Counted from the stretch's first letter, positions 1-64,000 are shown. The stretch: 64,000 nucleotides of DNA from Syntrophomonas sp. (GCA_016841425.1 JAENZE010000015.1:14032-78031); one strand, 5' to 3'. Notes: generated by a model not told the origin, from the letters alone. Translations and numbers: made by a program.

Positions 1-1
1 A

Positions 2-2152
2 ATCCAGGCCGGCAAGGGCAAACAGCTTAAACAGGAACTAGCTTCCTGTATAAATCAGGCCATAGAAGCAGTAATAAATGCATTTGCAGGGGAAGAATAT
101 ACTGCCCAGAAAAACATTATATTTAATGATTTTGTAACGGAATCTAACGCTCTGTATCTGGACCTGGATCAGGAAGCACGAGCCCATGGTTTTTCTATTA
201 CTCAGAATCAGCAGGGCGGAGTAAACACTATCCCGATTAACAGAGATGGAGAAGTGATGGGGCAGGACGAGTATGTGGGATTGAGTGAAGAAGAGCGAGC
301 GATCATGATGACCAATAGTGCCCTAGTTCAAGAAAAGATGAACGAGGCCATGAGAAAATACCGCAATATGGAAAAAATTATGAAGGATAAGCTCAAGGTA
401 TTGGAACAGGAGACAGCAGGGCAGGTTACCAAGCCTCAGTTTGATAATTTATTCAGTAAATATCAGCGATACCAAGAAGTTTTGGAATATCTGGCTGCGG
501 TCCAGGAGGATTTTCTTGCTCATCTGGATGTCCTGGTGCATCATGAAGAAAATACTGCCTTGAGTTTTTTCCGGCATATTGATAAACGCTCCTTTTTACG
601 CCGTTATCAAATTAATCTGCTGGTGGATAACTCAGAATATCAATATGCGCCGGTTATTTTTGAAAATAACCCTACTTTTGCTAACCTTTTTGGACAAATA
701 GAATATGAAGGAGAGTTCGGGATCCTGGCTACTGACTTTTCAAAAATCAGAGCCGGATCTATACACCGGGCCAACGGTGGATACCTGGTGCTCAGGGTAT
801 ACGACCTGCTTAAAAATAATTTTGTATGGGATACCTTGAAAAGAATAATAAAAAACAAAGAAATATCAGTAGAAAATATATCCCGTATGATAGGTATTAC
901 TAATACCGAGACTCTGCAGCCGGAGCATATTCCTCTGGATATTAAAGTGATATTAATAGGTGAATCGATATATTACTATCTGCTGCATCATTATGATCAG
1001 GAATTTTCCAAGTTGTTTAAAATTAGGGCTGATTTTGATGACGAAATGAACCGGAGCCGACGGCACGTGAATGATTATGTTCGTCTGATCAGCTCGGTGT
1101 GTGAAACTCAAAACCTTAAGCATTTTAATCCCGAAGCAGTTGCGGGAATAGTAGAATATGGGAGCAGAATGACTGATGATCAACAGAAATTGAGTACCTC
1201 CTTCAATAAGCTAATGGAATTGATATATGAATCTAATTGTGTGGCAGAGTATGATGAGGCTGATTTAGTTACTGGAGAGCATGTGCAGAAAGCTATTGAA
1301 CAAAGGATATACAGGAGTTCGCTATTAGAAGAAAAGATTCAAGAGGCAATAAACCGGAACACATTGATAATCAATGTGGAGGGGAATTTGATCGGGGAGG
1401 TCAATGGTCTGGCAGTTTACCAGGCTGGGGAATATAGATTTGGCAGACCGGTAAGAATCACGGCTAAAACTTTTATGGGAGAAAAAGGACTGGTTAACAT
1501 CGAGAGGGAGATAGCCATGAGCGGCCGCATTCATAGTAAAGGCATATTAACGCTTAACGGCTATTTAGGACATCAATACGCTCAGGATAAGCCCCTTACC
1601 CTGTCAGCCAGCCTCACCTTTGAACAGAGCTATCAGGGAGTGGAAGGAGACAGTGCTTCCAGTGCAGAACTCTATGCCCTGATATCTAGTCTGGCCAGGG
1701 TACCAATAAACCAGAGAATAGCAGTAACTGGGTCAGTAAACCAGAATGGAGAAATACAACCGGTGGGCGGTGTAAATGAAAAAATTGAAGGTTTCTATAA
1801 AGTTTGCAAAGAAAAAGGATTAGTGGGCAGCCATGGAGTTATCATTCCCCGTAAGAACGTGCCTAATCTAATGCTGGATGAAGAAGTAGTGGAAGCAGTA
1901 CGGAGTAAGCTGTTTAATATATGGGCGGTCAGCCATATAGATGAGGGGCTGGAAATTCTAAGTGAAATGGCGGCAGGGGTTAAGGATGACAGAGGGGTCT
2001 TTCCACCCGGGACGGTTCATTATCTGGCCAATCGACAACTGGAGGAATGGAGCCTGAAAAATAAAAAGCATATCCAGGAAAAATCGCTGTCAATAAGCGG
2101 CAAGGCTAAAAATGCTGCGGCAAGCAGCCGAAGGAGGAGAAGGAAAAGATGA
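2..2152 (+). CDS. Lon-like ATP-dependent protease (COG1067 type, C-terminal S16 peptidase domain); 5' end lies outside the window
   Basis: The frame is open from nt 2 with no stop before the listed ORF, so the N-terminus is cut off. The C-terminal Lon protease catalytic region is present (GDSASSAELYALISS ... VGGVNEKIEGFYKVC). The protein ends in a poly-Arg tail (SSRRRRRKR). Confidence 0.85.
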   Translation: MQAGKGKQLKQELASCINQAIEAVINAFAGEEYTAQKNIIFNDFVTESNALYLDLDQEARAHGFSITQNQQGGVNTIPINRDGEVMGQDEYVGLSEEERAIMMTNSALVQEKMNEAMRKYRNMEKIMKDKLKVLEQETAGQVTKPQFDNLFSKYQRYQEVLEYLAAVQEDFLAHLDVLVHHEENTALSFFRHIDKRSFLRRYQINLLVDNSEYQYAPVIFENNPTFANLFGQIEYEGEFGILATDFSKIRAGSIHRANGGYLVLRVYDLLKNNFVWDTLKRIIKNKEISVENISRMIGITNTETLQPEHIPLDIKVILIGESIYYYLLHHYDQEFSKLFKIRADFDDEMNRSRRHVNDYVRLISSVCETQNLKHFNPEAVAGIVEYGSRMTDDQQKLSTSFNKLMELIYESNCVAEYDEADLVTGEHVQKAIEQRIYRSSLLEEKIQEAINRNTLIINVEGNLIGEVNGLAVYQAGEYRFGRPVRITAKTFMGEKGLVNIEREIAMSGRIHSKGILTLNGYLGHQYAQDKPLTLSASLTFEQSYQGVEGDSASSAELYALISSLARVPINQRIAVTGSVNQNGEIQPVGGVNEKIEGFYKVCKEKGLVGSHGVIIPRKNVPNLMLDEEVVEAVRSKLFNIWAVSHIDEGLEILSEMAAGVKDDRGVFPPGTVHYLANRQLEEWSLKNKKHIQEKSLSISGKAKNAAASSRRRRRKR

Positions 2153-2478
2153 GGGCACCAAAATGTATGATCGTCATTCTGATGCTGCTGTTTTTACTGC
2201 CACTGGGTGGATGCAGCTATGATTTTTCAGAGATATTAGGCATTCCCTCAGGAAGCAGTCAGCCTGAATTGATTAAGGCCAAAATATATTTTACCGATGG
2301 ACAGAGTCTGGAAACTTACATAAAGGATCTTGGAATACAACAGGATGGAAAAGTCTATGTAGGAGGTTCATCCCTTAATTATCTATATGATTCCAGAGGC
2401 AATATTGTGGGTTCATACAATTATCAGAGAGTATTATTCATCAAAGTTATTCCCAGTTCAGAGGAAGAACCTTCATAA
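2149..2478 (+). CDS. small lipoprotein, function unknown
   Basis: ATGA overlap with the Lon-like gene and a GGAGGAG RBS. Signal peptide with lipobox LPLGG-C. Confidence 0.7.
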   Translation: MRAPKCMIVILMLLFLLPLGGCSYDFSEILGIPSGSSQPELIKAKIYFTDGQSLETYIKDLGIQQDGKVYVGGSSLNYLYDSRGNIVGSYNYQRVLFIKVIPSSEEEPS

Positions 2479-2635
2479 AAAAACTTAAGAAAAAAAAAAT
2501 ATATTCGATAAATAAACAGGGGGTGTGGAAGAAATAACATCTCCTGTTTTCTTATGATATAAGGGACAATGGTGGGGGTTGAGAAGGAGGGAAGAGATTT
2601 AATAAAAGTTCTATCGAATCAGTGGAGGGATTAAA

Positions 2636-4354
2636 TTGAATTCTATTGAAAGCTTACTTCGTAAAATAAGTGTCAGGATACGCCTAATACTAGCATTTAC
2701 TCTTATTCTGGCATCTGTCACAGGAATTATGGGAATATATGCAACATCAGTGATGTCAGAAAAAATTACTAAATCAGCTCAGGAGAAGTTGAGTTCAGAT
2801 CTTGATATGGGCTGGCAGATGTTGGATTATTACTATCCCGGAGATTGGCAGATTAAGAACCAGCAGCTGTATAAAGGCCAGGTGTTGATGGAAGAAAACT
2901 ATGAACTGATTGATAAAATCGGTGAACTGACGGGTGGAGATACAGTTACCATCTTTAAAGGGGATACCCGGGTATCAACCAATGTAATGAATAATAATGA
3001 GAGGTGTGTTGGTACGCAGGTATCTGATGTGGTTGCTGAGACAGTATTGAAAAAGGGAGAAAAATATGTAGGCCGGGCTGAAGTGGTTGGAACCTGGAAT
3101 GAAACTGCCTATCAACCTATTCAGGATGATAAAGGAGAAATAATTGGTATATGGTATGTGGGTGTACCAGCTACTCCATATGATGATGCAGTAAACGAAT
3201 TCAGGAACACTATGGTAGTTTATTCCGGGATAGGCATACTGATAGGATTCCTGGCAGCCTTCTTGATTGCTTTTACTGTGTATACTCCTCTGAGGAGGAT
3301 AACAGAAGGTGTCGAAGTGATCAGCCAGGGTGATTTAACTTACAAGGTACCGGTCAAGGCTAATGACGAACCAGGTAAAGTAGCTGATATGGTTAATAAG
3401 ATGGTTGAGAGTATGTCTGCTTTGATAGGGGGGACCAGGCAGTTGTCAGAACAGGTGGGAAGAGCATCTTCCCACATAACCGGACTTATAGATAATAGTA
3501 CCAAAATGGTGGGAGATATGTCAGTGCAGGCAGAGAAGATGAATGATGAAGCAGTCCGCCAGGTCGAACTTGCTGAAGGTTCCAGAGTGGTATTAAGTGA
3601 AATGTCTGCTGCTATCCAGCAGGTAGCTGCCAATTCCAGCGATGTATCAAATTTTGTGGCAGATGCTACCTTCAAGGCTAAAGAAGGCGGCGAAGAAGTA
3701 GACAAGGCTATCAAGCAGATGGATGTCATTAGTGAAGCAGTTAATTCAACTGCAGTTATTGTAGAAGGTCTGGGAACAAAATCCCAGGAGATAGGCCAGA
3801 TCGTAGTTTTAATTACCGATATAGCCAACCAGACCAATTTGCTGGCACTGAACGCTGCTATCGAAGCAGCCCGGGCAGGAGAGCAGGGCAAGGGTTTTGC
3901 TGTAGTAGCTGAAGAAGTGAGGAAATTAGCAGAAGAATCAGGTGAAGCTGCCAATCGCATTTCAGAATTGATAAAAGAAATGCAGGCGGGAGCAGGTAAT
4001 GCAGTGCAAGCTATGCAGGAAGGAACCCGCGAAGTATCCAATGGCATACAGGTGGTGGCTCATGCTGGCAGTGCCTTTAAGGAAATTATCGATGCAGTGG
4101 GCACTGTGAATATGCAGATACAAGAAGTGTCGGCCGCCAGCGAAGAAATGGCTGCCAGTGCCCAGACTGCCTTTGAGTCTGTTCAAGAGACTGCCAGTGC
4201 AGCAGAAAAAAATTCTATATATGCCCGGGATATAACCCGTTTGACAGCAGAACAGATGGCCAGCATAGAAAACATGAATCAATCGGTGTCCGAATTAAAC
4301 CAGGTAGTTACCGAAATGAACAAGTCCATTAGATTTTTTAAAGTTCAAGATTAA
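2636..4354 (+). CDS. methyl-accepting chemotaxis protein with periplasmic Cache-type sensor and HAMP domain
   Basis: Two TM segments flank a roughly 160-aa Cache-like domain. The highly conserved MCP signalling hairpin is present ([37 protein letters not shown]). TTG start preceded by GGAGGGA. Confidence 0.9.
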
Positions 4355-4371
4355 TATAGTTTTTAATTCTG

Positions 4372-4417
4372 AGCCCATTTTATTCTATAATTAATAGAAT
4401 AGAATGGGCTTATTTTA
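4372..4417 (+). terminator. rho-independent terminator after the MCP gene
   Basis: AGCCCATTTTATTCTA / TAGAATAGAATGGGCT stem with one mismatch, followed by TATTTTA. Confidence 0.7.
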
Positions 4418-4429
4418 TGGGAGGATATT

Positions 4430-5086
4430 GTGAAAAAACTGCAAATAACCAAAAACACTATGCAGGGGCTTCCGGGCTATGAAATAAGTATAATAAACCA
4501 GAAGGTCAGCATTCAAGACTTGTTGGATGAATTAAACCGGTTTATTGAGGAAGGAAACTTGGAACGCCTGTGGCCAGTAGAACAGCACGGCTGTTATGGA
4601 TGCGACCTTTGCTGTCACGAACCCCTTCCCCTGACTTCGATAGATGTAAGAAACATATGTCAGGCCCGAGGGATCAATTTGATTGACGCTTATCAATATT
4701 TATGGGTAGAAGCACAGGATAATATAATTGATATAACTCTCAGACGAGTTCGGGGAGGTAAGTGTATCTTTCTGCAGTCCAATTCCATCTGTTCAATATA
4801 TGAGAATCGTCCTTTTCTATGCCAGACTTATATATGCTGTCAAACTGCTCCGTTATTTGAAGAATTAAGGAGCCAGGTGGTCAATACCGGGATGGATGAA
4901 TTGATACGGTCCAGTATTCATGAATTCTCATCTATTGGCCAAACTCTTCCTGTAAACCGGAGCCGTAATGCCAGGGTGAATATCAAGGATTGGGAAAAAA
5001 ATCAATTTACCGGCAAAAAGAATTATTCACAGATTCTAATAAAAAATGTATTATCTTCAGATTTATTCAAACACATGTTACTATAA
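4430..5086 (+). CDS. YkgJ-family zinc/iron-chelating Cys-cluster protein (CxxCxxCC)
   Basis: CYGCDLCC motif plus the downstream GKCIFL...CSIYENRPFLCQ pattern typical of the CxxCxxCC family. GTG start with GGGAGGA RBS. Confidence 0.7.
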   Translation: MKKLQITKNTMQGLPGYEISIINQKVSIQDLLDELNRFIEEGNLERLWPVEQHGCYGCDLCCHEPLPLTSIDVRNICQARGINLIDAYQYLWVEAQDNIIDITLRRVRGGKCIFLQSNSICSIYENRPFLCQTYICCQTAPLFEELRSQVVNTGMDELIRSSIHEFSSIGQTLPVNRSRNARVNIKDWEKNQFTGKKNYSQILIKNVLSSDLFKHMLL

Positions 5087-5114
5087 GGATGGAGATATAG
5101 TTGGGAGAGGAGGA

Positions 5115-5306
5115 ATGACCATGGGCATAACAATCTCTGCCAGATGCCTTCTGTGCGGCAAGAACTGGGATGTAGATGAAGATCACAAAGACTTCAAAAA
5201 ACTGGTAGAGCAGCAGAAAGAACTTCCGACCTTCATTTGTGATTTATGCAGTTATCGGGTAAGGCATGAATCAGAAGAAAAAAGCAAACCCCAGAAGCCT
5301 ATGTAA
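5115..5306 (+). CDS. small zinc-ribbon-like protein (two CxxC pairs)
   Basis: The internal ATG at 5115 follows GGAGAGGAGG. The longer listed ORF (from 5046) overlaps the previous gene and has no RBS. CLLCG ... CDLCS motifs. Confidence 0.55.
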   Translation: MTMGITISARCLLCGKNWDVDEDHKDFKKLVEQQKELPTFICDLCSYRVRHESEEKSKPQKPM

Positions 5307-5338
5307 GATCATAAGCTTATAAGAAGTGAGGGATGTTA

Positions 5339-6094
5339 GTGCAAACCCTGAAAATAATAAAGGAAAATCAGGAAAGAATAGCTGCCCTGATCTTCTTGCC
5401 GGACAGTTTTAATTATCTTTTAATAACCTGCCACGGATTCAGGGGAAGAAAAGAAAATAGTGATCGTATATGTGCATTTGCTGATCAAATAAATGAGCTT
5501 GGGTTAGGGGTTATAGCATTTGACTTTACCGGTTCAGGTGAGAGTGATGGTGAATTTAGTGAGATTACCCTGACCCGACAGGTGCAGGACTTAAAAACAG
5601 TAATTGACTATGCATATCGTACCTACAAAAAACCGATTATACTATTGGGCAGAAGTTTAGGCGGAAGTACCGTGCTGGCAGGCGGAGCAGAGGACAGCAA
5701 AGTGAAGGGCTTTATATTATGGTCTACTCCAGTTGAACTGCAGCAGACCTTTACTCGAGTTATGGAAGAAGCCTATGAAGACTTGATCAAAGGCAAAACA
5801 GTAAACATCAGTGACGAATCGGGTGCTTATCATATTAAACCAACTTTTGTTGAAGATTTTTATCAACATAATATGGATGACTACCTGAAGCAAATACGTA
5901 ATCGACCAGTTCTAATTGTACAGGGACAGGATGACAAGGTAGTAGCGGTTTATAATGCGCGATATATGTTCAATAGACTTTGTAATGCGGAAATGGTAAT
6001 AGTGGATGATGCCGATCACCGATTTGAAAATAAAATCAGGGATCGAGAAGAGATTACTATTAAGTGGCTGAGAAAACACTTCATAGATAAATAG
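5339..6094 (+). CDS. alpha/beta-fold hydrolase
   Basis: Nucleophile elbow GRSLGG, an HGF-type oxyanion region and a C-terminal DDADH. GTG 5339 has better RBS spacing than ATG 5333, which abuts GAGGG; either start is possible. Confidence 0.75.
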   Translation: MQTLKIIKENQERIAALIFLPDSFNYLLITCHGFRGRKENSDRICAFADQINELGLGVIAFDFTGSGESDGEFSEITLTRQVQDLKTVIDYAYRTYKKPIILLGRSLGGSTVLAGGAEDSKVKGFILWSTPVELQQTFTRVMEEAYEDLIKGKTVNISDESGAYHIKPTFVEDFYQHNMDDYLKQIRNRPVLIVQGQDDKVVAVYNARYMFNRLCNAEMVIVDDADHRFENKIRDREEITIKWLRKHFIDK

Positions 6095-6186
6095 AGGAGT
6101 GCTGGAAGATAGACTTTAGCAGTATTGACGTACTAGCAGCATATATTGGTAAATTTGGAGTTTATGGATCAATAGTAATAATAATA

Positions 6187-6699
6187 ATGTTCTTTATACA
6201 ATCCATTGTACCAGTTATACCATACGGAATACTGGCCGGGTCGGCCGGAATCATATATGGTAATGTAACCGGATTTGTTATGGCCTGGAGCGGTGCGTTT
6301 GCAGGTACTTTTAGCATCTACCTGTTGTCAAGATATGCTGGGAAGGGATTTTTCAAACACATATTGGACAAGAAGTATCAATTAGACTTTGAAAATATGA
6401 ACTCCAAAACAATTTTTTTGTTGCTGTTAATTGTTAGAGTGTTCCCGGTTGTACCTACCCCGGTAATAAATATAGGCTCTGGACTAAGCGGGGTACCTAT
6501 GAGTACATTTGTATCATCTTCAGCTCTGGGAATGGTACCCTGGGCTGCAGCTTACGTTGCTCTGGGCGATTACTTTAATCGCAGCCGCGATATCAGCATT
6601 ACCCTGGCTATTCTGGGGGCTTTATTAATTATCATTATAACCGGGGTTTTTTATCTGAGAAAACACATTCATATAGTAAAAGGGTCAGAGGAAAGATGA
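6187..6699 (+). CDS. TVP38/TMEM64 (DedA-related) family membrane protein; true start probably upstream or non-canonical
   Basis: Multi-TM protein with a VIPYGILAGSAGIIYG-type core and a VFPVVP motif. The frame is open back to 6091 but contains no ATG, GTG or TTG. The only RBS (GAGGAG, 6094-6099) is far upstream of the ATG at 6187. Confidence 0.65.
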   Translation: MFFIQSIVPVIPYGILAGSAGIIYGNVTGFVMAWSGAFAGTFSIYLLSRYAGKGFFKHILDKKYQLDFENMNSKTIFLLLLIVRVFPVVPTPVINIGSGLSGVPMSTFVSSSALGMVPWAAAYVALGDYFNRSRDISITLAILGALLIIIITGVFYLRKHIHIVKGSEER

Positions 6700-6866
6700 T
6701 TTCTTATAACAGAGTAAGGTTACGTAGAGATTGTACTTATTAGTATAATTAAGGTGTTAGTGAATACACATATATAAACGCAGGTATATTAAGATACCAA
6801 ATCAATTTTTTTACTGCAATACATACGCTTCACCTGGAGTTTATTATTAAATAGGGGGGTGAAGCA

Positions 6867-7058
6867 ATGGAATATGGAGATATAGTTATAGTTAATAACC
6901 CTGGTCATCCATTCTACAATTATGTAGGAAAAATAGTAGGCAGACGGGGTAAGAGAAATCCTGATGATATTTTAATGTTGGTATTAATCAATAATAGATC
7001 ATATATAATACCCGAATCCATGTTGAGCATATATTACCAAAACCAGGAGAATAATTAA
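6867..7058 (+). CDS. small hypothetical protein (63 aa)
   Basis: Strong RBS (AGGGGGGTGAAGCAATG). No family recognised. Confidence 0.5.
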   Translation: MEYGDIVIVNNPGHPFYNYVGKIVGRRGKRNPDDILMLVLINNRSYIIPESMLSIYYQNQENN

Positions 7059-7214
7059 AAGTGCTCTTAATACCTTCTGTTATAACCGGGGATTCTTTAA
7101 TAGCAGTAGAAATTATAAAAGGCAGCGTGTTGTGTAAGGCTTATAATTTTAAATATTCTCCAGGTTATAGAAGAATACCTTCGGTCAAAATTACCCTTAA
7201 AGGTGGGGGGCTTA

Positions 7215-7922
7215 ATGTGGTACATATACACCAGTCGGAAGGGTAATAATTACCCGCTGGAATTTGGTTACCGGGCTATTGAAACTGGAGAAATCAAGCA
7301 TAATTATGCACAGATTACTGACTTTTGTAAAAAAGGCTGCGAAAATTACGGTTCAGGTGGCTGTCCACCCTGGGCTCCCGCATTTGCAGATATTCAGACC
7401 CAATATAAGCATGGAATTCTAGTTTTTGCCAGGTTTTTTTCCAGGTATAAACCCGATAACTTCGCTGGCTGCGATATTCCATATCTACAATACAGCTTTC
7501 AGGACATTGTCTTATCCAGCTTATTAACTCAACTTGGATATCAAGTCAAAAAATTTATACCGGAAGATGTGTTGTTTCTAAACAGCGGACACTGCATGGG
7601 CTGTGGTTTGCTGACCTGTAGTTTCTTGAAAGGAGAGTTATACTGCAGAAACCCGCAGCGAAGGACTTACGCTATCGGGGCAACTGGGGTAGAGGTGATT
7701 TTCCTCCTGAACCACGCTTTTGGTATCAACCTGGAGTGGTATACTGCAGATAATCAGCAGCAGGTTAATTGTATCACTAAAACTATGGGGTTTTTCTGCC
7801 AGGGAAGAGCAGTTCAGAATCAAATTATGGATAACATGATATCTAATTTGAATGCCCTGCCGTGCAGCCGATTTGAAATACCAGGCGAAGAGTACCTGTT
7901 AACTTTGAAGAAGCTGTTATGA
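7215..7922 (+). CDS. Cys-rich predicted metal-binding protein (DUF2284-like)
   Basis: ATG 7215 follows AGGTGGGGGG. The CKKGCENYGSGGCPPWAP motif resembles the DUF2284 signature. Confidence 0.55.
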   Translation: MWYIYTSRKGNNYPLEFGYRAIETGEIKHNYAQITDFCKKGCENYGSGGCPPWAPAFADIQTQYKHGILVFARFFSRYKPDNFAGCDIPYLQYSFQDIVLSSLLTQLGYQVKKFIPEDVLFLNSGHCMGCGLLTCSFLKGELYCRNPQRRTYAIGATGVEVIFLLNHAFGINLEWYTADNQQQVNCITKTMGFFCQGRAVQNQIMDNMISNLNALPCSRFEIPGEEYLLTLKKLL

Positions 7923-7931
7923 ACCTGGATT

Positions 7932-9062
7932 TTAATAGGAGGGCTGGAAAGAAGGAACCCGGCCCCGGGTATTAATATATTCAGCTATTCTGTTACGTCC
8001 CATACGCTTGGCTTGATAAAGTGCATCGTCAGCCTTTTCGATAAAGCTTATAGCCGTGTCATCAATATCCAAATCCAACTCGGCAACTCCTCCGCTCAGC
8101 GTAACTTTGATGCCATCACCTATAATCAGATTTTCGATTTCCGTTATCAGCCGCTGGGCCAATGCAGACGCTTCCTGGACGCCTATCCCCGGGCATATTA
8201 CTATAAATTCCTCTCCTCCATATCGTCCTGCTAAATCCGAACTTCTAATATTATTTTTCAAGCTGCTGGCAACCTCAACTAACACTTTATTGCCAAATTC
8301 ATGGCCAAAGGTATCATTAATATTTTTAAAGTAATCCAGATCAAGCATAATAATGCTCAGTTTATCAGGGTTACGCCGGCTATCGATAATAATATCCTCC
8401 AGCAGTTTATATATATAAGAATGATTAAAGAGTCCAGTAAGTCCGTCGGTAATAGCCATTTCCTCCAACAGCTGTGAGTACTGCAGGACCCGGGCCCGTT
8501 CGTGATCATAGTTCCTTATATATACCAGAAAAAGCAGGATGGTTAATCCTATAGTGATAACCATGGAAGAAATTACATCGAAATACCTCAGTATACGTTT
8601 ATCAATATAATAAATCTGTTGGGGATAGAAATACTCAAAGATTCCCAGACCAATTACTATTAAGACCAGCAAGAAAATAAATAAATTACGTTTCCAATCC
8701 GAACATATGGCACATATTACCAGACCGTAAAACATGACGGTATAATGGGCTCCTCCATCGGTACCCCCATTAAAAATCCACGAGGCTGGAGTAAAAATAA
8801 GTATTAATAAAATGCAGGCGGCGGTAATAGATGGTTCTAAAATACATTTTAAGCGAGAAAGGTAATAAATTAAGATCATTAACATCGTGTAAACAAAAAT
8901 ACTGATATTAAGAAGAGGAGAAAGGTTCAAGAAAAGATTTTCAATCCCTACGATTAGTGCTACCACGATAGCAACAGCTGCAGTAATGTTGAAAATGCGG
9001 TGCTTTAGACTGAATGAATCGGGATTTCCACCTACTAATAGGGATAGTTTTTTTATATCCAT
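7932..9062 (-). CDS. membrane-anchored diguanylate cyclase (GGDEF domain)
   Basis: About six N-terminal TM helices, then a GGDEF domain with the active-site motif RYGGEEF and the LTGLFNH / DLDYFKNIND motifs. Confidence 0.9.
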   Translation of the reverse strand: MDIKKLSLLVGGNPDSFSLKHRIFNITAAVAIVVALIVGIENLFLNLSPLLNISIFVYTMLMILIYYLSRLKCILEPSITAACILLILIFTPASWIFNGGTDGGAHYTVMFYGLVICAICSDWKRNLFIFLLVLIVIGLGIFEYFYPQQIYYIDKRILRYFDVISSMVITIGLTILLFLVYIRNYDHERARVLQYSQLLEEMAITDGLTGLFNHSYIYKLLEDIIIDSRRNPDKLSIIMLDLDYFKNINDTFGHEFGNKVLVEVASSLKNNIRSSDLAGRYGGEEFIVICPGIGVQEASALAQRLITEIENLIIGDGIKVTLSGGVAELDLDIDDTAISFIEKADDALYQAKRMGRNRIAEYINTRGRVPSFQPSY

Positions 9063-9227
9063 GTATGTTACCTTCCTGCAAAAAGCAAAACTATTATATA
9101 TATTACTATCGGAAGGTGAGCATTAAATCATAAGATTTTTTAGCTTGAAAATATGCAACATGAGGTGAGGCATGCTTATAGTCAGAGACGGTACAGGGAT
9201 ATACAAAGAAAAGGATGATTATTAGAA

Positions 9228-9950
9228 TTAAAATTTTAATCGATTCATAATCTGCTTTTTGGTAGCCATATAATATCCCTGCTCAATCGCTTTGATTTCA
9301 TAATTACTCTGCTCCAATTGCTGTTCATAATGATTACTGAGCTTGATTATCTCTGGGCTAAAGACATATTTTCCCAAGAAGTTGAATAGTACGCCACTGG
9401 TCCTAGGTGTTATATTGAATAGAAGTATGAACAGAATTACGTTAGCCAGCAATAGGAGTAAATTAAGATATTCAATTTTGCTTAATACCAGCAAGCCCAG
9501 TATAAAAATGGCTAAACAAGTTATAAAGACCATTAAAGCTAAACCTTTGGCACTTTGTATACTGATTATTGCCCTCCTATAATACCGAATATGTATTTTT
9601 AATATGGACAACTGGGAGTCTACATCCAGCTTGCGAAAATCTTCATCCGGTATTTTTAACACGCCATAATCAATTTTTTGGATAGAATCAATAATAATGA
9701 TAAATAAAAAACGGACAGGATAATATAAAAAGAAGGTAAGAATAATGCCTGCCAGGGCCGGCCAGAGAAAGCCATAAATGCCTCCTAATACAGCATAGAG
9801 CAGCAGCGATGCGCCCGCAGTATATTGGGCCCACGATGGGTGGGGCTTTAAACGGTCAGATAATTTATAAAATATAAATGATAGAATGATCATTCCCACA
9901 AGAAACAGAACGGTATTAATATCGATAGTGAGTGGCGCTAAATCAAACAT
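9228..9950 (-). CDS. polytopic membrane protein, function unknown
   Basis: Hydrophobic segments throughout and a GGAGG RBS. No recognisable family. Confidence 0.55.
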   Translation of the reverse strand: MFDLAPLTIDINTVLFLVGMIILSFIFYKLSDRLKPHPSWAQYTAGASLLLYAVLGGIYGFLWPALAGIILTFFLYYPVRFLFIIIIDSIQKIDYGVLKIPDEDFRKLDVDSQLSILKIHIRYYRRAIISIQSAKGLALMVFITCLAIFILGLLVLSKIEYLNLLLLLANVILFILLFNITPRTSGVLFNFLGKYVFSPEIIKLSNHYEQQLEQSNYEIKAIEQGYYMATKKQIMNRLKF

Positions 9951-10160
9951 ATAACCTCCTATAATTGATGGAAATAAAACAACAATTAGGTACTATGGTC
10001 ATAAATTGATTATACAATATTCGGGTGTAAAACAAAAGTAAAATAATGATACAATTTTCTTAAAATTATTTACTGCATTATATTGATAATCATATGATAA
10101 CAAATTGATGAGCAAAAAAACGAATAAAAAATATATAATTTTTATTGAGGTGCTAATAAA

Positions 10161-11030
10161 ATGAAAACTTATTATGATTGTATTCCCTGTCTATTAAGAC
10201 AAACGGTTGAAGCTATGCACATGTTCGTAAAAGATGAGGGAATACAGGAGAAACTGATACGGTTCGTACTGCGTGAAATAGCAGATATGGATCTGAATGA
10301 AACCCCTCCTTATATGGCTGGATTGATTCACCGCCGGATAAGGGAAGTACTGCATGATACTGACCCTTATAAGGAGATAAAAGAGCATTTTAACCAATTG
10401 GCCTTAAACATGTATGAAAATTTGCATAAGCAGGTTGAAGAATCGGCTGATCCTTTTGACACAGCGGTACGTATTGCTATTGCAGGTAATATTATTGACT
10501 TTGGGGTTCGTGCTGATATTGGACCCCGGGAGGTAGAGGAAACCCTGCTAGAATGTCTGCAAAGACCTATCGCATTTAACGCTTCTGCGGAATTAAATCA
10601 CGCTATACTGCAGGCAGATAGAATTTTATTTCTGGGTGATAATGCCGGAGAAATAGTATTTGATCGCCTCTTGATTGAACAGATACCAGCGCAAAAAGTC
10701 TGTTATGTGGTTAAAGCAATGCCAGTAATAAATGATGCCATTATGGAAGATGCAGTTGCCACTGGCATGACTGAGCTGGTAAGAGTTATTGATAATGGCA
10801 GCGATGCACCAGGTACTAATTTTAATTTATGTTCACCACAGTTTATCGAGGAATTTCACCAAGCAGATCTTATTATCGCCAAGGGTCAGGCCAATTATGA
10901 GACTCTCAATGAGGTGAAGAACAAAGATATCTTTTTCTTATTGAAAGTTAAATGCCCGGTAATAGCCCGGGATTTAGGATGTGACACGGGTGCTGTAGTA
11001 CTCAAAAGCTGCTGTAGAAAAACGGTATAA
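10161..11030 (+). CDS. DUF89 / ARMT1-like damage-control phosphatase family protein
   Basis: N-terminal YYDCIPCLLRQ motif and a C-terminal AKGQANYE motif, both characteristic of DUF89. Confidence 0.75.
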   Translation: MKTYYDCIPCLLRQTVEAMHMFVKDEGIQEKLIRFVLREIADMDLNETPPYMAGLIHRRIREVLHDTDPYKEIKEHFNQLALNMYENLHKQVEESADPFDTAVRIAIAGNIIDFGVRADIGPREVEETLLECLQRPIAFNASAELNHAILQADRILFLGDNAGEIVFDRLLIEQIPAQKVCYVVKAMPVINDAIMEDAVATGMTELVRVIDNGSDAPGTNFNLCSPQFIEEFHQADLIIAKGQANYETLNEVKNKDIFFLLKVKCPVIARDLGCDTGAVVLKSCCRKTV

Positions 11031-11194
11031 ATACATCGGGTAGGGTGTCATCGGAGAAGGTCTGATTAGGCATAAGTAATTGGCAGGGTTCCCCAAATAT
11101 TTTGTTTATGAGATAATAAAAGGAAAAAAAGGCAGATGATAACTTGCTAACCAGAACATAAATTGAACTATTAGAATAAGAGAGGTGAAGCTCT

Positions 11195-12265
11195 ATGTAT
11201 GCTGTTATTTTAGCGGGAGGCAAGGGAGAAAGATTCTGGCCGCTGTCTCGTCGGGATAAACCTAAGCAGTTTTTATCTCTTCTGGGCAATCGTACTATGC
11301 TGCAGATGACTGTAGATAAACTCCAAGGACTGCTAACACCTGCTAACATTTATGTAATTACTGAGCGTATATATCTCGAACTGGTTAGAAAACAGCTGCC
11401 TGAGCTTCCATTGGAGAATATAATTTGTGAGTATTGTGGAAGAGACACAGCAGCAGCCGTTGGACTGGCCGCTGCTTATATCCAGCACCGCGATCCTGAG
11501 GGTATAATGATAGTACTGCCAGCCGATCATTTTATTGCCGATATCGAAGAATTTCAGCGGATAATACAGGTTGCTGTACGGTCTGCTGATTCTGGAGAGT
11601 ATGTGGTCACTATTGGCATCAGACCCTCCCGGCCGGAAACGGGATATGGCTATATACAGCAGGGTGAGGCGGTAGAGAATTTAGAAGGTATTAATGTTCA
11701 TAAGACGATTGCATTTCACGAGAAACCTGATCTACAGACAGCTGTTGACTATATAACCCAGGGTAGTTATTTATGGAACAGCGGTATGTTTGTGTGGCGA
11801 GTAGATTTACTCCTTGGATTAATTGCCAGGTACTTGCCGGAGCTGAACCGAGGTGTGGCTCTTATCTCAGAGGCTATAGGTACTGAGCGGGAAGCGGAGG
11901 TTATAAGGAACGTATACGAGAAGCTTCCACGGGTTTCTATTGATTATGGAATAATGGAGAAATGTGAACAGGTACTGGTAATTCCCGCCGCATTTGGCTG
12001 GGACGATGTAGGCAGCTGGACAGCTTTGGGACGCTACCGGGAATCTGATCCCCAGGGAAACATACTGGAAAGTCGCGGGGTTTTTGTTGATACCCATGAA
12101 TGTATGGTTTATGCGCCCCAAAGGGTAGTAGCTACTCTGGGGGTAGAAGGTCTAATAATCGTAGATAACCAGGATAGCCTGCTGATTTGCAGCAAAGACC
12201 GGGTCCAGGAAATCAAGAAAGTTGTGGAAGCTCTTAAGGAAGCAGGATACCGGGATATAGTTTAA
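11195..12265 (+). CDS. manC: mannose-1-phosphate guanylyltransferase (nucleotidyltransferase domain only)
   Basis: AVILAGGKGERFWPLSR N-terminus, the LPADH motif, and a length and layout typical of GDP-mannose pyrophosphorylase. Confidence 0.85.
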   Translation: MYAVILAGGKGERFWPLSRRDKPKQFLSLLGNRTMLQMTVDKLQGLLTPANIYVITERIYLELVRKQLPELPLENIICEYCGRDTAAAVGLAAAYIQHRDPEGIMIVLPADHFIADIEEFQRIIQVAVRSADSGEYVVTIGIRPSRPETGYGYIQQGEAVENLEGINVHKTIAFHEKPDLQTAVDYITQGSYLWNSGMFVWRVDLLLGLIARYLPELNRGVALISEAIGTEREAEVIRNVYEKLPRVSIDYGIMEKCEQVLVIPAAFGWDDVGSWTALGRYRESDPQGNILESRGVFVDTHECMVYAPQRVVATLGVEGLIIVDNQDSLLICSKDRVQEIKKVVEALKEAGYRDIV

Positions 12266-12328
12266 CAATTCGAGGTACAGCATGATTAACAATACTTGAG
12301 AAGTCTTCATGGGAGGGGAGGAAGACCT

Positions 12329-13696
12329 GTGATAAAGCATAATATTTTCAGGTTATACGATATCAGAGGCATCGTCGGGGAAGACTTGACCGAGCAAGCG
12401 GTTTATAAAATTGCCCGTGCCATAGCATCTAAGGCTGTTAGTAGAGGTTACAAGAAGATAGTGCTGGGAAGGGATAATAGAATGTCTTCACCCCGTTTGC
12501 GAGAAATCACAATAAAAGCTCTTCTCGAATCAGGCTGTGACATAGTAGACCTGGGGGTGGTAATAACCCCTATTTTCTACTTTGCAGCCCGACATTTGAA
12601 TATCAAAGCTGGTCTGATGATAACTGCCAGTCACAATTCTTCCGAATATAATGGTTTCAAGATGCTGTTAGGAGAAACTACTATCTACGGGGAGGAGATT
12701 CAAGAGATACGCCAGATCGCCGAAAGTGGTGAATATATCTCTGGCACAGATGGCAGATTGATAGAACTAGATATTATAAATGACTATATGGAAATGATAA
12801 AGGGAAAAATCCAGTTAGGATCCAAAAAACTTAAAGTAGTCGTAGACTGCGGCAGCGGCACTGCATCGCTTTTTGCTCCCCGTTTATTTCGAGAGCTGGG
12901 CTGTCAGGTGGTAGAATTGTACTGCGAATCCGATCCGACATTTCCTCATCATCATCCCGACCCGGTCGCAGTAGAAAACTGTCAGGATTTGATTCAGGTA
13001 GTGAAACAGGAACAAGCTGACCTGGGAATCGGCCTGGATGGAGATGGTGATCGCCTGGGTGTGGTTGACCGGGAAGGAAATATCATCTGGGGTGATATGC
13101 TGATGATTCTTTTCTGGCGGGAAATCCTTCCTCATCATCCTGGTACTGAGTGCATCGTGGAAGTGAAGTGTTCACAGAGCCTTATTGATGAAATCAGCCG
13201 CCTGGGAGGCAAGCCCTTGCTTTACAAAACCGGGCACTCTCTGATTAAAGGCAAGATGAAGGAAACCGGGGCAATATTTACCGGCGAGATGTCAGGTCAC
13301 ATGTTTTTTGCCGACGAATATTATGGCTTTGATGATGCTCTTTATGCTGCGGCCAGGCTTTTGCGCATTCTGTCTAATAGTGATAAGGATCTCACTGAAT
13401 TACTGGCCGATGTTAACAAGTATTATACTACCCCGGAAATAAGGGCAAAAAGTACTGATGAGGCTAAATTCGAGGTAGTAGAACAGGTATTACAGCACTT
13501 CCGTCCGCTATATGAAGTTCTGGATATAGATGGAGCACGTATTCTCTTTCCCGAGGGCTGGGGTCTGGTTCGGGCTTCCAATACTGGTCCAGAACTGATT
13601 GTAAGATGTGAAGGCAGTACCCCGGAAGCTCTGGAGAAAATTAGTGGAGAACTGTTCAGTTTCTTAGAAAATCTTGGTATAAGCATAAAAGGATAG
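12329..13696 (+). CDS. phosphomannomutase / phosphoglucomutase
   Basis: Active-site TASHNSSEYNGFK, metal loop GLDGDGDR and sugar loop GEMSGH. GTG 12329 follows GGGAGGGGAGG. Confidence 0.9.
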   Translation: MIKHNIFRLYDIRGIVGEDLTEQAVYKIARAIASKAVSRGYKKIVLGRDNRMSSPRLREITIKALLESGCDIVDLGVVITPIFYFAARHLNIKAGLMITASHNSSEYNGFKMLLGETTIYGEEIQEIRQIAESGEYISGTDGRLIELDIINDYMEMIKGKIQLGSKKLKVVVDCGSGTASLFAPRLFRELGCQVVELYCESDPTFPHHHPDPVAVENCQDLIQVVKQEQADLGIGLDGDGDRLGVVDREGNIIWGDMLMILFWREILPHHPGTECIVEVKCSQSLIDEISRLGGKPLLYKTGHSLIKGKMKETGAIFTGEMSGHMFFADEYYGFDDALYAAARLLRILSNSDKDLTELLADVNKYYTTPEIRAKSTDEAKFEVVEQVLQHFRPLYEVLDIDGARILFPEGWGLVRASNTGPELIVRCEGSTPEALEKISGELFSFLENLGISIKG

Positions 13697-13988
13697 CAGA
13701 TTTGGGCAGGTCACCCCGATAATTAAAGATGCTGCTAATTGGAAACCTGCCAGCAACCCGTCCCTTTGACATGTTGAAGATGACTCTACACCCCCGGCTC
13801 CCTGGCTTGCTGATGACTAAAATGTAAATATGTGTTAAAATTAGACTTAAGGGATACATTTTTATAGCAATAAATCAACTCCCCATTAACTTTTCTATTA
13901 CCCTTCCTACAAAAAAACTGCTGGAAAGATGCTGTTGCAAGTTAAGTGCTGCTATATTGTCAGTGCCTGAAAAGGAGGTGAATCAGGG

Positions 13989-15164
13989 ATGAATACGTCC
14001 TTGATCGTGAGTACCTATCCTCCCCGCCAGTGCGGAATTGCAACTTTTTCCAAAGACTTGAGGGATAATCTTATACATCTTATACCAGAAGTTCTGGTAG
14101 CTGCAATTAATGATCCCTTTCAATCCCACGACTATCCTTCCGAGGTAGTACTACAGCTTCAGCAGGAAAATAGACAGGATTATATCTCTTGCGCTACCTG
14201 GGCTAACCATCAGTCCAACCTGGATATGCTCATAATTCAACATGAATACGGCATATTTGGGGGGCTGGATGGGCAATACATAGTTGATCTGGCCGGCTGC
14301 CTCACCAAGCCTTTTCTGCTGGTTACTCATACTGTACTGCCCCAGCCATCTAAAAAGCAAAAGGAAATATTGTGCAGACTGGCAGGTCTGGCTGCTGGAG
14401 TCCTGTGTATGACTGAAAGATCCCGCAGGTTATTAGCTAATGTATATGAAGTGAAGTCAGAAAAGATATTTATAGTGCCTCATGGTGTACCCACTTTTAT
14501 CAAAAAGAGTAGACTGGATTTGAAAGATCAATACGGTCTGCGGGATCGCAGCATTATTACTACTTTCGGCTTAATAGGTCCAGGGAAAGGTCTGGAAATA
14601 GGTATTAAGGCTTTAGCCAGATTAGTTAAAGAACACCCTCAGCTGCTATATATAATTGCTGGTGCTACTCACCCAATCCTGCTGAGAAATGAAGGGGAGC
14701 GGTATAGGGAAAGCATCATAAAGCTGGTGGCTGAATTGCATTTGGATGATCATGTGTTGTTTGAAAATCGCTTTCTAGATGATGATGAACTAGGAGATTA
14801 TTTGTATATGACTGATATTTACCTGAGTCCCTACCCCAATCTGGACCAAGCGGTATCAGGGACTCTGGCTTTTGCGGTAGGTTGCGGTCGGGCTATAGTC
14901 TCCTCTCCCTACGAATATGCACGGGAAATTCTAGCCCAGGGCAGGGGCATGATAGCCCCGGAACCTACTCCTGAAGCGCTGGCAGACTTTCTGAACCTGG
15001 TTTTAAGAAATCCAGACCTCAAACAGGAATTAGAAACAAAAACGGCGGAATTTGGTCGTACTCTAACCTGGGCCAGCGTAGCAGAACTTTATAATGATAT
15101 AGGGGAAGAGATATTGGATATCAATAAAGCAAAATATTCCCAGGCCAGCGGAGGCAGGCCCTAG
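13989..15164 (+). CDS. GT4-family glycosyltransferase (GT-B fold)
   Basis: STYPPRQCGIATFSKDL N-terminus and a C-terminal GT-B (group 1) domain. AAGGAGG RBS. Confidence 0.8.
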   Translation: MNTSLIVSTYPPRQCGIATFSKDLRDNLIHLIPEVLVAAINDPFQSHDYPSEVVLQLQQENRQDYISCATWANHQSNLDMLIIQHEYGIFGGLDGQYIVDLAGCLTKPFLLVTHTVLPQPSKKQKEILCRLAGLAAGVLCMTERSRRLLANVYEVKSEKIFIVPHGVPTFIKKSRLDLKDQYGLRDRSIITTFGLIGPGKGLEIGIKALARLVKEHPQLLYIIAGATHPILLRNEGERYRESIIKLVAELHLDDHVLFENRFLDDDELGDYLYMTDIYLSPYPNLDQAVSGTLAFAVGCGRAIVSSPYEYAREILAQGRGMIAPEPTPEALADFLNLVLRNPDLKQELETKTAEFGRTLTWASVAELYNDIGEEILDINKAKYSQASGGRP

Positions 15165-15206
15165 GAAGCAAGGGGACGTCAGACTGTTACAAAATTCAGT
15201 CAATCG

Positions 15207-15491
15207 TCAAGGCTGTAGGTTAAAAATAGGCGCAACCTTGTAATTTGAGTAAAAATATGCTAAAAGTACCCTTGAGATTGAATTTATGGCCTCTAACCGG
15301 GCCATAAATTCTTTAACCCCCAATATGTTCAATACTCTTTTTAGGTTATGTCCCAAAAAGAGCAACGCCACTTCTACCCGCACCTTTCGTTGGCTTCGCA
15401 GGAGAAAATACCTCCCTCCCAGGTTGTGTTTTATTGTCCCGAACGAGTGCTCCACTATTTGCTGGTGCCTTTTTTATAGTGTTAGTTTGGC
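15207..15491 (-). pseudogene. C-terminal relic of an IS5/IS1182-superfamily DDE transposase
   Basis: The VEHSFGTIKHNLGGRYFLLRSQRKVRVEVALLFLGHNLKRV pattern matches the conserved C-terminus of these transposases. The frame is closed by a stop only about 12 codons upstream, so no catalytic domain remains. Confidence 0.65.
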
Positions 15492-15599
15492 TCTAACTTC
15501 AGGACTATTAATCGAAGTTGGGCAGTTTAAAAGGAAAGAAAAGGTTCTTGACACCTTTATTGCATAACTAATAATAATACATAAAATGCATAAAAGTTA

Positions 15600-15629
15600 T
15601 TGACCAAGTCAGTATATGTCGATTATAAT
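15600..15629 (+). promoter_or_regulatory. candidate sigma-A promoter for the PHP-ABC operon
   Basis: TTGACC, 18 nt, TATAAT, ending 40 nt before the ATG at 15669. Confidence 0.4.
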
Positions 15630-15668
15630 TGTGCAAACACCTTTTAGGAGAATTTTTGGAGAATTGCG

Positions 15669-16307
15669 ATGATAATTGACACCCATGTTCACGCTTACCC
15701 TACTTCGGATGACAGCGATATGACGCTGGAGCAGATTGTTGAGCAGGCATTGGAAATAGGACTTGATGGAGTATGCATCACTGACCATGATTCCCTGATT
15801 ATAAAGGAAAGGGCCAGGGATTATTCAAGAAAGGCCGGTTTTCCTATATTCGTAGGGGCGGAAGTGTTTACTTATGAAGGTGATGTGCTGGTGTTTGGTT
15901 TGGATAAACTTCCTGGTCAGAGGGTACACGCTGATTACCTGCTTGATTTAGTACAGGAAAGTGGGGGGATAGCAGTAAGCGCTCATCCTTTCCGCACCAA
16001 CAACCGGGGGATGGGGAACGTGGCCCGGCGACACTGTCTGCATGGTATAGAGGTATTTAATGGCAGCACTGACATGATCAACAATCTGAAAGCTGTTACT
16101 ATGGCTGAAGATATGAGATTGCCCCTGCTGGGAGCTAGTGATGCCCATAGAGTTGAAGCTCTGGGTAAATATTCTACCTGGTTCCCTGACGGTATGAGCA
16201 ATGAGAAGGACTTAATCAAAGCTGTTAAACAGGGAAATGTTTATCCAGTCAGATTGACTGATAAAGGATTTGAAAAGATCAGCCGGCAGATTATAAAGAG
16301 TACCTAG
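15669..16307 (+). CDS. PHP-domain metal-dependent phosphoesterase
   Basis: IIDTHVHAYP ... ITDHD ... SAHPF ... ASDAH His/Asp motifs of the PHP fold. Confidence 0.8.
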   Translation: MIIDTHVHAYPTSDDSDMTLEQIVEQALEIGLDGVCITDHDSLIIKERARDYSRKAGFPIFVGAEVFTYEGDVLVFGLDKLPGQRVHADYLLDLVQESGGIAVSAHPFRTNNRGMGNVARRHCLHGIEVFNGSTDMINNLKAVTMAEDMRLPLLGASDAHRVEALGKYSTWFPDGMSNEKDLIKAVKQGNVYPVRLTDKGFEKISRQIIKST

Positions 16308-16424
16308 ATCCTTTCTGGATTTTTTCAGGGGAGGGGATAAGCTATAGAGATATTATGATTCTTATGCTGATAATATCTGCACGAATTGCATGCGAAGGAT
16401 AAGAAATAGGGGGCGTTATTGGTA

Positions 16425-17465
16425 ATGAAACAGAAGTTACTGGCAATGTTAATGATTTTGTTTTTTGTGTTCAGCCTGGCGGGTTGTGCCGGGTCATCTG
16501 ATGATGATCAGCCGGCTCCAGAGGAAAAAATCGCAGCTGATTTAGCCGGCACCACTTTAAAGGTATTTGCTGCTTACGACGGAAAAGATGAAATATTCCA
16601 GGCATTTGAAGCAGATACCGGTATAAAGGTTGAATACCTGGACATGTCATCTGGTGAAGTTCTGGCCCGTATCCGGGCGGAGCAGGGAAAACCCCTGGGA
16701 GACATTTGGTTTGGCGGTGGAGTTGACAGCTTCATTGCCGCTCAAATTGATGGCTTGCTGGAAAGCTATCTGTCAGCGGGAGCCGAATTTGTGCCTGCCC
16801 AGTATAAAGATCCGGATGGATATTGGACGGGCATATCACTGGTAACAGTTAGTTTAATTGTAAATACTGATCGCTGTGCGGAGTTGGGGATGGAAGTTCC
16901 TCAGACCTGGCAGGATCTGCTTAAACCTGAGTTTAAAGGTGAAATATTAATGCCCAATCCCGCCATATCAGGTACTGCTTATACCATACTGAGCGGAATT
17001 CTTCAGACTATGGGCGAGGAAGAAGGGTGGGCTTACATGGATCAATTAAATGCCCAGATTCCATATTACGCCAAGCGGGGAGGAGAGCCGCCCCAGAAGG
17101 CAGCCCTGGGTGAAGTGGCGGTAGGGCTTGCACCTGACACCGGTGAAGAGCTGAAAGCCGACGGCTATCCCATCGTATCAGTATTTCCCCGGGATGGTAC
17201 CCCGTGGTGGCCGGCTCCGGTTGCTATTTTAAAGGGAGCTGAAAACCTGGAAGGTGCCAAGGTGTTTGTAGACTGGTGTTTGAGTGAAAAAGGCCAGCAG
17301 ATACTCAGGGATAATTGTGCCAGGGTTCCCGCCCGGGAGGGAATTGAATTGCCGGAATGCTTGTCGGAAATCAAAGATGCAGAACTGCAGGATATAGACT
17401 TTGTTGCTGCGGGTAACGCCAGGGATGGATTAGTTGAACAGTGGCAGACCCGGTATGGTCAATAA
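16425..17465 (+). CDS. ABC transporter substrate-binding lipoprotein (Fe3+ / polyamine / thiamine-type PBP2 family)
   Basis: Signal peptide with lipobox LAGC, followed by a solute-binding fold of about 320 aa. TTG 16419 is an alternative start. Confidence 0.8.
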   Translation: MKQKLLAMLMILFFVFSLAGCAGSSDDDQPAPEEKIAADLAGTTLKVFAAYDGKDEIFQAFEADTGIKVEYLDMSSGEVLARIRAEQGKPLGDIWFGGGVDSFIAAQIDGLLESYLSAGAEFVPAQYKDPDGYWTGISLVTVSLIVNTDRCAELGMEVPQTWQDLLKPEFKGEILMPNPAISGTAYTILSGILQTMGEEEGWAYMDQLNAQIPYYAKRGGEPPQKAALGEVAVGLAPDTGEELKADGYPIVSVFPRDGTPWWPAPVAILKGAENLEGAKVFVDWCLSEKGQQILRDNCARVPAREGIELPECLSEIKDAELQDIDFVAAGNARDGLVEQWQTRYGQ

Positions 17466-19155
17466 GTTTAAAGAAGGGGGGCCTTTTAAAGGCACCTCTT
17501 TTTCTGATTTGCTGGCAGGTTTAATTTATGTTCTAATAGCAGCCAGTGTTCTGGTTTTTATTTTGTGGCCCAGTATAACGATAATTGTGAAAAGCGTTTA
17601 TTATGACGGGCAATTCACCCTGGTTGAATACATTAAGCTTTTTACCCAAAACAAACAGCTGCTGTTAAACAGTATATTTGTATCGGTTGTTTCTACGGTG
17701 CTGGCGGTAGCTATTGGACTGTTTGTGGCATTGTTTATTAGTCATTCTCAGAATCGCGGCAAGAGACTGACTTTCGCGGTGCTGCTGCTGACCATGATTT
17801 CTCCTCCGTTTGTTTCTGCTTTATCATATATCATGCTGTTTGGCCGCCGAGGAATAATAACCTATTACCTGATGGGGCTAACGGTAAACCCTTATGGATG
17901 GCATGGGGTAGTTATTATGCAGGCTTTAAGCCATGCCTCTCTGGCCGCCCTGATTATTCTGGGTGTATTGCGGGGAATTGACAAAAGCCTGGAACAGGCC
18001 TCCCTGGACCTGGGGGCAGACAGCCTTAAGACTCTGTTGAAAATTTCCATCCCCCTGGCGAAACCAGGTGTTATTGCCGCCGCACTGATAGCCTTCATAC
18101 AATCACTTGCTGACTTTGGCACTCCGGCAATAATAGGTGGTAATTTTAGCGTACTGGCAACGGAAGCCTACATGAATGTGATAGGTATGTATAACTTGCC
18201 CAGAGCAGCAGCTATGGGCACACTTTTAATGATACCCGCCCTGCTTATGTTCATTATCTACCGGCGGACAGTGGAAAATTCAAAATATTTCTCCCTGCGG
18301 GTGAGTACCGAAAGTCCCCTGAAATTATCCAGGGGGGTTAACTATAGTCTGGCCCTGATAACAATCAGTTTTATATCATTCCAGTTAATACAATATATCA
18401 CCATACTCTGGGGAGCTTTCGCGAAAACCTGGGGGGTGGATTTCTCTTTCAGCCTAAGGCACATTCAGGCTGTGGAAGCAAGCCGATTAGCCGCCTTTGG
18501 CCGCAGCCTGGAATACGCATTGATCGCAGCCCTGGTTGGGACTCTGCTAGGAATGATAATTGCCTACATGATAGAAAGGAAGAAGTTTCCCGGCTACAGG
18601 ATTTTGGACTTTTTGGTCACACTGCCCTATATGATACCCGGTCCATTTCTGGGAATTGCCTATGTCCTGGCATTTCACAATAAACCCTTGATTCTTACCG
18701 GTACTGCTTTTATAGTAGTGGTAAACTGTATCTATCGCCAGTTGCCTATCAGTACCAGAGCGGGTACAGCAGTGCTTACCCAGCTCAACCCGGAGACCGA
18801 GTACAGTGCTCGGGACCTGGGGGCAAGTGAGATAACCGTTTTCAAGGATATAATATTGCCTTCATTAAAACCAGCTTTTCTGCTGGGATTTGTAAATACT
18901 TTTACCACCACCATGACAACTATCGGAGCAATAATATTTCTGGTGGTGCCAGGAGCTGAAGTGGCTACGGTACAAATGTTTACTACCATAAAAACCGGGC
19001 AGATAGGAGTAAGTACAGTTCTAGCCAATATGATAATACTGGTTACCCTGGCCATAAATCTAGTATTTTCTTACTTTATTTTGCGTTCCCCCAAATATGG
19101 TGGCAGCGAAAAAAGGGAGGGAGCCTATGTACCTGCAATTGATGGGATTAAGTAA
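17455..19155 (+). CDS. ABC transporter permease, duplicated (two-module) type
   Basis: About 12 TM segments with two EAA-like loops (LDLGAD..., ARDLGAS...). Overlaps the substrate-binding gene. The start is uncertain (17434 or 17455). Confidence 0.8.
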   Translation: MVNKFKEGGPFKGTSFSDLLAGLIYVLIAASVLVFILWPSITIIVKSVYYDGQFTLVEYIKLFTQNKQLLLNSIFVSVVSTVLAVAIGLFVALFISHSQNRGKRLTFAVLLLTMISPPFVSALSYIMLFGRRGIITYYLMGLTVNPYGWHGVVIMQALSHASLAALIILGVLRGIDKSLEQASLDLGADSLKTLLKISIPLAKPGVIAAALIAFIQSLADFGTPAIIGGNFSVLATEAYMNVIGMYNLPRAAAMGTLLMIPALLMFIIYRRTVENSKYFSLRVSTESPLKLSRGVNYSLALITISFISFQLIQYITILWGAFAKTWGVDFSFSLRHIQAVEASRLAAFGRSLEYALIAALVGTLLGMIIAYMIERKKFPGYRILDFLVTLPYMIPGPFLGIAYVLAFHNKPLILTGTAFIVVVNCIYRQLPISTRAGTAVLTQLNPETEYSARDLGASEITVFKDIILPSLKPAFLLGFVNTFTTTMTTIGAIIFLVVPGAEVATVQMFTTIKTGQIGVSTVLANMIILVTLAINLVFSYFILRSPKYGGSEKREGAYVPAIDGIK

Positions 19156-20059
19156 AAGTTATAATAACATAACGGCAGTAGATGATTTACACCTGGAGCT
19201 GGATAAAGGAGAACTGTTATCCATTCTGGGCCCTTCCGGTTGCGGGAAAACCACTACCCTCAGGATGATTGGAGGGTTTACTCCGGCCGAGAGCGGTAAG
19301 GTTATCCTGGAAGGCCGGGATATAAGTACAACTCCGCCTAATCTGCGGCCTACTGCCACTGTATTTCAAAGCTATGCCTTGTTTCAGCATATGAACGTTA
19401 TCCAAAACGTCTGCTACGGGCTAAAATTTCAAAAGCTGGGGAAAAAAGAGATGCTGGGGCAAGGGGAAGAGATGCTGGAAATGGTAGGATTGAAGCACTA
19501 CAGAAATAAGCCGGTGAATCAGCTGTCAGGAGGTGAACAGCAAAGGGTGGCTCTGGCCCGGGCTATGGTTATGAATCCGAAAGTCTTGCTGCTGGACGAA
19601 CCTTTGAGCAACCTGGATGCTAAATTACGGCAAAAAATGCGCAAAGAAATCAGAGATATTCAGAAAGAATTGGGTATCACCACCCTGTATGTTACTCATG
19701 ACCAGGAGGAAGCCCTGAGTATATCAGATCGTATAGCGGTTATGAACCACGGTAGGCTGGAACAGGTGGGCACTCCCAGAACCGTTTATAACTCACCGGC
19801 CAGTCGATTTGTTGCAGAATTTATTGGCAGGATAAACTTCCTGGCAGGAAAAGGGGAGCAGATACTGGCAGTAAGACCAGAGCGGATTACCATGTCAGAG
19901 GTATCAGGCTCCCTGCTGGGTACCATTGCACAAAAGCAATTTACCGGTGCGTATACCACCTACTTTGTCAGGGTTAGTGACCATACCATTGAAGTCGATG
20001 TACCATCCCTTGAAGATCGGGAATGGAACCCCGATGACGTAGTTTACCTTTCGTATTAA
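19127..20059 (+). CDS. ABC transporter ATP-binding protein (PotA/FbpC-like)
   Basis: Walker A GPSGCGKTT, signature LSGGEQQR and Walker B LLLDEP. ATG 19127 follows GGGAGGGAG. Confidence 0.9.
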   Translation: MYLQLMGLSKSYNNITAVDDLHLELDKGELLSILGPSGCGKTTTLRMIGGFTPAESGKVILEGRDISTTPPNLRPTATVFQSYALFQHMNVIQNVCYGLKFQKLGKKEMLGQGEEMLEMVGLKHYRNKPVNQLSGGEQQRVALARAMVMNPKVLLLDEPLSNLDAKLRQKMRKEIRDIQKELGITTLYVTHDQEEALSISDRIAVMNHGRLEQVGTPRTVYNSPASRFVAEFIGRINFLAGKGEQILAVRPERITMSEVSGSLLGTIAQKQFTGAYTTYFVRVSDHTIEVDVPSLEDREWNPDDVVYLSY

Positions 20060-20225
20060 GAAGGCATGGAGAGGTCAGGCTGTGTGAAGAGTCACCAGAA
20101 ACAAACTGAAAAAGCATATCAAAAAGGGATATCGGCACATAATGGTTTGATCAATAAAGAAAAGAGGTGCTGATATTGGCTTTCAGCATCAGTGGTCTCG
20201 GACCGTCTCCTTGCTTCCCTTAATC

Positions 20226-23200
20226 TTATCTGCGGTATTGTTCAGGAATTAGGTCCGCCAGTGTTGCTGTAGCCACACCGATGTGAGTATCTGCAGCTCC
20301 ATAATAAACCAGTATTTCGTCATCATCTTCCAGGATTTCCTTGTTGGAAGCTGCTACTGCTCCACAGGTAAAAACAACGTTGGGTACCCATGAGCCTGAA
20401 CCAGAGCCAATTTCATAGTCTTCTTCAGGCTGCAGTATACTGTTGGGGGAACGATAAATCAGAAGTTCCGGATTGTTAAGATCGACCAGGATCACGCCCA
20501 GACGATAAACCAGCTGCCGGTCTACTCCATGATATATCATCAACCAGCCGTAACGGGTTTTAATAGGCTGGGTACCGGAACCGATTTTCAAAGAATCCCA
20601 CATCCGACCAGAACGGGGCCCTATGATAATGGCATGCCTTTCCCGGGGTACCGGAAATTCTAATTTATCCAGGTAGGAAACCCATATACTGGGTTCAATG
20701 CGATGATAAATAACGTATTTTCCCTGTATTTTTTCTGGAAACAGTATGGCATCTTTGTTCCATACATCTTTAAAGGCCAGTCCCTTTCTCATCCATTTAT
20801 CAAACCTGCGTTCCAGAAAGTCTGCTACCTTTATGGAAGCAGCTGAAATTTGAGCGATAACCCCATCATAAGCAGTGTACATCATATAAATTTCGTCATC
20901 TATAATAACAGCTCGCGGATCTTCACAGCCCCGCTTCTCTTTTTCATTTACCGGTATAAATATCGGATCTGGCAGCCTTTCAAGAATGTTAAAGCCATCG
21001 CTTACCGCCATACCGATACGGGAGACTTCATCGTCTCCATAAGCCCGGTACAGAATATAGACGCGGTCATCAAGCCTTAGTGCTGCAGCATTCAGTACAT
21101 ATTTACTTTCCCAGAAATGATCTTTGATGGGATTTAGTATTGGATTACCTGTATATCTAACCAGGGGTTTAGCAGGCGGATATGCAATGGCTTCCTGAGC
21201 GACCACCGTTACATCTTTGGGTCTAATACCCAGAAGGGAATCCAGAACGTTTTCACTGGCTCTTCCTTCACCGATAAGCTGCTGTACTCCAGACTCGATG
21301 CTGAAGATATCGTAACCGAGTTCCTTATAAATATCCTCCAGCAAATCCTGGTTAAACCATTTTTCTTCTACATGACTGGAAAGAGGCGTAGGTACCCCTT
21401 TTCCTCCCTTATAATTATAGCTGGACCAACTCCAGGCCGAGAGGGGAAGAAAAGTGCCATTGTCTAGCACCTGGCTTAAGCCATAACTGTCACACATTAT
21501 TCGTATAATATTAGCTTCTTCAACTAGCCCCTGGTCCTGAAGCTTATCTGCCAGACCCCGAAAGTTGTTTACCAGAGTACGGTGATGAAGATTTTCAAAA
21601 ATATTATGGGCTGAAAAAGCCGTAGTTTCATAGCGTCCAATCAAGGAATTGCGTATCTTGGTTCCTAAATTTTTGCGTTCCCGGGCAAAAGTTCTCCACA
21701 GCTGGGCATAGTTTTCGGCAATAGTAATGTGCCGGGCTATGAATAAACAGAATCGGAGTCTGGGAAATTCACCTCCCATACCTTTATTAAAAGGAGTAGT
21801 AACGATCCTGGTAGTAAGCTTATTAAGATTGGAAATATTGCCCAACCTGGCTATCTGACCAAACCTTGGCTCTAATACAATATATTGAATATCTACTTCT
21901 TCCAGACCTTCAGGACGGATGTTGTCTAATATCCATAATAATGCCCGGTCAGCGTATTTGCGAGTCTCGATCAAGTTAGCCAAACTTACTGCATCCCTGA
22001 TATTCATTTGCTCGATCAGATCGCGGGTACTCTGGCATCCGGCCGGTATCATGACATTTACCGGGGGAAATCTGACTACCATTTCTTTAAATGTCTCATC
22101 CTTAACCGAATACATCCTCCTGTACGGGAGCAGTTCGAAAAGATGCTGCAAGACCTGCTCAACCCCGTCCTCGCTATACAGGTCGCCGGGAAAGAGTGAT
22201 TCCATAGTCCTTTCCAATTGGTTCATGTACTCTTTGAAGCGGGCAAATATGGTATCAGGTTCCGCATCGCGGGCCACTCCCAAAGAATTGTGAATTACAT
22301 CTTCGAATGCTTCCTGATAACGTTTTTGAAGACGGTTGAAGACTTCTTCCGTGTATACTACTTTACCCCCCTTACCGATAATGGTATTTGGCAGAACTAT
22401 GGGTATTCCCGGAACATACTCCAGATAGCGGGAAGGAGTAAGGGGTGGAGTAACCTCGAGCAGTGTTTTTTCCCACTTATCGTTAAATCTATCCCGTATC
22501 CTAAGAAAACACCTGCGCTGTTCAGCTTTCATGGCCGATGCTTCGAGTTCGGGCAAATGGCTGGCGTTAATACCCCCCATACCTTCCAGCTGTTCCTGTA
22601 AAAGCTGCATATGCAATACATAACTGGCTATTCTTCCATTAAATGCTGAAGTAAGGGTATTTAATATATCGTCTCGATTCAATTCTTGGGAAAAGCAGTA
22701 CTCAAACAGCAGTGAGAGAACGAGTTCAGCCCAGCTCTCAGGTTTGAACTTGAATTCTTTGCTGGGAGTCAGAACCGAGTTCTGTATGTCTTTATATACG
22801 GTTCCCTTCACAGCGGTTTCGTATATGCTGGCATACTGATTAAAGTTTCGTTTAAAAAACAGCACCATCTCTTCAGCACAGAAGATTACCTCTACTGGTT
22901 CTTCTTCATTTCGAACCCCATATATATCTGGAACTCGCGAGATAATCTGGTTTTTTAACCAGTACTCCTCATCTCTTTTAATACATTCAAACAAGGCCCG
23001 TGCTATTTCCTTGAAAACATAATTAACCTTCTCCAGGGAGAATCGCTCTAATTTCGCTCCCAGTGAAACTTCGCACATATCCTTGTTCCACATCATCACC
23101 CGGGTTAATATCCAGGGGTCGATTCCGTAGCTTTTCGTTATTTCCGGCCAGAATTTGAATTCCAGGCACAAATCTTCTACCAGATTATGCGAGAGGGCAT

Positions 23201-23789
23201 AAATGCCGCTCAAAGCTCCTTCTATTCTGTAACCATAAAAATGTTCCAGCAGCGGCGCCACTAGAAAACTGTTAACAATGTTATCGAAATAGTGCTGCCG
23301 ATAGGTGGTTAATACAAAGTCATATTTTAAACCCAGGGGCTCCGCTATTCTGCTTATCCAGTCTGCCTTTAAGCCCCTGTGCTCTTCACTGGCCAGGTCG
23401 GCTGCAAAGATTATTATATCGGAGGTTAAATGATCTGCTATTTCCAGCATCGCCCGTATACTAGCTCCTCGACCGTTGCTGCCTGGCAGCATAAGGAATT
23501 CATAGTGGGGGAAATTAAACTCCATCTCTTGAATACGTTCAATAGCTTCACTGCCTTCAGGGTCACCTGCGCATAGAATTAAAGGGTTCTTGTAGTTTTG
23601 GCCGTTGAATAGTGCTTCCTCTATAGTCTTGAGTATAATGGGCAGTGTATCTTTTTCATTATAGAAAGGAACCCCGATAATCAAATCGGCCTGGTAAGAT
23701 TCTAATTCCTGCCAGGCTTTATGCAAAGTCTCATTAAAAATAACTTCACTTTTTTCTAAATGCTCACAATCGGCTGGTATAAATTCCAT
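20226..23789 (-). CDS. 1187-aa multidomain protein: N-terminal GT-A-like glycosyltransferase region, about 550 aa of unassigned middle, and a C-terminal GH130-like (beta-mannoside phosphorylase family) beta-propeller
   Basis: The N-terminus (IIGVPFYNEKDTLPIILKTIEE ... IIIFAADL) looks like a GT-A fold. The last 330 aa or so (GNPILNP ... GCEDPRAVIIDDEIYMMYTAYDG ... YHGVD ... VYYGAADT) carry GH130/DUF377 signatures. GGGAGGGG RBS. Confidence 0.7.
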   Translation of the reverse strand: MEFIPADCEHLEKSEVIFNETLHKAWQELESYQADLIIGVPFYNEKDTLPIILKTIEEALFNGQNYKNPLILCAGDPEGSEAIERIQEMEFNFPHYEFLMLPGSNGRGASIRAMLEIADHLTSDIIIFAADLASEEHRGLKADWISRIAEPLGLKYDFVLTTYRQHYFDNIVNSFLVAPLLEHFYGYRIEGALSGIYALSHNLVEDLCLEFKFWPEITKSYGIDPWILTRVMMWNKDMCEVSLGAKLERFSLEKVNYVFKEIARALFECIKRDEEYWLKNQIISRVPDIYGVRNEEEPVEVIFCAEEMVLFFKRNFNQYASIYETAVKGTVYKDIQNSVLTPSKEFKFKPESWAELVLSLLFEYCFSQELNRDDILNTLTSAFNGRIASYVLHMQLLQEQLEGMGGINASHLPELEASAMKAEQRRCFLRIRDRFNDKWEKTLLEVTPPLTPSRYLEYVPGIPIVLPNTIIGKGGKVVYTEEVFNRLQKRYQEAFEDVIHNSLGVARDAEPDTIFARFKEYMNQLERTMESLFPGDLYSEDGVEQVLQHLFELLPYRRMYSVKDETFKEMVVRFPPVNVMIPAGCQSTRDLIEQMNIRDAVSLANLIETRKYADRALLWILDNIRPEGLEEVDIQYIVLEPRFGQIARLGNISNLNKLTTRIVTTPFNKGMGGEFPRLRFCLFIARHITIAENYAQLWRTFARERKNLGTKIRNSLIGRYETTAFSAHNIFENLHHRTLVNNFRGLADKLQDQGLVEEANIIRIMCDSYGLSQVLDNGTFLPLSAWSWSSYNYKGGKGVPTPLSSHVEEKWFNQDLLEDIYKELGYDIFSIESGVQQLIGEGRASENVLDSLLGIRPKDVTVVAQEAIAYPPAKPLVRYTGNPILNPIKDHFWESKYVLNAAALRLDDRVYILYRAYGDDEVSRIGMAVSDGFNILERLPDPIFIPVNEKEKRGCEDPRAVIIDDEIYMMYTAYDGVIAQISAASIKVADFLERRFDKWMRKGLAFKDVWNKDAILFPEKIQGKYVIYHRIEPSIWVSYLDKLEFPVPRERHAIIIGPRSGRMWDSLKIGSGTQPIKTRYGWLMIYHGVDRQLVYRLGVILVDLNNPELLIYRSPNSILQPEEDYEIGSGSGSWVPNVVFTCGAVAASNKEILEDDDEILVYYGAADTHIGVATATLADLIPEQYRR

Positions 23790-23827
23790 AATTACACCCC
23801 TCCCTGCAATTATAATTATACGTTGGC

Positions 23828-23843
23828 AGCCATCATAATGCCA
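23828..23843 (-). promoter_or_regulatory. possible sigma-54 -24/-12 element upstream of the 1187-aa gene (weak)
   Basis: The minus strand reads TGGCATTATGATGGCT. GG and GC have the correct spacing, with one mismatch in the -12 box (TGGCT vs TTGCW). It lies about 40 nt upstream of the ATG. Confidence 0.3.
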
Positions 23844-23897
23844 GGTATATTGAAAGCATATGCTTGAACATAACTATAATGCAGGCTAGTTGAGTCA

Positions 23898-23994
23898 GGG
23901 GACACAGGGGGACGGGGGACACAGGGGGACGTTTCTGTTGTGTCCTTTTATTTTGTGGTAGGAAGGACACAACAGAAACGTCCCCCTGTGTCCC
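23898..23994. repeat. 32-bp perfect inverted repeat (arms 23916-23947 and 23963-23994, 15-nt loop), preceded by a tandem copy of GGGGACACAGGGGGAC
   Basis: Read directly: GGGACACAGGGGGACGTTTCTGTTGTGTCCTT, loop, AAGGACACAACAGAAACGTCCCCCTGTGTCCC. The 16-mer occurs at 23898-23913 and again at the start of the left arm. Confidence 0.9.
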
Positions 23995-24228
23995 TTAAAT
24001 TAACTTCGATACTTACGTCTCTTAAATAGCGAGGCAAAGAGGACTCCTGCCCGAAGCCGGAATGGAAATACCACGTTTATCGTAGAACTGCCTAAATAAG
24101 TAAGTCTGGCGGGTCTTTCGCGACACTTTTTAACGAATTGAGTTGGATGGTTATCTTAAGAATATCAGGGATTAGCACAGCTCTCCTCGGATAATAAAGT
24201 CATGGTTGAATTGAAAAATGAATACCAG

Positions 24229-24264
24229 CAAAAAGAAAGACCGTCCCCATGCCTGGAGACGGTT
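24229..24264 (-). terminator. probable rho-independent terminator of sleB
   Basis: On the minus strand, an ACCGTC ... GACGGT stem is followed by CTTTCTTTTTG, about 50 nt after the sleB stop. Confidence 0.5.
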
Positions 24265-24310
24265 CTCGGTTATGTTTTCTAATTATGCTGTACCACGTCT
24301 ATGGCTTAAT

Positions 24311-25015
24311 TTAAAGAGCAAAAACATGTCGCCCAATTTGGGTTATTATATTTCTGCTCCATACCCACTTACTAGTTGCCGTTACTGGATTCCAATAGTA
24401 TAAAGCCCCCCCGGTGGGATCCCATCCCTTTAGAGCGGCCTCTGCGGCTTGTCTGGAAACCTTGTCGGGCTGCAAATAGAATTGACCATCACTGACAGCA
24501 GTGAAGGCAAGGGGTTCAAAAATAACGCCTCTTAAGGTGTTGGCAAATTTCTTTGATTCGAGCCGGTTAAGGACAACTGCAGCAACTGCTACCTGACCCA
24601 CATAAGGTTCCCCCCTGGCTTCACCATACACTATCCTGGCCAAATCAAAAACATCCTGACTTGAAAAGGATAGAAATCCGCGAGAAGGAGTAGTGGTATT
24701 CACAGATCCATGACTTACTCCATTTATAATAGCCATTGCTGTTGCTTTACCAACTATGCCGTCAACATTTAGTCCGTTATCTGCTTGAAAATTACGAACT
24801 GCGGTCAAGGTTTGCCACCCAAATACGCCGTCAACGGAGCCTGCTGAATATCCCAGATAGTTTAAATCTTTTTGTAATTGATTGACATCATAACCCTGCA
24901 TTCCTATTTTGAGTGTCCTATCTCCCAGGTAAGCATCAGCCTGGGCTGGAATAAGTAAATGTGCAAACATAACTATGAATGTAATAAGTAACACGGCAGC
25001 TATCTTATTTTTCAT
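24311..25015 (-). CDS. sleB: spore cortex-lytic enzyme SleB (peptidoglycan-binding domain plus SleB hydrolase domain)
   Basis: Signal peptide, a PG_binding_1 repeat (GYDVNQLQKDLNYLGY ... DGVFGWQTLTAVRNFQ) and the SleB catalytic-domain motif (YGEARGEPYVGQVAVAAVVLNR). Confidence 0.85.
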   Translation of the reverse strand: MKNKIAAVLLITFIVMFAHLLIPAQADAYLGDRTLKIGMQGYDVNQLQKDLNYLGYSAGSVDGVFGWQTLTAVRNFQADNGLNVDGIVGKATAMAIINGVSHGSVNTTTPSRGFLSFSSQDVFDLARIVYGEARGEPYVGQVAVAAVVLNRLESKKFANTLRGVIFEPLAFTAVSDGQFYLQPDKVSRQAAEAALKGWDPTGGALYYWNPVTATSKWVWSRNIITQIGRHVFAL

Positions 25016-25251
25016 TACTTCTTATCCTTTCACTGTCAGATTTCTTTTATTGTATCCATAAAAGGTGTGCAGTGGCAAAAGAGCTTATCCTTCCCCTTTA
25101 ATGAAACAAGCCCCTGAGAAGGGTTAATTCATGAAACTGATAGATTTATATATATTGTGAGCCATACCTTTCACTTATTAGCCCGATTCTAGATTGTACC
25201 TGTATTACCAGCTGTTCCAACCCTAAAGGAGAGACTTATGGAACGGTCTGA

Positions 25252-25542
25252 TTATCTCGCATTTTGTCCCAGAGGAAATCGTGGGAACAGGGATGTTCTT
25301 AAATAGTCTAAATAACATTTAAATGATTCTCTAGTTGATGGGTCCAGTGCAGATAACGGTTCGTCCAGAAGCAGTATGCGGGGAGAACATATCAGGGCCC
25401 GGGCCAGGGCTGTTCTCTGCTTTTCTCCTCCGCTCAAGGCGGATGGATAACGGGAAAGATATCTTTGGGCATGCTTTGCCAATTGCGCAGGATTCTTCAT
25501 CGCCCAGGGCAAGTTTGATCCCTGGTTTAGCCAAATCACCAA
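25252..25542 (-). pseudogene. internal fragment of an ABC transporter ATPase (relic)
   Basis: Only the signature to Walker B segment survives ([15 protein letters not shown] ... [12 protein letters not shown]). There is no Walker A and no partner permease. Confidence 0.7.
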
Positions 25543-25702
25543 GTCCTGTTAATTTAAGGCTAAAAGTTGGGAGAAAACAGATAGCAGTTAGAAATCAAGA
25601 AACACTTAGCCCACAGAAAGTTCTGAAATAGCTTAAATTATATTGTAAGAAATGTTAAGCTTTTAACATAGTATTTATAAAATAATGGAAAGGAGATTGG
25701 GT

Positions 25703-26950
25703 ATGATTAATACGAAAAAAGGTATTATTGTTTTGCTTACTTTAATGTTCCTTCTGCTTATGGCGATTCCAGCTTGTGGTCAGACTCAACTGGATTATAA
25801 TGGTAAAGGCTATAATAACTCCAGCGGAATCGTGCTTCAGAATGGAGCAAGTTTTTTTTCCACAGGTGCTATAGCCAATATGCTGGGTTGTGATGTTGTA
25901 ATAGAAGGCAATACTGTTACTCTGCAGGAAAATAATGATGTATTGATACTTGAGGTCGGAAGCAAAGTTGCTTTTCTGAACGGTGTGGAGAAGCAAATGT
26001 CTGCTGCCCCCTTGTTAGTGGAAAACCAAGTGCTTGTGCCAATTCGTTTTGTCTTTGAAAGTTTTGGAGCAACTGTATCATGGAATGACCTGGAGAAAAA
26101 AATTCTGGTCAATTACACCGAAACTCGTAACGGAATGAATGCCGAAGAACTGATTGTCAAGTCTTCAGAGAAAATGATAGAGGCCAACACTTATAAGATG
26201 TTCATGGACATGGTAATGAATATGGATATGTCAGGTCAGGAGAATGGTGAACCAGTTGAAGGTTTGCAAGTAAATACCCATAGTAATGTTGAGTGCTGGG
26301 TTCAGTATGACCCGCTGCTCATGTACATGGTTCAAAATGTTGAAATGCCTGGAAACGATCAAATACCTGCACAAACTTTGCAAACTGAAATATTGATAAA
26401 AGATAATGCTATGTATATGACCATGCCGGAAATGGGCTGGGTTAAAATGGATATGCCCGGATTGGATATGGAGGAGTTGATGAGTCAGTCTATGTCTCTC
26501 GACCCAGCTGCTTATCTAAAAATGTGGGGCGATATGGGTATTTTAGCATCTATTGCTAATGATAGTGAGAAAGATGGTCAGAACTATTGGATAGTAAACT
26601 ATACTATGGGTAAGGAAATACTGGAGAGCGATTACTTCCAGCAGATAATCCAGTCAATGTCTACCCTCGGAACCGCGGAAGGAATGGATTTACAGAGTCT
26701 ATTAAACAGTTTGGACTTCGATCTTTACTCTTCTACCTGGATTAACCCGAATACTCTTCAAACCGATTACATGGATATCACTGGAACAATCAAAATGAAT
26801 ATTGATATGTCTAATCAGGGAATACCTGGCAATATGTCAATTAATATGTTTATGGACGGCAGTTATTCAATATCAGATTATGGCATAGAGTTTGAGGTTC
26901 CCGATGTGAGCAGTGCGGTGGATTTTAGCAATATGACCACACAGCTGTAA
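25703..26950 (+). CDS. secreted protein with a copper-amine-oxidase N-terminal-like domain and a Met-rich C-terminal domain of unknown function
   Basis: Signal peptide, then a stalk domain (VLVPIRFVFESFGATVSWN) typical of Cu_amine_oxidN1. ATG 25703 follows GGAAAGGAG. Confidence 0.7.
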   Translation: MINTKKGIIVLLTLMFLLLMAIPACGQTQLDYNGKGYNNSSGIVLQNGASFFSTGAIANMLGCDVVIEGNTVTLQENNDVLILEVGSKVAFLNGVEKQMSAAPLLVENQVLVPIRFVFESFGATVSWNDLEKKILVNYTETRNGMNAEELIVKSSEKMIEANTYKMFMDMVMNMDMSGQENGEPVEGLQVNTHSNVECWVQYDPLLMYMVQNVEMPGNDQIPAQTLQTEILIKDNAMYMTMPEMGWVKMDMPGLDMEELMSQSMSLDPAAYLKMWGDMGILASIANDSEKDGQNYWIVNYTMGKEILESDYFQQIIQSMSTLGTAEGMDLQSLLNSLDFDLYSSTWINPNTLQTDYMDITGTIKMNIDMSNQGIPGNMSINMFMDGSYSISDYGIEFEVPDVSSAVDFSNMTTQL

Positions 26951-26957
26951 ATAAACT

Positions 26958-26997
26958 AAACCCTCGCTAAAATCATGTTTTAGTGAGGGTTTTTTTG
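26958..26997 (+). terminator. rho-independent terminator
   Basis: AAACCCTCGCTAAAA / TTTTAGTGAGGGTTT stem followed by TTTTTT. Confidence 0.8.
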
Positions 26998-27218
26998 CAA
27001 GCTGTCAGCCGGGAGTCTCTCCCGGCTGTTATAATATATTGCGTTTTCTGTATTGGAATACTAATTGTGGATTAGATTCAATGCTCCAGCTGAACTAAGA
27101 CATAAAGAAGTATTAAACTCAAATAATCCTTACCGCAAGCGCCTAGATGTCAGCTAAAATTCGTTTTGAATCCCTGGATGGTAAACATCACCTATAAGGT
27201 ACCATATTTACGACGCTG

Positions 27219-27779
27219 TTAGACATCCTTCTTTGCTTTTAAATGCTCATATATAACCTGAGCAATCATTCTGGCAGCATTGCCAATAACGGCAGGGCAT
27301 TTTTCTGAGGTATGGGCACCAGCGTCACAAAAGGCAGGATAGTCTATTACTGCATCGGTCAAATCATAAGATCTCCCAAAAATACAAGTTTGTACTTCTT
27401 TGCAATTAATCCCACCGTACTCTTTTATGAACTTCTCTCTAATTTGCTGAACCAGGCGACAGGCTTCCCGGTACTTGTTTTTGCCTTCTTCAATATCACC
27501 CTGCAAATCATCAAAGCTACGTCCAACCAGGCTTCCAATTAGAATAGCCCCACCGTTATAAGCGCCACATGCATCTCCCTTCATCCCGATACCGCCGGCC
27601 AGGCCCGATCCTGCTTTAAACAGCAGGGGATCAAAACCAAGGTATTCGATAAAAGGTACGAGAACGCACTGACCGCAGTTAAAATATACCACTTCGGCCT
27701 CATTAGCACGATCGAAAAGCTTTTGAAAATTGTCTTTGTTCATTTCCTCAAGTTGGTAAAGAAGATCATTTGTATTCAT
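27219..27779 (-). CDS. C_GCAxxG_C_C family putative redox-active protein
   Basis: NCGQCVL ... GDACGAYNGG ... C motifs of the family. AAGGAG RBS. Confidence 0.75.
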   Translation of the reverse strand: MNTNDLLYQLEEMNKDNFQKLFDRANEAEVVYFNCGQCVLVPFIEYLGFDPLLFKAGSGLAGGIGMKGDACGAYNGGAILIGSLVGRSFDDLQGDIEEGKNKYREACRLVQQIREKFIKEYGGINCKEVQTCIFGRSYDLTDAVIDYPAFCDAGAHTSEKCPAVIGNAARMIAQVIYEHLKAKKDV

Positions 27780-27944
27780 AATTTTCGCTCCTTAAATAGA
27801 TTAGCTATTTTATCAGCAACGGTTCTGATCCACTTCCATTCTTCCAGGGCTACCCCCCGAAGGTTACTGATGCGGTATGACATAATACCGCTGCTACTAT
27901 TCTTTTAACCTCCAATTTCACTCCAACTAAATAAAAAAGCATAC

Positions 27945-29366
27945 TTATACATTTTTTAAATATTTATGCATAGCCGCAGCCGCTTTACGACCGGCTCCCA
28001 TTGCTAAAATTACCGTAGCCGCCCCGGTAACTATATCTCCCCCGGCGAATATGCCCATACGTGAAGTCTGACCATCAGAATCAGCCTCTATGGTACCATA
28101 TCTGCCAGTATTTAGTCCCTGAGTGGTTGTTTGAATCAGGGGGTTCGGACTTTGCCCGATTGCGACCACTACGGTGTCAACTGGGATGCCGTATTCGGAG
28201 CCAGGAATATTGATGGGAGAACGACGTCCAGAAGCATCAGGCTCACCCAGCTCACATTTAACGCAAACTAGTTCCCTGACCCAGTTTTGCTCATCTCCCT
28301 GGATTTCAACCGGCTGGGTGAGCAGGTGGAAGTGAATTCCTTCTTCACGGGCATGTTCGACTTCTTCTGCTCGGGCCGGCATTTCTTTCTCCGAGCGGCG
28401 GTAAACAATATATACTTCTTCAGCCCCCAGCCGTTTAGCACAGCGAGCCGAATCCATTGCCACGTTGCCGGCTCCTAGAATGGCTGCTCGTTTACCAATG
28501 CGCACAGGGGTTAAATATTCAGGGAAACGATAACCTTTCATTAAATTAACCCGGGTCAAGAACTCGTTAGCGGAATAAACGCCGTTGAGGTTTTCACCCG
28601 GGATGCCCATGAAGTTAGGAAGGCCTGCTCCAGTCCCAATGAATATGGCCTTATAGCCCTGCTCCATCAGTTCATCCACCTTCATAGTTCGGCCAATTAT
28701 TACGTTAGCTTGAATATCGACTCCCAACTGGCGGACATAATCGATGTCAGCCTGTACGATATCCTTGGGAAGCCTGAATTCTGGAATCCCATACATTAAT
28801 ACTCCGCCCGCGACATGCAGGGCTTCGAAAATAGTAACCGAGTAGCCCAATTTGGCAAGTTCTCCAGCACAGGTCAGCCCGGCGGGGCCGGACCCCACTA
28901 TTGCTACTTTAATGCCGTTGGCGGGAGCTATATCCGGTATCTCAATTGCTCCCTGAGCACGTTCATAATCGGCTGCGAACCGCTCCAAACGACCTATACC
29001 TACCGGTTCGCCTTTCTTGCCGCGCACGCAGTATTGTTCACATTGGCTTTCCTGGGGACAAACCCGACCGCAAATAGCTGGCAGGCTGCTGGTCTCCTTG
29101 ATTTTTAAAGCAGCAGCCACATAGTCCCGCTCCTTAATCTTCTTAATAAAATCAGGGATAGCGATATCTACCGGGCAGCCTTGACGGCATTCTTCAGTTT
29201 TGCATCCAAGGCAGCGGGCGGCTTCAAGCAGCGCGTCTTCTTCGGTGTAGCCCAGAGCTACTTCATTAAAATTATTTACTCGCTCCTTCGCATTTTGGGA
29301 GGGCATAGGTTTCTTCTGAGTATTCTTTATGGCTTTTTTTAGTTCTTCTGCTGATGGCAACTGCAT
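27945..29366 (-). CDS. nfnB: NADH-dependent reduced ferredoxin:NADP+ oxidoreductase subunit B (GltD-like, 2x[4Fe-4S] plus FAD/NAD(P))
   Basis: N-terminal Cys clusters (CLGCKTEECRQGCP, CGRVCPQESQCEQYC), then GSGPAGL and GAGNVAMD dinucleotide folds. Paired with nfnA. ATG 29366 lies 9 nt after GGAGG. Confidence 0.8.
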   Translation of the reverse strand: MQLPSAEELKKAIKNTQKKPMPSQNAKERVNNFNEVALGYTEEDALLEAARCLGCKTEECRQGCPVDIAIPDFIKKIKERDYVAAALKIKETSSLPAICGRVCPQESQCEQYCVRGKKGEPVGIGRLERFAADYERAQGAIEIPDIAPANGIKVAIVGSGPAGLTCAGELAKLGYSVTIFEALHVAGGVLMYGIPEFRLPKDIVQADIDYVRQLGVDIQANVIIGRTMKVDELMEQGYKAIFIGTGAGLPNFMGIPGENLNGVYSANEFLTRVNLMKGYRFPEYLTPVRIGKRAAILGAGNVAMDSARCAKRLGAEEVYIVYRRSEKEMPARAEEVEHAREEGIHFHLLTQPVEIQGDEQNWVRELVCVKCELGEPDASGRRSPINIPGSEYGIPVDTVVVAIGQSPNPLIQTTTQGLNTGRYGTIEADSDGQTSRMGIFAGGDIVTGAATVILAMGAGRKAAAAMHKYLKNV

Positions 29367-30205
29367 CTGCAAACACCTCCTTCGTTATGGTGTTCGAGCA
29401 TGGCTAGCTTTTCTTCCTCGGCGAACATAAGCGATCTCTGGCGAGCCAGGGTCCAATTAATCTTGTGGCCATCAAACTCAGGTCCGTCAACACAAGCAAA
29501 TTTGGTGTTGTTTCCGACTTCGATGCGGCACGCGCCACACATACCAGTACCATCAACCATGATCGGGTTTAAACTAACCACGGTGGAAATACCAACCTTC
29601 TCAGTTACTTCGCAGACTGCCTGCATCATTATCATCGGACCAATTGCTACGACCAGGTCGATTTTCCCTCGCTCATTAATTAGTTCTTTCAAAACTTCGG
29701 TAACCATGCCAGTTCGGCCATACGAACCATCATCAGTCGTGATAATGACTTCAGAACTGACTTTTTTCATCTCTTCTTCCAGGATCAGCAGGTCATGGGT
29801 TCGAGCACCTAAAATGCTTATTACTTCGTTTCCAGCTAATATCATTTCCCTGGCGATAGGATGAATAGGCGCAACCCCAACCCCACCGCCAATCATTATT
29901 ACTCGTCCCAAACGCTCAATATTTGAGGGTTGTCCCAGAGGGCCTGCAAAATCCAACAGGCAGTCTCCTGCTTCCATCGTAGCCATTAGCTCAGTACTTT
30001 TACCAACTACCTGGAAAATAATAGTAATGGTACCTTTTTCCCGGTCAAAGTCGGCGATGGTCAGCGGAATTCTCTCTCCCACTTCGTCCTTGCGCACCAT
30101 TACGAACTGGCCTGCCTGGCAACTGCTGGCAACCAAAGGTGCTTTTACCTCAAACAAGATCATAAGATCATTAACGAGTACCTGCTTCTTGAGTATCTGA
30201 TACAA
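29339..30205 (-). CDS. nfnA: NfnA / sulfide-dehydrogenase-type FAD- and [2Fe-2S]-binding subunit
   Basis: Ferredoxin-NADP reductase-like fold with a C-terminal CGACRI...C cluster. TTG start after GGAGG. Its 3' end overlaps nfnB by 28 nt. Confidence 0.8.
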   Translation of the reverse strand: MYQILKKQVLVNDLMILFEVKAPLVASSCQAGQFVMVRKDEVGERIPLTIADFDREKGTITIIFQVVGKSTELMATMEAGDCLLDFAGPLGQPSNIERLGRVIMIGGGVGVAPIHPIAREMILAGNEVISILGARTHDLLILEEEMKKVSSEVIITTDDGSYGRTGMVTEVLKELINERGKIDLVVAIGPMIMMQAVCEVTEKVGISTVVSLNPIMVDGTGMCGACRIEVGNNTKFACVDGPEFDGHKINWTLARQRSLMFAEEEKLAMLEHHNEGGVCRCSCHQQKN

Positions 30206-30649
30206 GTCCTATACCTCCTTAAATTATATTAACTACATGGGAATCACTACTATCTATCAGGCAATTATGCTGCAAGAAACGTGCCGATGTATGTTTATAT
30301 TAACCTCAACTCATTTTTGGAAATTGGCAGAGTAATGCAACTGACTGGTTTTTTCAACCCGGAGGAAATGAAGGTATTAGAAAATAGCATAAGATAAGGT
30401 TGTACCAAATTGAGTTTGGGGATCGAAACCATATCTATTTTAAAATGAGTCAGATTTGATCAGAAATTAGTTAAAAATTAACGGGTGCGAGCGAGGGCTA
30501 TTTAGCTGGTGTATAAAGTGAAATTGTTCAAACCTTGATTTTAGGCTTTTTACTGGTTTTAATGGTTTTTAACATTAACTCTTAGCAAGTAAACTTAACA
30601 GGCAACCCATAAATGACTTGATGTGCAAAAGTTGAATTATCAGGGGTTT

Positions 30650-30681
30650 ACACGGGATTTGAGATAACCCCGTGTTTTTTT
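30650..30681 (+). terminator. orphan plus-strand rho-independent terminator in the nfnA / SDR intergenic region
   Basis: ACACGGG, 11-nt loop, CCCGTGT, then TTTTTTT. No annotated plus-strand gene lies upstream of it. Confidence 0.55.
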
Positions 30682-30819
30682 AAACCGAAAATGACTTATA
30701 AAGCATACTGAATTTACATCTGCTTACAATCAATTATATCCAACCTGGATGATAGAAAATGAACTGGCTAGCCATTAAAGAGAAGTTCCAGAGATGCGCA
30801 AAACCCCTTAATAAGGCAC

Positions 30820-30835
30820 TGGCATAGTATTTGCA
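30820..30835 (+). promoter_or_regulatory. sigma-54 promoter (-24 TGGCA / -12 TTGCA), operon 1
   Basis: TGGCATAGTATTTGCA has exact consensus spacing and lies 54 nt upstream of ATG 30889. The 21-mer TGGCATAGTATTTGCAATTTA is repeated at 41889. Confidence 0.85.
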
Positions 30836-30888
30836 ATTTATAAGGCAAAGTCCATATGCTTTAGAAATATTTTTGAGGAGGATAAAGA

Positions 30889-31722
30889 ATGTCGGAAAAG
30901 AAATTTGTCGATCCCTACGGTGTATTCACAACACGCATTGATGTTCCTGACACATTCCCTTCCAATTCAGATTTGTCAGGGAAAAAGGTCTTAGTAACGG
31001 GAGGTGGAAGAGGTCTCGGGGTAGGAATAGCTTTAGCATTTGCCGCTGCAGGTGCAGATGTTGCCGTTTCTGCTAGAACAGAGACTGATGTTAAAGAGAT
31101 TGCTAAGCGTATCGAAGCTAAAGGAGTTAAGGGTCTTGCCGTGGCCGGTAATGTTAAAGATGCTAAAAGTGTTCAAGAGATGATAGCTGCAGTGGTTGCG
31201 GAATTTGGCAGGATTGATGTTCTGGTCAACAATGCAGGCATCAGTCCATGGGTATTGCGCCCCGAAAAGTATACCGAAGAACAGTGGGATGAAATGATGG
31301 GTATTAACCTGAAGGGATGCTGGCTTTGTGCTAAAGAAGCATTTCTGCAATCAATGAAAGATCTTGATAAGGGCAGAATCATTAATACTGGTTCAGCTTT
31401 TGGTATGATTGGTGACCACCGCGTACTTCCTTATTGCTCCAGTAAAGGTGCGGTATTAAACTTTGCCCGGGCACTGGCGATAGACTGGGCTCCGTATAAT
31501 ATTACGGTAAACAACGTAGCTCCAGGATTTTTTGATTCCCCCCTCATCGAAGGCTATAAGAACAACGAAGCATTAGGTCAACAGATTCTGGACCGGGTAC
31601 CGCTGGGCCGCTGGGGAAGGATTGAAGAGCTGGTAGGAACTTATATATTTCTGGCATCAGATGCATCCAGCTTCATAACTGGCCAGACCATTTATGTTGA
31701 TGGCGGTATGACCATAATCTAA
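30889..31722 (+). CDS. short-chain dehydrogenase/reductase (SDR)
   Basis: TGGGRGLGVGIA cofactor motif, NNAG, and the catalytic YCSSK. Confidence 0.9.
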   Translation: MSEKKFVDPYGVFTTRIDVPDTFPSNSDLSGKKVLVTGGGRGLGVGIALAFAAAGADVAVSARTETDVKEIAKRIEAKGVKGLAVAGNVKDAKSVQEMIAAVVAEFGRIDVLVNNAGISPWVLRPEKYTEEQWDEMMGINLKGCWLCAKEAFLQSMKDLDKGRIINTGSAFGMIGDHRVLPYCSSKGAVLNFARALAIDWAPYNITVNNVAPGFFDSPLIEGYKNNEALGQQILDRVPLGRWGRIEELVGTYIFLASDASSFITGQTIYVDGGMTII

Positions 31723-31804
31723 TTCTAAGTACTTTCACAAGCAGAAGAATAATATGCACCAAGTAACAAGGCGAAATATTTAAGGAAAGGCAGGAAATTT
31801 TTAT

Positions 31805-32965
31805 ATGAACTTCGAGTTAACAGAAGAAGAACGATTAATAAAAAATATGACCAGGGTTTTTGCGAATGAAGTGATCATTCCTCAAATTGACGAATCATAT
31901 GAAACCAAAGAGTTTCCTCTTGGAATATTCCAGCAGATGGCTGACCTGGGTTTGATGGGGCTGAAGTATCCGGAAGAGTATGGCGGCAGTGGTGCAAGCA
32001 ATATGGCTTATATAACTGCTATGGAGGAAATAGCCAGGGGTGACTGTGGTGTAGGTCTAACCTGGGGAGTACATCAGACTTTAGGCAGCGTTTCGATCAT
32101 CAAGTTCGGAACTGAACAGCAAAAGGAAAAATATCTCCCCAAGATGGCTGCCGGGGAATGGCTGGGTGCCTTCGGGCTTTCTGAAGCTAATGCCGGTTCG
32201 GATAACCAGGGCATGGAATGTAAGGCCGAGCTTCAGGATGATGGAACATGGAAAGTCAATGGCACCAAGATGTTCATCAGCAACACCGGCACTCCCTTGA
32301 GCTTCGGGGGAATCTTCCTGTTTGTTACTGGCAAAACTCCAAGCGGAAAAAAGGAATTTACATCATTTATCGTAGATAAAGATACACCTGGATACAGCAT
32401 TGGAACGAAGTTTAAGAAAATGGGTTTTGACTGGGGCGACACCCGGGAGCAGATCTTCGAGGATTGTATTCTTTCCGATGAGCAGCGTTTAGGACCACGC
32501 GGTAACGGCTTTAAACAGATCATGGATACTCTTGATGCTGCCAGAATCGGATATGCTGCTAACAGCTTGGGTATGGCCGTACGTTGCTATGATGAAGCAC
32601 TAAAATATGGTAATGAACGCAAGCAGTTTGGACAAACCATTAACAGTTTCCAGGTTACCTCCTTTAAATTAGCCAATATGGCTACTAAAATCGAGCTGGC
32701 CAGACTTATGGTTCAAAAAGCAGCCTGGATGCGTGACAACAATATACCGCATACCAAAGAAGCGGCTATGGCCAAATATTATGCCTCTAAAATCTGTATG
32801 GAGGTAGCCAGCGAAGCGGTTCAGATCCATGGTGGCTATGGATTCTCGGAAGAATACCCGGTTTGCCGTTATTTCAGATATGGCAAGATGATGGAGATTG
32901 GTGAAGGTACCAATGAGATCAATCAGATAGTTATTTCTCGTCACCTTGGTATTGCTGGACTATAG
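31805..32965 (+). CDS. acyl-CoA dehydrogenase
   Basis: Full-length ACAD layout (GLSEANAGSD ..., a C-terminal catalytic Glu region IGEGTNEI). Confidence 0.9.
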   Translation: MNFELTEEERLIKNMTRVFANEVIIPQIDESYETKEFPLGIFQQMADLGLMGLKYPEEYGGSGASNMAYITAMEEIARGDCGVGLTWGVHQTLGSVSIIKFGTEQQKEKYLPKMAAGEWLGAFGLSEANAGSDNQGMECKAELQDDGTWKVNGTKMFISNTGTPLSFGGIFLFVTGKTPSGKKEFTSFIVDKDTPGYSIGTKFKKMGFDWGDTREQIFEDCILSDEQRLGPRGNGFKQIMDTLDAARIGYAANSLGMAVRCYDEALKYGNERKQFGQTINSFQVTSFKLANMATKIELARLMVQKAAWMRDNNIPHTKEAAMAKYYASKICMEVASEAVQIHGGYGFSEEYPVCRYFRYGKMMEIGEGTNEINQIVISRHLGIAGL

Positions 32966-32984
32966 ATGGAGAGGAGAGAGTCAC

Positions 32985-34307
32985 TTGAAAAGACCGTACA
33001 GGTATACTCATGACTGGAAAGAGGAATATAACAGAAAACTGGTATCTGCAGAAGATGCGGTTAAGGTAGTGAAGTCATTTGATCGGGTTTTTCTGCCTGG
33101 GTTTGGGGGAGATCCTCCAACTCTTTTAAATGAGTTAGCCAAACGTGGCAATGAGTTAGATGCAGTCGAGATTGTCAGCTGCAACCCGGTTATTCCATTT
33201 GAACACAGCAAACCGGAATACAACGGAATATTTATTGATAATCCGTGGTTTGTTGGTGCTGGAGCACGCAAAGCGGTTATGGAAGGAAGAGGAACCTATA
33301 CTCCAGTTAACTTTGGACATTATGCAAGATTCATGAAAGATGTCGAAATCAATGTGGGTATGATCATGGTTTCGCCTCCTGACAATTTCGGATACATGAG
33401 CTTTGGAATTATGACTGGTTATTCCCGCGCTATTATCGAAGAAGCAGATATCGTGATTTTGCAAATATCCGAACAACAGCCTAGATGTCTCGGAGACTGC
33501 TTTGTTCACGTTTCTGAAGTTGATTATATTGTAGAGGCTAACGATTCTATTCCAGCATTTTCAAAAGCACAAGCCTCAGAAATCGATAAAACGATGGCTG
33601 AAATTATTGCAGCAGAAATTGAAGATGGATCTACTATTCAGTTAGGAGTGGGGGGGACACCGAATACTGTAGGAATGCTTCTGGCCAGCAAACGCGAACT
33701 CGGTGTTCATTCGGAAATGATGATTGATGCATTTATTGATCTGCTGGAAGCTGGAGCTATCACCAATACCAAGAAGACCATGCATCCTGGCAAGTTCATC
33801 TGCACCTTCGCTGGTGGTACCCGTAAACTGTATGACTGGATGGATAATAACCCCCTGGTTGAAAATCATCCGGTTGGCTACACCAATGATCCTTATATAA
33901 TCGGCCAGCAATATAAGCAGGTCTCCATTAACGCTACCTTAGAGGTCGATTTGACTGGACAAGCCTGTTCAGAAAGTATTGGAACACGTCAATACAGCGG
34001 TTTTGGCGGACAGCTGGACTTTGTCAGAGGCTGTATGTTATCTCCCGGCGGCAAATCATTCTTAGTGGTACCTTCCACAGCTAACACCAAGGATGGAGTG
34101 GTATCCAGTATTGTGCCAACACTTAAACCCGGCGCAGGAGTGACAACACCCCGAGGTGACATACATCATGTAGTTACTGAATACGGTATGGTCAACTTGA
34201 GAGGCAAAAGTGTCAGACAGAGGGCCATGGATTTAATATCCATTGCTCATCCTGATTTCCGTGCGGAATTGAAAAAAGAAGCCCAACGCCTGTTGATGAT
34301 GCCCTAG
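32985..34307 (+). CDS. acetyl-CoA hydrolase/transferase family CoA-transferase (4-hydroxybutyrate / butyryl-CoA:acetate type)
   Basis: The family-typical blocks are present (GVGGTPN, GVHSEM, GFGGQLDF, VTEYG). The TTG start at 32985 lies 4 nt downstream of GGAGAGGAGAG. Confidence 0.8.
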   Translation: MKRPYRYTHDWKEEYNRKLVSAEDAVKVVKSFDRVFLPGFGGDPPTLLNELAKRGNELDAVEIVSCNPVIPFEHSKPEYNGIFIDNPWFVGAGARKAVMEGRGTYTPVNFGHYARFMKDVEINVGMIMVSPPDNFGYMSFGIMTGYSRAIIEEADIVILQISEQQPRCLGDCFVHVSEVDYIVEANDSIPAFSKAQASEIDKTMAEIIAAEIEDGSTIQLGVGGTPNTVGMLLASKRELGVHSEMMIDAFIDLLEAGAITNTKKTMHPGKFICTFAGGTRKLYDWMDNNPLVENHPVGYTNDPYIIGQQYKQVSINATLEVDLTGQACSESIGTRQYSGFGGQLDFVRGCMLSPGGKSFLVVPSTANTKDGVVSSIVPTLKPGAGVTTPRGDIHHVVTEYGMVNLRGKSVRQRAMDLISIAHPDFRAELKKEAQRLLMMP

Positions 34308-34708
34308 TTGTTGGGAACTTACAAATAAAATCCTTATTCAAATAATGATATGCAGCCATCTCGAAAATGTATGGTTGTGATCGCTTGGTCCACCAGGAGT
34401 TTAATCTGAAGACGGGGATAGGTTTCCTATCTGGGAAAATAATATATACAGAATTTATTGATTAAACGGACCAAATTAAATTTGAGGGAGAGGGGTGAGA
34501 GACGTTCACAAATCAATGCGATGTAAAATACCTGCTAACGGTAAATAAAGGAGGGATACACCAATAAATGGAGGTTATCGCTAATAATACAACTAGAGCC
34601 CGGTAGGGCAGGATATAAGTTAAGAGCGTAGCAAGTATTGAAATTCGAAATTGGTTTGCTTTGAATCAGGATAGGGTTCGCTGAAAAATGAAAGGGAGGA
34701 AGCTATCT

Positions 34709-36064
34709 ATGGAGAGAACTGTAACTCAGGAATTAGCCCGGTTTGCTGTAAATCTTAAATACGAGGACATTCCCCTTAATGTAATAGACAAGGTGAAAAC
34801 CTGTATTTTGCATGGTACTTGTATCGGCCTGGCAGGAATGGATATTATATTTGGCAAAATTGCCCGGGCTCAGATCAGTAAAGCTCCCACTGCAATTGGA
34901 AATGGGTCTGTAACACTCCTTGGAGATGGTGCCAAGGTAGCAGTCATGGATGCAGCCTTTGCCACCAGTGTTTTGTATCATGGCAGGGTTCAGGAAGATA
35001 CCCATGGCACAACTCATATAGGAGCTATCAGCATTCCTCTGGCAATTGCCCTCGCCGAAATGAACGGTCAGACTGGAAAGGATGTTATTACTGCCCTTGC
35101 CGCAGCCTACGAGGTAGGAGGTGCACTGGGCAAAGATTACACTGCCCTGACAACTCCCAGAGGGTGGAGAGCCAGCTCTATTTATGGCATTTTTAGTGCT
35201 GCCACCGTTGCCGGTGTTTTAATGGGACTTAATGAAGAGGAGATGACTAATGCATTAGGCCTGGCCAGTGCATTTGCATTTGGAACTACGGAGAGTTTTA
35301 AAGCCGCAACTATGGAATGGCGGTTCGAAGTTGGACTGGCCGCAAGAAATGGTTATCTGGCAGCAGTATTGGCCAAAGAGGGTGCACTAGCCGCGGCTAA
35401 TGCAATGGAAGGCGACATGGGTTTCTTCAGAGCTTTTGCGGGAACTCGTGAGAACCTTGATAAGATCACCGAAAATCTCGGCAAGGTGTGGGAGACCAAC
35501 AACGTAACCTTCAAGCTTTATCCGGTGTGTGCATTCAACCAGACCCAGGTTATAAACAGCATCTCATTGGCGTCAGAAAATGACCTTGATCCGGCTAAGA
35601 TTACTTCAATAGAAGTTAATATGAGTGAATATGAGGCTAATTATCCCGGGCAGATGAATTGGGGCCCCTTTTCTGCCCATGCCGGAACATTAATGAGCGC
35701 ACCGTTTTGTGTAGCAGCTTCCTTATTAAATAGAAGATTGACTTTATCTGATCTGCATCAGTTTGAGGATTCTACTATTCTGGAGCTGGTCAACAAAACC
35801 AAAATAATTCCCAATCCCGAAATTGGATTCCTTTGTTCACGCATTGTGGTTACCCTGGAAGATGGAACGGTAGTAGAACGTCCTATGAATGTTACAGAAC
35901 AGTACTATAATTTGGATTTTGCCAGGGATGTTGAAATGATGAGGACTATGAAGGACGAAATTGCAATTTCGGATGAGAAATTGGAAGATCTTATCGCTAT
36001 TGTAGGCACTCTAGAACAGCAAGAAAACATGAACGCATTTGTCAATGCAACACTAGTAGATTAA
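34709..36064 (+). CDS. MmgE/PrpD family protein (2-methylcitrate dehydratase superfamily, specificity unknown)
   Basis: N-terminal ELARFAVNLKYEDIP, and a length and layout typical of PrpD-family proteins. ATG follows GGGAGGAAG. Confidence 0.8.
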   Translation: MERTVTQELARFAVNLKYEDIPLNVIDKVKTCILHGTCIGLAGMDIIFGKIARAQISKAPTAIGNGSVTLLGDGAKVAVMDAAFATSVLYHGRVQEDTHGTTHIGAISIPLAIALAEMNGQTGKDVITALAAAYEVGGALGKDYTALTTPRGWRASSIYGIFSAATVAGVLMGLNEEEMTNALGLASAFAFGTTESFKAATMEWRFEVGLAARNGYLAAVLAKEGALAAANAMEGDMGFFRAFAGTRENLDKITENLGKVWETNNVTFKLYPVCAFNQTQVINSISLASENDLDPAKITSIEVNMSEYEANYPGQMNWGPFSAHAGTLMSAPFCVAASLLNRRLTLSDLHQFEDSTILELVNKTKIIPNPEIGFLCSRIVVTLEDGTVVERPMNVTEQYYNLDFARDVEMMRTMKDEIAISDEKLEDLIAIVGTLEQQENMNAFVNATLVD

Positions 36065-36107
36065 TATGGGTCAGGTTCCTGAAATAGCTTGGTAGGAGTG
36101 ATAACTT

Positions 36108-36635
36108 GTGGGTTTGTATCAATTTGAAAACTATGTACCCAGGGTCGACTCATCGGCATACGTTCATCCGGAGGCAGTACTAATTGGTGATGTCAGTATC
36201 TCCAGGAATTGTTATATTGGACCGGGTGCATCGATACGGGCTGATTGGGGGAGCATCACTATAGGACCGGGTTCTAATATTCAGGACCGAGTTGTTATTC
36301 ACGTTAAACCAGAACACTCAGTAATCCTTGGAGCTAATTCACACATTGGACATGGTGCTATCCTGCATGGACCATCTCTGGGATTCCATGTTTTTATAGG
36401 CATGGGTGCCATCATAATGGACGGAGCAGAATTGGGTGACAATTGCTGCATAGCTGCAGGGACTCTTATCCCTGGTGGAATGAAAATACCAGCTAACAAA
36501 CTTGTTAAAGGCGTTCCCGGCAGGATTGTTTCAGACGTATCCTTGGAAATGGCGGCAGCATTAGAAACAGCAACAAAGCACTATCAAACCCTGACTGAAC
36601 GGTGCCTTAAGGGAATGAGAAGAGTCAACTTTTAG
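36108..36635 (+). CDS. gamma-carbonic-anhydrase-like / PaaY-CaiE hexapeptide-repeat protein
   Basis: Left-handed beta-helix repeats. The N-terminus YVHPEAVLIGDVSI resembles PaaY/CaiE. GTG start 9 nt after AGGAG. Confidence 0.75.
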   Translation: MGLYQFENYVPRVDSSAYVHPEAVLIGDVSISRNCYIGPGASIRADWGSITIGPGSNIQDRVVIHVKPEHSVILGANSHIGHGAILHGPSLGFHVFIGMGAIIMDGAELGDNCCIAAGTLIPGGMKIPANKLVKGVPGRIVSDVSLEMAAALETATKHYQTLTERCLKGMRRVNF

Positions 36636-36690
36636 TTAAACAGTTGGTGGGGAATTAATAATATTGTTATTTATAGAGGAGGTTTTACAT

Positions 36691-38022
36691 TTGTCTACTA
36701 AAGTTGCGGAAAAAGCTTGGGGATATCGCCACATAATACTGCTGGTAGTATGGGGATTATATCTGATAAATTACCTGGATAGGATAGCAGTTCTGACATT
36801 TCTGCCTTATATTAAAGAAGATCTAAACCTAACTACGGTTCAGGTCGGGTGGTTAGGATCAATATTCTTCTTTGGATATGCTTTAGCCCAATTTTCAGCA
36901 GGTTTCTTAAGTGATAAAATTGGTGCTAAAAAAACCATGGGCATTGCCATAACGGTCTTCACTGGAGTTACCTTTTTGACTGGTTTAGTTCAGAATTTCA
37001 CACAATTCATTATACTGCGTCTTGGTCTGGCTCTGGGTGAAGGTCACCATTATACCCCTGCAATTAGAGCACTTGCCGACTGGATGCCTAACCATGAGAA
37101 AGGAAGAGCCAGTGGTTTCTTTGCTACTGTTTTTGGATTCGCTCCTATGCTGACTCCATTAATAGTAACCTCTATTGCAGTCGCATGGTTTGGTGGTGCA
37201 TGGAGACCGGTATTCTTCTGCCTGGCAGTACCCGGTGTTATTGGAATATTCATACTTTGGAAGTTTATGCATAATACACCGAGCGAAGGACTTGCGAAAG
37301 GCGTTGTAAGACAAGGCGAATACGATATGATCGTAGATTCTATTGGCCAGGATCAAAAAATCACTGGTGTTAACTACAGTACCAAATTGATCTTTGGAGA
37401 TAGTAAATTTTATTTATATTCCATTGCCTGGTTCATGCAGCTGATGATTTACTGGGGAATGACCACCTGGGTGGCATTTTTCCTGGTAACTGCGCATGGA
37501 TTTAATATCAAAACTATGGGTATCCTGGCAGGTGTTCCCTACGCTGCCGCCATTTTGGCCCAATTTTTGGGTGGGATTGTTGCGGATAAATGGTTCCAGG
37601 GACGCCCCCGCATTGTCTGCGTTATAGCTTTCCTGGGCTGCATCCCATCTCTGTATTTCCTGGGTCAGGTGCCCTCGGGCAGCATAACTCCATTGGTAAT
37701 ACTGTTGGCACTTTGCGGGTTCTTCATTAACTTCAACTGGGGTGTTATCCAGTCATATCCTTCTTATAGATATCCCAGAGAAATCGTAGGACGCGCTATG
37801 GGTATTGCCAACGGGGTTGGTCAGTTTGGTTCCTTTGTTTCCCCTATGATTGCTTCATACCTGATCATTACCAATGCCGCTGGTGTTAGTGACTTTTCCC
37901 GGGTTTTCTTCTTCTGGGCAATAGCTGCAGCAGTAGCAGCAACCGCATTCTTCTTCCTGAAGGAAGAAGCTATCGATGCAGAACCATACAAAATTGTTAG
38001 CGAGAAGAAATTAGCTTCCTAA
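36691..38022 (+). CDS. MFS transporter (anion:cation symporter-like)
   Basis: 12 TM segments and a DRIAVLTFLP ... SDKIGAKKT loop motif. TTG 36691 follows GAGGAGG. Confidence 0.8.
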   Translation: MSTKVAEKAWGYRHIILLVVWGLYLINYLDRIAVLTFLPYIKEDLNLTTVQVGWLGSIFFFGYALAQFSAGFLSDKIGAKKTMGIAITVFTGVTFLTGLVQNFTQFIILRLGLALGEGHHYTPAIRALADWMPNHEKGRASGFFATVFGFAPMLTPLIVTSIAVAWFGGAWRPVFFCLAVPGVIGIFILWKFMHNTPSEGLAKGVVRQGEYDMIVDSIGQDQKITGVNYSTKLIFGDSKFYLYSIAWFMQLMIYWGMTTWVAFFLVTAHGFNIKTMGILAGVPYAAAILAQFLGGIVADKWFQGRPRIVCVIAFLGCIPSLYFLGQVPSGSITPLVILLALCGFFINFNWGVIQSYPSYRYPREIVGRAMGIANGVGQFGSFVSPMIASYLIITNAAGVSDFSRVFFFWAIAAAVAATAFFFLKEEAIDAEPYKIVSEKKLAS

Positions 38023-38042
38023 ACGCAGTTTGATATCCTGTT

Positions 38043-38090
38043 ATGTATTGTGCAGCTAAAAGTGCTGCACAATACATATCTTTGTATTTA
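38043..38090 (+). terminator. rho-independent terminator ending operon 1
   Basis: Perfect 14-bp stem ATGTATTGTGCAGC / GCTGCACAATACAT followed by a T-rich tail. Confidence 0.8.
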
Positions 38091-38130
38091 GGAAGGAAAT
38101 AATAGAAAAGGGACGAGAGGTGTAATACTA

Positions 38131-38358
38131 ATGTCAGAATTAATATTTTCTTCATCATTTGTAGTCGCTACAGTTCTTTTAATTACTTCTGTAGTGGTAG
38201 TCTTTGTTTGGGATAGGAAGTACATTACTAGAACCTGTGATCAATGTAATCGTGCTAATTTTATTCCTAAACGGGATCCTTTTTTTAATTGTAAATATTG
38301 TGGGTATGATTTGGATGCCAGAGCTAAGGAAGCATTGCTTAAAGAAAGCATTGGATAG
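38131..38358 (+). CDS. small membrane-anchored zinc-ribbon protein (75 aa)
   Basis: One N-terminal TM helix, then CDQC ... CKYC. A GAGAGG-type RBS lies upstream. Confidence 0.5.
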   Translation: MSELIFSSSFVVATVLLITSVVVVFVWDRKYITRTCDQCNRANFIPKRDPFFNCKYCGYDLDARAKEALLKESIG

Positions 38359-38472
38359 CAGTAATAATTATCATTCTAGAATAAACTTATTTTGCTTGTA
38401 AATTGACGGAATAGCTGTAATATTATAATTAAATGTCGATTGTTGAAAACAGGTATTAAGCGGGGTGGAAAA

Positions 38473-40503
38473 ATGCTAAGTGCTATTGATTTTAGGGATG
38501 CTACCTACCCAACATTTACTCCAGATGTACCAGTATATGAAGCAATAGACATACTAAGTGATGTAAATGAATCAATTGGGTTTGTTGTTCAGGATGGCAA
38601 ACATTTAGGAACCTTCAGGCTGACAAGGAATAAAATTGAACAACTACCAGCTAACTCTCGTGTTTCCGATATCATTATTCGTAATTATCCTACCATTTTA
38701 CCAGATACCCCCATTTACCAGCTCGGTTTAAAGAGTCTGCTTCCGGTGCCTCTTGTGAGTGCGCAGGGATTTTTCTATGGGGTAATCCAACCTGCTACAG
38801 TATTTTCCTTCTTTCAGATGTTTGGTGCAACACAATACGGAGAAATTCATAATCAACTGAGCGTTGGGGTGATCTTTGAAAGTGCGGAAGGATTAATCAC
38901 ACAGATCAACAGCACGGCCATTAAACTGCTTGGTGTTGAAGCTAAAGATGTTCTGTTTCAACCTCTAGCCCAGGTTATTCCAGAAGTCGATCATGATGAA
39001 TTGTGCAAGATACGAAAAAATATACAGAGGCATGGAAAGGTAATTGATCTGAAAAGAAATATGGTGGAATTAAAAGGGCGTCAAATAGGATGGATGACTT
39101 TATTGGAGGACATCTCCAGCCTGGTTAATGTTACAGCTGAGCTGTCAGGTTTCCATAATCTCACGGAGGAGATTGAAACAATTTTTCGGTATGCCAGTGA
39201 AGGACTGTGTATAATCAATAATAATGGCGTGATTTTGAAGAGTAATGATGCTTTATGTAATGTTATGGGAGCGCCTCAAGATCATATTGAAAATCGACAT
39301 GTAAAAGAATTGAAAATGGATGGAATTATTGATAAATCGATTGCTGAGACAGTATTATCTAAAAAAGCCGAAGTAACCATCACCCAAAAATCAAAAAAGC
39401 AAAATCAATGGTTAACTACTGGAAGGCCAGTTTTTAATAAAGAAGGGAATATAATCTATGTAGTTTCAACTGCCAGAGACGTAATTAAGACGAATAGAAT
39501 GTATCGAGCGGCCGGGGTAAAGCGGGATAAGTACACGTTTCTTGACATTGAAACCAGGCAGGTACTTGATAAGGTTGGCATCATAGGTGAAAGCAAAAGT
39601 ATGTCCAACATTATAGGTGTGGTTTCCCGAATTGCTAATTCTTCCGCAACAGTACTTATTCAAGGTGAGTCTGGTACGGGGAAAGAATTGATTGCCAGGC
39701 TCATTTATGAACTAAGCGACAGGAGATTCGGTGGAAAATTTATAGGCGTGAACTGTGGAGCCTTGCCCAGAGAACTTCTGGAGGCTGAACTCTTCGGATA
39801 TGTGGGAGGAGCTTTTACCGGTTCCAAAAAAGAAGGTAAAAAAGGCCTTTTTGAACAAGCCAACAAAGGGACGATATTCCTGGATGAAATCGGTGATATG
39901 CCTTATGACTTACAGGTTAAACTTTTGAAAGCCGTTGAATATGGGGAAATCGCCAAGGTTGGAAGTGCTGAAACGATAAAGGTAGATACCAGAATCATTG
40001 CTGCTACCAATCAAAATTTACAGAGTATGGTTGCCGATGGAACCTTCCGGGAAGATCTTTTTTATCGGCTCAATGTAATCCCCATATTTGTACCGCCGTT
40101 AAGGGAGCGGCGAGAAGATATAGTAAGCCTGTACGCTTACTTCATTGATATGTTTAACAAAAAGTATAATAGCGACAAAGAGTTTTCTGTTAGAGCTCAA
40201 AATATACTGCAGAACTATAAATGGCCCGGAAATATCCGGGAAATGAAGAATCTGGTAGAAAGGTTGGTTCTTACAACGGAAGCTGATATTATATGTGAGG
40301 AAGATTTACCGATTCAAATACTTGAGACACGGGAAATCTTTGAAAAACAACCAGAATGCTCGCTGAGGCAAGCAATGGAAGATGTTGAACGTCGTATTAT
40401 TTTAGATGCCTACAATCGTTATGGCAGCACTTATAAGGTTGCCGAGGCATTGGATATCAGTCAAACATCCGTTGTTCGAAAACTGAATAAATATCTTCAA
40501 TAG
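38473..40503 (+). CDS. sigma-54-dependent transcriptional activator (CBS pair, two PAS, AAA+ sigma-54 interaction domain, Fis-type HTH)
   Basis: Walker A GESGTGKE, a GAFTGS sigma-54 contact loop, Walker B FLDEIG and a C-terminal HTH (STYKVAEALDISQTSVVRKL). Confidence 0.9.
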   Translation: MLSAIDFRDATYPTFTPDVPVYEAIDILSDVNESIGFVVQDGKHLGTFRLTRNKIEQLPANSRVSDIIIRNYPTILPDTPIYQLGLKSLLPVPLVSAQGFFYGVIQPATVFSFFQMFGATQYGEIHNQLSVGVIFESAEGLITQINSTAIKLLGVEAKDVLFQPLAQVIPEVDHDELCKIRKNIQRHGKVIDLKRNMVELKGRQIGWMTLLEDISSLVNVTAELSGFHNLTEEIETIFRYASEGLCIINNNGVILKSNDALCNVMGAPQDHIENRHVKELKMDGIIDKSIAETVLSKKAEVTITQKSKKQNQWLTTGRPVFNKEGNIIYVVSTARDVIKTNRMYRAAGVKRDKYTFLDIETRQVLDKVGIIGESKSMSNIIGVVSRIANSSATVLIQGESGTGKELIARLIYELSDRRFGGKFIGVNCGALPRELLEAELFGYVGGAFTGSKKEGKKGLFEQANKGTIFLDEIGDMPYDLQVKLLKAVEYGEIAKVGSAETIKVDTRIIAATNQNLQSMVADGTFREDLFYRLNVIPIFVPPLRERREDIVSLYAYFIDMFNKKYNSDKEFSVRAQNILQNYKWPGNIREMKNLVERLVLTTEADIICEEDLPIQILETREIFEKQPECSLRQAMEDVERRIILDAYNRYGSTYKVAEALDISQTSVVRKLNKYLQ

Positions 40504-40549
40504 GAAAATTAACTCTGCAATATCCCTCTGAATCTGTATGGTTGGTCTT

Positions 40550-41365
40550 TTAAATAATACTGTGCCAGGTATGGTTAATTTTCTTAGCCAGGCCAATCCT
40601 ATCCATATTTATAATATTAATGTTTTTTTCTGATTTTTCAATTAACACCCGTTCCTCTTTGTTCAGGCAACGGATATTTTCTCCATCCAGGGATATATCT
40701 GTAGTAAATTCACAGTATGAGGATATGGTCACTTGAGTGTCTGAATTTACTATCAGAGCTCGGCCAGAGGACAAGAGGGGACAAATAGGTGTGAGAACCA
40801 GCGCTTTAACATTTTCAGCCAGCACCGGACCACCTGCTGAATATGAATAAGCTGTTGATCCGGCAGGTGTTGCGCAGATCAGTCCATCCCCCCTATAGAT
40901 GGAGCAGGTCTGATTATCGATGGAAATACCTATGGTGATTGGACGCACGGCCTTAGATCTAATAACCACCTCGTTAAGAGCCACACCCAACTCTACCCGC
41001 TGCCCTCCGCTTATAAGCTCAGCCTTAATCAGTAGGTATTTATCGAGAGTATATTGAAACTTTATGAGTTTGTCCAAAGCCATTGACCAATCATCTGGTT
41101 CTATGCTGCTTAAAAATCCAATTTTACCCAGATTAACTCCTAATAGAGGAATTCCCGTCCCGGCCAGGTGATGGGCAGTTTTTAGAATAGTTCCATCTCC
41201 CCCTAAAACTAAAATTATATCATTACTGCTAAGATCGATATGGTCACTTATTTTACGACTTTCCAAGGCAGATACTATAGCTCCTTTATCTGCCAGGTCT
41301 TCACTAAAACGCTGGCTCAGTTGATATGCTCGTAAGTCGCTTTTATGGATTATCAAGACTTTCAC
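40550..41365 (-). CDS. nadK: NAD kinase
   Basis: GGDGT motif, the NE...I region and the ATPAGSTAYSYSAGGP motif. GTG start. Confidence 0.9.
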   Translation of the reverse strand: MKVLIIHKSDLRAYQLSQRFSEDLADKGAIVSALESRKISDHIDLSSNDIILVLGGDGTILKTAHHLAGTGIPLLGVNLGKIGFLSSIEPDDWSMALDKLIKFQYTLDKYLLIKAELISGGQRVELGVALNEVVIRSKAVRPITIGISIDNQTCSIYRGDGLICATPAGSTAYSYSAGGPVLAENVKALVLTPICPLLSSGRALIVNSDTQVTISSYCEFTTDISLDGENIRCLNKEERVLIEKSEKNINIINMDRIGLAKKINHTWHSII

Positions 41366-41888
41366 GATTAAACACCTTTCTTTATATCCATTTTTATTTA
41401 CCGATAATGACTTAGGAGGTTCGGTATGATTAAAATCTTAATAATTGTTTCTGTTTATTGGATGTGCAATAAATGTGCCAATCCCAATGATTGAAGGTCT
41501 GCACAACTGCTTTATATTCGAGGTCCAAGCAGGGGGTTTTATCAGATATCTGCTTGGAGCATACCCGGCGAGGATCATTCTATTAGTCTGCACCTATGAT
41601 TAGGAAAGAGGGAAATACAGGTTCTTATGAAGTAACCCAAAAACGACTTGGGCCGAAAAAGCACGAATCTTTGGGAGTTTAGACAATATTAAGGATAAGT
41701 TGATCAGTTAGCAAACCGACTTTGACTCGGTACCGAAACTTAAAAATAGATTTTCATCTCCTCTCTGTTGTTGATGAGAATAACCTGCAAATCAAACAGA
41801 TTATGAAAGGCCCGTAAAAGGCTATTTATAGGGAAAGTCATGAAAGAGTGAGGACTGTTTTTACTGCAGTTTTCACTCTTTTTGGATT

Positions 41889-41904
41889 TGGCATAGTATT
41901 TGCA
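41889..41904 (+). promoter_or_regulatory. sigma-54 promoter (-24/-12), operon 2
   Basis: The same TGGCATAGTATTTGCA, extended to an identical 21-mer, lies 53 nt upstream of ATG 41957. Confidence 0.85.
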
Positions 41905-41956
41905 ATTTAAAGTACAAGAGAGCGACTACAGTAAAAAACGCAGAAAGGAGCCAGTC

Positions 41957-42925
41957 ATGAAAGATATCAGGTATATATTCGCTATTAAGGAGGCCATGCA
42001 AGAAGAAATGGAGAGAGACGAAAACGTTTTTCTCATGGGTGAAGATGTAGGTCTTGCAGGCGGGTCATTTGGAGCAAGTAAGGGTCTTTTTGAGAAATTT
42101 GGAGAGAAAAGGGTCATTGATACTCCCATCAGTGAGGCCGGTTTTACATCATTGGCGGCAGGAGCCGCATCCTGTGGGCTAAGGCCGATTATTGAGATTA
42201 TGTTCATGGATTTCGTTACCTGTTGTATGGACAGCGTGGTCAACCAAATTGCTAAGATGCGTTATATGTTTGGAAATCAATATGCTATGCCAATCGTTGT
42301 AAGAATGCCAGAAGGAGGCGGGCAAAACGCAGGCCCACAGCATTCCCAGTGTTTAGAAGCCTGGTTTGCACATGTGCCGGGGCTTAAAGTGGTTATGGCT
42401 GCCAACCCTTATGATGTAAAAGGGCTTCTTAAATCGTCTATTCGCGATGATAACCCGGTTATTTTTATCGAAAATAAGACCCTGCATGCTATGAAAGGTC
42501 AGATTCCGGAAGAAGATTATCTGATTCCCCTTGGTAAAGCGGATGTAAAAAGAGTGGGTAGTGATGTAACTGTTGTCACAGCATCGCGCCTGGTAAACGA
42601 TTCGCTAAAAGCTGCAGAACAGCTTGAGAAAGAGGGTATTAGTGTTGAGGTTGTAGATCTTATGACTATTCAGCCCTGGGATAGGGAAACTGTTTTTGAT
42701 TCGATAGGAAAGACTCACCGATTGGTGGTAGCGCACGAGGCAGTTAAACAGTTTGGGTTCGGAGCCGAGATATCAGCAGCTGTCAATGAAGAATTGTTTG
42801 ACGAATTGGATGCTCCAATTTTCAGGGTAGGTGCACCCTTTGTTCCGATTCATTACAGTCTTGAGAAAGCTTATGTGCCGGGAGTTGAAGATATTAAAAA
42901 AGCTGTCATAGCTGCTATGGGGTAA
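41957..42925 (+). CDS. thiamine-diphosphate-dependent dehydrogenase E1 component, beta subunit (acetoin / 2-oxoacid dehydrogenase type)
   Basis: Transketolase-like pyrimidine-binding and C-terminal domains (GEDVG ... DTPISE ...). ATG follows AAGGAG. Confidence 0.85.
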   Translation: MKDIRYIFAIKEAMQEEMERDENVFLMGEDVGLAGGSFGASKGLFEKFGEKRVIDTPISEAGFTSLAAGAASCGLRPIIEIMFMDFVTCCMDSVVNQIAKMRYMFGNQYAMPIVVRMPEGGGQNAGPQHSQCLEAWFAHVPGLKVVMAANPYDVKGLLKSSIRDDNPVIFIENKTLHAMKGQIPEEDYLIPLGKADVKRVGSDVTVVTASRLVNDSLKAAEQLEKEGISVEVVDLMTIQPWDRETVFDSIGKTHRLVVAHEAVKQFGFGAEISAAVNEELFDELDAPIFRVGAPFVPIHYSLEKAYVPGVEDIKKAVIAAMG

Positions 42926-42963
42926 GTCTCTGTATATTAGGAGAATATTAGGAGGTAATAATA

Positions 42964-44016
42964 ATGAAAGCTGCCGTTTGGTATGGTAAGGAAGACGTCA
43001 GAATAGAAAATTATCCTGAACCCTCGGTGGAAAAAGGACAGGTTAAACTCAAGATAAAAGCTTGTGGTATCTGTGGGTCAGATCTACATGAGTACAAAGA
43101 TGGCCCCTTCGTTATTCCCGCCAGACCTCACCCCCTAACCGGAAGGGCACTGGGACCAGTTGTAGTAGGACACGAATTTGCCGGTGAGGTAGTTGAGATT
43201 GGTGAAGGCGTGACAAACTGCAAAGTCGGAGATCGGGTTACTGTAAATCCTTTAGTATATTGTGGTGAATGTCACTATTGTAAAAAAGGCGAGTATATCA
43301 TGTGTACCAAGCTAGGTACAGCAGGATTCGCCTGCGATGGCGGTTTTGCTGAGTATGGAGTTTTCCCGGAATACGGAATACACAAACTGCCAGATTCAGT
43401 CAGTGATGACGTGGGGTGCTTTGTCGAACCTGTAGCTGTTGCACTGCATGCCGTTAATCGGAGTCGTATGAAGGTTGGAGCTAGTGTGGCGGTAATCGGA
43501 GCAGGACCCATAGGGCTATTAGTATTGCAATGCTGTCTGGCAGCTGGTGCCAAGGAGGTTTTTGTCAGTGAACCCATGCAGGCGCGGCGTGAATTGGCAG
43601 CCAAATTGGGCGCAACAGCGGTCTTTGATCCTACCCAATGCGATGTAGGAAAAGAGATCGGCAAGTATACCGATGGTCTTAAAGCGGATTGGGTTTTTGA
43701 ATGCGTAGGAAACCAGATCACTTTTGATACAGCGGTTAAGGTAGGCGGCAGAAGAGCAATCATTTGTATTGTAGGCCTGGCATTAAAACCCATCGAAGTG
43801 CCGTTCTTACGCTTATGGGGACAAGAAAAGGAGATAGTATTTTCTTCAGGTTATAATGATGAGTTTCCCACCTGCATAAGTTATCTAGCTGACGGTAGGG
43901 TGAAGGTGGAAGAAATGATAACGGCCAGGATTGGTTTGGATGACTATGTGGAAAAGGGAGTTAAGGAACTTATCAATAATGGGGACCAGCAAATTAAAAT
44001 ACTGGTCACCATGTAA
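42964..44016 (+). CDS. zinc-dependent medium-chain alcohol/polyol dehydrogenase (butanediol/sorbitol dehydrogenase-like)
   Basis: GICGSDLH, GHEFAGEV, a structural-zinc Cys cluster (CGECHYCKKGEYIMC) and GAGPIGL. Confidence 0.85.
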   Translation: MKAAVWYGKEDVRIENYPEPSVEKGQVKLKIKACGICGSDLHEYKDGPFVIPARPHPLTGRALGPVVVGHEFAGEVVEIGEGVTNCKVGDRVTVNPLVYCGECHYCKKGEYIMCTKLGTAGFACDGGFAEYGVFPEYGIHKLPDSVSDDVGCFVEPVAVALHAVNRSRMKVGASVAVIGAGPIGLLVLQCCLAAGAKEVFVSEPMQARRELAAKLGATAVFDPTQCDVGKEIGKYTDGLKADWVFECVGNQITFDTAVKVGGRRAIICIVGLALKPIEVPFLRLWGQEKEIVFSSGYNDEFPTCISYLADGRVKVEEMITARIGLDDYVEKGVKELINNGDQQIKILVTM

Positions 44017-44114
44017 AAACAAATAAAATCTATCCAGCTTTGTTGTCCAGATCATCCAATCATATGCAAGACTGACTAATGATACAACTTAGCTGGTTGG
44101 AGAGGAGGAAGGCC

Positions 44115-44897
44115 ATGAAAGCATATAAAACAATCATTGTAGAAAAAAAGGAAGGCATCGGTATTCTAACTCTTAATCGTCCCGAGGTTTTCAATGCCAT
44201 TAGTCAGGAATTAATCGATGAAATGCGAGATGCATTGCGGAATATAAATCTGGATGATGAAATAAAGGTTCTCATTATAACTGGTGCCGGCAAGGGATTC
44301 CAGGCTGGAGCCGATATCAAGGAATTGAGTGAAATGGCTCCTATAAATATACTTCGTTGGAATGAAGGACTGGTAAGAGTTATAGCAGCATTAGAGAAGT
44401 TAAGACAACCTGTTATCGCAGCGATTAATGGCTTGGCTCTGGGTGGCGGACTTGAACTTGCTTTAGGATGCCAGATTCGTATTGCAGTTACTGGAGCCAA
44501 ACTCGGACTTCCCGAGGTTAAGCTTGGCATAATACCGGGAACGGGTGGAACACAGCGACTTCCACGGATCATTGGAAAAGGTCTGGCTTATCAAATGCTG
44601 CTGACTGGTGATCCTATAGATGCTGAGGAAGGATTACGCATCGGCTTAATCAACAAGGTAGTTCCTAAAGGGGAAGTACTGAAGGCAGCAGAAGAGATGG
44701 CTCAAAAGATCGTATGCAATGGTCCGATAGCCCTGGAACTCTGCAAGGACGCAGTTGAGATTGGTATGGATTTGCCTCTGGAACAAGCCGTACAGTATTC
44801 CCAGAAGAATTGCGTAACCTGTTTTAGCACGGAAGACATGAAAGAGGGGACCACTGCCTTCATTGAGAAACGTAAAGCCGAGTTTAAGGGAAAATAA
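44115..44897 (+). CDS. enoyl-CoA hydratase/isomerase (crotonase) family protein
   Basis: The GAGKGFQAGADI oxyanion motif and the GGGLELALGCQIRIA plus PEVKLGIIPG motifs. Confidence 0.9.
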   Translation: MKAYKTIIVEKKEGIGILTLNRPEVFNAISQELIDEMRDALRNINLDDEIKVLIITGAGKGFQAGADIKELSEMAPINILRWNEGLVRVIAALEKLRQPVIAAINGLALGGGLELALGCQIRIAVTGAKLGLPEVKLGIIPGTGGTQRLPRIIGKGLAYQMLLTGDPIDAEEGLRIGLINKVVPKGEVLKAAEEMAQKIVCNGPIALELCKDAVEIGMDLPLEQAVQYSQKNCVTCFSTEDMKEGTTAFIEKRKAEFKGK

Positions 44898-44916
44898 TAG
44901 TAAAGGAGTAAAACAA

Positions 44917-46170
44917 ATGCCTATAAATATCGTAATGCCTAAATTAGGTTTAACCATGGAAGAAGGATTAATTACGGAATGGGTTAAGAAAGAAGGCGAT
45001 TCCGTTACCAAGGGCGATATCCTTTTTATCATGGAAACAGAGAAGATTACTCAGGAGGTTGAAGCCCCTCAGGATGGTATATTAGCCAAAATAGTAGCAC
45101 AGGCACAGGAAACAGTTCCGGTTGGTGAAACAGTAGCTTATATGCTGGAACCCGGAGAAGATCCTGCCAGTATTCCAGCTGCGGGCGCAGCACAAGCAGT
45201 AAGTGCAGCTGTAGAAGAAAAACCAACGATAATCGAAAATATACCCCAGAATCAGTCTGCAGCGGGTGCGGGTTCCAGAATTAAAGCTAGTCCGCTGGCC
45301 AGGAAAATAGCTAAATCCTATAATCTGGATCTATCTCAAGTTATAGGAACAGGTCCCTCAGGCAGAATCGTTGCAGCAGACGTTGAAAAAGCTTACGAGT
45401 CAGGAACATTAACACCTGCAGCATCTGCAGCAGCGGCACCAATGGCAACTACACCAGCTGAGTCTGATGTTGAGCTTGAGGCTGGACAAACCCTGGTTCC
45501 TTTCACCGGTATGCGGAAGGCTATAGCAAAGAATATGCTCGCCAGCAAGCATGAGGCAGCTTCGACTTATATGTACAATACGGTGGATGCCAGCAAGATC
45601 CAGGAAATGCGTGAAACACTATTGCCTTATGTGGAGAAAAAGTATGGTGTACGTATCACTGTTACAGATTTGATGATGAAAATTACAGCTATTGCACTTC
45701 GCGAACATCCGGTTCTCAATACCCGCTGGACTGAAAAAGGGATCATCTATAATTCTAAAGTGAATATGGGTATGGCAATGGCTCTTGACGAAGGATTAAT
45801 CGTGCTTTCTATTAAGGATATAAACTCCAAGAGTATAGGACAGATAGCATCAGACAGAGTTGCTTTAATTAATAAGGGTAAAACTAATAGCTTTGGCCCG
45901 GACGATATATCAGGCAGTACCTTTACGCTGTCATCATTAGGCATGACCGGCCTGGAGCAATTTGTAAGCATTATCAATCAGCCGGAAAATGCCATTTTAG
46001 CAGTAGCGGCCATCATTGATAAACCGGTTGTGGTTGACGGTGAGATCGTGATCCGGCCTATGATGAATGTCAATCTGACCTATGATCACAGGGTGATCGA
46101 TGGGGCAGAAGCAGCCAAGTTTATGATGACCCTTAAAGAGTATATCGAAAATCCGATATTGGCTGTGTAA
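44917..46170 (+). CDS. dihydrolipoamide acyltransferase E2 component
   Basis: Lipoyl domain (METEKITQEVEAP), an Ala/Pro linker, a peripheral subunit-binding domain (ASPLARKIA) and a catalytic DHRVIDG. Confidence 0.9.
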   Translation: MPINIVMPKLGLTMEEGLITEWVKKEGDSVTKGDILFIMETEKITQEVEAPQDGILAKIVAQAQETVPVGETVAYMLEPGEDPASIPAAGAAQAVSAAVEEKPTIIENIPQNQSAAGAGSRIKASPLARKIAKSYNLDLSQVIGTGPSGRIVAADVEKAYESGTLTPAASAAAAPMATTPAESDVELEAGQTLVPFTGMRKAIAKNMLASKHEAASTYMYNTVDASKIQEMRETLLPYVEKKYGVRITVTDLMMKITAIALREHPVLNTRWTEKGIIYNSKVNMGMAMALDEGLIVLSIKDINSKSIGQIASDRVALINKGKTNSFGPDDISGSTFTLSSLGMTGLEQFVSIINQPENAILAVAAIIDKPVVVDGEIVIRPMMNVNLTYDHRVIDGAEAAKFMMTLKEYIENPILAV

Positions 46171-46259
46171 ACAACATTAATCTCATTAAAATTCCATAAT
46201 AAGTTGAGGTCAATTCTTGAAGGGAAGGAATTTAATGAAATGTGCTTAGGAGGATGGAA

Positions 46260-47642
46260 ATGTCTGAAAAAACTAAGATAATAATCGTTGGCGGTGGTGT
46301 AGGAGGATATCCTGCTGCCATACGGGCGGCTCGCATGGGTGCAGAAGTAACATTGATTGAAAGGGCTGACCTCGGGGGGACATGCTTAAACCGTGGTTGT
46401 ATACCGACTAAAGCACTTTTGCAGGCTGGCAATGTAATTGAGACCATGAAAGAATCCGAACTATATGGTATCAAGTGTAAGGGTTACGAGTTGAATTTTG
46501 GTGCCGCTATGGCCAGGAAAGACGCGGTTGTGTCGCAGTTATGTAATGGAGTTAAATCTTTGCTGGGAGCCAAGAAGGTAAAGGTTATTAAGGGAACCGC
46601 TTCGTTTGTTGATGCCAAGACATTACAGATAGCAGAAACCGGGGAAAAAGTTAAAGGAGATAAAATCATCATCGCATCAGGATCTATTCCATCCAAAATT
46701 CCCATCGAAGGAATAGATCATCCCGATGTAATGGACTCAGATAAGGTGCTGGAGATGGCGGCCCTGCCAAATAGTGTGGTTATTATCGGAGGAGGCGTAA
46801 TAGGAGTTGAATTTGCCCAGTATCTTAACTCCATGGGATGTGCTGTAACCATTATTGAAATGATGCCTCATCTGGTATTCGGCGTGGATAAGGAAATCGC
46901 AGAACTTCTGCAAAAACTGGTTGTTAAATCTGGAATTAAAGTGATTACCAGTGCATCGGTAAAGAGTATAGCTCACAAAAAGGCGGAGAATATTGTAACT
47001 TATGCTGTGGGAGACAAAACCAAGACTGTAAGTGCTGAAAAAGTAATTCTAACGGTAGGAAGAAAGCCAGACTTTTCACTTCTTAATATTGAAAAGATTG
47101 GCGTGAAGACTGAAAAAGGCGCTATAGTAGTTAACGATTACATGGAGACCAATGTCCCCAACGTATATGCCGTAGGCGATGTGATCGGCGGTATAATGCT
47201 GGCACATCTAGCATCTGCCGAAGGTGAATGCGCGGTTCACAATGCTCTGGGCGAGAAACAAGCCATGAAGTATAAAGCAGTTCCTGCCTGTATATATACA
47301 ACTCCTGAGGTAGCTTCAGTCGGGCTTACGGAAGAAAAAGCCCGGGAGTCTTATGATATACAAGTGGGTCGTTTTCCGATGCGGGGTGTCGGTAAGGCCC
47401 TGGTTGTAAACGAAGTTGATGGGATGGTCAAGATTGTGGCCGATAAGAAATATGGTGAAGTATTAGGAGTTCATATAATTGGTCCTCATGCAACAGATAT
47501 GATTGCAGAAGCAGTACTGGGAATGAACATGGAAATGACGGTTGAAGAACTGGCTCATACCATTCATCCCCATCCGACTATATCAGAGGCTGTTATGGAA
47601 GCCGCCTTGACGCTATGCGGTGGTGCCATTCATATGCCATAA
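46260..47642 (+). CDS. lpd: dihydrolipoyl dehydrogenase E3
   Basis: GGGVGGYPAA FAD fold, the redox disulfide GGTCLNRGCIPTK and a C-terminal HPHPT interface motif. Confidence 0.9.
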   Translation: MSEKTKIIIVGGGVGGYPAAIRAARMGAEVTLIERADLGGTCLNRGCIPTKALLQAGNVIETMKESELYGIKCKGYELNFGAAMARKDAVVSQLCNGVKSLLGAKKVKVIKGTASFVDAKTLQIAETGEKVKGDKIIIASGSIPSKIPIEGIDHPDVMDSDKVLEMAALPNSVVIIGGGVIGVEFAQYLNSMGCAVTIIEMMPHLVFGVDKEIAELLQKLVVKSGIKVITSASVKSIAHKKAENIVTYAVGDKTKTVSAEKVILTVGRKPDFSLLNIEKIGVKTEKGAIVVNDYMETNVPNVYAVGDVIGGIMLAHLASAEGECAVHNALGEKQAMKYKAVPACIYTTPEVASVGLTEEKARESYDIQVGRFPMRGVGKALVVNEVDGMVKIVADKKYGEVLGVHIIGPHATDMIAEAVLGMNMEMTVEELAHTIHPHPTISEAVMEAALTLCGGAIHMP

Positions 47643-47820
47643 GAATCAACTAGATTCTAAATAGATAATAATAGCAAAGAGCGACATTGTATAACGGTAG
47701 GTATCCTTGATCTTATATTTGTTATAGAGCAAATCTAGAATGGGTGCCTATCAAATAGCAACACAAGTGAGAGTATCGAAACAACAGGATTGTATATGCA
47801 AAATGGAAGGAGAATATTTC

Positions 47821-48780
47821 ATGAAGAAGCTTAGCAATGAACAGTTAATTGAATTCTACAAAAATATGCTAAGAATTCGGAGAACAGAAGAAAAATTAAT
47901 GGAAGTCTTTTCGGCCGGTGAGATTCAAGGTTTTCTCCATGTAAGTGTGGGGCAGGAATCAGCACCGGTGGCAATATGTGCCAACCTCAACGATGATGAT
48001 TATATCGGCACTACCCACCGGGGTCATGGTTATGCAATTGCCAAAGGAATCGACCTGAATCGAGCAATGGCTGAATTGTTTGGCAGAAAGGCAGGTTATT
48101 GCATGGGCAGGTCAGGTTCTATGCATTTAGCTGACCTTTCGAAGGGTGTTATGGGTGCTAATGGTATCGTGGGTGGTGGAATACCTATCGTAGTTGGAGC
48201 AGGCTTTGCAGCTAAATACAAAGGAACCACACAAGTAGCGGTATCTACTTTTGGTGACGGTGCTACCAATGAAGGAGCTTTCCATGAAGCTATGAATCTG
48301 GCCGCAGTCCTAAATCTGCCGGTAATCTTCCTTTGTGAGAATAACGGGTGGGCAGAATTTTCACCAAGACCAATCCATTGCAAAATTGAAAATCTGGCTG
48401 ATCGGGCTGCTTCTTATGGTATTCCGGGAGTAATCGTCAGCAACGATGTAATAGAAATTTATCAGGCTTGTGCTGAAGCAGTTGCACGGGCACGTGCTGG
48501 TGAAGGACCAACCTTTATTGAAGTTAAAAATGATCGCTGGCATGGACATTTCGTAGGAGATGCCCAAAAATACCGGGGTAAAGAAAACGTCGATATTGCC
48601 ATGACAAAAGACTGTATAAAGGATTTAGAGACCTTGCTGTTAAAAGAAAAAGCCCTGAAGAAACAAGATGTTGAAAATATTGAAAACTCAATTGCAGCTG
48701 AATTAGATTCTGCAGTTGCTTACGCACGCGAATGTGCTTATCCAGACCCATCTGAGATGGCAGACGGACTATACGTATAA
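47821..48780 (+). CDS. thiamine-diphosphate-dependent dehydrogenase E1 component, alpha subunit
   Basis: ThDP-binding GDGATNEG ... NN motif. ATG 47821 follows GGAAGGAG. Separated from E1-beta by four genes. Confidence 0.85.
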   Translation: MKKLSNEQLIEFYKNMLRIRRTEEKLMEVFSAGEIQGFLHVSVGQESAPVAICANLNDDDYIGTTHRGHGYAIAKGIDLNRAMAELFGRKAGYCMGRSGSMHLADLSKGVMGANGIVGGGIPIVVGAGFAAKYKGTTQVAVSTFGDGATNEGAFHEAMNLAAVLNLPVIFLCENNGWAEFSPRPIHCKIENLADRAASYGIPGVIVSNDVIEIYQACAEAVARARAGEGPTFIEVKNDRWHGHFVGDAQKYRGKENVDIAMTKDCIKDLETLLLKEKALKKQDVENIENSIAAELDSAVAYARECAYPDPSEMADGLYV

Positions 48781-48828
48781 GACATCACCCCCCTGGTGAC
48801 CGGAAGAGAGTAATCCATAACGGATAAT

Positions 48829-48870
48829 GGCAGGCCGGAATAGGAGCACCGGCTTGCCTGCCTTTCCGGT
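48829..48870 (+). terminator. probable terminator of operon 2
   Basis: GGCAGGCCGG ... CCGGCTTGCCTGCC imperfect stem followed by TTTCCGGTTT. Confidence 0.45.
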
Positions 48871-49328
48871 TTGGGCTTGGCAGTAAAGAGAGACGATTTT
48901 ATGGTTAAGCTTTTGAGCTGTTAATAATGAATTCAACCAGCATAGCAACAATGGTAAAGGAAATACAGGCAAAACTTGATCAAAATACCCACTATGCCGT
49001 ACAGGTTAGAAATGGTATGGATAAGGCAAATAAGTATGTAGAGCATCAAAACCGGGTAACTCAAGAGATAGCAGAAGCTTGTGTACATTTGGAATCTACA
49101 TCTTTAAAGGTGTTTTCAATGGCCAAAGAAATGGTGATTTATAGTTAATAGCATAGTAATAGAGTATAGGGGTTTGAGCCTTATTTATGGATTAATCAAC
49201 AAATGATAATGCTTGGTATGAACATATTAGTTTATTAGTATATGGTATCACAGTCTATCGGACTCAAAGTTTGCTAACGAAAAATCGAACTGCTTATTTC
49301 TATAACGAATGCAAAAGGGTGGAATGGG

Positions 49329-50312
49329 ATGATCAGAATAATTAATAACTCTCGGGATCCTTATTATAATCTTGCCCTGGAGGAGTATGTCGTTACAGCA
49401 ATGCCGGAGGGAGAAGATTATTTTATTCTATGGCAAAATGAGCCCACGATCGTAGTGGGAAGAAACCAGAACACTATCGAAGAAATAAACCTTGCTTTCG
49501 TAGAGCGCAGGGGCATCAAAGTGGTAAGAAGAATGTCGGGCGGAGGTGCAGTATATCACGATCATGGTAACCTTAACTATACATTTGTAGTTCAGGAAGA
49601 AGGGCGTTTTCATAAATTTGATGTTTTCACCCGTTATTTAATAGATACTCTTAGAAAGTTAGGAATTCAAGCGGAGAATAGCGGTAGAAATGATATAACT
49701 ATTAATGGCAGAAAATTTTCCGGTAATGCACAGTTTAAACGTGGAAAACGGCTGCTTCATCATGGGACTATTCTCTTTAATTCGAGTTTAGATGTCATGG
49801 TTGAGGCTTTAAATGTTAATCCGGAAAAAATAATATCCAAAGGGATAAAATCGGTCAAAAGCCGTGTAACCAATATAAAGGAGCATCTGAACATGCCGCT
49901 GGATATCATTGAGTTTAAAGAACTCTTATATGCAACAGTGTTTGAAGCTGAGAACGAGATCTCAACGTATTATTTATCTGATACAGATCAGAAAGCGATA
50001 TCCAATTTGAGAAATACTAAATATGACTCCTGGGATTGGGTTTTTGGCAGCTCACCACCTTTTACTGTTCAGAAAAAAGGTGGCTTTGATTGGGGCAATA
50101 TCGATATTAGGCTGAGTATAAACCAGGGATATATCACTGAATGCAAAATATACGGCGATTTCTTTGCAGCACAGGATATAGAAGGACTTGAAATGAGATT
50201 TGCAGGACTGGCTTATAGAAAAGATGTTTTTCATAAGAATATTACCTCAGAGATCATAACAGCCTACTGGCCATCTGCAAAAGTTGATGAGATAATACAG
50301 CTTCTATTTTGA
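49329..50312 (+). CDS. lplA: lipoate-protein ligase A
   Basis: The RRMSGGGAVYHDHGN motif and the GRKFSGNAQ lysine motif. Full length of about 327 aa. Confidence 0.9.
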   Translation: MIRIINNSRDPYYNLALEEYVVTAMPEGEDYFILWQNEPTIVVGRNQNTIEEINLAFVERRGIKVVRRMSGGGAVYHDHGNLNYTFVVQEEGRFHKFDVFTRYLIDTLRKLGIQAENSGRNDITINGRKFSGNAQFKRGKRLLHHGTILFNSSLDVMVEALNVNPEKIISKGIKSVKSRVTNIKEHLNMPLDIIEFKELLYATVFEAENEISTYYLSDTDQKAISNLRNTKYDSWDWVFGSSPPFTVQKKGGFDWGNIDIRLSINQGYITECKIYGDFFAAQDIEGLEMRFAGLAYRKDVFHKNITSEIITAYWPSAKVDEIIQLLF

Positions 50313-50366
50313 TATGAAACATGCTGTTTTTAGCTAGAAGGTCCATGAAGAGATGGGGGGATTCAA

Positions 50367-51113
50367 ATGGATAGTGCAATTAAAGGATTAGACGATCTCG
50401 ATAACCATAGGCTGTCTGAATTAATAATAAATATGTTTCATCAGATCATGGTTCATCATACCATATACTTTTTGGAGGTAGAACATCAATTTGGTATGCC
50501 CAATGCACTCGAGATTATGGGACAGGTATTTCCTCAGAGTTACAGTGCACAGATGAAACGATTAGGAAAAACGCTGGGAATAGAAATGGAGGATTCTGTT
50601 CCTAAGGCTTTAATAGATATGCCCAGGGAGCAGTTGCTGGCATTAATCAAGTCTTTAGGCTCAAACTGGTTAGCGGGCGACGGTATCTGGTTTCAGGCTG
50701 TTGAACAAAACTACAGTGTTTTGGATGCGCAGCGTTGCGCGGGTGGTGCAGTAGGGAAATTTTGTGCTTTTGAAGCAAGTTCAATTAAGAAGTTTTTAGG
50801 TCTGCCGGAATTAGCTGGATTAGAAGGTCTTAAACAGGCACTTAAATTCAGACTATATCATCAGGTTAATGTGCAGTCTATTATTGATGAAAGCCCGAAT
50901 AGCATCATTTTTTATATGAATGAATGTGTTGTACAAACTACAAGAAAACGCAAAGGTCTAGATGACTATCCCTGCAAATCAACTGGAATGATGGAATATA
51001 GATCTTTTGCTTCTGCAATCGATCATCGAATTATAACGGAATGTTTAGGCTGTCCACCAGATTCTCATCCCGAGGAATGGTATTGCGCCTGGCGGTTTTC
51101 TATTGTCCCTTAA
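50367..51113 (+). CDS. hypothetical protein with a Cys-containing C-terminus (possibly DUF6125-like)
   Basis: Good RBS (GGGGGGA). No confident family. The C-terminal pattern C...C...CxxC...C suggests metal binding. Confidence 0.45.
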   Translation: MDSAIKGLDDLDNHRLSELIINMFHQIMVHHTIYFLEVEHQFGMPNALEIMGQVFPQSYSAQMKRLGKTLGIEMEDSVPKALIDMPREQLLALIKSLGSNWLAGDGIWFQAVEQNYSVLDAQRCAGGAVGKFCAFEASSIKKFLGLPELAGLEGLKQALKFRLYHQVNVQSIIDESPNSIIFYMNECVVQTTRKRKGLDDYPCKSTGMMEYRSFASAIDHRIITECLGCPPDSHPEEWYCAWRFSIVP

Positions 51114-51921
51114 ATAGAATAAAGGGCTTAAAGCATACTACGTGAAGGCTCTCTTATACCTATTATCGGGTTACCTGGGTTTATCGTTTGGTAAAATGGC
51201 TATTTCGAGACCCCCTCCTCGATTTTAGCCATCAAATGATAAACTCAGTTTTAATAAACTATAGTCCATACCGGATTATTAAGTAATGTATGGGAGTCAG
51301 TAAAAACTTTGTCATTAAATGAATAGTGAATTAATGGGAGCCTAAAATACCATGTCTTAGCATCTCGAACTACCAAATCTTTGTAATCATTTTAGCAACC
51401 TGCATGGCTCTTTACCTATCCAATACGTGCGATATCAAGTCGTTTAAAGTGTTTTCTTCCTTGTAATATTATGGAAAATACAGAAAAAGGGGGTCACTGA
51501 ATATATCAGTAACCCCAAAAGGAAGAGTTTAAATGTTAAATGAACTTGTAAGCAAATTGATTGCTTTCTCTTATTGTTTATGCAATTTGTATGCCAAATA
51601 AAATGGATTAATCACCTTGCCAGGTTAGTATTCAAGAAGCCTTAATCGATTATCAGGCGATATCGATTATGTTGTTCCAGAAGAAAAATCTTAAAGCTTA
51701 GCATTTGTCACGATTGTAAATGTAATATGTCATGGATAATGCATATTTATACATTGTTGAAGCAGCAAACAAGGCATTAATGACTTGGTTAGATCGCAGT
51801 TATTTAAACATAATTGGCGAAACAGAGAATAATAAACCGATATTGACTTGCTTGCTTGTATAAGTCCTGTCATGATGCTGAGCCAAAACAGAAAAGAGTA
51901 CATTTTATGGAGGTTTGTGAC

Positions 51922-52281
51922 ATGTTTGGGGTAAGAATTGTAGAACAAAATGTATTAATAATATCAGGTCGTCATAAATGGATAAGTCGGAATATTGGTA
52001 AATATTATGCTGATCTGGGTGCTATGGTAATATTAGTTGATATTAATTTGGAGGAGCACCGAATTATCATTGAGAGTCTTAATGAAAAAGGTATAAAATA
52101 TGCTTCAATATCCAGGGAAGTTTGTAATGATGATGAAGCTAGACAAGTACTGAATAATTGGCTGGAAGACTGTACAAAATTTAGAGTGGTAATTAATTTA
52201 ATGGGCGAAGAGGTTTTTATTACAAGTAGATTAAAAGATATTCTGGAGTCTCAAGGTGGGATTCTATACACAGCTGTATGA
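51922..52281 (+). CDS. truncated or degenerate SDR-like Rossmann fragment (possible pseudogene)
   Basis: The VLIISGRHKWISRNIG...VILVDIN...VVINLMG pattern mimics an SDR N-terminus with a degenerate Gly motif. It ends before the catalytic YxxxK. GGAGG RBS. Confidence 0.4.
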   Translation: MFGVRIVEQNVLIISGRHKWISRNIGKYYADLGAMVILVDINLEEHRIIIESLNEKGIKYASISREVCNDDEARQVLNNWLEDCTKFRVVINLMGEEVFITSRLKDILESQGGILYTAV

Positions 52282-52367
52282 CGAGATCATATAAGGGAAC
52301 CTGAAGGGAACCTAATGGTTCTGGTTTACTTAATATTTTGGCGAAATAACTCCTGGTCTGACTCTTC

Positions 52368-52637
52368 CTATGTACTCTCGGTTCTTTGAAGTCTGCTATT
52401 TCTTAGATATAAAAGGATATCAATTGACACCATAGTCATATTAGTAATATAAAGGTATATTACATAGTCATAGCTGTAAAAAACCTTATGAAGTATGCTG
52501 AATACATATCCTGACCAGGCTATCAATAAGAAAACCAGGCTCTTGCCTTTAGTAGATCTGGAAGTATATGATTTGTGGATGGAAAACGGCCAGGCAGATC
52601 CCCAGCATATTAACATTAGAATTTCAAAAATACTCAT
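52368..52637 (-). CDS. small 3-TM PQ-loop/SemiSWEET-like membrane protein
   Basis: 89 aa with three hydrophobic helices. The WPFSIHKSYTSRSTKGKS loop resembles bacterial PQ-loop proteins. Confidence 0.5.
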   Translation of the reverse strand: MSIFEILMLICWGSAWPFSIHKSYTSRSTKGKSLVFLLIAWSGYVFSILHKVFYSYDYVIYLYITNMTMVSIDILLYLRNSRLQRTEST

Positions 52638-52687
52638 AAAATTATAGTCCCTCCATTAATATTCTCATCAACATTTACTTTTTAAGT

Positions 52688-53458
52688 TTAAATATATATA
52701 CAATCACCAATATCTTCAAAAAAAACCGTATCAATAAAGTCTTTTTCTACCCTCTGAAAGCTTTTCCTGGTTGCATCTATCCATCCACCGCTATCCAACT
52801 CTCGGTATGGAAAATGAACTACAGCAATCTTTTGTGGATTGATATATTTTTTGATTATCCGTCTGGCTGCAGACAGGCCTACATATGGAAAGGGTGCTAT
52901 GAGTAAGTCCAAGTTTTTATCGGTCAGATTAAGATCAGCATAATTTTCACCGACGGGTTTGGCATCTCCTACATGTAAGATTCTCTTTCCATCTGCTTCA
53001 ATAAGATAGGCAAAATTTTGAATATCTCTGTATTTATCTCCATCATGTAAAAGAGGAATGGCCTGGATTTTAACTCCATCTATTATATGCAAATTCTCAC
53101 TTAATCCCATTGGAGCACCTGCCTGGATTAATTGGATGTTTGCCAACCCTGATTGCTGTTTGCGTATTTCTCTAATTGCGTCATTATTTGTAATAACAAC
53201 AGTATTAGGATTATGCTTTAAAAATTTTACTGTGGTTTGGGGATCAAAGTGATCACTATGATGATGGGTAAAAAGAATAATGTCGATGTTTTTATCCGGG
53301 GAAATACCTCCGATAAATTGAGTTTTCAATTCAACAGGCGGATTTTTGAATATTGGAACTACTGAATTACAGAAGCCATCAATAAGTATATTTTTTTTAT
53401 CAAAACTTAATAAAACCCCAGCATTTGAGACGTAGGATATCCTGCAAAATTGTTTCAT
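52688..53458 (-). CDS. MBL-fold metallo-hydrolase
   Basis: HHHSDH metal motif and a downstream HVGD. Confidence 0.8.
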   Translation of the reverse strand: MKQFCRISYVSNAGVLLSFDKKNILIDGFCNSVVPIFKNPPVELKTQFIGGISPDKNIDIILFTHHHSDHFDPQTTVKFLKHNPNTVVITNNDAIREIRKQQSGLANIQLIQAGAPMGLSENLHIIDGVKIQAIPLLHDGDKYRDIQNFAYLIEADGKRILHVGDAKPVGENYADLNLTDKNLDLLIAPFPYVGLSAARRIIKKYINPQKIAVVHFPYRELDSGGWIDATRKSFQRVEKDFIDTVFFEDIGDCIYI

Positions 53459-54220
53459 TTATTATCCTAAACCTTCCTCATTATTTTTATTACACAATGT
53501 TTGCAATAAATAGTGAGACTTTTTTGGTACTATATTTTGCAAAAATCATGCCATTTAGGATTTAGAATAAAGCAATTTAAGCTGCTTGCCAGATTATCTC
53601 CTCACACCAGCCCCAAAAAATACCCGCAGGCGCTGGTCCTGCGGATGATATAAGAAAAAAGAGTTAAATGAAAGATTAAGGATTCCTATGGATAAAAATG
53701 GTTATTTTTGGTTTAGCGGAGGCGCTGCTCAAAAGCAAGATTTCAGACAGTGTTATGAGATGGCTGAATATGTTATTTTAGAAATTAATGAACGTATTCT
53801 GGAAGGCAGCGATCAAGAACAGGAATGTATTCATATTTCTCAAGCAGATATGGTTGTGGCAGTAATAATGATGAGCTGATACCGGGTTTCAGAAAATCTG
53901 TTAAGCACTACCAATATGCAAAGAAAAATGGAACACCTTTTAATAAGGCAGTGTAAAAGGCGAAGCTCTTTACGATGAACCGTAGTCGATAATTTAAATT
54001 TTCAGATTCGTACCATTGTATCAGCATTACCAAATAGAAAAAAACCAACTTGTTTAAGGAACCCGGATTACAGGACAACCATCCTAGCCAAAAGCCTGTT
54101 GCTATTTACTATCTAAATTAGCTGTCCAGGGCTCTGCTCTCTACATGTGTCCAATTTTAATACTGATAAGTTATTTGTTATACTGGCAAGAGTTAGTTTT
54201 ATAGTATTAGAGGGCTGATA

Positions 54221-55594
54221 ATGATAAAGAAAATTGCTGAAGCTATCGCTTCTTGCGGTGGCAGAGCTTATTATGTGGGAGGATACATACGGGACCTGTT
54301 ATTAGGCATAGATAACAAAGATATTGATGTGGAAGTATTAGGTATATCTCTGCTGGAACTCACTGATGTATTAAGTGAATTCGGCAAAGTTGAAGTAATA
54401 GGTAAATCATTTAGAGTACTTAAGGTTGGAAAAATTGATGCAGATTTCTGCTTGCCTCGCTGCAATGGAGATTCTGACCTGAATCAGTGCAATCCATACC
54501 TTTCAACCGAACAAGCTGCTAAAAGACGGGACTTTACAATTAACTCAATAATGCAGGATATTGTAACCGGACAAATTATAGATTTTTTCGGGGGTCAAGC
54601 TGATTTGCATCAAGGAATTATCAGACACGTGGATGATGAAACCTTTATTGAAGATCCGCTTAGAGTCTACCGGGCTTTTCAATTTGCCGCCAGATTTTCT
54701 TTTGATATTGCCGACGAGACCTGTAAGCTGATGCAAAACATCAATCTAATAGGTATAGCTAAAGAAAGAGTTTACGAGGAATTCAGGAAACTATTGTTGG
54801 GAGCTGATAAACCTTCAATAGGCTTTAGATATATGCAGCAGATGGGAATATTAGATACTATGCACCCTTTATTAGCACAGATGGTGGGTTGCCCCCAGGA
54901 GCCCAGGCACCATCCCGAAGGAGATGTCTGGAATCACACCCTGCTGGTGGTGGACCAGGCTGCCAGCCAAAAAGAACAGGCTAGTAATCCTGAAGCCTTT
55001 ATGTGGGCTGCTCTATTACATGATATCGGTAAGCCTTGTGTAACCCGCATAAATGAAAATGGCTATACAGCTTATGGACATGATACTAAAGGAGAAGAAC
55101 TGGCCATACAATTTATGAAAAGCCTGACCGACAATAGAGACCTAAAGAAAGAAGCAGGAGCATTAGTAAGGGAGCATATGAAACCTCTGCTTTTATACAA
55201 AGAACGTAAATATGTAAGTGACGGGGCCCTGCGTAGATTGGCCCGCCGGGTAAATATCAATGACATATTATTGCTGGCCGAAGCTGACCACAAGGGTAGA
55301 GACGGAGAATATGGCGCAGAGAGATTTGAGCCTATTAAAGATTGGTTTATTGAGAAAATCGATGCTTTGAAGCTGGATAAGATAGTTGAACCCTGCATAC
55401 AGGGCAGAGATCTAATTAATATGGGTTATAAACCGGGGCCGTATTTCGGAAAGGTGCTGCGTTACGCTCTTGAACTTCAGTTAGACGGCCTTTCTGCCGA
55501 AGAGATCTATCTTCAGGTTAGGTCGTATATGTCAGAACAAGGATTTGACAATCAACATAGAGAAATAACCCCTGAGACTGGTAAACAGAATTAG
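54221..55594 (+). CDS. cca: CCA tRNA nucleotidyltransferase with HD domain
   Basis: GGYIRDLLLG ... DIDVEV nucleotidyltransferase head, RRDFTINS, and an HD region (HPEGDVWNHT ... LHDIGK). Confidence 0.85.
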   Translation: MIKKIAEAIASCGGRAYYVGGYIRDLLLGIDNKDIDVEVLGISLLELTDVLSEFGKVEVIGKSFRVLKVGKIDADFCLPRCNGDSDLNQCNPYLSTEQAAKRRDFTINSIMQDIVTGQIIDFFGGQADLHQGIIRHVDDETFIEDPLRVYRAFQFAARFSFDIADETCKLMQNINLIGIAKERVYEEFRKLLLGADKPSIGFRYMQQMGILDTMHPLLAQMVGCPQEPRHHPEGDVWNHTLLVVDQAASQKEQASNPEAFMWAALLHDIGKPCVTRINENGYTAYGHDTKGEELAIQFMKSLTDNRDLKKEAGALVREHMKPLLLYKERKYVSDGALRRLARRVNINDILLLAEADHKGRDGEYGAERFEPIKDWFIEKIDALKLDKIVEPCIQGRDLINMGYKPGPYFGKVLRYALELQLDGLSAEEIYLQVRSYMSEQGFDNQHREITPETGKQN

Positions 55595-56065
55595 AACGAA
55601 TCTTAGTATGTAATCGCAGGCATAACTTCCCTTCAAACGGGAAGGACCAACCGCCAACACAATTCCGATACACATTTTATAACAATATAGCCAATAAATA
55701 CTATTTGCTTTGGTATTGCCCCCTTTCACCAGTACCGTTCTTATGTTTGCTTGATTTAGAGTAGCTATTATCCTGGTTTTATAGGATATTAAGGCTTTAA
55801 ATAATTTTCTGTTGAGGATAGCGGCAAGTATGATCAAGTTAAAAGCAGGGAAGCAGTACTTATTTGCATAATGTATACATTGGTGAAACCTATTTAATTT
55901 GTATACAAATATGATAAAATGTATTTTATGTATCTCGGATGAGGTTCTTGGATGATAGAACCAACAACTGGAAAACTATACACTCAAAGGCAAGCTGCCT
56001 GTACCTTTAGTGTTAATTAGTTGCACCCTCATATGACATCTAAATCCGTGTTGGATAGAGATAAT

Positions 56066-56300
56066 ATGAAATCACGGAATGTCTATATGCAATTCTTAAT
56101 CGTCCCTGGTCAAGGAAGCTCCCTTTGATGCATCCCGCATGACGCATTTCCGTAAACAGAGGATCGAATCGTGAGCTTGCATATGCCGTTTTGTCAGACC
56201 TCACGGCCGTGGCAAAGCCAGTGCTAATGTGGAATTTTTAACCATACTGGCAGTATCGCTGATGGTGCAGATTCACACACGGAAGAAATTAGATTATTGA
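56066..56300 (+). pseudogene. frameshifted N-terminal relic of an IS5/IS1182-like transposase (DUF772-type region)
   Basis: NVYMQFLIVPGQ (one frame) and KEAPFDASRMTHFRKQRI (next frame) resemble the conserved ENPYMQYFxGL...PFDxSxxxxFRKR block. Stops interrupt all frames. Confidence 0.4.
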
Positions 56301-56418
56301 ATGAAGGGGCAATATGTAGGAATAATAATCCAGGTGGTGGGACTGTATTAAATAAAAATTTATTGGCTTTTAATCAAACCCTGATTAATATAAAAATAGC
56401 GCGGAATGGAGTGGGGTT

Positions 56419-57795
56419 ATGAAAGTAAATATCACAGAAACTGTCTTAAGAGACGCCAACCAATCTCTGATTGCAACAAGATTGCCTTTCAGCGATTTTG
56501 AAGGAATTCTTGAAAAAATCGATAATGCTGGATACCATTCAGTTGAATGCTGGGGAGGAGCAACGTATGACTCCTGCCTCAGGTACTTGAATGAAGATCC
56601 CTGGGAGAGACTTAGGAAAATTAAATCCAAGATAAAGAAGACCAGGCTTCAGATGCTGCTGCGGGGCCAAAACCTCATAGCCTATAAGCATTACCCGGAC
56701 GATGTGGTCAGGAAGTTTGTAGAGCATGCCATCCAAAATGGTATAGATATCATGAGGATATTTGATGCCCTTAATGATTTCCGAAATATTGAAGTAGCTG
56801 TGGACCAGACCTTGAAAAGTGGGGGTCATGCACAGGGAACCATTTGCTATACCATAAGCCCCATCCATAACCTGGCAAACTATGTAAAATGGGGCAAACA
56901 GCTGGAAGAGATGGGTGTAGATTCTATCTGCATCAAGGACATGTCAGGCATCATGGGGCCTCAGGAGGCCTATGATTTGATAAAAGCATTGAAGGACACG
57001 GTTACCAAGCCGGTGGTACTACATACCCACTGTACAACAGGTCTGGGGCCCATGACTTATTATAAGGCTATTGAAGCTGGCGTTGATGTAATCGACTGTG
57101 CCATTTCCGCTTTCTCAGGCGGAACATCCCAGCCTCCTACTGAATCCTTGCATTTTGCATTAAAGCAGGCAGGCTATGAAACGGGCCTTAACGAAGACAT
57201 TCTTAAAGAGATCAATGATTTCTTCAAACCTGTTAAAGATAAATTCCTTGAATCAGGTGTACTGGACCCGTATGTGCTGGGCTCAGATACAGATGCCCTG
57301 GTTTACCAGGTGCCTGGAGGCATGCTTTCCAATCTCCTATCTCAATTGAAGCATAGTAATTCTCTGGACAGACTCCAGGAAGTGCTGCAGGAAATCCCCC
57401 AAGTCAGAAAAGAACTGGGTTACCCGCCGCTTGTTACTCCTATGAGCCAGATCGTTGGCGTGCAGGCAACTACCAATGTGCTGATGGGGGAAAGATACGA
57501 GAATATATCTTCGGAAGTCAGGTCCTATTTTAAAGGTGAATATGGCCGGGCCCCTGGTGAAGTAGATACGGAAATTATGAAGAAGGTTCTGGGAGACGAA
57601 AAGCCAATCACCCAGAGGTTTGCAGATACCCTGGAACCTGGTTTTGAAAAAGCCAGACAAGAGATAGGCAACCTGGCTAAAAACGATGAGGATGTACTTT
57701 CCTATATCATCTTTCCGCCGATTGCTGAAAAGTTCTTCCAATACCGAGAAGAAAGCGCTGCTTTGAAGGTGAACTATACCATAATGAAAGTTTAA
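56419..57795 (+). CDS. oadA: oxaloacetate decarboxylase alpha subunit, carboxyltransferase (5S-type TIM barrel) without a biotin domain
   Basis: ITETVLRDANQSL start and HTHCTTGL metal site. It ends without a biotinyl domain, which is encoded separately at 58194. Confidence 0.85.
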   Translation: MKVNITETVLRDANQSLIATRLPFSDFEGILEKIDNAGYHSVECWGGATYDSCLRYLNEDPWERLRKIKSKIKKTRLQMLLRGQNLIAYKHYPDDVVRKFVEHAIQNGIDIMRIFDALNDFRNIEVAVDQTLKSGGHAQGTICYTISPIHNLANYVKWGKQLEEMGVDSICIKDMSGIMGPQEAYDLIKALKDTVTKPVVLHTHCTTGLGPMTYYKAIEAGVDVIDCAISAFSGGTSQPPTESLHFALKQAGYETGLNEDILKEINDFFKPVKDKFLESGVLDPYVLGSDTDALVYQVPGGMLSNLLSQLKHSNSLDRLQEVLQEIPQVRKELGYPPLVTPMSQIVGVQATTNVLMGERYENISSEVRSYFKGEYGRAPGEVDTEIMKKVLGDEKPITQRFADTLEPGFEKARQEIGNLAKNDEDVLSYIIFPPIAEKFFQYREESAALKVNYTIMKV

Positions 57796-57807
57796 AGGAG
57801 GGTGTTT

Positions 57808-58161
57808 ATGAGTTTAGCGGACAGCTTGATAGTATCCTTGATCGGCATAGCTGTTGTTTTTTCGGTGCTGATCCTGCTGAGCTTTTTTATAAAGCTGCAA
57901 TCTGTGATTGTGGAATATGTTATGGAATATAACATCAAAGCAGCCACGAGAAAAAACGATACCGAAAATATTCCGGCACAGGCCGAAACAGCGGCTACGG
58001 GAGAAGGCCCTGCAGAAGCTGGCGGAGGATGGACTGCAGGTGAGTTGAAGCTTGTGGGTGTTGATGAGAAAACGGCGGCCATGATCATGGCTATCGTCAG
58101 CCATGAGAGCCAGATTCCTCTGTCTGAGCTGCAATTTAAGATAATAAAAGCCATTGATTAA
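57808..58161 (+). CDS. oadG: OadG-family sodium-pump decarboxylase gamma subunit
   Basis: N-terminal TM helix (LIVSLIGIAVVFSVLILL) and a C-terminal AAMIMAIV motif. AAGGAGGG RBS. Confidence 0.75.
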   Translation: MSLADSLIVSLIGIAVVFSVLILLSFFIKLQSVIVEYVMEYNIKAATRKNDTENIPAQAETAATGEGPAEAGGGWTAGELKLVGVDEKTAAMIMAIVSHESQIPLSELQFKIIKAID

Positions 58162-58193
58162 TATACAAATCCTACTATAGAGGGGTAATGCAA

Positions 58194-58586
58194 ATGAAAT
58201 ACATAGTAACCATAAACGATAAAAATTATGAAGTTGAAGTTGAGAGAGGACAGGCAACCATAGTGAAAACTACTCAGGCTGCTGTGGCACCTGAACCAGA
58301 AACAGTACCCGTATCCATTGCACCTGCTGCCCCGGTAGCACCTGCTGCGCCGGCAGCTCAGGCTGGTGTGTCCGGAGAGCCCTTGAAATCTCCCTTGCCC
58401 GGCAACATCCTGGATATTAAAGTTAATCCAGGTGCCTCAGTAAATAAAGGTGATGTTTTGTTTGTTCTTGAAGCCATGAAGATGGAAACCCAGGTAAAAG
58501 CTCCGAGAGATGGGGTGGTTTCTCAGATCTTGGTTGCTAAAGGAGCGTCTGTAGCTACAGGTGACATCCTTCTTACGCTGCAATAG
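58194..58586 (+). CDS. biotin carboxyl carrier protein
   Basis: Ala/Pro linker, then a biotinyl domain with EAMKME. Confidence 0.85.
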
Positions 58587-58600
58587 TGGGGGGAATTATA

Positions 58601-59749
58601 ATGTCTTTCTCTTTATATGATACATTCTTAAAAATATGGAACACTTCGGGTTTTCCAGCCATGACCTGGCAGCAGCTGCTGATGATCTGTGTAGCGGTGG
58701 TCCTGATTTATATGGCCATCGTCAAAAAGTATGAACCCTTGTTGCTATTGCCTATTGCGTTTGGGGTGCTGCTGGCTAACCTGCCTATGGCTGACCTGAT
58801 GGCGCCGCCGCCTGATGACCATTCCGCACCAGGTGGACTTCTTTATTACATTTATCAAGGAGTAAAGCTAGGTATTTATCCTTCTCTGATATTCCTGGGA
58901 ATTGGAGCCATGACGGATTTCGGCCCCCTGCTGGCAAGGCCCTCCAGTTTATTTCTGGGAGCCGCGGCACAGATGGGTATTTACATCGCCTTTATAGTTG
59001 CGATCCTGCTGGGCTTTAATCCTCAGGAGGCTGCATCTATTGGGATTATCGGCGGTGCTGACGGTCCGACTGCAATCTACCTTACCACCAAGCTGGCACC
59101 CGAATTGCTCCCGGCCATTGCTATCGCAGCATATTCCTATATGGCCCTGATACCTTTGATTCAACCGCCTATCATGAGGCTTCTCACTACCCAAAAGGAA
59201 AGGGAAGTGGAGATGGTACAGCTCAGAGAAGTGTCCCAGGTTGAAAAAATCGTATTTCCTATACTGGTAACTATCGTGGTCTGTTTGATGCTTCCCTCAG
59301 TTGCACCGCTGATTGGTATGCTGATGCTGGGCAATCTCTTCCGGGAATGCGGTGTCGTGGAAAGGCTTAATAATACCGTGCAAAACGCACTGATCAACAT
59401 CGTAACTATCTTCCTTGGAACAACCGTGGGGGCTACCGCTGTTGCAGAAACATTCTTGAGGCCGGAGACCATTAAGATTGTGGCTTTGGGACTGATGGCG
59501 TTTATAGTCAGCACTATGGGCGGTTTGCTGTTAGGCAAGCTCATGTACTTGCTGTCTGGAGGAAAAGTGAATCCTCTCATCGGTTCCGCAGGTGTTTCTG
59601 CCGTTCCTATGGCTGCCAGAGTATCACAGTCGGAGGGGCAAAAAGCCAATCCGGACAACTTCCTGCTCATGCATGCGATGGGACCCAATGTCGCAGGGGT
59701 TATCGGATCGGCAGTGGCTGCAGGGTTCCTTATGGCCATGTTTGGGTAA
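58601..59749 (+). CDS. oadB: sodium ion-translocating decarboxylase beta subunit
   Basis: Polytopic protein with the conserved GADGPT and AYSYMAL blocks of OadB/GcdB/MmdB. Confidence 0.9.
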
Positions 59750-59786
59750 TACAAGCTGGTAATTCTGCAAAAATAAATAATGCAAA

Positions 59787-59824
59787 GAGCAGGAGGACGG
59801 GAACCCTGTCCTCCTGCTCCTTTG
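59787..59824 (+). terminator. rho-independent terminator of the decarboxylase operon
   Basis: GAGCAGGAGGACGGG / CCTGTCCTCCTGCTC stem followed by CTTTG. Confidence 0.7.
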
Positions 59825-59986
59825 ACTATCAATGGAACAACAGAATAGCAGGTGGGAATTACATTCTTGCATATGCAATACAAGAACTCGTCCTCTAACT
59901 AGAAACTATAGTACAATTATAGAAGAAGGTTCGCAGGTCTGAATTTATGATAGTCATAGAGACAATAAAGTAAAGGATAGTGAAGT

Positions 59987-60796
59987 TTGAATATATCAGA
60001 CAAGGACTATATGTATAATATTGAACAAGGTAGAGATTTGGAATTTAGCAGAAGCATCATAGAAGGTGTGGAAATCAAGCTGTGCAGAAATAACCCCCAT
60101 GTTTATAAGCCTCATGTTCATAATGAACTTTCATTAGGGTATATCGTAGAAGGATCCACTGACTTAACACTGAACGACAGGACTATCCATTATAGATCAG
60201 GTGACGGTGTCATTATACCACCATTAATGACTCACAGATGTGCGCCGAATGATATTAATCAGTGGGCATATGTTATGTTATTTGTTGATTCCGCTTACTA
60301 CAGTAATTTAGTAAGTTTCAGTCAAGCAAAAAAGTTGCCAGGCAATCAAACCCGGAAATTAATAGGCTTTATTGAACAACTGTTAATAGAAAAGATTCCA
60401 GACACATTGGAAAATATACTTATTGAATTGTTGCTGGAGTTTGGAGATAAAGGCATTACAGAGACTACTGCGGCAAACAGTGATATCATCAACAAGATTC
60501 ATGATTATATATTAAATCACGTGAATGAAGATATAACATTAGATAAGCTTCAGCAAATATCAGGTTTAAATAAATTTTCGATAATCAGGAATTTTAGAAA
60601 ATTATATATAACCACACCTGCTGCATACCACTTACAGTATCGGGTTGCTGAAGCAAAAAGATTATTAAGTAAAGGGGCAGATGTACTTGATATTTGTCAA
60701 GAATTAAGATTTTATGATCAGGCCCATTTAATTCGGGAATTTAAAAAAATGTATGGAATTACGCCAGGGATATATATAGAGCAATTAAAGAGATAG
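59987..60796 (+). CDS. AraC-family transcriptional regulator (cupin sensor plus HTH)
   Basis: Cupin-like N-terminus and a C-terminal double HTH (ICQELRFYDQAHLIREFKKMYGITP). The start is uncertain (TTG 59987 or ATG 60011). Confidence 0.85.
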   Translation: MNISDKDYMYNIEQGRDLEFSRSIIEGVEIKLCRNNPHVYKPHVHNELSLGYIVEGSTDLTLNDRTIHYRSGDGVIIPPLMTHRCAPNDINQWAYVMLFVDSAYYSNLVSFSQAKKLPGNQTRKLIGFIEQLLIEKIPDTLENILIELLLEFGDKGITETTAANSDIINKIHDYILNHVNEDITLDKLQQISGLNKFSIIRNFRKLYITTPAAYHLQYRVAEAKRLLSKGADVLDICQELRFYDQAHLIREFKKMYGITPGIYIEQLKR

Positions 60797-60866
60797 TGTC
60801 AATTTTATACAATACAGATCCTTATCATTTAGCTAATCTGAGCTTAGCAAAGATAAGGAGTTGTAT

Positions 60867-61748
60867 ATGAATAGAATTAAAATAGTGCTTGTTATGGTTA
60901 TTTGGGGGAGCCTGGGCGTATTTACTCGATCCATTCCATTGTCTGCTTTAAGTCTGGCATTCCTAAGGGCATTCATTGCATTGCCGGTCCTTTTTACTGC
61001 AATGAAAATGAAAAAAACAAATAAAGTGAAGTGGCAGCTTTTAATGCCTTATTTTATTTCAGGCGTATTACTGGGTTTCGGTTGGTTAACTTTGTTCTAT
61101 GGGTTCAAGCATACGAGTATCTCATCTGCTGTTATCATCTATAATATGTGCCCGGTATATGTAATGATATTTGCACCGCTGATATTGAAAGAGAGTATCT
61201 CTAAGATTCAAATTGCAGTGATTTTCATCTCATTTGTTGGGCTCTTTCTAATTGTTAGCCAGAGTTTATCAGAAGGCTACGGAAACTTGGGGTTGATACT
61301 GAGTGCTATTTCAGGGATGCTTTATGCAGCCATTGTGCTTATTAACCGCAGCATAAAAATCAGGGCGGATAATCAAACAGCAACCTTTGTGCAAATATTT
61401 ACGGCGATGATTGTATTGCTGCCATTTGTATTGATTGATGGAAATATTTTTAAGGTTGTACACCTGGATGCCATGGCTATTACATTTATCATTCTATTGG
61501 GTGTATTGCATACAGGTGCAGCCTATACCATATTCTTTTCCCTTTATGAACATATGAAATCTGTTGAAATAGTGTCCTATAGTTTTCTAGAGCCTTTATT
61601 CGGTATTTTATTCAGTGTGATTTTTGTCGGAGAGATATTAACATTTCCCCAAATTATTGGCGGGATTTTAATATTGGGTTCGACCTATATTGGGCAAATG
61701 ATGAAGGATAGAAAAATATCTCAAGAAAAAGATTCCATTCAGATATGA
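60867..61748 (+). CDS. EamA/DMT-family transporter
   Basis: 10 TM segments with two EamA repeats. ATG follows AAGGAG. Confidence 0.8.
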   Translation: MNRIKIVLVMVIWGSLGVFTRSIPLSALSLAFLRAFIALPVLFTAMKMKKTNKVKWQLLMPYFISGVLLGFGWLTLFYGFKHTSISSAVIIYNMCPVYVMIFAPLILKESISKIQIAVIFISFVGLFLIVSQSLSEGYGNLGLILSAISGMLYAAIVLINRSIKIRADNQTATFVQIFTAMIVLLPFVLIDGNIFKVVHLDAMAITFIILLGVLHTGAAYTIFFSLYEHMKSVEIVSYSFLEPLFGILFSVIFVGEILTFPQIIGGILILGSTYIGQMMKDRKISQEKDSIQI

Positions 61749-61827
61749 GGGTAAACGTCAAAAGAAGTTTTTATTGTTTATAATATCTTAGGTGGATTTG
61801 AAAACAAGATAGTAAGGATGAGTAGTT

Positions 61828-62289
61828 ATGGATGAAATAAAAATTATTGAATGGGATGATAAATACAGTAAAGATTTTGTGTCGCTTTCTATCGAATGGC
61901 TTGAAAAATATGTTTCCGTTGAGCCTTCGGATTTGGAAATATTATATCATCCTCATGCTGTTATTCTGGATAAAGAAGGTAATATATTTTTTGCAAAACG
62001 TGCAGACAGAGTTATTGGTACTGTTGCGATGATTAAGTTTGATGCTGATACCTTCGAGTTAGCAAAGCTGGCTGTTACAGAAGAATTTAAAGGCCTAAAA
62101 ATTGGTGAGATGCTTATGAAAAAGTGCATACAGTTTGCAAAGGAAAATGATGCAAAAAAGATAATACTCTATACTAATCATAAATTGATACCAGCTATTG
62201 GCTTGTATAAAAAATATGGGTTTAAAGAGGTGGTTCTTAAACATAATAAATATTTGGAGTCAGATATGAAAATGGAACTTGTTCTCTGA
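61828..62289 (+). CDS. GNAT-family N-acetyltransferase
   Basis: Acetyl-CoA-binding motif (FKGLKIGEMLMKK) and a C-terminal YKKYGF. Confidence 0.8.
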   Translation: MDEIKIIEWDDKYSKDFVSLSIEWLEKYVSVEPSDLEILYHPHAVILDKEGNIFFAKRADRVIGTVAMIKFDADTFELAKLAVTEEFKGLKIGEMLMKKCIQFAKENDAKKIILYTNHKLIPAIGLYKKYGFKEVVLKHNKYLESDMKMELVL

Positions 62290-62300
62290 AAGAAAATATA

Positions 62301-62458
62301 AAACCAAAGGGGACGGTTTGCCCCTGGTTTATTAACTAATATTGTTACCCTGAGCTGTCTTGCAAAATCAAGAATTTGCAGTTCCATCCCGAACTTGTGT
62401 GATCCATAACCAACAAATACAACCAGTGGCCAAACCACAAGAACCGTCCCCTTGGTTT
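62301..62458. repeat. MITE-like unit bounded by 17/18-nt inverted repeats
   Basis: AAACCAAAGGGGACGGTT (62301-62318) and AACCGTCCCCTTGGTTT (62442-62458) are reverse complements apart from one extra A. There is no credible ORF between them. Confidence 0.6.
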
Positions 62459-62750
62459 GGGTTTGACAAGTCACAAAGAATTCTATATCATAACTATACA
62501 ATATCATATTTATTTATGACGACAATAGCACACCATCCGAAAGGTTGGGCCGCAAAGTCATGGGTCTAAAGCTGTTTGCTATGATTGCCAGACTGCCGAA
62601 ACATAGATGAAATCCTTTAACAAGCATCTATGATTCAGAACCTGCTTGTTTTTTGTTTTCCATTTGTAAAAACAAAGCATGTTGCCGCATTTATAGCATT
62701 ACCGAGCAAATAGGCCTCATAAGCACGTATTTAGTTTATGGAGGTGTATC

Positions 62751-63551
62751 ATGAAAAGATGCTTGCTAAATGTAATTGTATCAATGGTAGTAGTGGCAGT
62801 ATGTCTTGTTTTGTCGCCACTATACGCCCTGGCGCATACTTCGCACGATGTATCGCCTGATAAGGTAACGTTGCGTTCGAGTTTTCGATGGGGTCACATT
62901 TCAGGAATGTCTTATGAGAAAATTAGCATGCGAAAAAATCAGGAGGAATTATTAGCTATTTATAATAAGAGTTGGAGAAATGACAGTGAGAGGAGAGAAT
63001 ATAAGCGCTCTTTTCAGCAAGAATTTATAGATCCACTTTTAAAGCTCGGATATACTGATGAAAAGTATGCATTAGTCTTTGGGTCTTTGGATAATGATGT
63101 GTATCAGAGCAATACAGAAGCATCCGCAAATATGGTTAACATCACCATCGATGTTTGGCAGCTAGGTGCGGCCGGAGAAAAATATCAAGCTCAGCGCAGC
63201 TTAACGGTAAATAGGGCCATTGCCGACAGAGTTCAAGCAGTATTCAAGGAAATATTCGAAGGCCCAGAGCAATTCCCTATTTATTGTGCTCAAGGGTATG
63301 CCTGGCGCCCGGAAAACACCTCTGAGCATAGATGGGGTCTGGCGATTGATATTAACCCTAATGAAAATTATATGGTGACCAATAGTGGGGCGATTGTTGC
63401 GGGCTCCTTCTGGGATCCGGATAAGAGCCCATATTCCATACCGGTGGAAGGTGATGTAGTCACCGCGTTTAATAAATATGGTTTTACCTGGGGAGGAAAT
63501 GCCTGGAGGTCGGCAAATGATTATATGCATTTTTCTTATCTGGGAAGGTAA
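62751..63551 (+). CDS. secreted M15-family (VanY/D-Ala-D-Ala carboxypeptidase-like) metallopeptidase
   Basis: Signal peptide, plus zinc ligands in SEHRWGLAIDINP and FTWGG...DYMHFSY. Confidence 0.8.
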   Translation: MKRCLLNVIVSMVVVAVCLVLSPLYALAHTSHDVSPDKVTLRSSFRWGHISGMSYEKISMRKNQEELLAIYNKSWRNDSERREYKRSFQQEFIDPLLKLGYTDEKYALVFGSLDNDVYQSNTEASANMVNITIDVWQLGAAGEKYQAQRSLTVNRAIADRVQAVFKEIFEGPEQFPIYCAQGYAWRPENTSEHRWGLAIDINPNENYMVTNSGAIVAGSFWDPDKSPYSIPVEGDVVTAFNKYGFTWGGNAWRSANDYMHFSYLGR

Positions 63552-63629
63552 CAGAAACGATACTTACACTGATGGTGAGTCTATCGCCCATTTGTAAAGA
63601 GTTGGGCTTTATATGATATAAACGACATA

Positions 63630-63658
63630 GGAGAGGGGTAAACCCTCTCTTATTTTTG
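63630..63658 (+). terminator. rho-independent terminator after the M15 peptidase gene
   Basis: GAGAGGG, GTAAA loop, CCCTCTC, followed by TTATTTTT. Confidence 0.6.
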
Positions 63659-63701
63659 CTGACACTCTATTTCGGCTTGAATATTATTGCCGGTATTAAT
63701 G

Positions 63702-64000
63702 CTAAATCGTAATTTTTGCCCGTTCCCGCATGAAAGCGATCTCGCGATCGATGTCGCCTTGAATTTCGGCGATGCGCTGAGTTGCATCAGGGCCTTTAAG
63801 CAGGCGGTTGAAGCGACCTTGCTTCATTACGTATTCATCCACCGGGGCAGGGTCTTTTTTGCCGCTGATGATATGTGAGCTGGGGTTATTAAAGCTGATC
63901 TTGCCATTTTCCGCTTCCCATAACAGCCAGGCACCGCTGCGCACAGCCATACGGCTCATCTGCACGGTTTCAGGCATATCAAACTGCCAGCCCAAATAGC
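63702..64000 (-). CDS. 2-oxoacid:ferredoxin oxidoreductase beta (ThDP-binding) subunit, C-terminal part only; the gene continues past the window end
   Basis: RMAVRSGAWLLWEAENGK ... PVDEYVMKQGRFNRL matches the conserved PorB/VorB C-terminus. The frame is open to nt 64000. Confidence 0.7.
   Translation of the reverse strand, partial: YLGWQFDMPETVQMSRMAVRSGAWLLWEAENGKISFNNPSSHIISGKKDPAPVDEYVMKQGRFNRLLKGPDATQRIAEIQGDIDREIAFMRERAKITI

Follow-up and report, generated by a model that had tools for sequence, protein, structure and literature searches.

The DNA analysed here is a 64,000-nt stretch from Syntrophomonas sp. (the window; positions are counted from its first letter), in which six dehydrogenase-complex genes, all intact and on the + strand, lie in the order E1beta, Zn-dependent alcohol dehydrogenase (ADH), enoyl-CoA hydratase (crotonase), E2, E3, E1alpha. 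Domain searches bore out this content and order, as a preliminary description had read them, and Pfam and NCBIfam domains together with motifs account for every component of a heteromeric TPP-dependent E1, a lipoyl-E2 and an E3. The same description had begun its coding feature at 41889; that position proved to be the -24/-12 box of a sigma-54 promoter, and E1beta starts at the ATG at 41957, not at the TTG at 41900. The operon and the DNA next to it contain the following features:

41634-41730, + strand: conserved stretches, upstream blocks common to the promoter region at 30820; candidate activator-binding sites
41889-41904, + strand: sigma-54 -24/-12 promoter TGGCATAGTATTTGCA of the E1beta...E1alpha operon, a match to TGGCAN6TTGCW
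41957-42925, + strand: E1beta, 322 aa (Transket_pyr, E 1e-45; Transketolase_C, E 1e-40)
42964-44016, + strand: Zn-dependent medium-chain ADH, butanediol-dehydrogenase-like, 350 aa (ADH_N and ADH_zinc_N)
44115-44897, + strand: short-chain enoyl-CoA hydratase (crotonase), 260 aa (ECH_1, E 1.6e-67)
44917-46170, + strand: E2 dihydrolipoyl acyltransferase (lipoyl, E3-binding and catalytic domains; DHRVIDG)
46260-47642, + strand: E3 dihydrolipoyl dehydrogenase, 460 aa (TIGR01350, 547 bits, above cut-off)
47643-47820, + strand: E3-E1alpha spacer, 178 nt
47821-48780, + strand: E1alpha, 319 aa, now last in the operon (E1_dh, E 2.6e-76; GDG...NN)
48829-48872, + strand: GC-rich hairpin (48829-48858) and interrupted U-run, where the operon probably ends
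49329-50312, + strand: lipoate-protein ligase LplA, a separate unit (TIGR00545, 423 bits, above cut-off)
50367-51113, + strand: DUF6125 protein, a recurrent cassette neighbour (V4R/Bet3-like ligand-binding fold, invariant Cys/His)

E1beta is 98% identical to its counterpart in a Syntrophomonas MAG and 80% to that in a delta MAG. The catalytic and structural Zn motifs are readable in the ADH, which among solved structures comes closest to (R,R)-butanediol dehydrogenase (6ie0, 256 bits), and the crotonase, with a corrected start at 44115, retains both catalytic Glu residues and has Crt (5z7r) and 3-hydroxypropionyl-CoA dehydratase (5zai) as its best structures. A lipoyl-Lys motif is seen in E2 (corrected start 44917), CLNRGC and HPHPT are found in E3 (start 46260), and the start of E1alpha at 47821 gives it 319 aa, the same length as in nearly all of the 120 homologues listed. 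None of the curated family models for E1, ADH or crotonase reaches its cut-off, apart from a subfamily model passed by E1beta (383 bits, cut-off 321). The PDH/BCKDH equivalog cut-offs are reached by neither E1alpha nor E2, the PDH-type models giving 319 bits against 394 for E1alpha (TIGR03182) and 312 against 445 for E2. Among solved structures, E1alpha scores best with human PDH (177 bits), BCKDH giving 146 and 108.

The motif TGGCAN6TTGCW occurs seven times in the window, where 0.47 matches would be expected. The box before E1beta is conserved in four loci, its 16-mer lying ~65 nt 5' of E1beta also in L001, L090 and L091, and the same 16 nt recur at the head of a second operon, 11 kb upstream. 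Blocks such as AACCCAnAAAnGACTTG and AAACCGA...TGACT recur ~140-255 nt 5' of both promoters, a resemblance for which statistical support is not established. From the sequence, the DNA from 41889 to ~48870 is predicted to be one sigma-54-dependent operon, although its end at the hairpin is tentative because the terminator scan gave no call there. Each gene has a Shine-Dalgarno site upstream, as first described; that all gaps are short does not hold, since they measure 38, 98, 19, 89 and 178 nt. Similarly, lplA does follow E1alpha but not within a tight operon: it starts 548 nt 3' of E1alpha, with the hairpin and a small ORF (48927-49150) between them, an interval occupied in the closest relative by a 273-aa MCP-signal gene.

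The terminal position of E1alpha had been singled out as unusual, and comparison upholds this. E1alpha lies directly before E1beta in 51 comparison loci (31 with the cassette described below and 20 of the classic butanediol/aco type), while the E1beta-first, E1alpha-last order occurs in only four distinct loci, all Syntrophomonas-type; no acetoin utiliser or other system was found that is both characterised and arranged in this way. The rotated loci group together as a single clade (100/100), which is nested next to loci of canonical order and higher G+C (52-65%). Gene order appears to have shifted by one position, E1alpha passing from first to last in a recent, lineage-specific event. Conceivably such a rearrangement broke the operon, leaving E1alpha to decay or to be used separately and the complex unmade, and the unusual order and the 178-nt spacer, the longest gap in the operon, would fit such a loss. 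We consider it very improbable: every reading frame and catalytic motif is intact, a good Shine-Dalgarno site precedes E1alpha, and the order is maintained in four distinct genomes whose E1alpha proteins are 82-96% identical. Values of dN/dS are 0.02-0.14 across all six genes, the relocated E1alpha (0.036 against L001) being as low as its neighbours; the genes of the rotated operon are under strong purifying selection. Signals for independent transcription of E1alpha were also looked for, and sequence scans of the E3-E1alpha spacer gave no promoter or terminator signal, with a folding z of -1.2 that is not significant. A spacer of just 55 nt in L090 is a further argument against a broken operon; in L088 a 2-hydroxyacyl-CoA dehydratase and activase fill the spacer. 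The relocation shows no sign of functional consequence, and our preferred explanation treats it as a neutral rearrangement and not as a regulatory device.

The window has these further genes and signals around the operon:

30820-38078, + strand: second operon, with the same sigma-54 16-mer at 30820-30835
30889-31722, + strand: SDR (second operon)
31805-32965, + strand: acyl-CoA dehydrogenase (second operon)
32946-34307, + strand: CoA-transferase (second operon)
34688-36064, + strand: PrpD/MmgE-like protein (second operon)
36108-36635, + strand: PaaY/CaiE-like protein (second operon)
36664-38022, + strand: MFS anion transporter (second operon)
38042-38078, + strand: terminator (second operon)
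38440-40503, + strand: sigma-54 enhancer-binding protein, AcoR-like in role (PAS-PAS-AAA+-HTH, weak CBS match)
40550-41365, - strand: NAD-kinase-family protein, resembling AcoX in family and position (profile matches)
41465-41480, - strand: sigma-54 box of the NAD-kinase-family gene itself (TGGCAN6TTGCW scan)
52688-53553, - strand: metallo-beta-lactamase-fold protein (52688-53458) and its sigma-54 box (53538-53553; domain and motif scan)

The genes for the activator and the AcoX-like NAD kinase are located between the two operons, both of which are presumably switched on by that activator. The activator gene and the metallo-beta-lactamase-fold gene are kept in L001 and L090; L088 has a different gene of the latter fold, with weak lactonase-type matches. 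As we read this arrangement, the E1beta...E1alpha operon is probably half of a system, the second operon supplying an SDR, an acyl-CoA dehydrogenase, a CoA-transferase and a transporter.

The insertion of ADH and crotonase appears, from its distribution, to be old and widespread and not local to Syntrophomonas. A cassette E1alpha-E1beta-ADH-(SDR)-crotonase-E2-E3 is present in 31 distinct loci of Deltaproteobacteria MAGs and unassigned metagenome contigs, to which the four rotated loci are added, and it usually continues with two acyl-CoA dehydrogenases and then a CoA-transferase or ligase. All six orthologues (E1alpha, E1beta, ADH, crotonase, E2, E3) lie in a single block in the window operon, with identities to the cassette loci of 45-85% for E1alpha, 58-92% for E1beta, 49-86% for ADH and 54-86% for crotonase, and relatives with a crotonase at least 54% or an ADH at least 55% identical have the cassette neighbours wherever the contig suffices. 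Crotonase is found in nearly every cassette locus reaching that position and acyl-CoA dehydrogenases in 29 loci; a CoA-transferase or AMP-ligase and carboxylate-type transporters (MFS-ACS, TRAP or ABC) recur nearby, and neither a thiolase nor an aldehyde dehydrogenase is among the conserved neighbours. The acyl-CoA dehydrogenase, CoA-transferase, MFS transporter and DUF6125 protein linked to the cassette are all in the window, in the second operon or the downstream gene; MFS and DUF6125 are 56-58% and 43-51% identical to those of canonical loci, and the other two belong to different subfamilies. Accessory genes vary by lineage (family III versus acetyl-CoA-hydrolase-type CoA-transferase, two PimCD-like versus one Bcd/AcrC-like acyl-CoA dehydrogenase, TetR versus sigma-54 regulation), so it is an assumption that all of them share one pathway. 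In a neighbour-joining tree with a single PDH outgroup and no experimentally characterised AcoA among its sequences, the cassette E1alpha proteins, that of the window included, form their own clade (100/100), beside the butanediol/aco loci, and the classic aco set does not resolve as one clade (29/100). No paper or model covering the ADH/crotonase cassette was found in the literature or among curated models. The insertion and the move of E1alpha thus seem to be two independent oddities.

Acetoin dehydrogenase converts acetoin to acetyl-CoA and acetaldehyde. The acoABCL systems of Pelobacter carbinolicus, Clostridium magnum and Bacillus subtilis, with acoR, acoX and acoS/lipB, have the same E1alpha/E1beta, lipoyl-E2 and E3 as this locus, and the two are alike in sigma-54 activator control, an acoX-like NAD-kinase-family gene, and linked lipoylation genes and butanediol-type dehydrogenase; the aco hallmarks found here are the promoter, the adjoining activator and the NAD-kinase-family gene. 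Outside the cassette, the closest homologues of E1alpha, E1beta and ADH (43-56% identity) belong to butanediol/aco loci from Acetobacterium, Desulfosporosinus and Desulfococcus, and these loci carry sigma-54 activators; the 2,3-butanediol/acetoin operon of Acetobacterium woodii has been characterised. In the 2,3-butanediol/acetoin loci of acetogens and Desulfosporosinus (L021-L028, L050 and L060; ADH 44-50%, E1alpha 43-48% and E1beta 52-56% identical) a sigma-54 activator adjoins, as here. Unlike here, homologues of crotonase and acyl-CoA dehydrogenase are both missing from the surrounding 10 kb, the ADH lies outside the E1-E2-E3 block and E1alpha adjoins E1beta, and the order acoA-acoB-acoC-acoL is not matched by beta-ADH-crotonase-E2-E3-alpha.

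Plain 2,3-butanediol/acetoin catabolism, in which the ADH and SDRs make acetoin for the complex to cleave, is a real though minority possibility. The acyl-CoA genes (crotonase, SDR, acyl-CoA dehydrogenase, CoA-transferase) would then form a C4 side branch, serving either to dispose of electrons through butyrate formation (reverse beta-oxidation) or to remove 3-hydroxybutyryl-CoA made from acetyl-CoA and acetaldehyde. The ADH is nearest to (R,R)-butanediol dehydrogenase, the SDRs lie near meso-butanediol dehydrogenase BudC models (~200-210 bits), and the AcoX-like gene, sigma-54 control and lipoylation genes are as in aco clusters. The branch itself finds support in a crotonase nearest to Crt, an acyl-CoA dehydrogenase resembling Bcd/AcrC and a CoA-transferase resembling the butyryl-CoA:acetate CoA-transferase family, and non-cassette relatives of the crotonase adjoin genes of these types. 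Aco clusters typically include AcoX, which is predicted to be an NAD kinase (PMC9676059, PMC3543383), and the genuine aco cluster of Pelobacter carbinolicus includes some acyl-CoA-active genes (PMC3543383), for which 3-hydroxybutyryl-CoA removal has been proposed. What argues against this alternative is that the canonical crotonase holds a fixed place in the cassette, between ADH and E2, whereas the classic butanediol/aco loci show no homologue of it within ~10 kb, and that the cassette E1alpha stands in a separate, fully supported clade. The cassette is linked, unlike aco, to acyl-CoA dehydrogenases, CoA-activating enzymes, carboxylate transporters and DUF6125; the transporters and CoA-activating enzymes would be superfluous for neutral acetoin or butanediol, and no aldehyde dehydrogenase is conserved for acetaldehyde. 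The conserved neighbours, the E1alpha clade and the absence of crotonase near classic aco loci agree with the earlier suggestion that this is not a plain acetoin system.

A further alternative, which we judge rather unlikely, is a PDH/BCKDH-like complex acting on a 2-oxoacid derived from an imported 2-hydroxy acid via ADH or SDR, the resulting acyl-CoA being beta-oxidised by acyl-CoA dehydrogenase, crotonase and SDR, with a parallel Had-type dehydratase route in some lineages. It gives a simple account of these three enzymes, and in the branched-chain 2-oxoacid dehydrogenase (bkd) operons E1alpha-beta/E2/E3 are similarly succeeded by acyl-CoA dehydrogenase, hydratase and dehydrogenase chemistry; that of Bacillus subtilis, controlled by sigma-54/BkdR, is a regulatory precedent. 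For E1alpha, E1beta and E2 alike, the top-scoring curated models are of the PDH type, as is the top solved relative of E1alpha. A HadBC-like dehydratase and activase lie inside the L088 operon and adjoin the L003-type cassette, and family III CoA-transferase and acyl-CoA dehydrogenases are shared with had operons. However, the nearest homologues of recognisable context are aco/butanediol and not pdh or bkd, the ADH belongs with butanediol/threonine/sorbitol dehydrogenases and not with those for 2-hydroxyacids, an AcoX-like gene is in place, and a CoA ligase or transferase would be superfluous since E2 itself forms the thioester. The ADH and the AcoX-like gene also set the locus apart from bkd, as does an E1 that is closer to the aco and PDH types than to BCKDH.

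We favour, with roughly even confidence, an acetoin-type TPP/lipoamide complex that cleaves C-C bonds oxidatively and is wired into acyl-CoA (beta-oxidation-like) chemistry, the window holding the Syntrophomonas version of the cassette. Its substrate class is probably a carboxylic acid, because crotonase, acyl-CoA dehydrogenases, CoA-transferase or ligase and transporters recur and thiolase and aldehyde dehydrogenase are not conserved, while the nearest non-cassette homologues, the best structure of the ADH and the AcoX-like neighbour point to aco-type heritage. The logic first proposed, with a diol or hydroxyketone entering and the acyl-CoA product processed, is a plausible hypothesis. In the mechanism that we propose, an organic acid would be imported and CoA-activated, desaturated by acyl-CoA dehydrogenase and hydrated by crotonase, and oxidation by ADH or SDR would yield an acyloin, with its hydroxyl and carbonyl groups on adjacent carbons. 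E1 would cut the acyloin bond as acetoin dehydrogenase does with acetoin, E2 would pass the acyl half to CoA and E3 would regenerate lipoamide with NAD+. The complex would so take over the C-C cleavage role of thiolase in ordinary beta-oxidation, the second fragment being worked up by the same crotonase, dehydrogenase and CoA-transferase set. In the Syntrophomonas lineage the accessory genes of the cassette would have been placed in the second operon, with its identical promoter. Against this reading, we know of no biochemical precedent for acyloin cleavage on an acyl-CoA, and the 2-hydroxyacyl-CoA dehydratase inserted in L088 and adjacent in the L003 group fits 2-hydroxy/2-oxo acids as well or better.

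A specific form of this route, which we regard as distinctly unlikely, is a thiolase-independent beta-oxidation variant in which the complex cleaves an acyl-CoA-borne acyloin, for example a 3-hydroxy-4-oxoacyl-CoA, to acetyl-CoA and a formyl-acyl-CoA. Possible sources of the acyloin are 4-oxo and 4-hydroxy acids (levulinate, 4-hydroxyvalerate or gamma-lactones, for instance), and ADH or SDR, crotonase and acyl-CoA dehydrogenase could convert the formyl-acyl-CoA to propionyl-CoA. Pseudomonas putida overcomes beta-oxidation blocked by a 4-oxo/4-hydroxy group through levulinate (lva) and 4-hydroxy-acid catabolism, in which lvaR is a sigma-54 activator but the enzymes are wholly unlike those here, a kinase and a phospho-elimination, with no TPP/lipoamide complex; the proposed cleavage would solve the same kind of problem, a functional analogy only.

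The Syntrophomonas operon is thus best seen as a version of a widespread, uncharacterised cassette of anaerobes. If true, acyloin cleavage on an acyl-CoA would extend this enzyme family to a new class of reaction and give anaerobes a new way of degrading acids that stall normal beta-oxidation.

Domain searches found six long open reading frames on the + strand between 41.9 and 48.8 kb, each matching the expected domains at very low E-values. With four start codons corrected by Shine-Dalgarno context and homologue lengths, they stand in the order given in the preliminary description:

41957-42925, + strand, E1beta
42964-44016, + strand, Zn-dependent medium-chain alcohol dehydrogenase (ADH)
44115-44897, + strand, enoyl-CoA hydratase (crotonase)
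44917-46170, + strand, E2 with lipoyl, E3-binding and catalytic domains
46260-47642, + strand, E3
47821-48780, + strand, E1alpha

Catalytic motifs are intact, including GDG...NN in E1alpha, the lipoyl-lysine and DHRVIDG in E2, CLNRGC and HPHPT in E3, both zinc sites of the ADH and both catalytic glutamates of the crotonase. The ADH is butanediol-dehydrogenase-like, with 6ie0 as its best solved structure match (256 bits); those of the crotonase, which is of the canonical short-chain type, are Crt (5z7r) and 3-hydroxypropionyl-CoA dehydratase (5zai). The gaps between the six genes are, in order, 38, 98, 19, 89 and 178 nt, the last lying between E3 and E1alpha; the short spacing claimed earlier thus does not hold for all of them. 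The lplA gene (49329-50312) does follow E1alpha, but because it lies 548 nt away, beyond a GC-rich hairpin (48829-48858) and a small open reading frame, and because a 273-aa MCP-signal gene occupies that position in the closest relative, it is a neighbour outside the tight operon.

That relative, a Syntrophomonas metagenome-assembled genome (MAG; loci L001 and L005), has the same gene order, and its six operon proteins are 91-98% identical. Purifying selection is strong on all six genes (dN/dS 0.02-0.14 against L001; 0.036 for E1alpha), and an exact-sequence look-up of the window E1alpha returned no identical record. The operon's products make up a complete E1/E2/E3 complex under selection, from the lineage of the acetoin dehydrogenase (aco) and PDH-type systems. 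That it is instead a broken operon is contradicted by this selection and conservation and is hardly credible. Replacement of E1beta (ATG at 41957) by a foreign copy was ruled out by its identity of 98% in the Syntrophomonas MAG and ~80% in deltaproteobacterial MAGs.

Comparison loci were collected by an ADH scan of species-representative genomes, a crotonase scan of metagenomes and look-ups of E1 homologues, and all were mapped by tblastn. Wherever the contig is long enough, loci with a crotonase at least 54% or an ADH at least 55% identical share one neighbourhood, with the order E1alpha-E1beta-ADH-(SDR)-crotonase-E2-E3. Two weakly PimC/PimD-like acyl-CoA dehydrogenases usually come next, then a family III CoA-transferase or AMP-ligase and a Cys-rich protein without a Pfam family, with a LipB-like protein and LipA further downstream. 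A TetR regulator is often found upstream, as is a divergent pair of MFS and DUF6125 genes, and a PrpD-like protein occurs in about five loci. A conserved protein of ~255 aa, found in the cassette locus L094 (16417-17205) and eight others, follows the CoA-transferase or ligase of the canonical cassette; it has the Cys motifs DPCGSGGR, YYCxHCA and PCxW, matches no Pfam or NCBIfam model and is absent from the window. In Acetobacterium, Desulfosporosinus and Desulfococcus, ADH homologues of 41-50% identity adjoin sigma-54 activators and E1alpha-E1beta-E2-E3 genes of the ordinary kind, with no crotonase homologue nearby; these look like ordinary butanediol/acetoin loci. The proposal that the embedded ADH and crotonase set the operon apart from a plain acetoin layout is borne out, since both are shared by the loci above those thresholds whereas the classic butanediol/aco-type loci show no crotonase homologue nearby.

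Named hosts of the collected cassettes are Deltaproteobacteria MAGs (Desulfobacterales, Syntrophaceae including Smithella, Desulfomonilia and Desulfatiglandaceae), and many loci are metagenome contigs without taxonomic assignment. Overall, the cassette has hosts in Syntrophomonas, in Smithella and other Syntrophales, and in Desulfobacterales and Desulfomonilia, sampled in digesters, groundwater, sediments and hydrocarbon-degrading cultures. All loci with an ADH at least 55% identical in the species-representative scan, which took one genome for each species, were MAGs, and no cultured strain with the cassette was among these close matches. A literature search found no relevant publication on the cassette, and the locus L017, from Schekmanbacteria, yielded no functional clue.

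Among loci showing both E1 genes, counted from pattern-seeded scans with many short contigs, E1alpha directly precedes E1beta in 31 distinct cassette and 20 distinct classic loci. The arrangement singled out as unusual, with E1beta at the start and E1alpha at the end, is found in only four: the window, L001, L090 and L088. In an E1alpha tree built by neighbour joining, with human PDH E1alpha as the one outgroup for rooting and no experimentally characterised AcoA, bootstrap support is 100/100 for a clade of the cassette sequences, 100/100 for a single clade of the four rotated loci, and 100/100 for the nesting of the latter beside a canonical-order group whose G+C content is much higher, at 52-65% versus 41-46% in the rotated clade. 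The rotation is thus a derived state that arose once, and it was probably by transfer that the cassette reached the Syntrophomonas lineage. Compared with the old order, the new one is rotated exactly by one gene, the outcome that tandem duplication and loss of the outer copies would leave. Searches by tblastn with E1alpha, E1beta and dehydratase proteins in five loci, covering the regions 5' of E1beta, between E3 and E1alpha and 3' of E1alpha, gave no significant remnants. The E3-E1alpha junction varies among relatives, with a 55-nt spacer in L090 and a HadBC-like 2-hydroxyacyl-CoA dehydratase plus activase in L088. HadBC-like genes are tied to the cassette in two unrelated lineages (L088, 6726-9943; L003, 4738-7118), and in the L003 group the adjacent operon that carries them also encodes a TRAP transporter, a second crotonase and a CoA ligase.

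A sigma-54 -24/-12 box, TGGCATAGTATTTGCA, lies ahead of E1beta at 41889, where the preliminary description had the region begin, and is base-for-base identical in three related loci; the box pattern occurs seven times in the window versus 0.47 expected. The same 16-mer at 30820 heads a second + strand operon, which ends in a strong terminator (38042-38078) and encodes an SDR, an AcrC/Bcd-like acyl-CoA dehydrogenase, a CoA-transferase of the butyryl-CoA:acetate family, a PrpD/MmgE-like protein, a PaaY/CaiE-like hexapeptide protein and an MFS anion transporter. The boundaries of the operons are predictions. The two promoter regions have common sequence blocks ~140-255 nt upstream; AACCSAN5GACT, considered as an activator-site motif, matched exactly only at these two regions and showed no enrichment with one mismatch. 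Three further genes belong to this wider locus:

38440-40503, sigma-54 activator, between the two operons
40550-41365, - strand, NAD-kinase-family gene with its own sigma-54 box, between the two operons
52688-53458, - strand, metallo-beta-lactamase-fold gene preceded by a further sigma-54 box

Described as "a predicted NAD kinase", acoX is typical of acetoin dehydrogenase clusters (PMC9676059, PMC3543383). Curated models gave no match to the PrpD-like, metallo-beta-lactamase-fold and DUF6125 proteins. Separate transcription of E1alpha had been named as one observation that would overturn the preliminary description; the E3-E1alpha gap holds no sigma-54 box, no terminator and no significant RNA structure (fold z-score -1.2), and its sole hairpin is broken in L001, where 8 nt are deleted. 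Neither a regulatory RNA nor an internal promoter was thus found at this site. Directly upstream of the SDR operon and pointing away from it, an NfnAB-like pair (DHODB-FeS/NAD-binding, 29339-30205; Fer4_20 plus Pyr_redox_2, 27945-29372) and a C_GCAxxG_C_C protein occupy 27219-30205 on the - strand; the pair and the sigma-54-driven NAD kinase hint that the pathway involves NADP(H).

The DUF6125 protein (window 50367-51113; 8001-8747 in the comparison locus L171) gave a confident structure model (pLDDT 91), whose weak likeness is restricted to the Bet3/TRAPP, V4R (the PoxR/MopR/DmpR phenol sensor) and H-NOX ligand-binding folds, which makes a missing enzyme unlikely. Five Cys and one His are invariant, suggesting a metal site. 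In Desulforamulus reducens the gene is in a sigma-54 operon and adjoins a CBS-PAS-PAS activator and a B12 acyl-CoA mutase/crotonase operon; the protein may act on its own as a ligand sensor for acyl-CoA pathways. Convergent with DUF6125 is a candidate sigma-54-dependent small RNA (51596-51482, - strand), with a -24/-12 box TGGCATACAAATTGCA (51596-51581), a perfect intrinsic terminator ~65 nt later (51516-51482) and an anti-Shine-Dalgarno-like CUCUUCCUUUU. About 75 nt through the terminator are almost identical in L001, where a 66-nt insertion directly follows the promoter and the flanks diverge; Rfam gave no match. Elsewhere in the window, a c-di-GMP-I riboswitch (RF01051; 62517-62600, + strand; 69 bits versus a gathering score of 35) precedes an open reading frame at 62751-63551, and the region 56419-59749 encodes an oxaloacetate-decarboxylase-type alpha subunit (HMGL-like plus PYC_OADA). 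In the near-identical L001 locus, genes for OAD gamma, a biotinyl carrier and OAD beta come next; their putative window counterparts occupy 57802-59749.

Among known systems, the acetoin dehydrogenase enzyme system comes closest. It matches the window in subunit composition, in sigma-54 control and an AcoX-like gene, and in having lipoylation genes and a butanediol-type dehydrogenase linked to it, but differs in gene order. No PDH or BCKDH equivalog model reached its cut-off with the window proteins; the E1beta subfamily model alone passes. From these matches, mismatches and scores we describe the complex as one that would function in the manner of an aco-type complex and as belonging to a conserved and distinct cassette that has so far gone undescribed. 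A 2-oxoacid dehydrogenase feeding beta-oxidation would fit the PDH-type model scores and the 2-hydroxyacyl-CoA dehydratase insertions; we regard it as unlikely.

Gene content suggests a carboxylic acid handled as its CoA ester as the substrate, because the crotonase has a fixed place in the block, acyl-CoA dehydrogenases and CoA-activating enzymes accompany the block, carboxylate-type transporters (MFS-ACS, TRAP or ABC) recur, and neither a thiolase nor an aldehyde dehydrogenase is conserved among the cassette neighbours. Desaturation, hydration and oxidation would produce an alpha-hydroxyketone, which the acetoin-type E1 would split, making the complex the C-C cleavage step of a beta-oxidation-like sequence. 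A plain butanediol/acetoin system to which a C4-CoA branch is attached is possible though doubtful; the aco cluster of Pelobacter carbinolicus also holds acyl-CoA-active genes, for which removal of 3-hydroxybutyryl-CoA was proposed (PMC3543383). Cleavage of a C-C bond in a beta-oxidation-like pathway for carboxylic acids as CoA esters is, on gene content, an evenly balanced proposition, and the narrower version of it, in which the substrate is a 4-oxo or 4-hydroxy acid such as levulinate, is quite improbable.

It is unusual for strict anaerobes to have NAD-linked 2-oxoacid/acetoin-type complexes, and organisms of the kind that host the cassette control how carbon flows to methane. Knowing the substrate would close a gap in anaerobic carbon-cycle models and might uncover a new use of TPP/lipoamide chemistry within acyl-CoA metabolism. 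The rotation, with all genes kept under selection, is a clean natural case, showing that adjacency of the E1 subunit genes is a habit and not a requirement.
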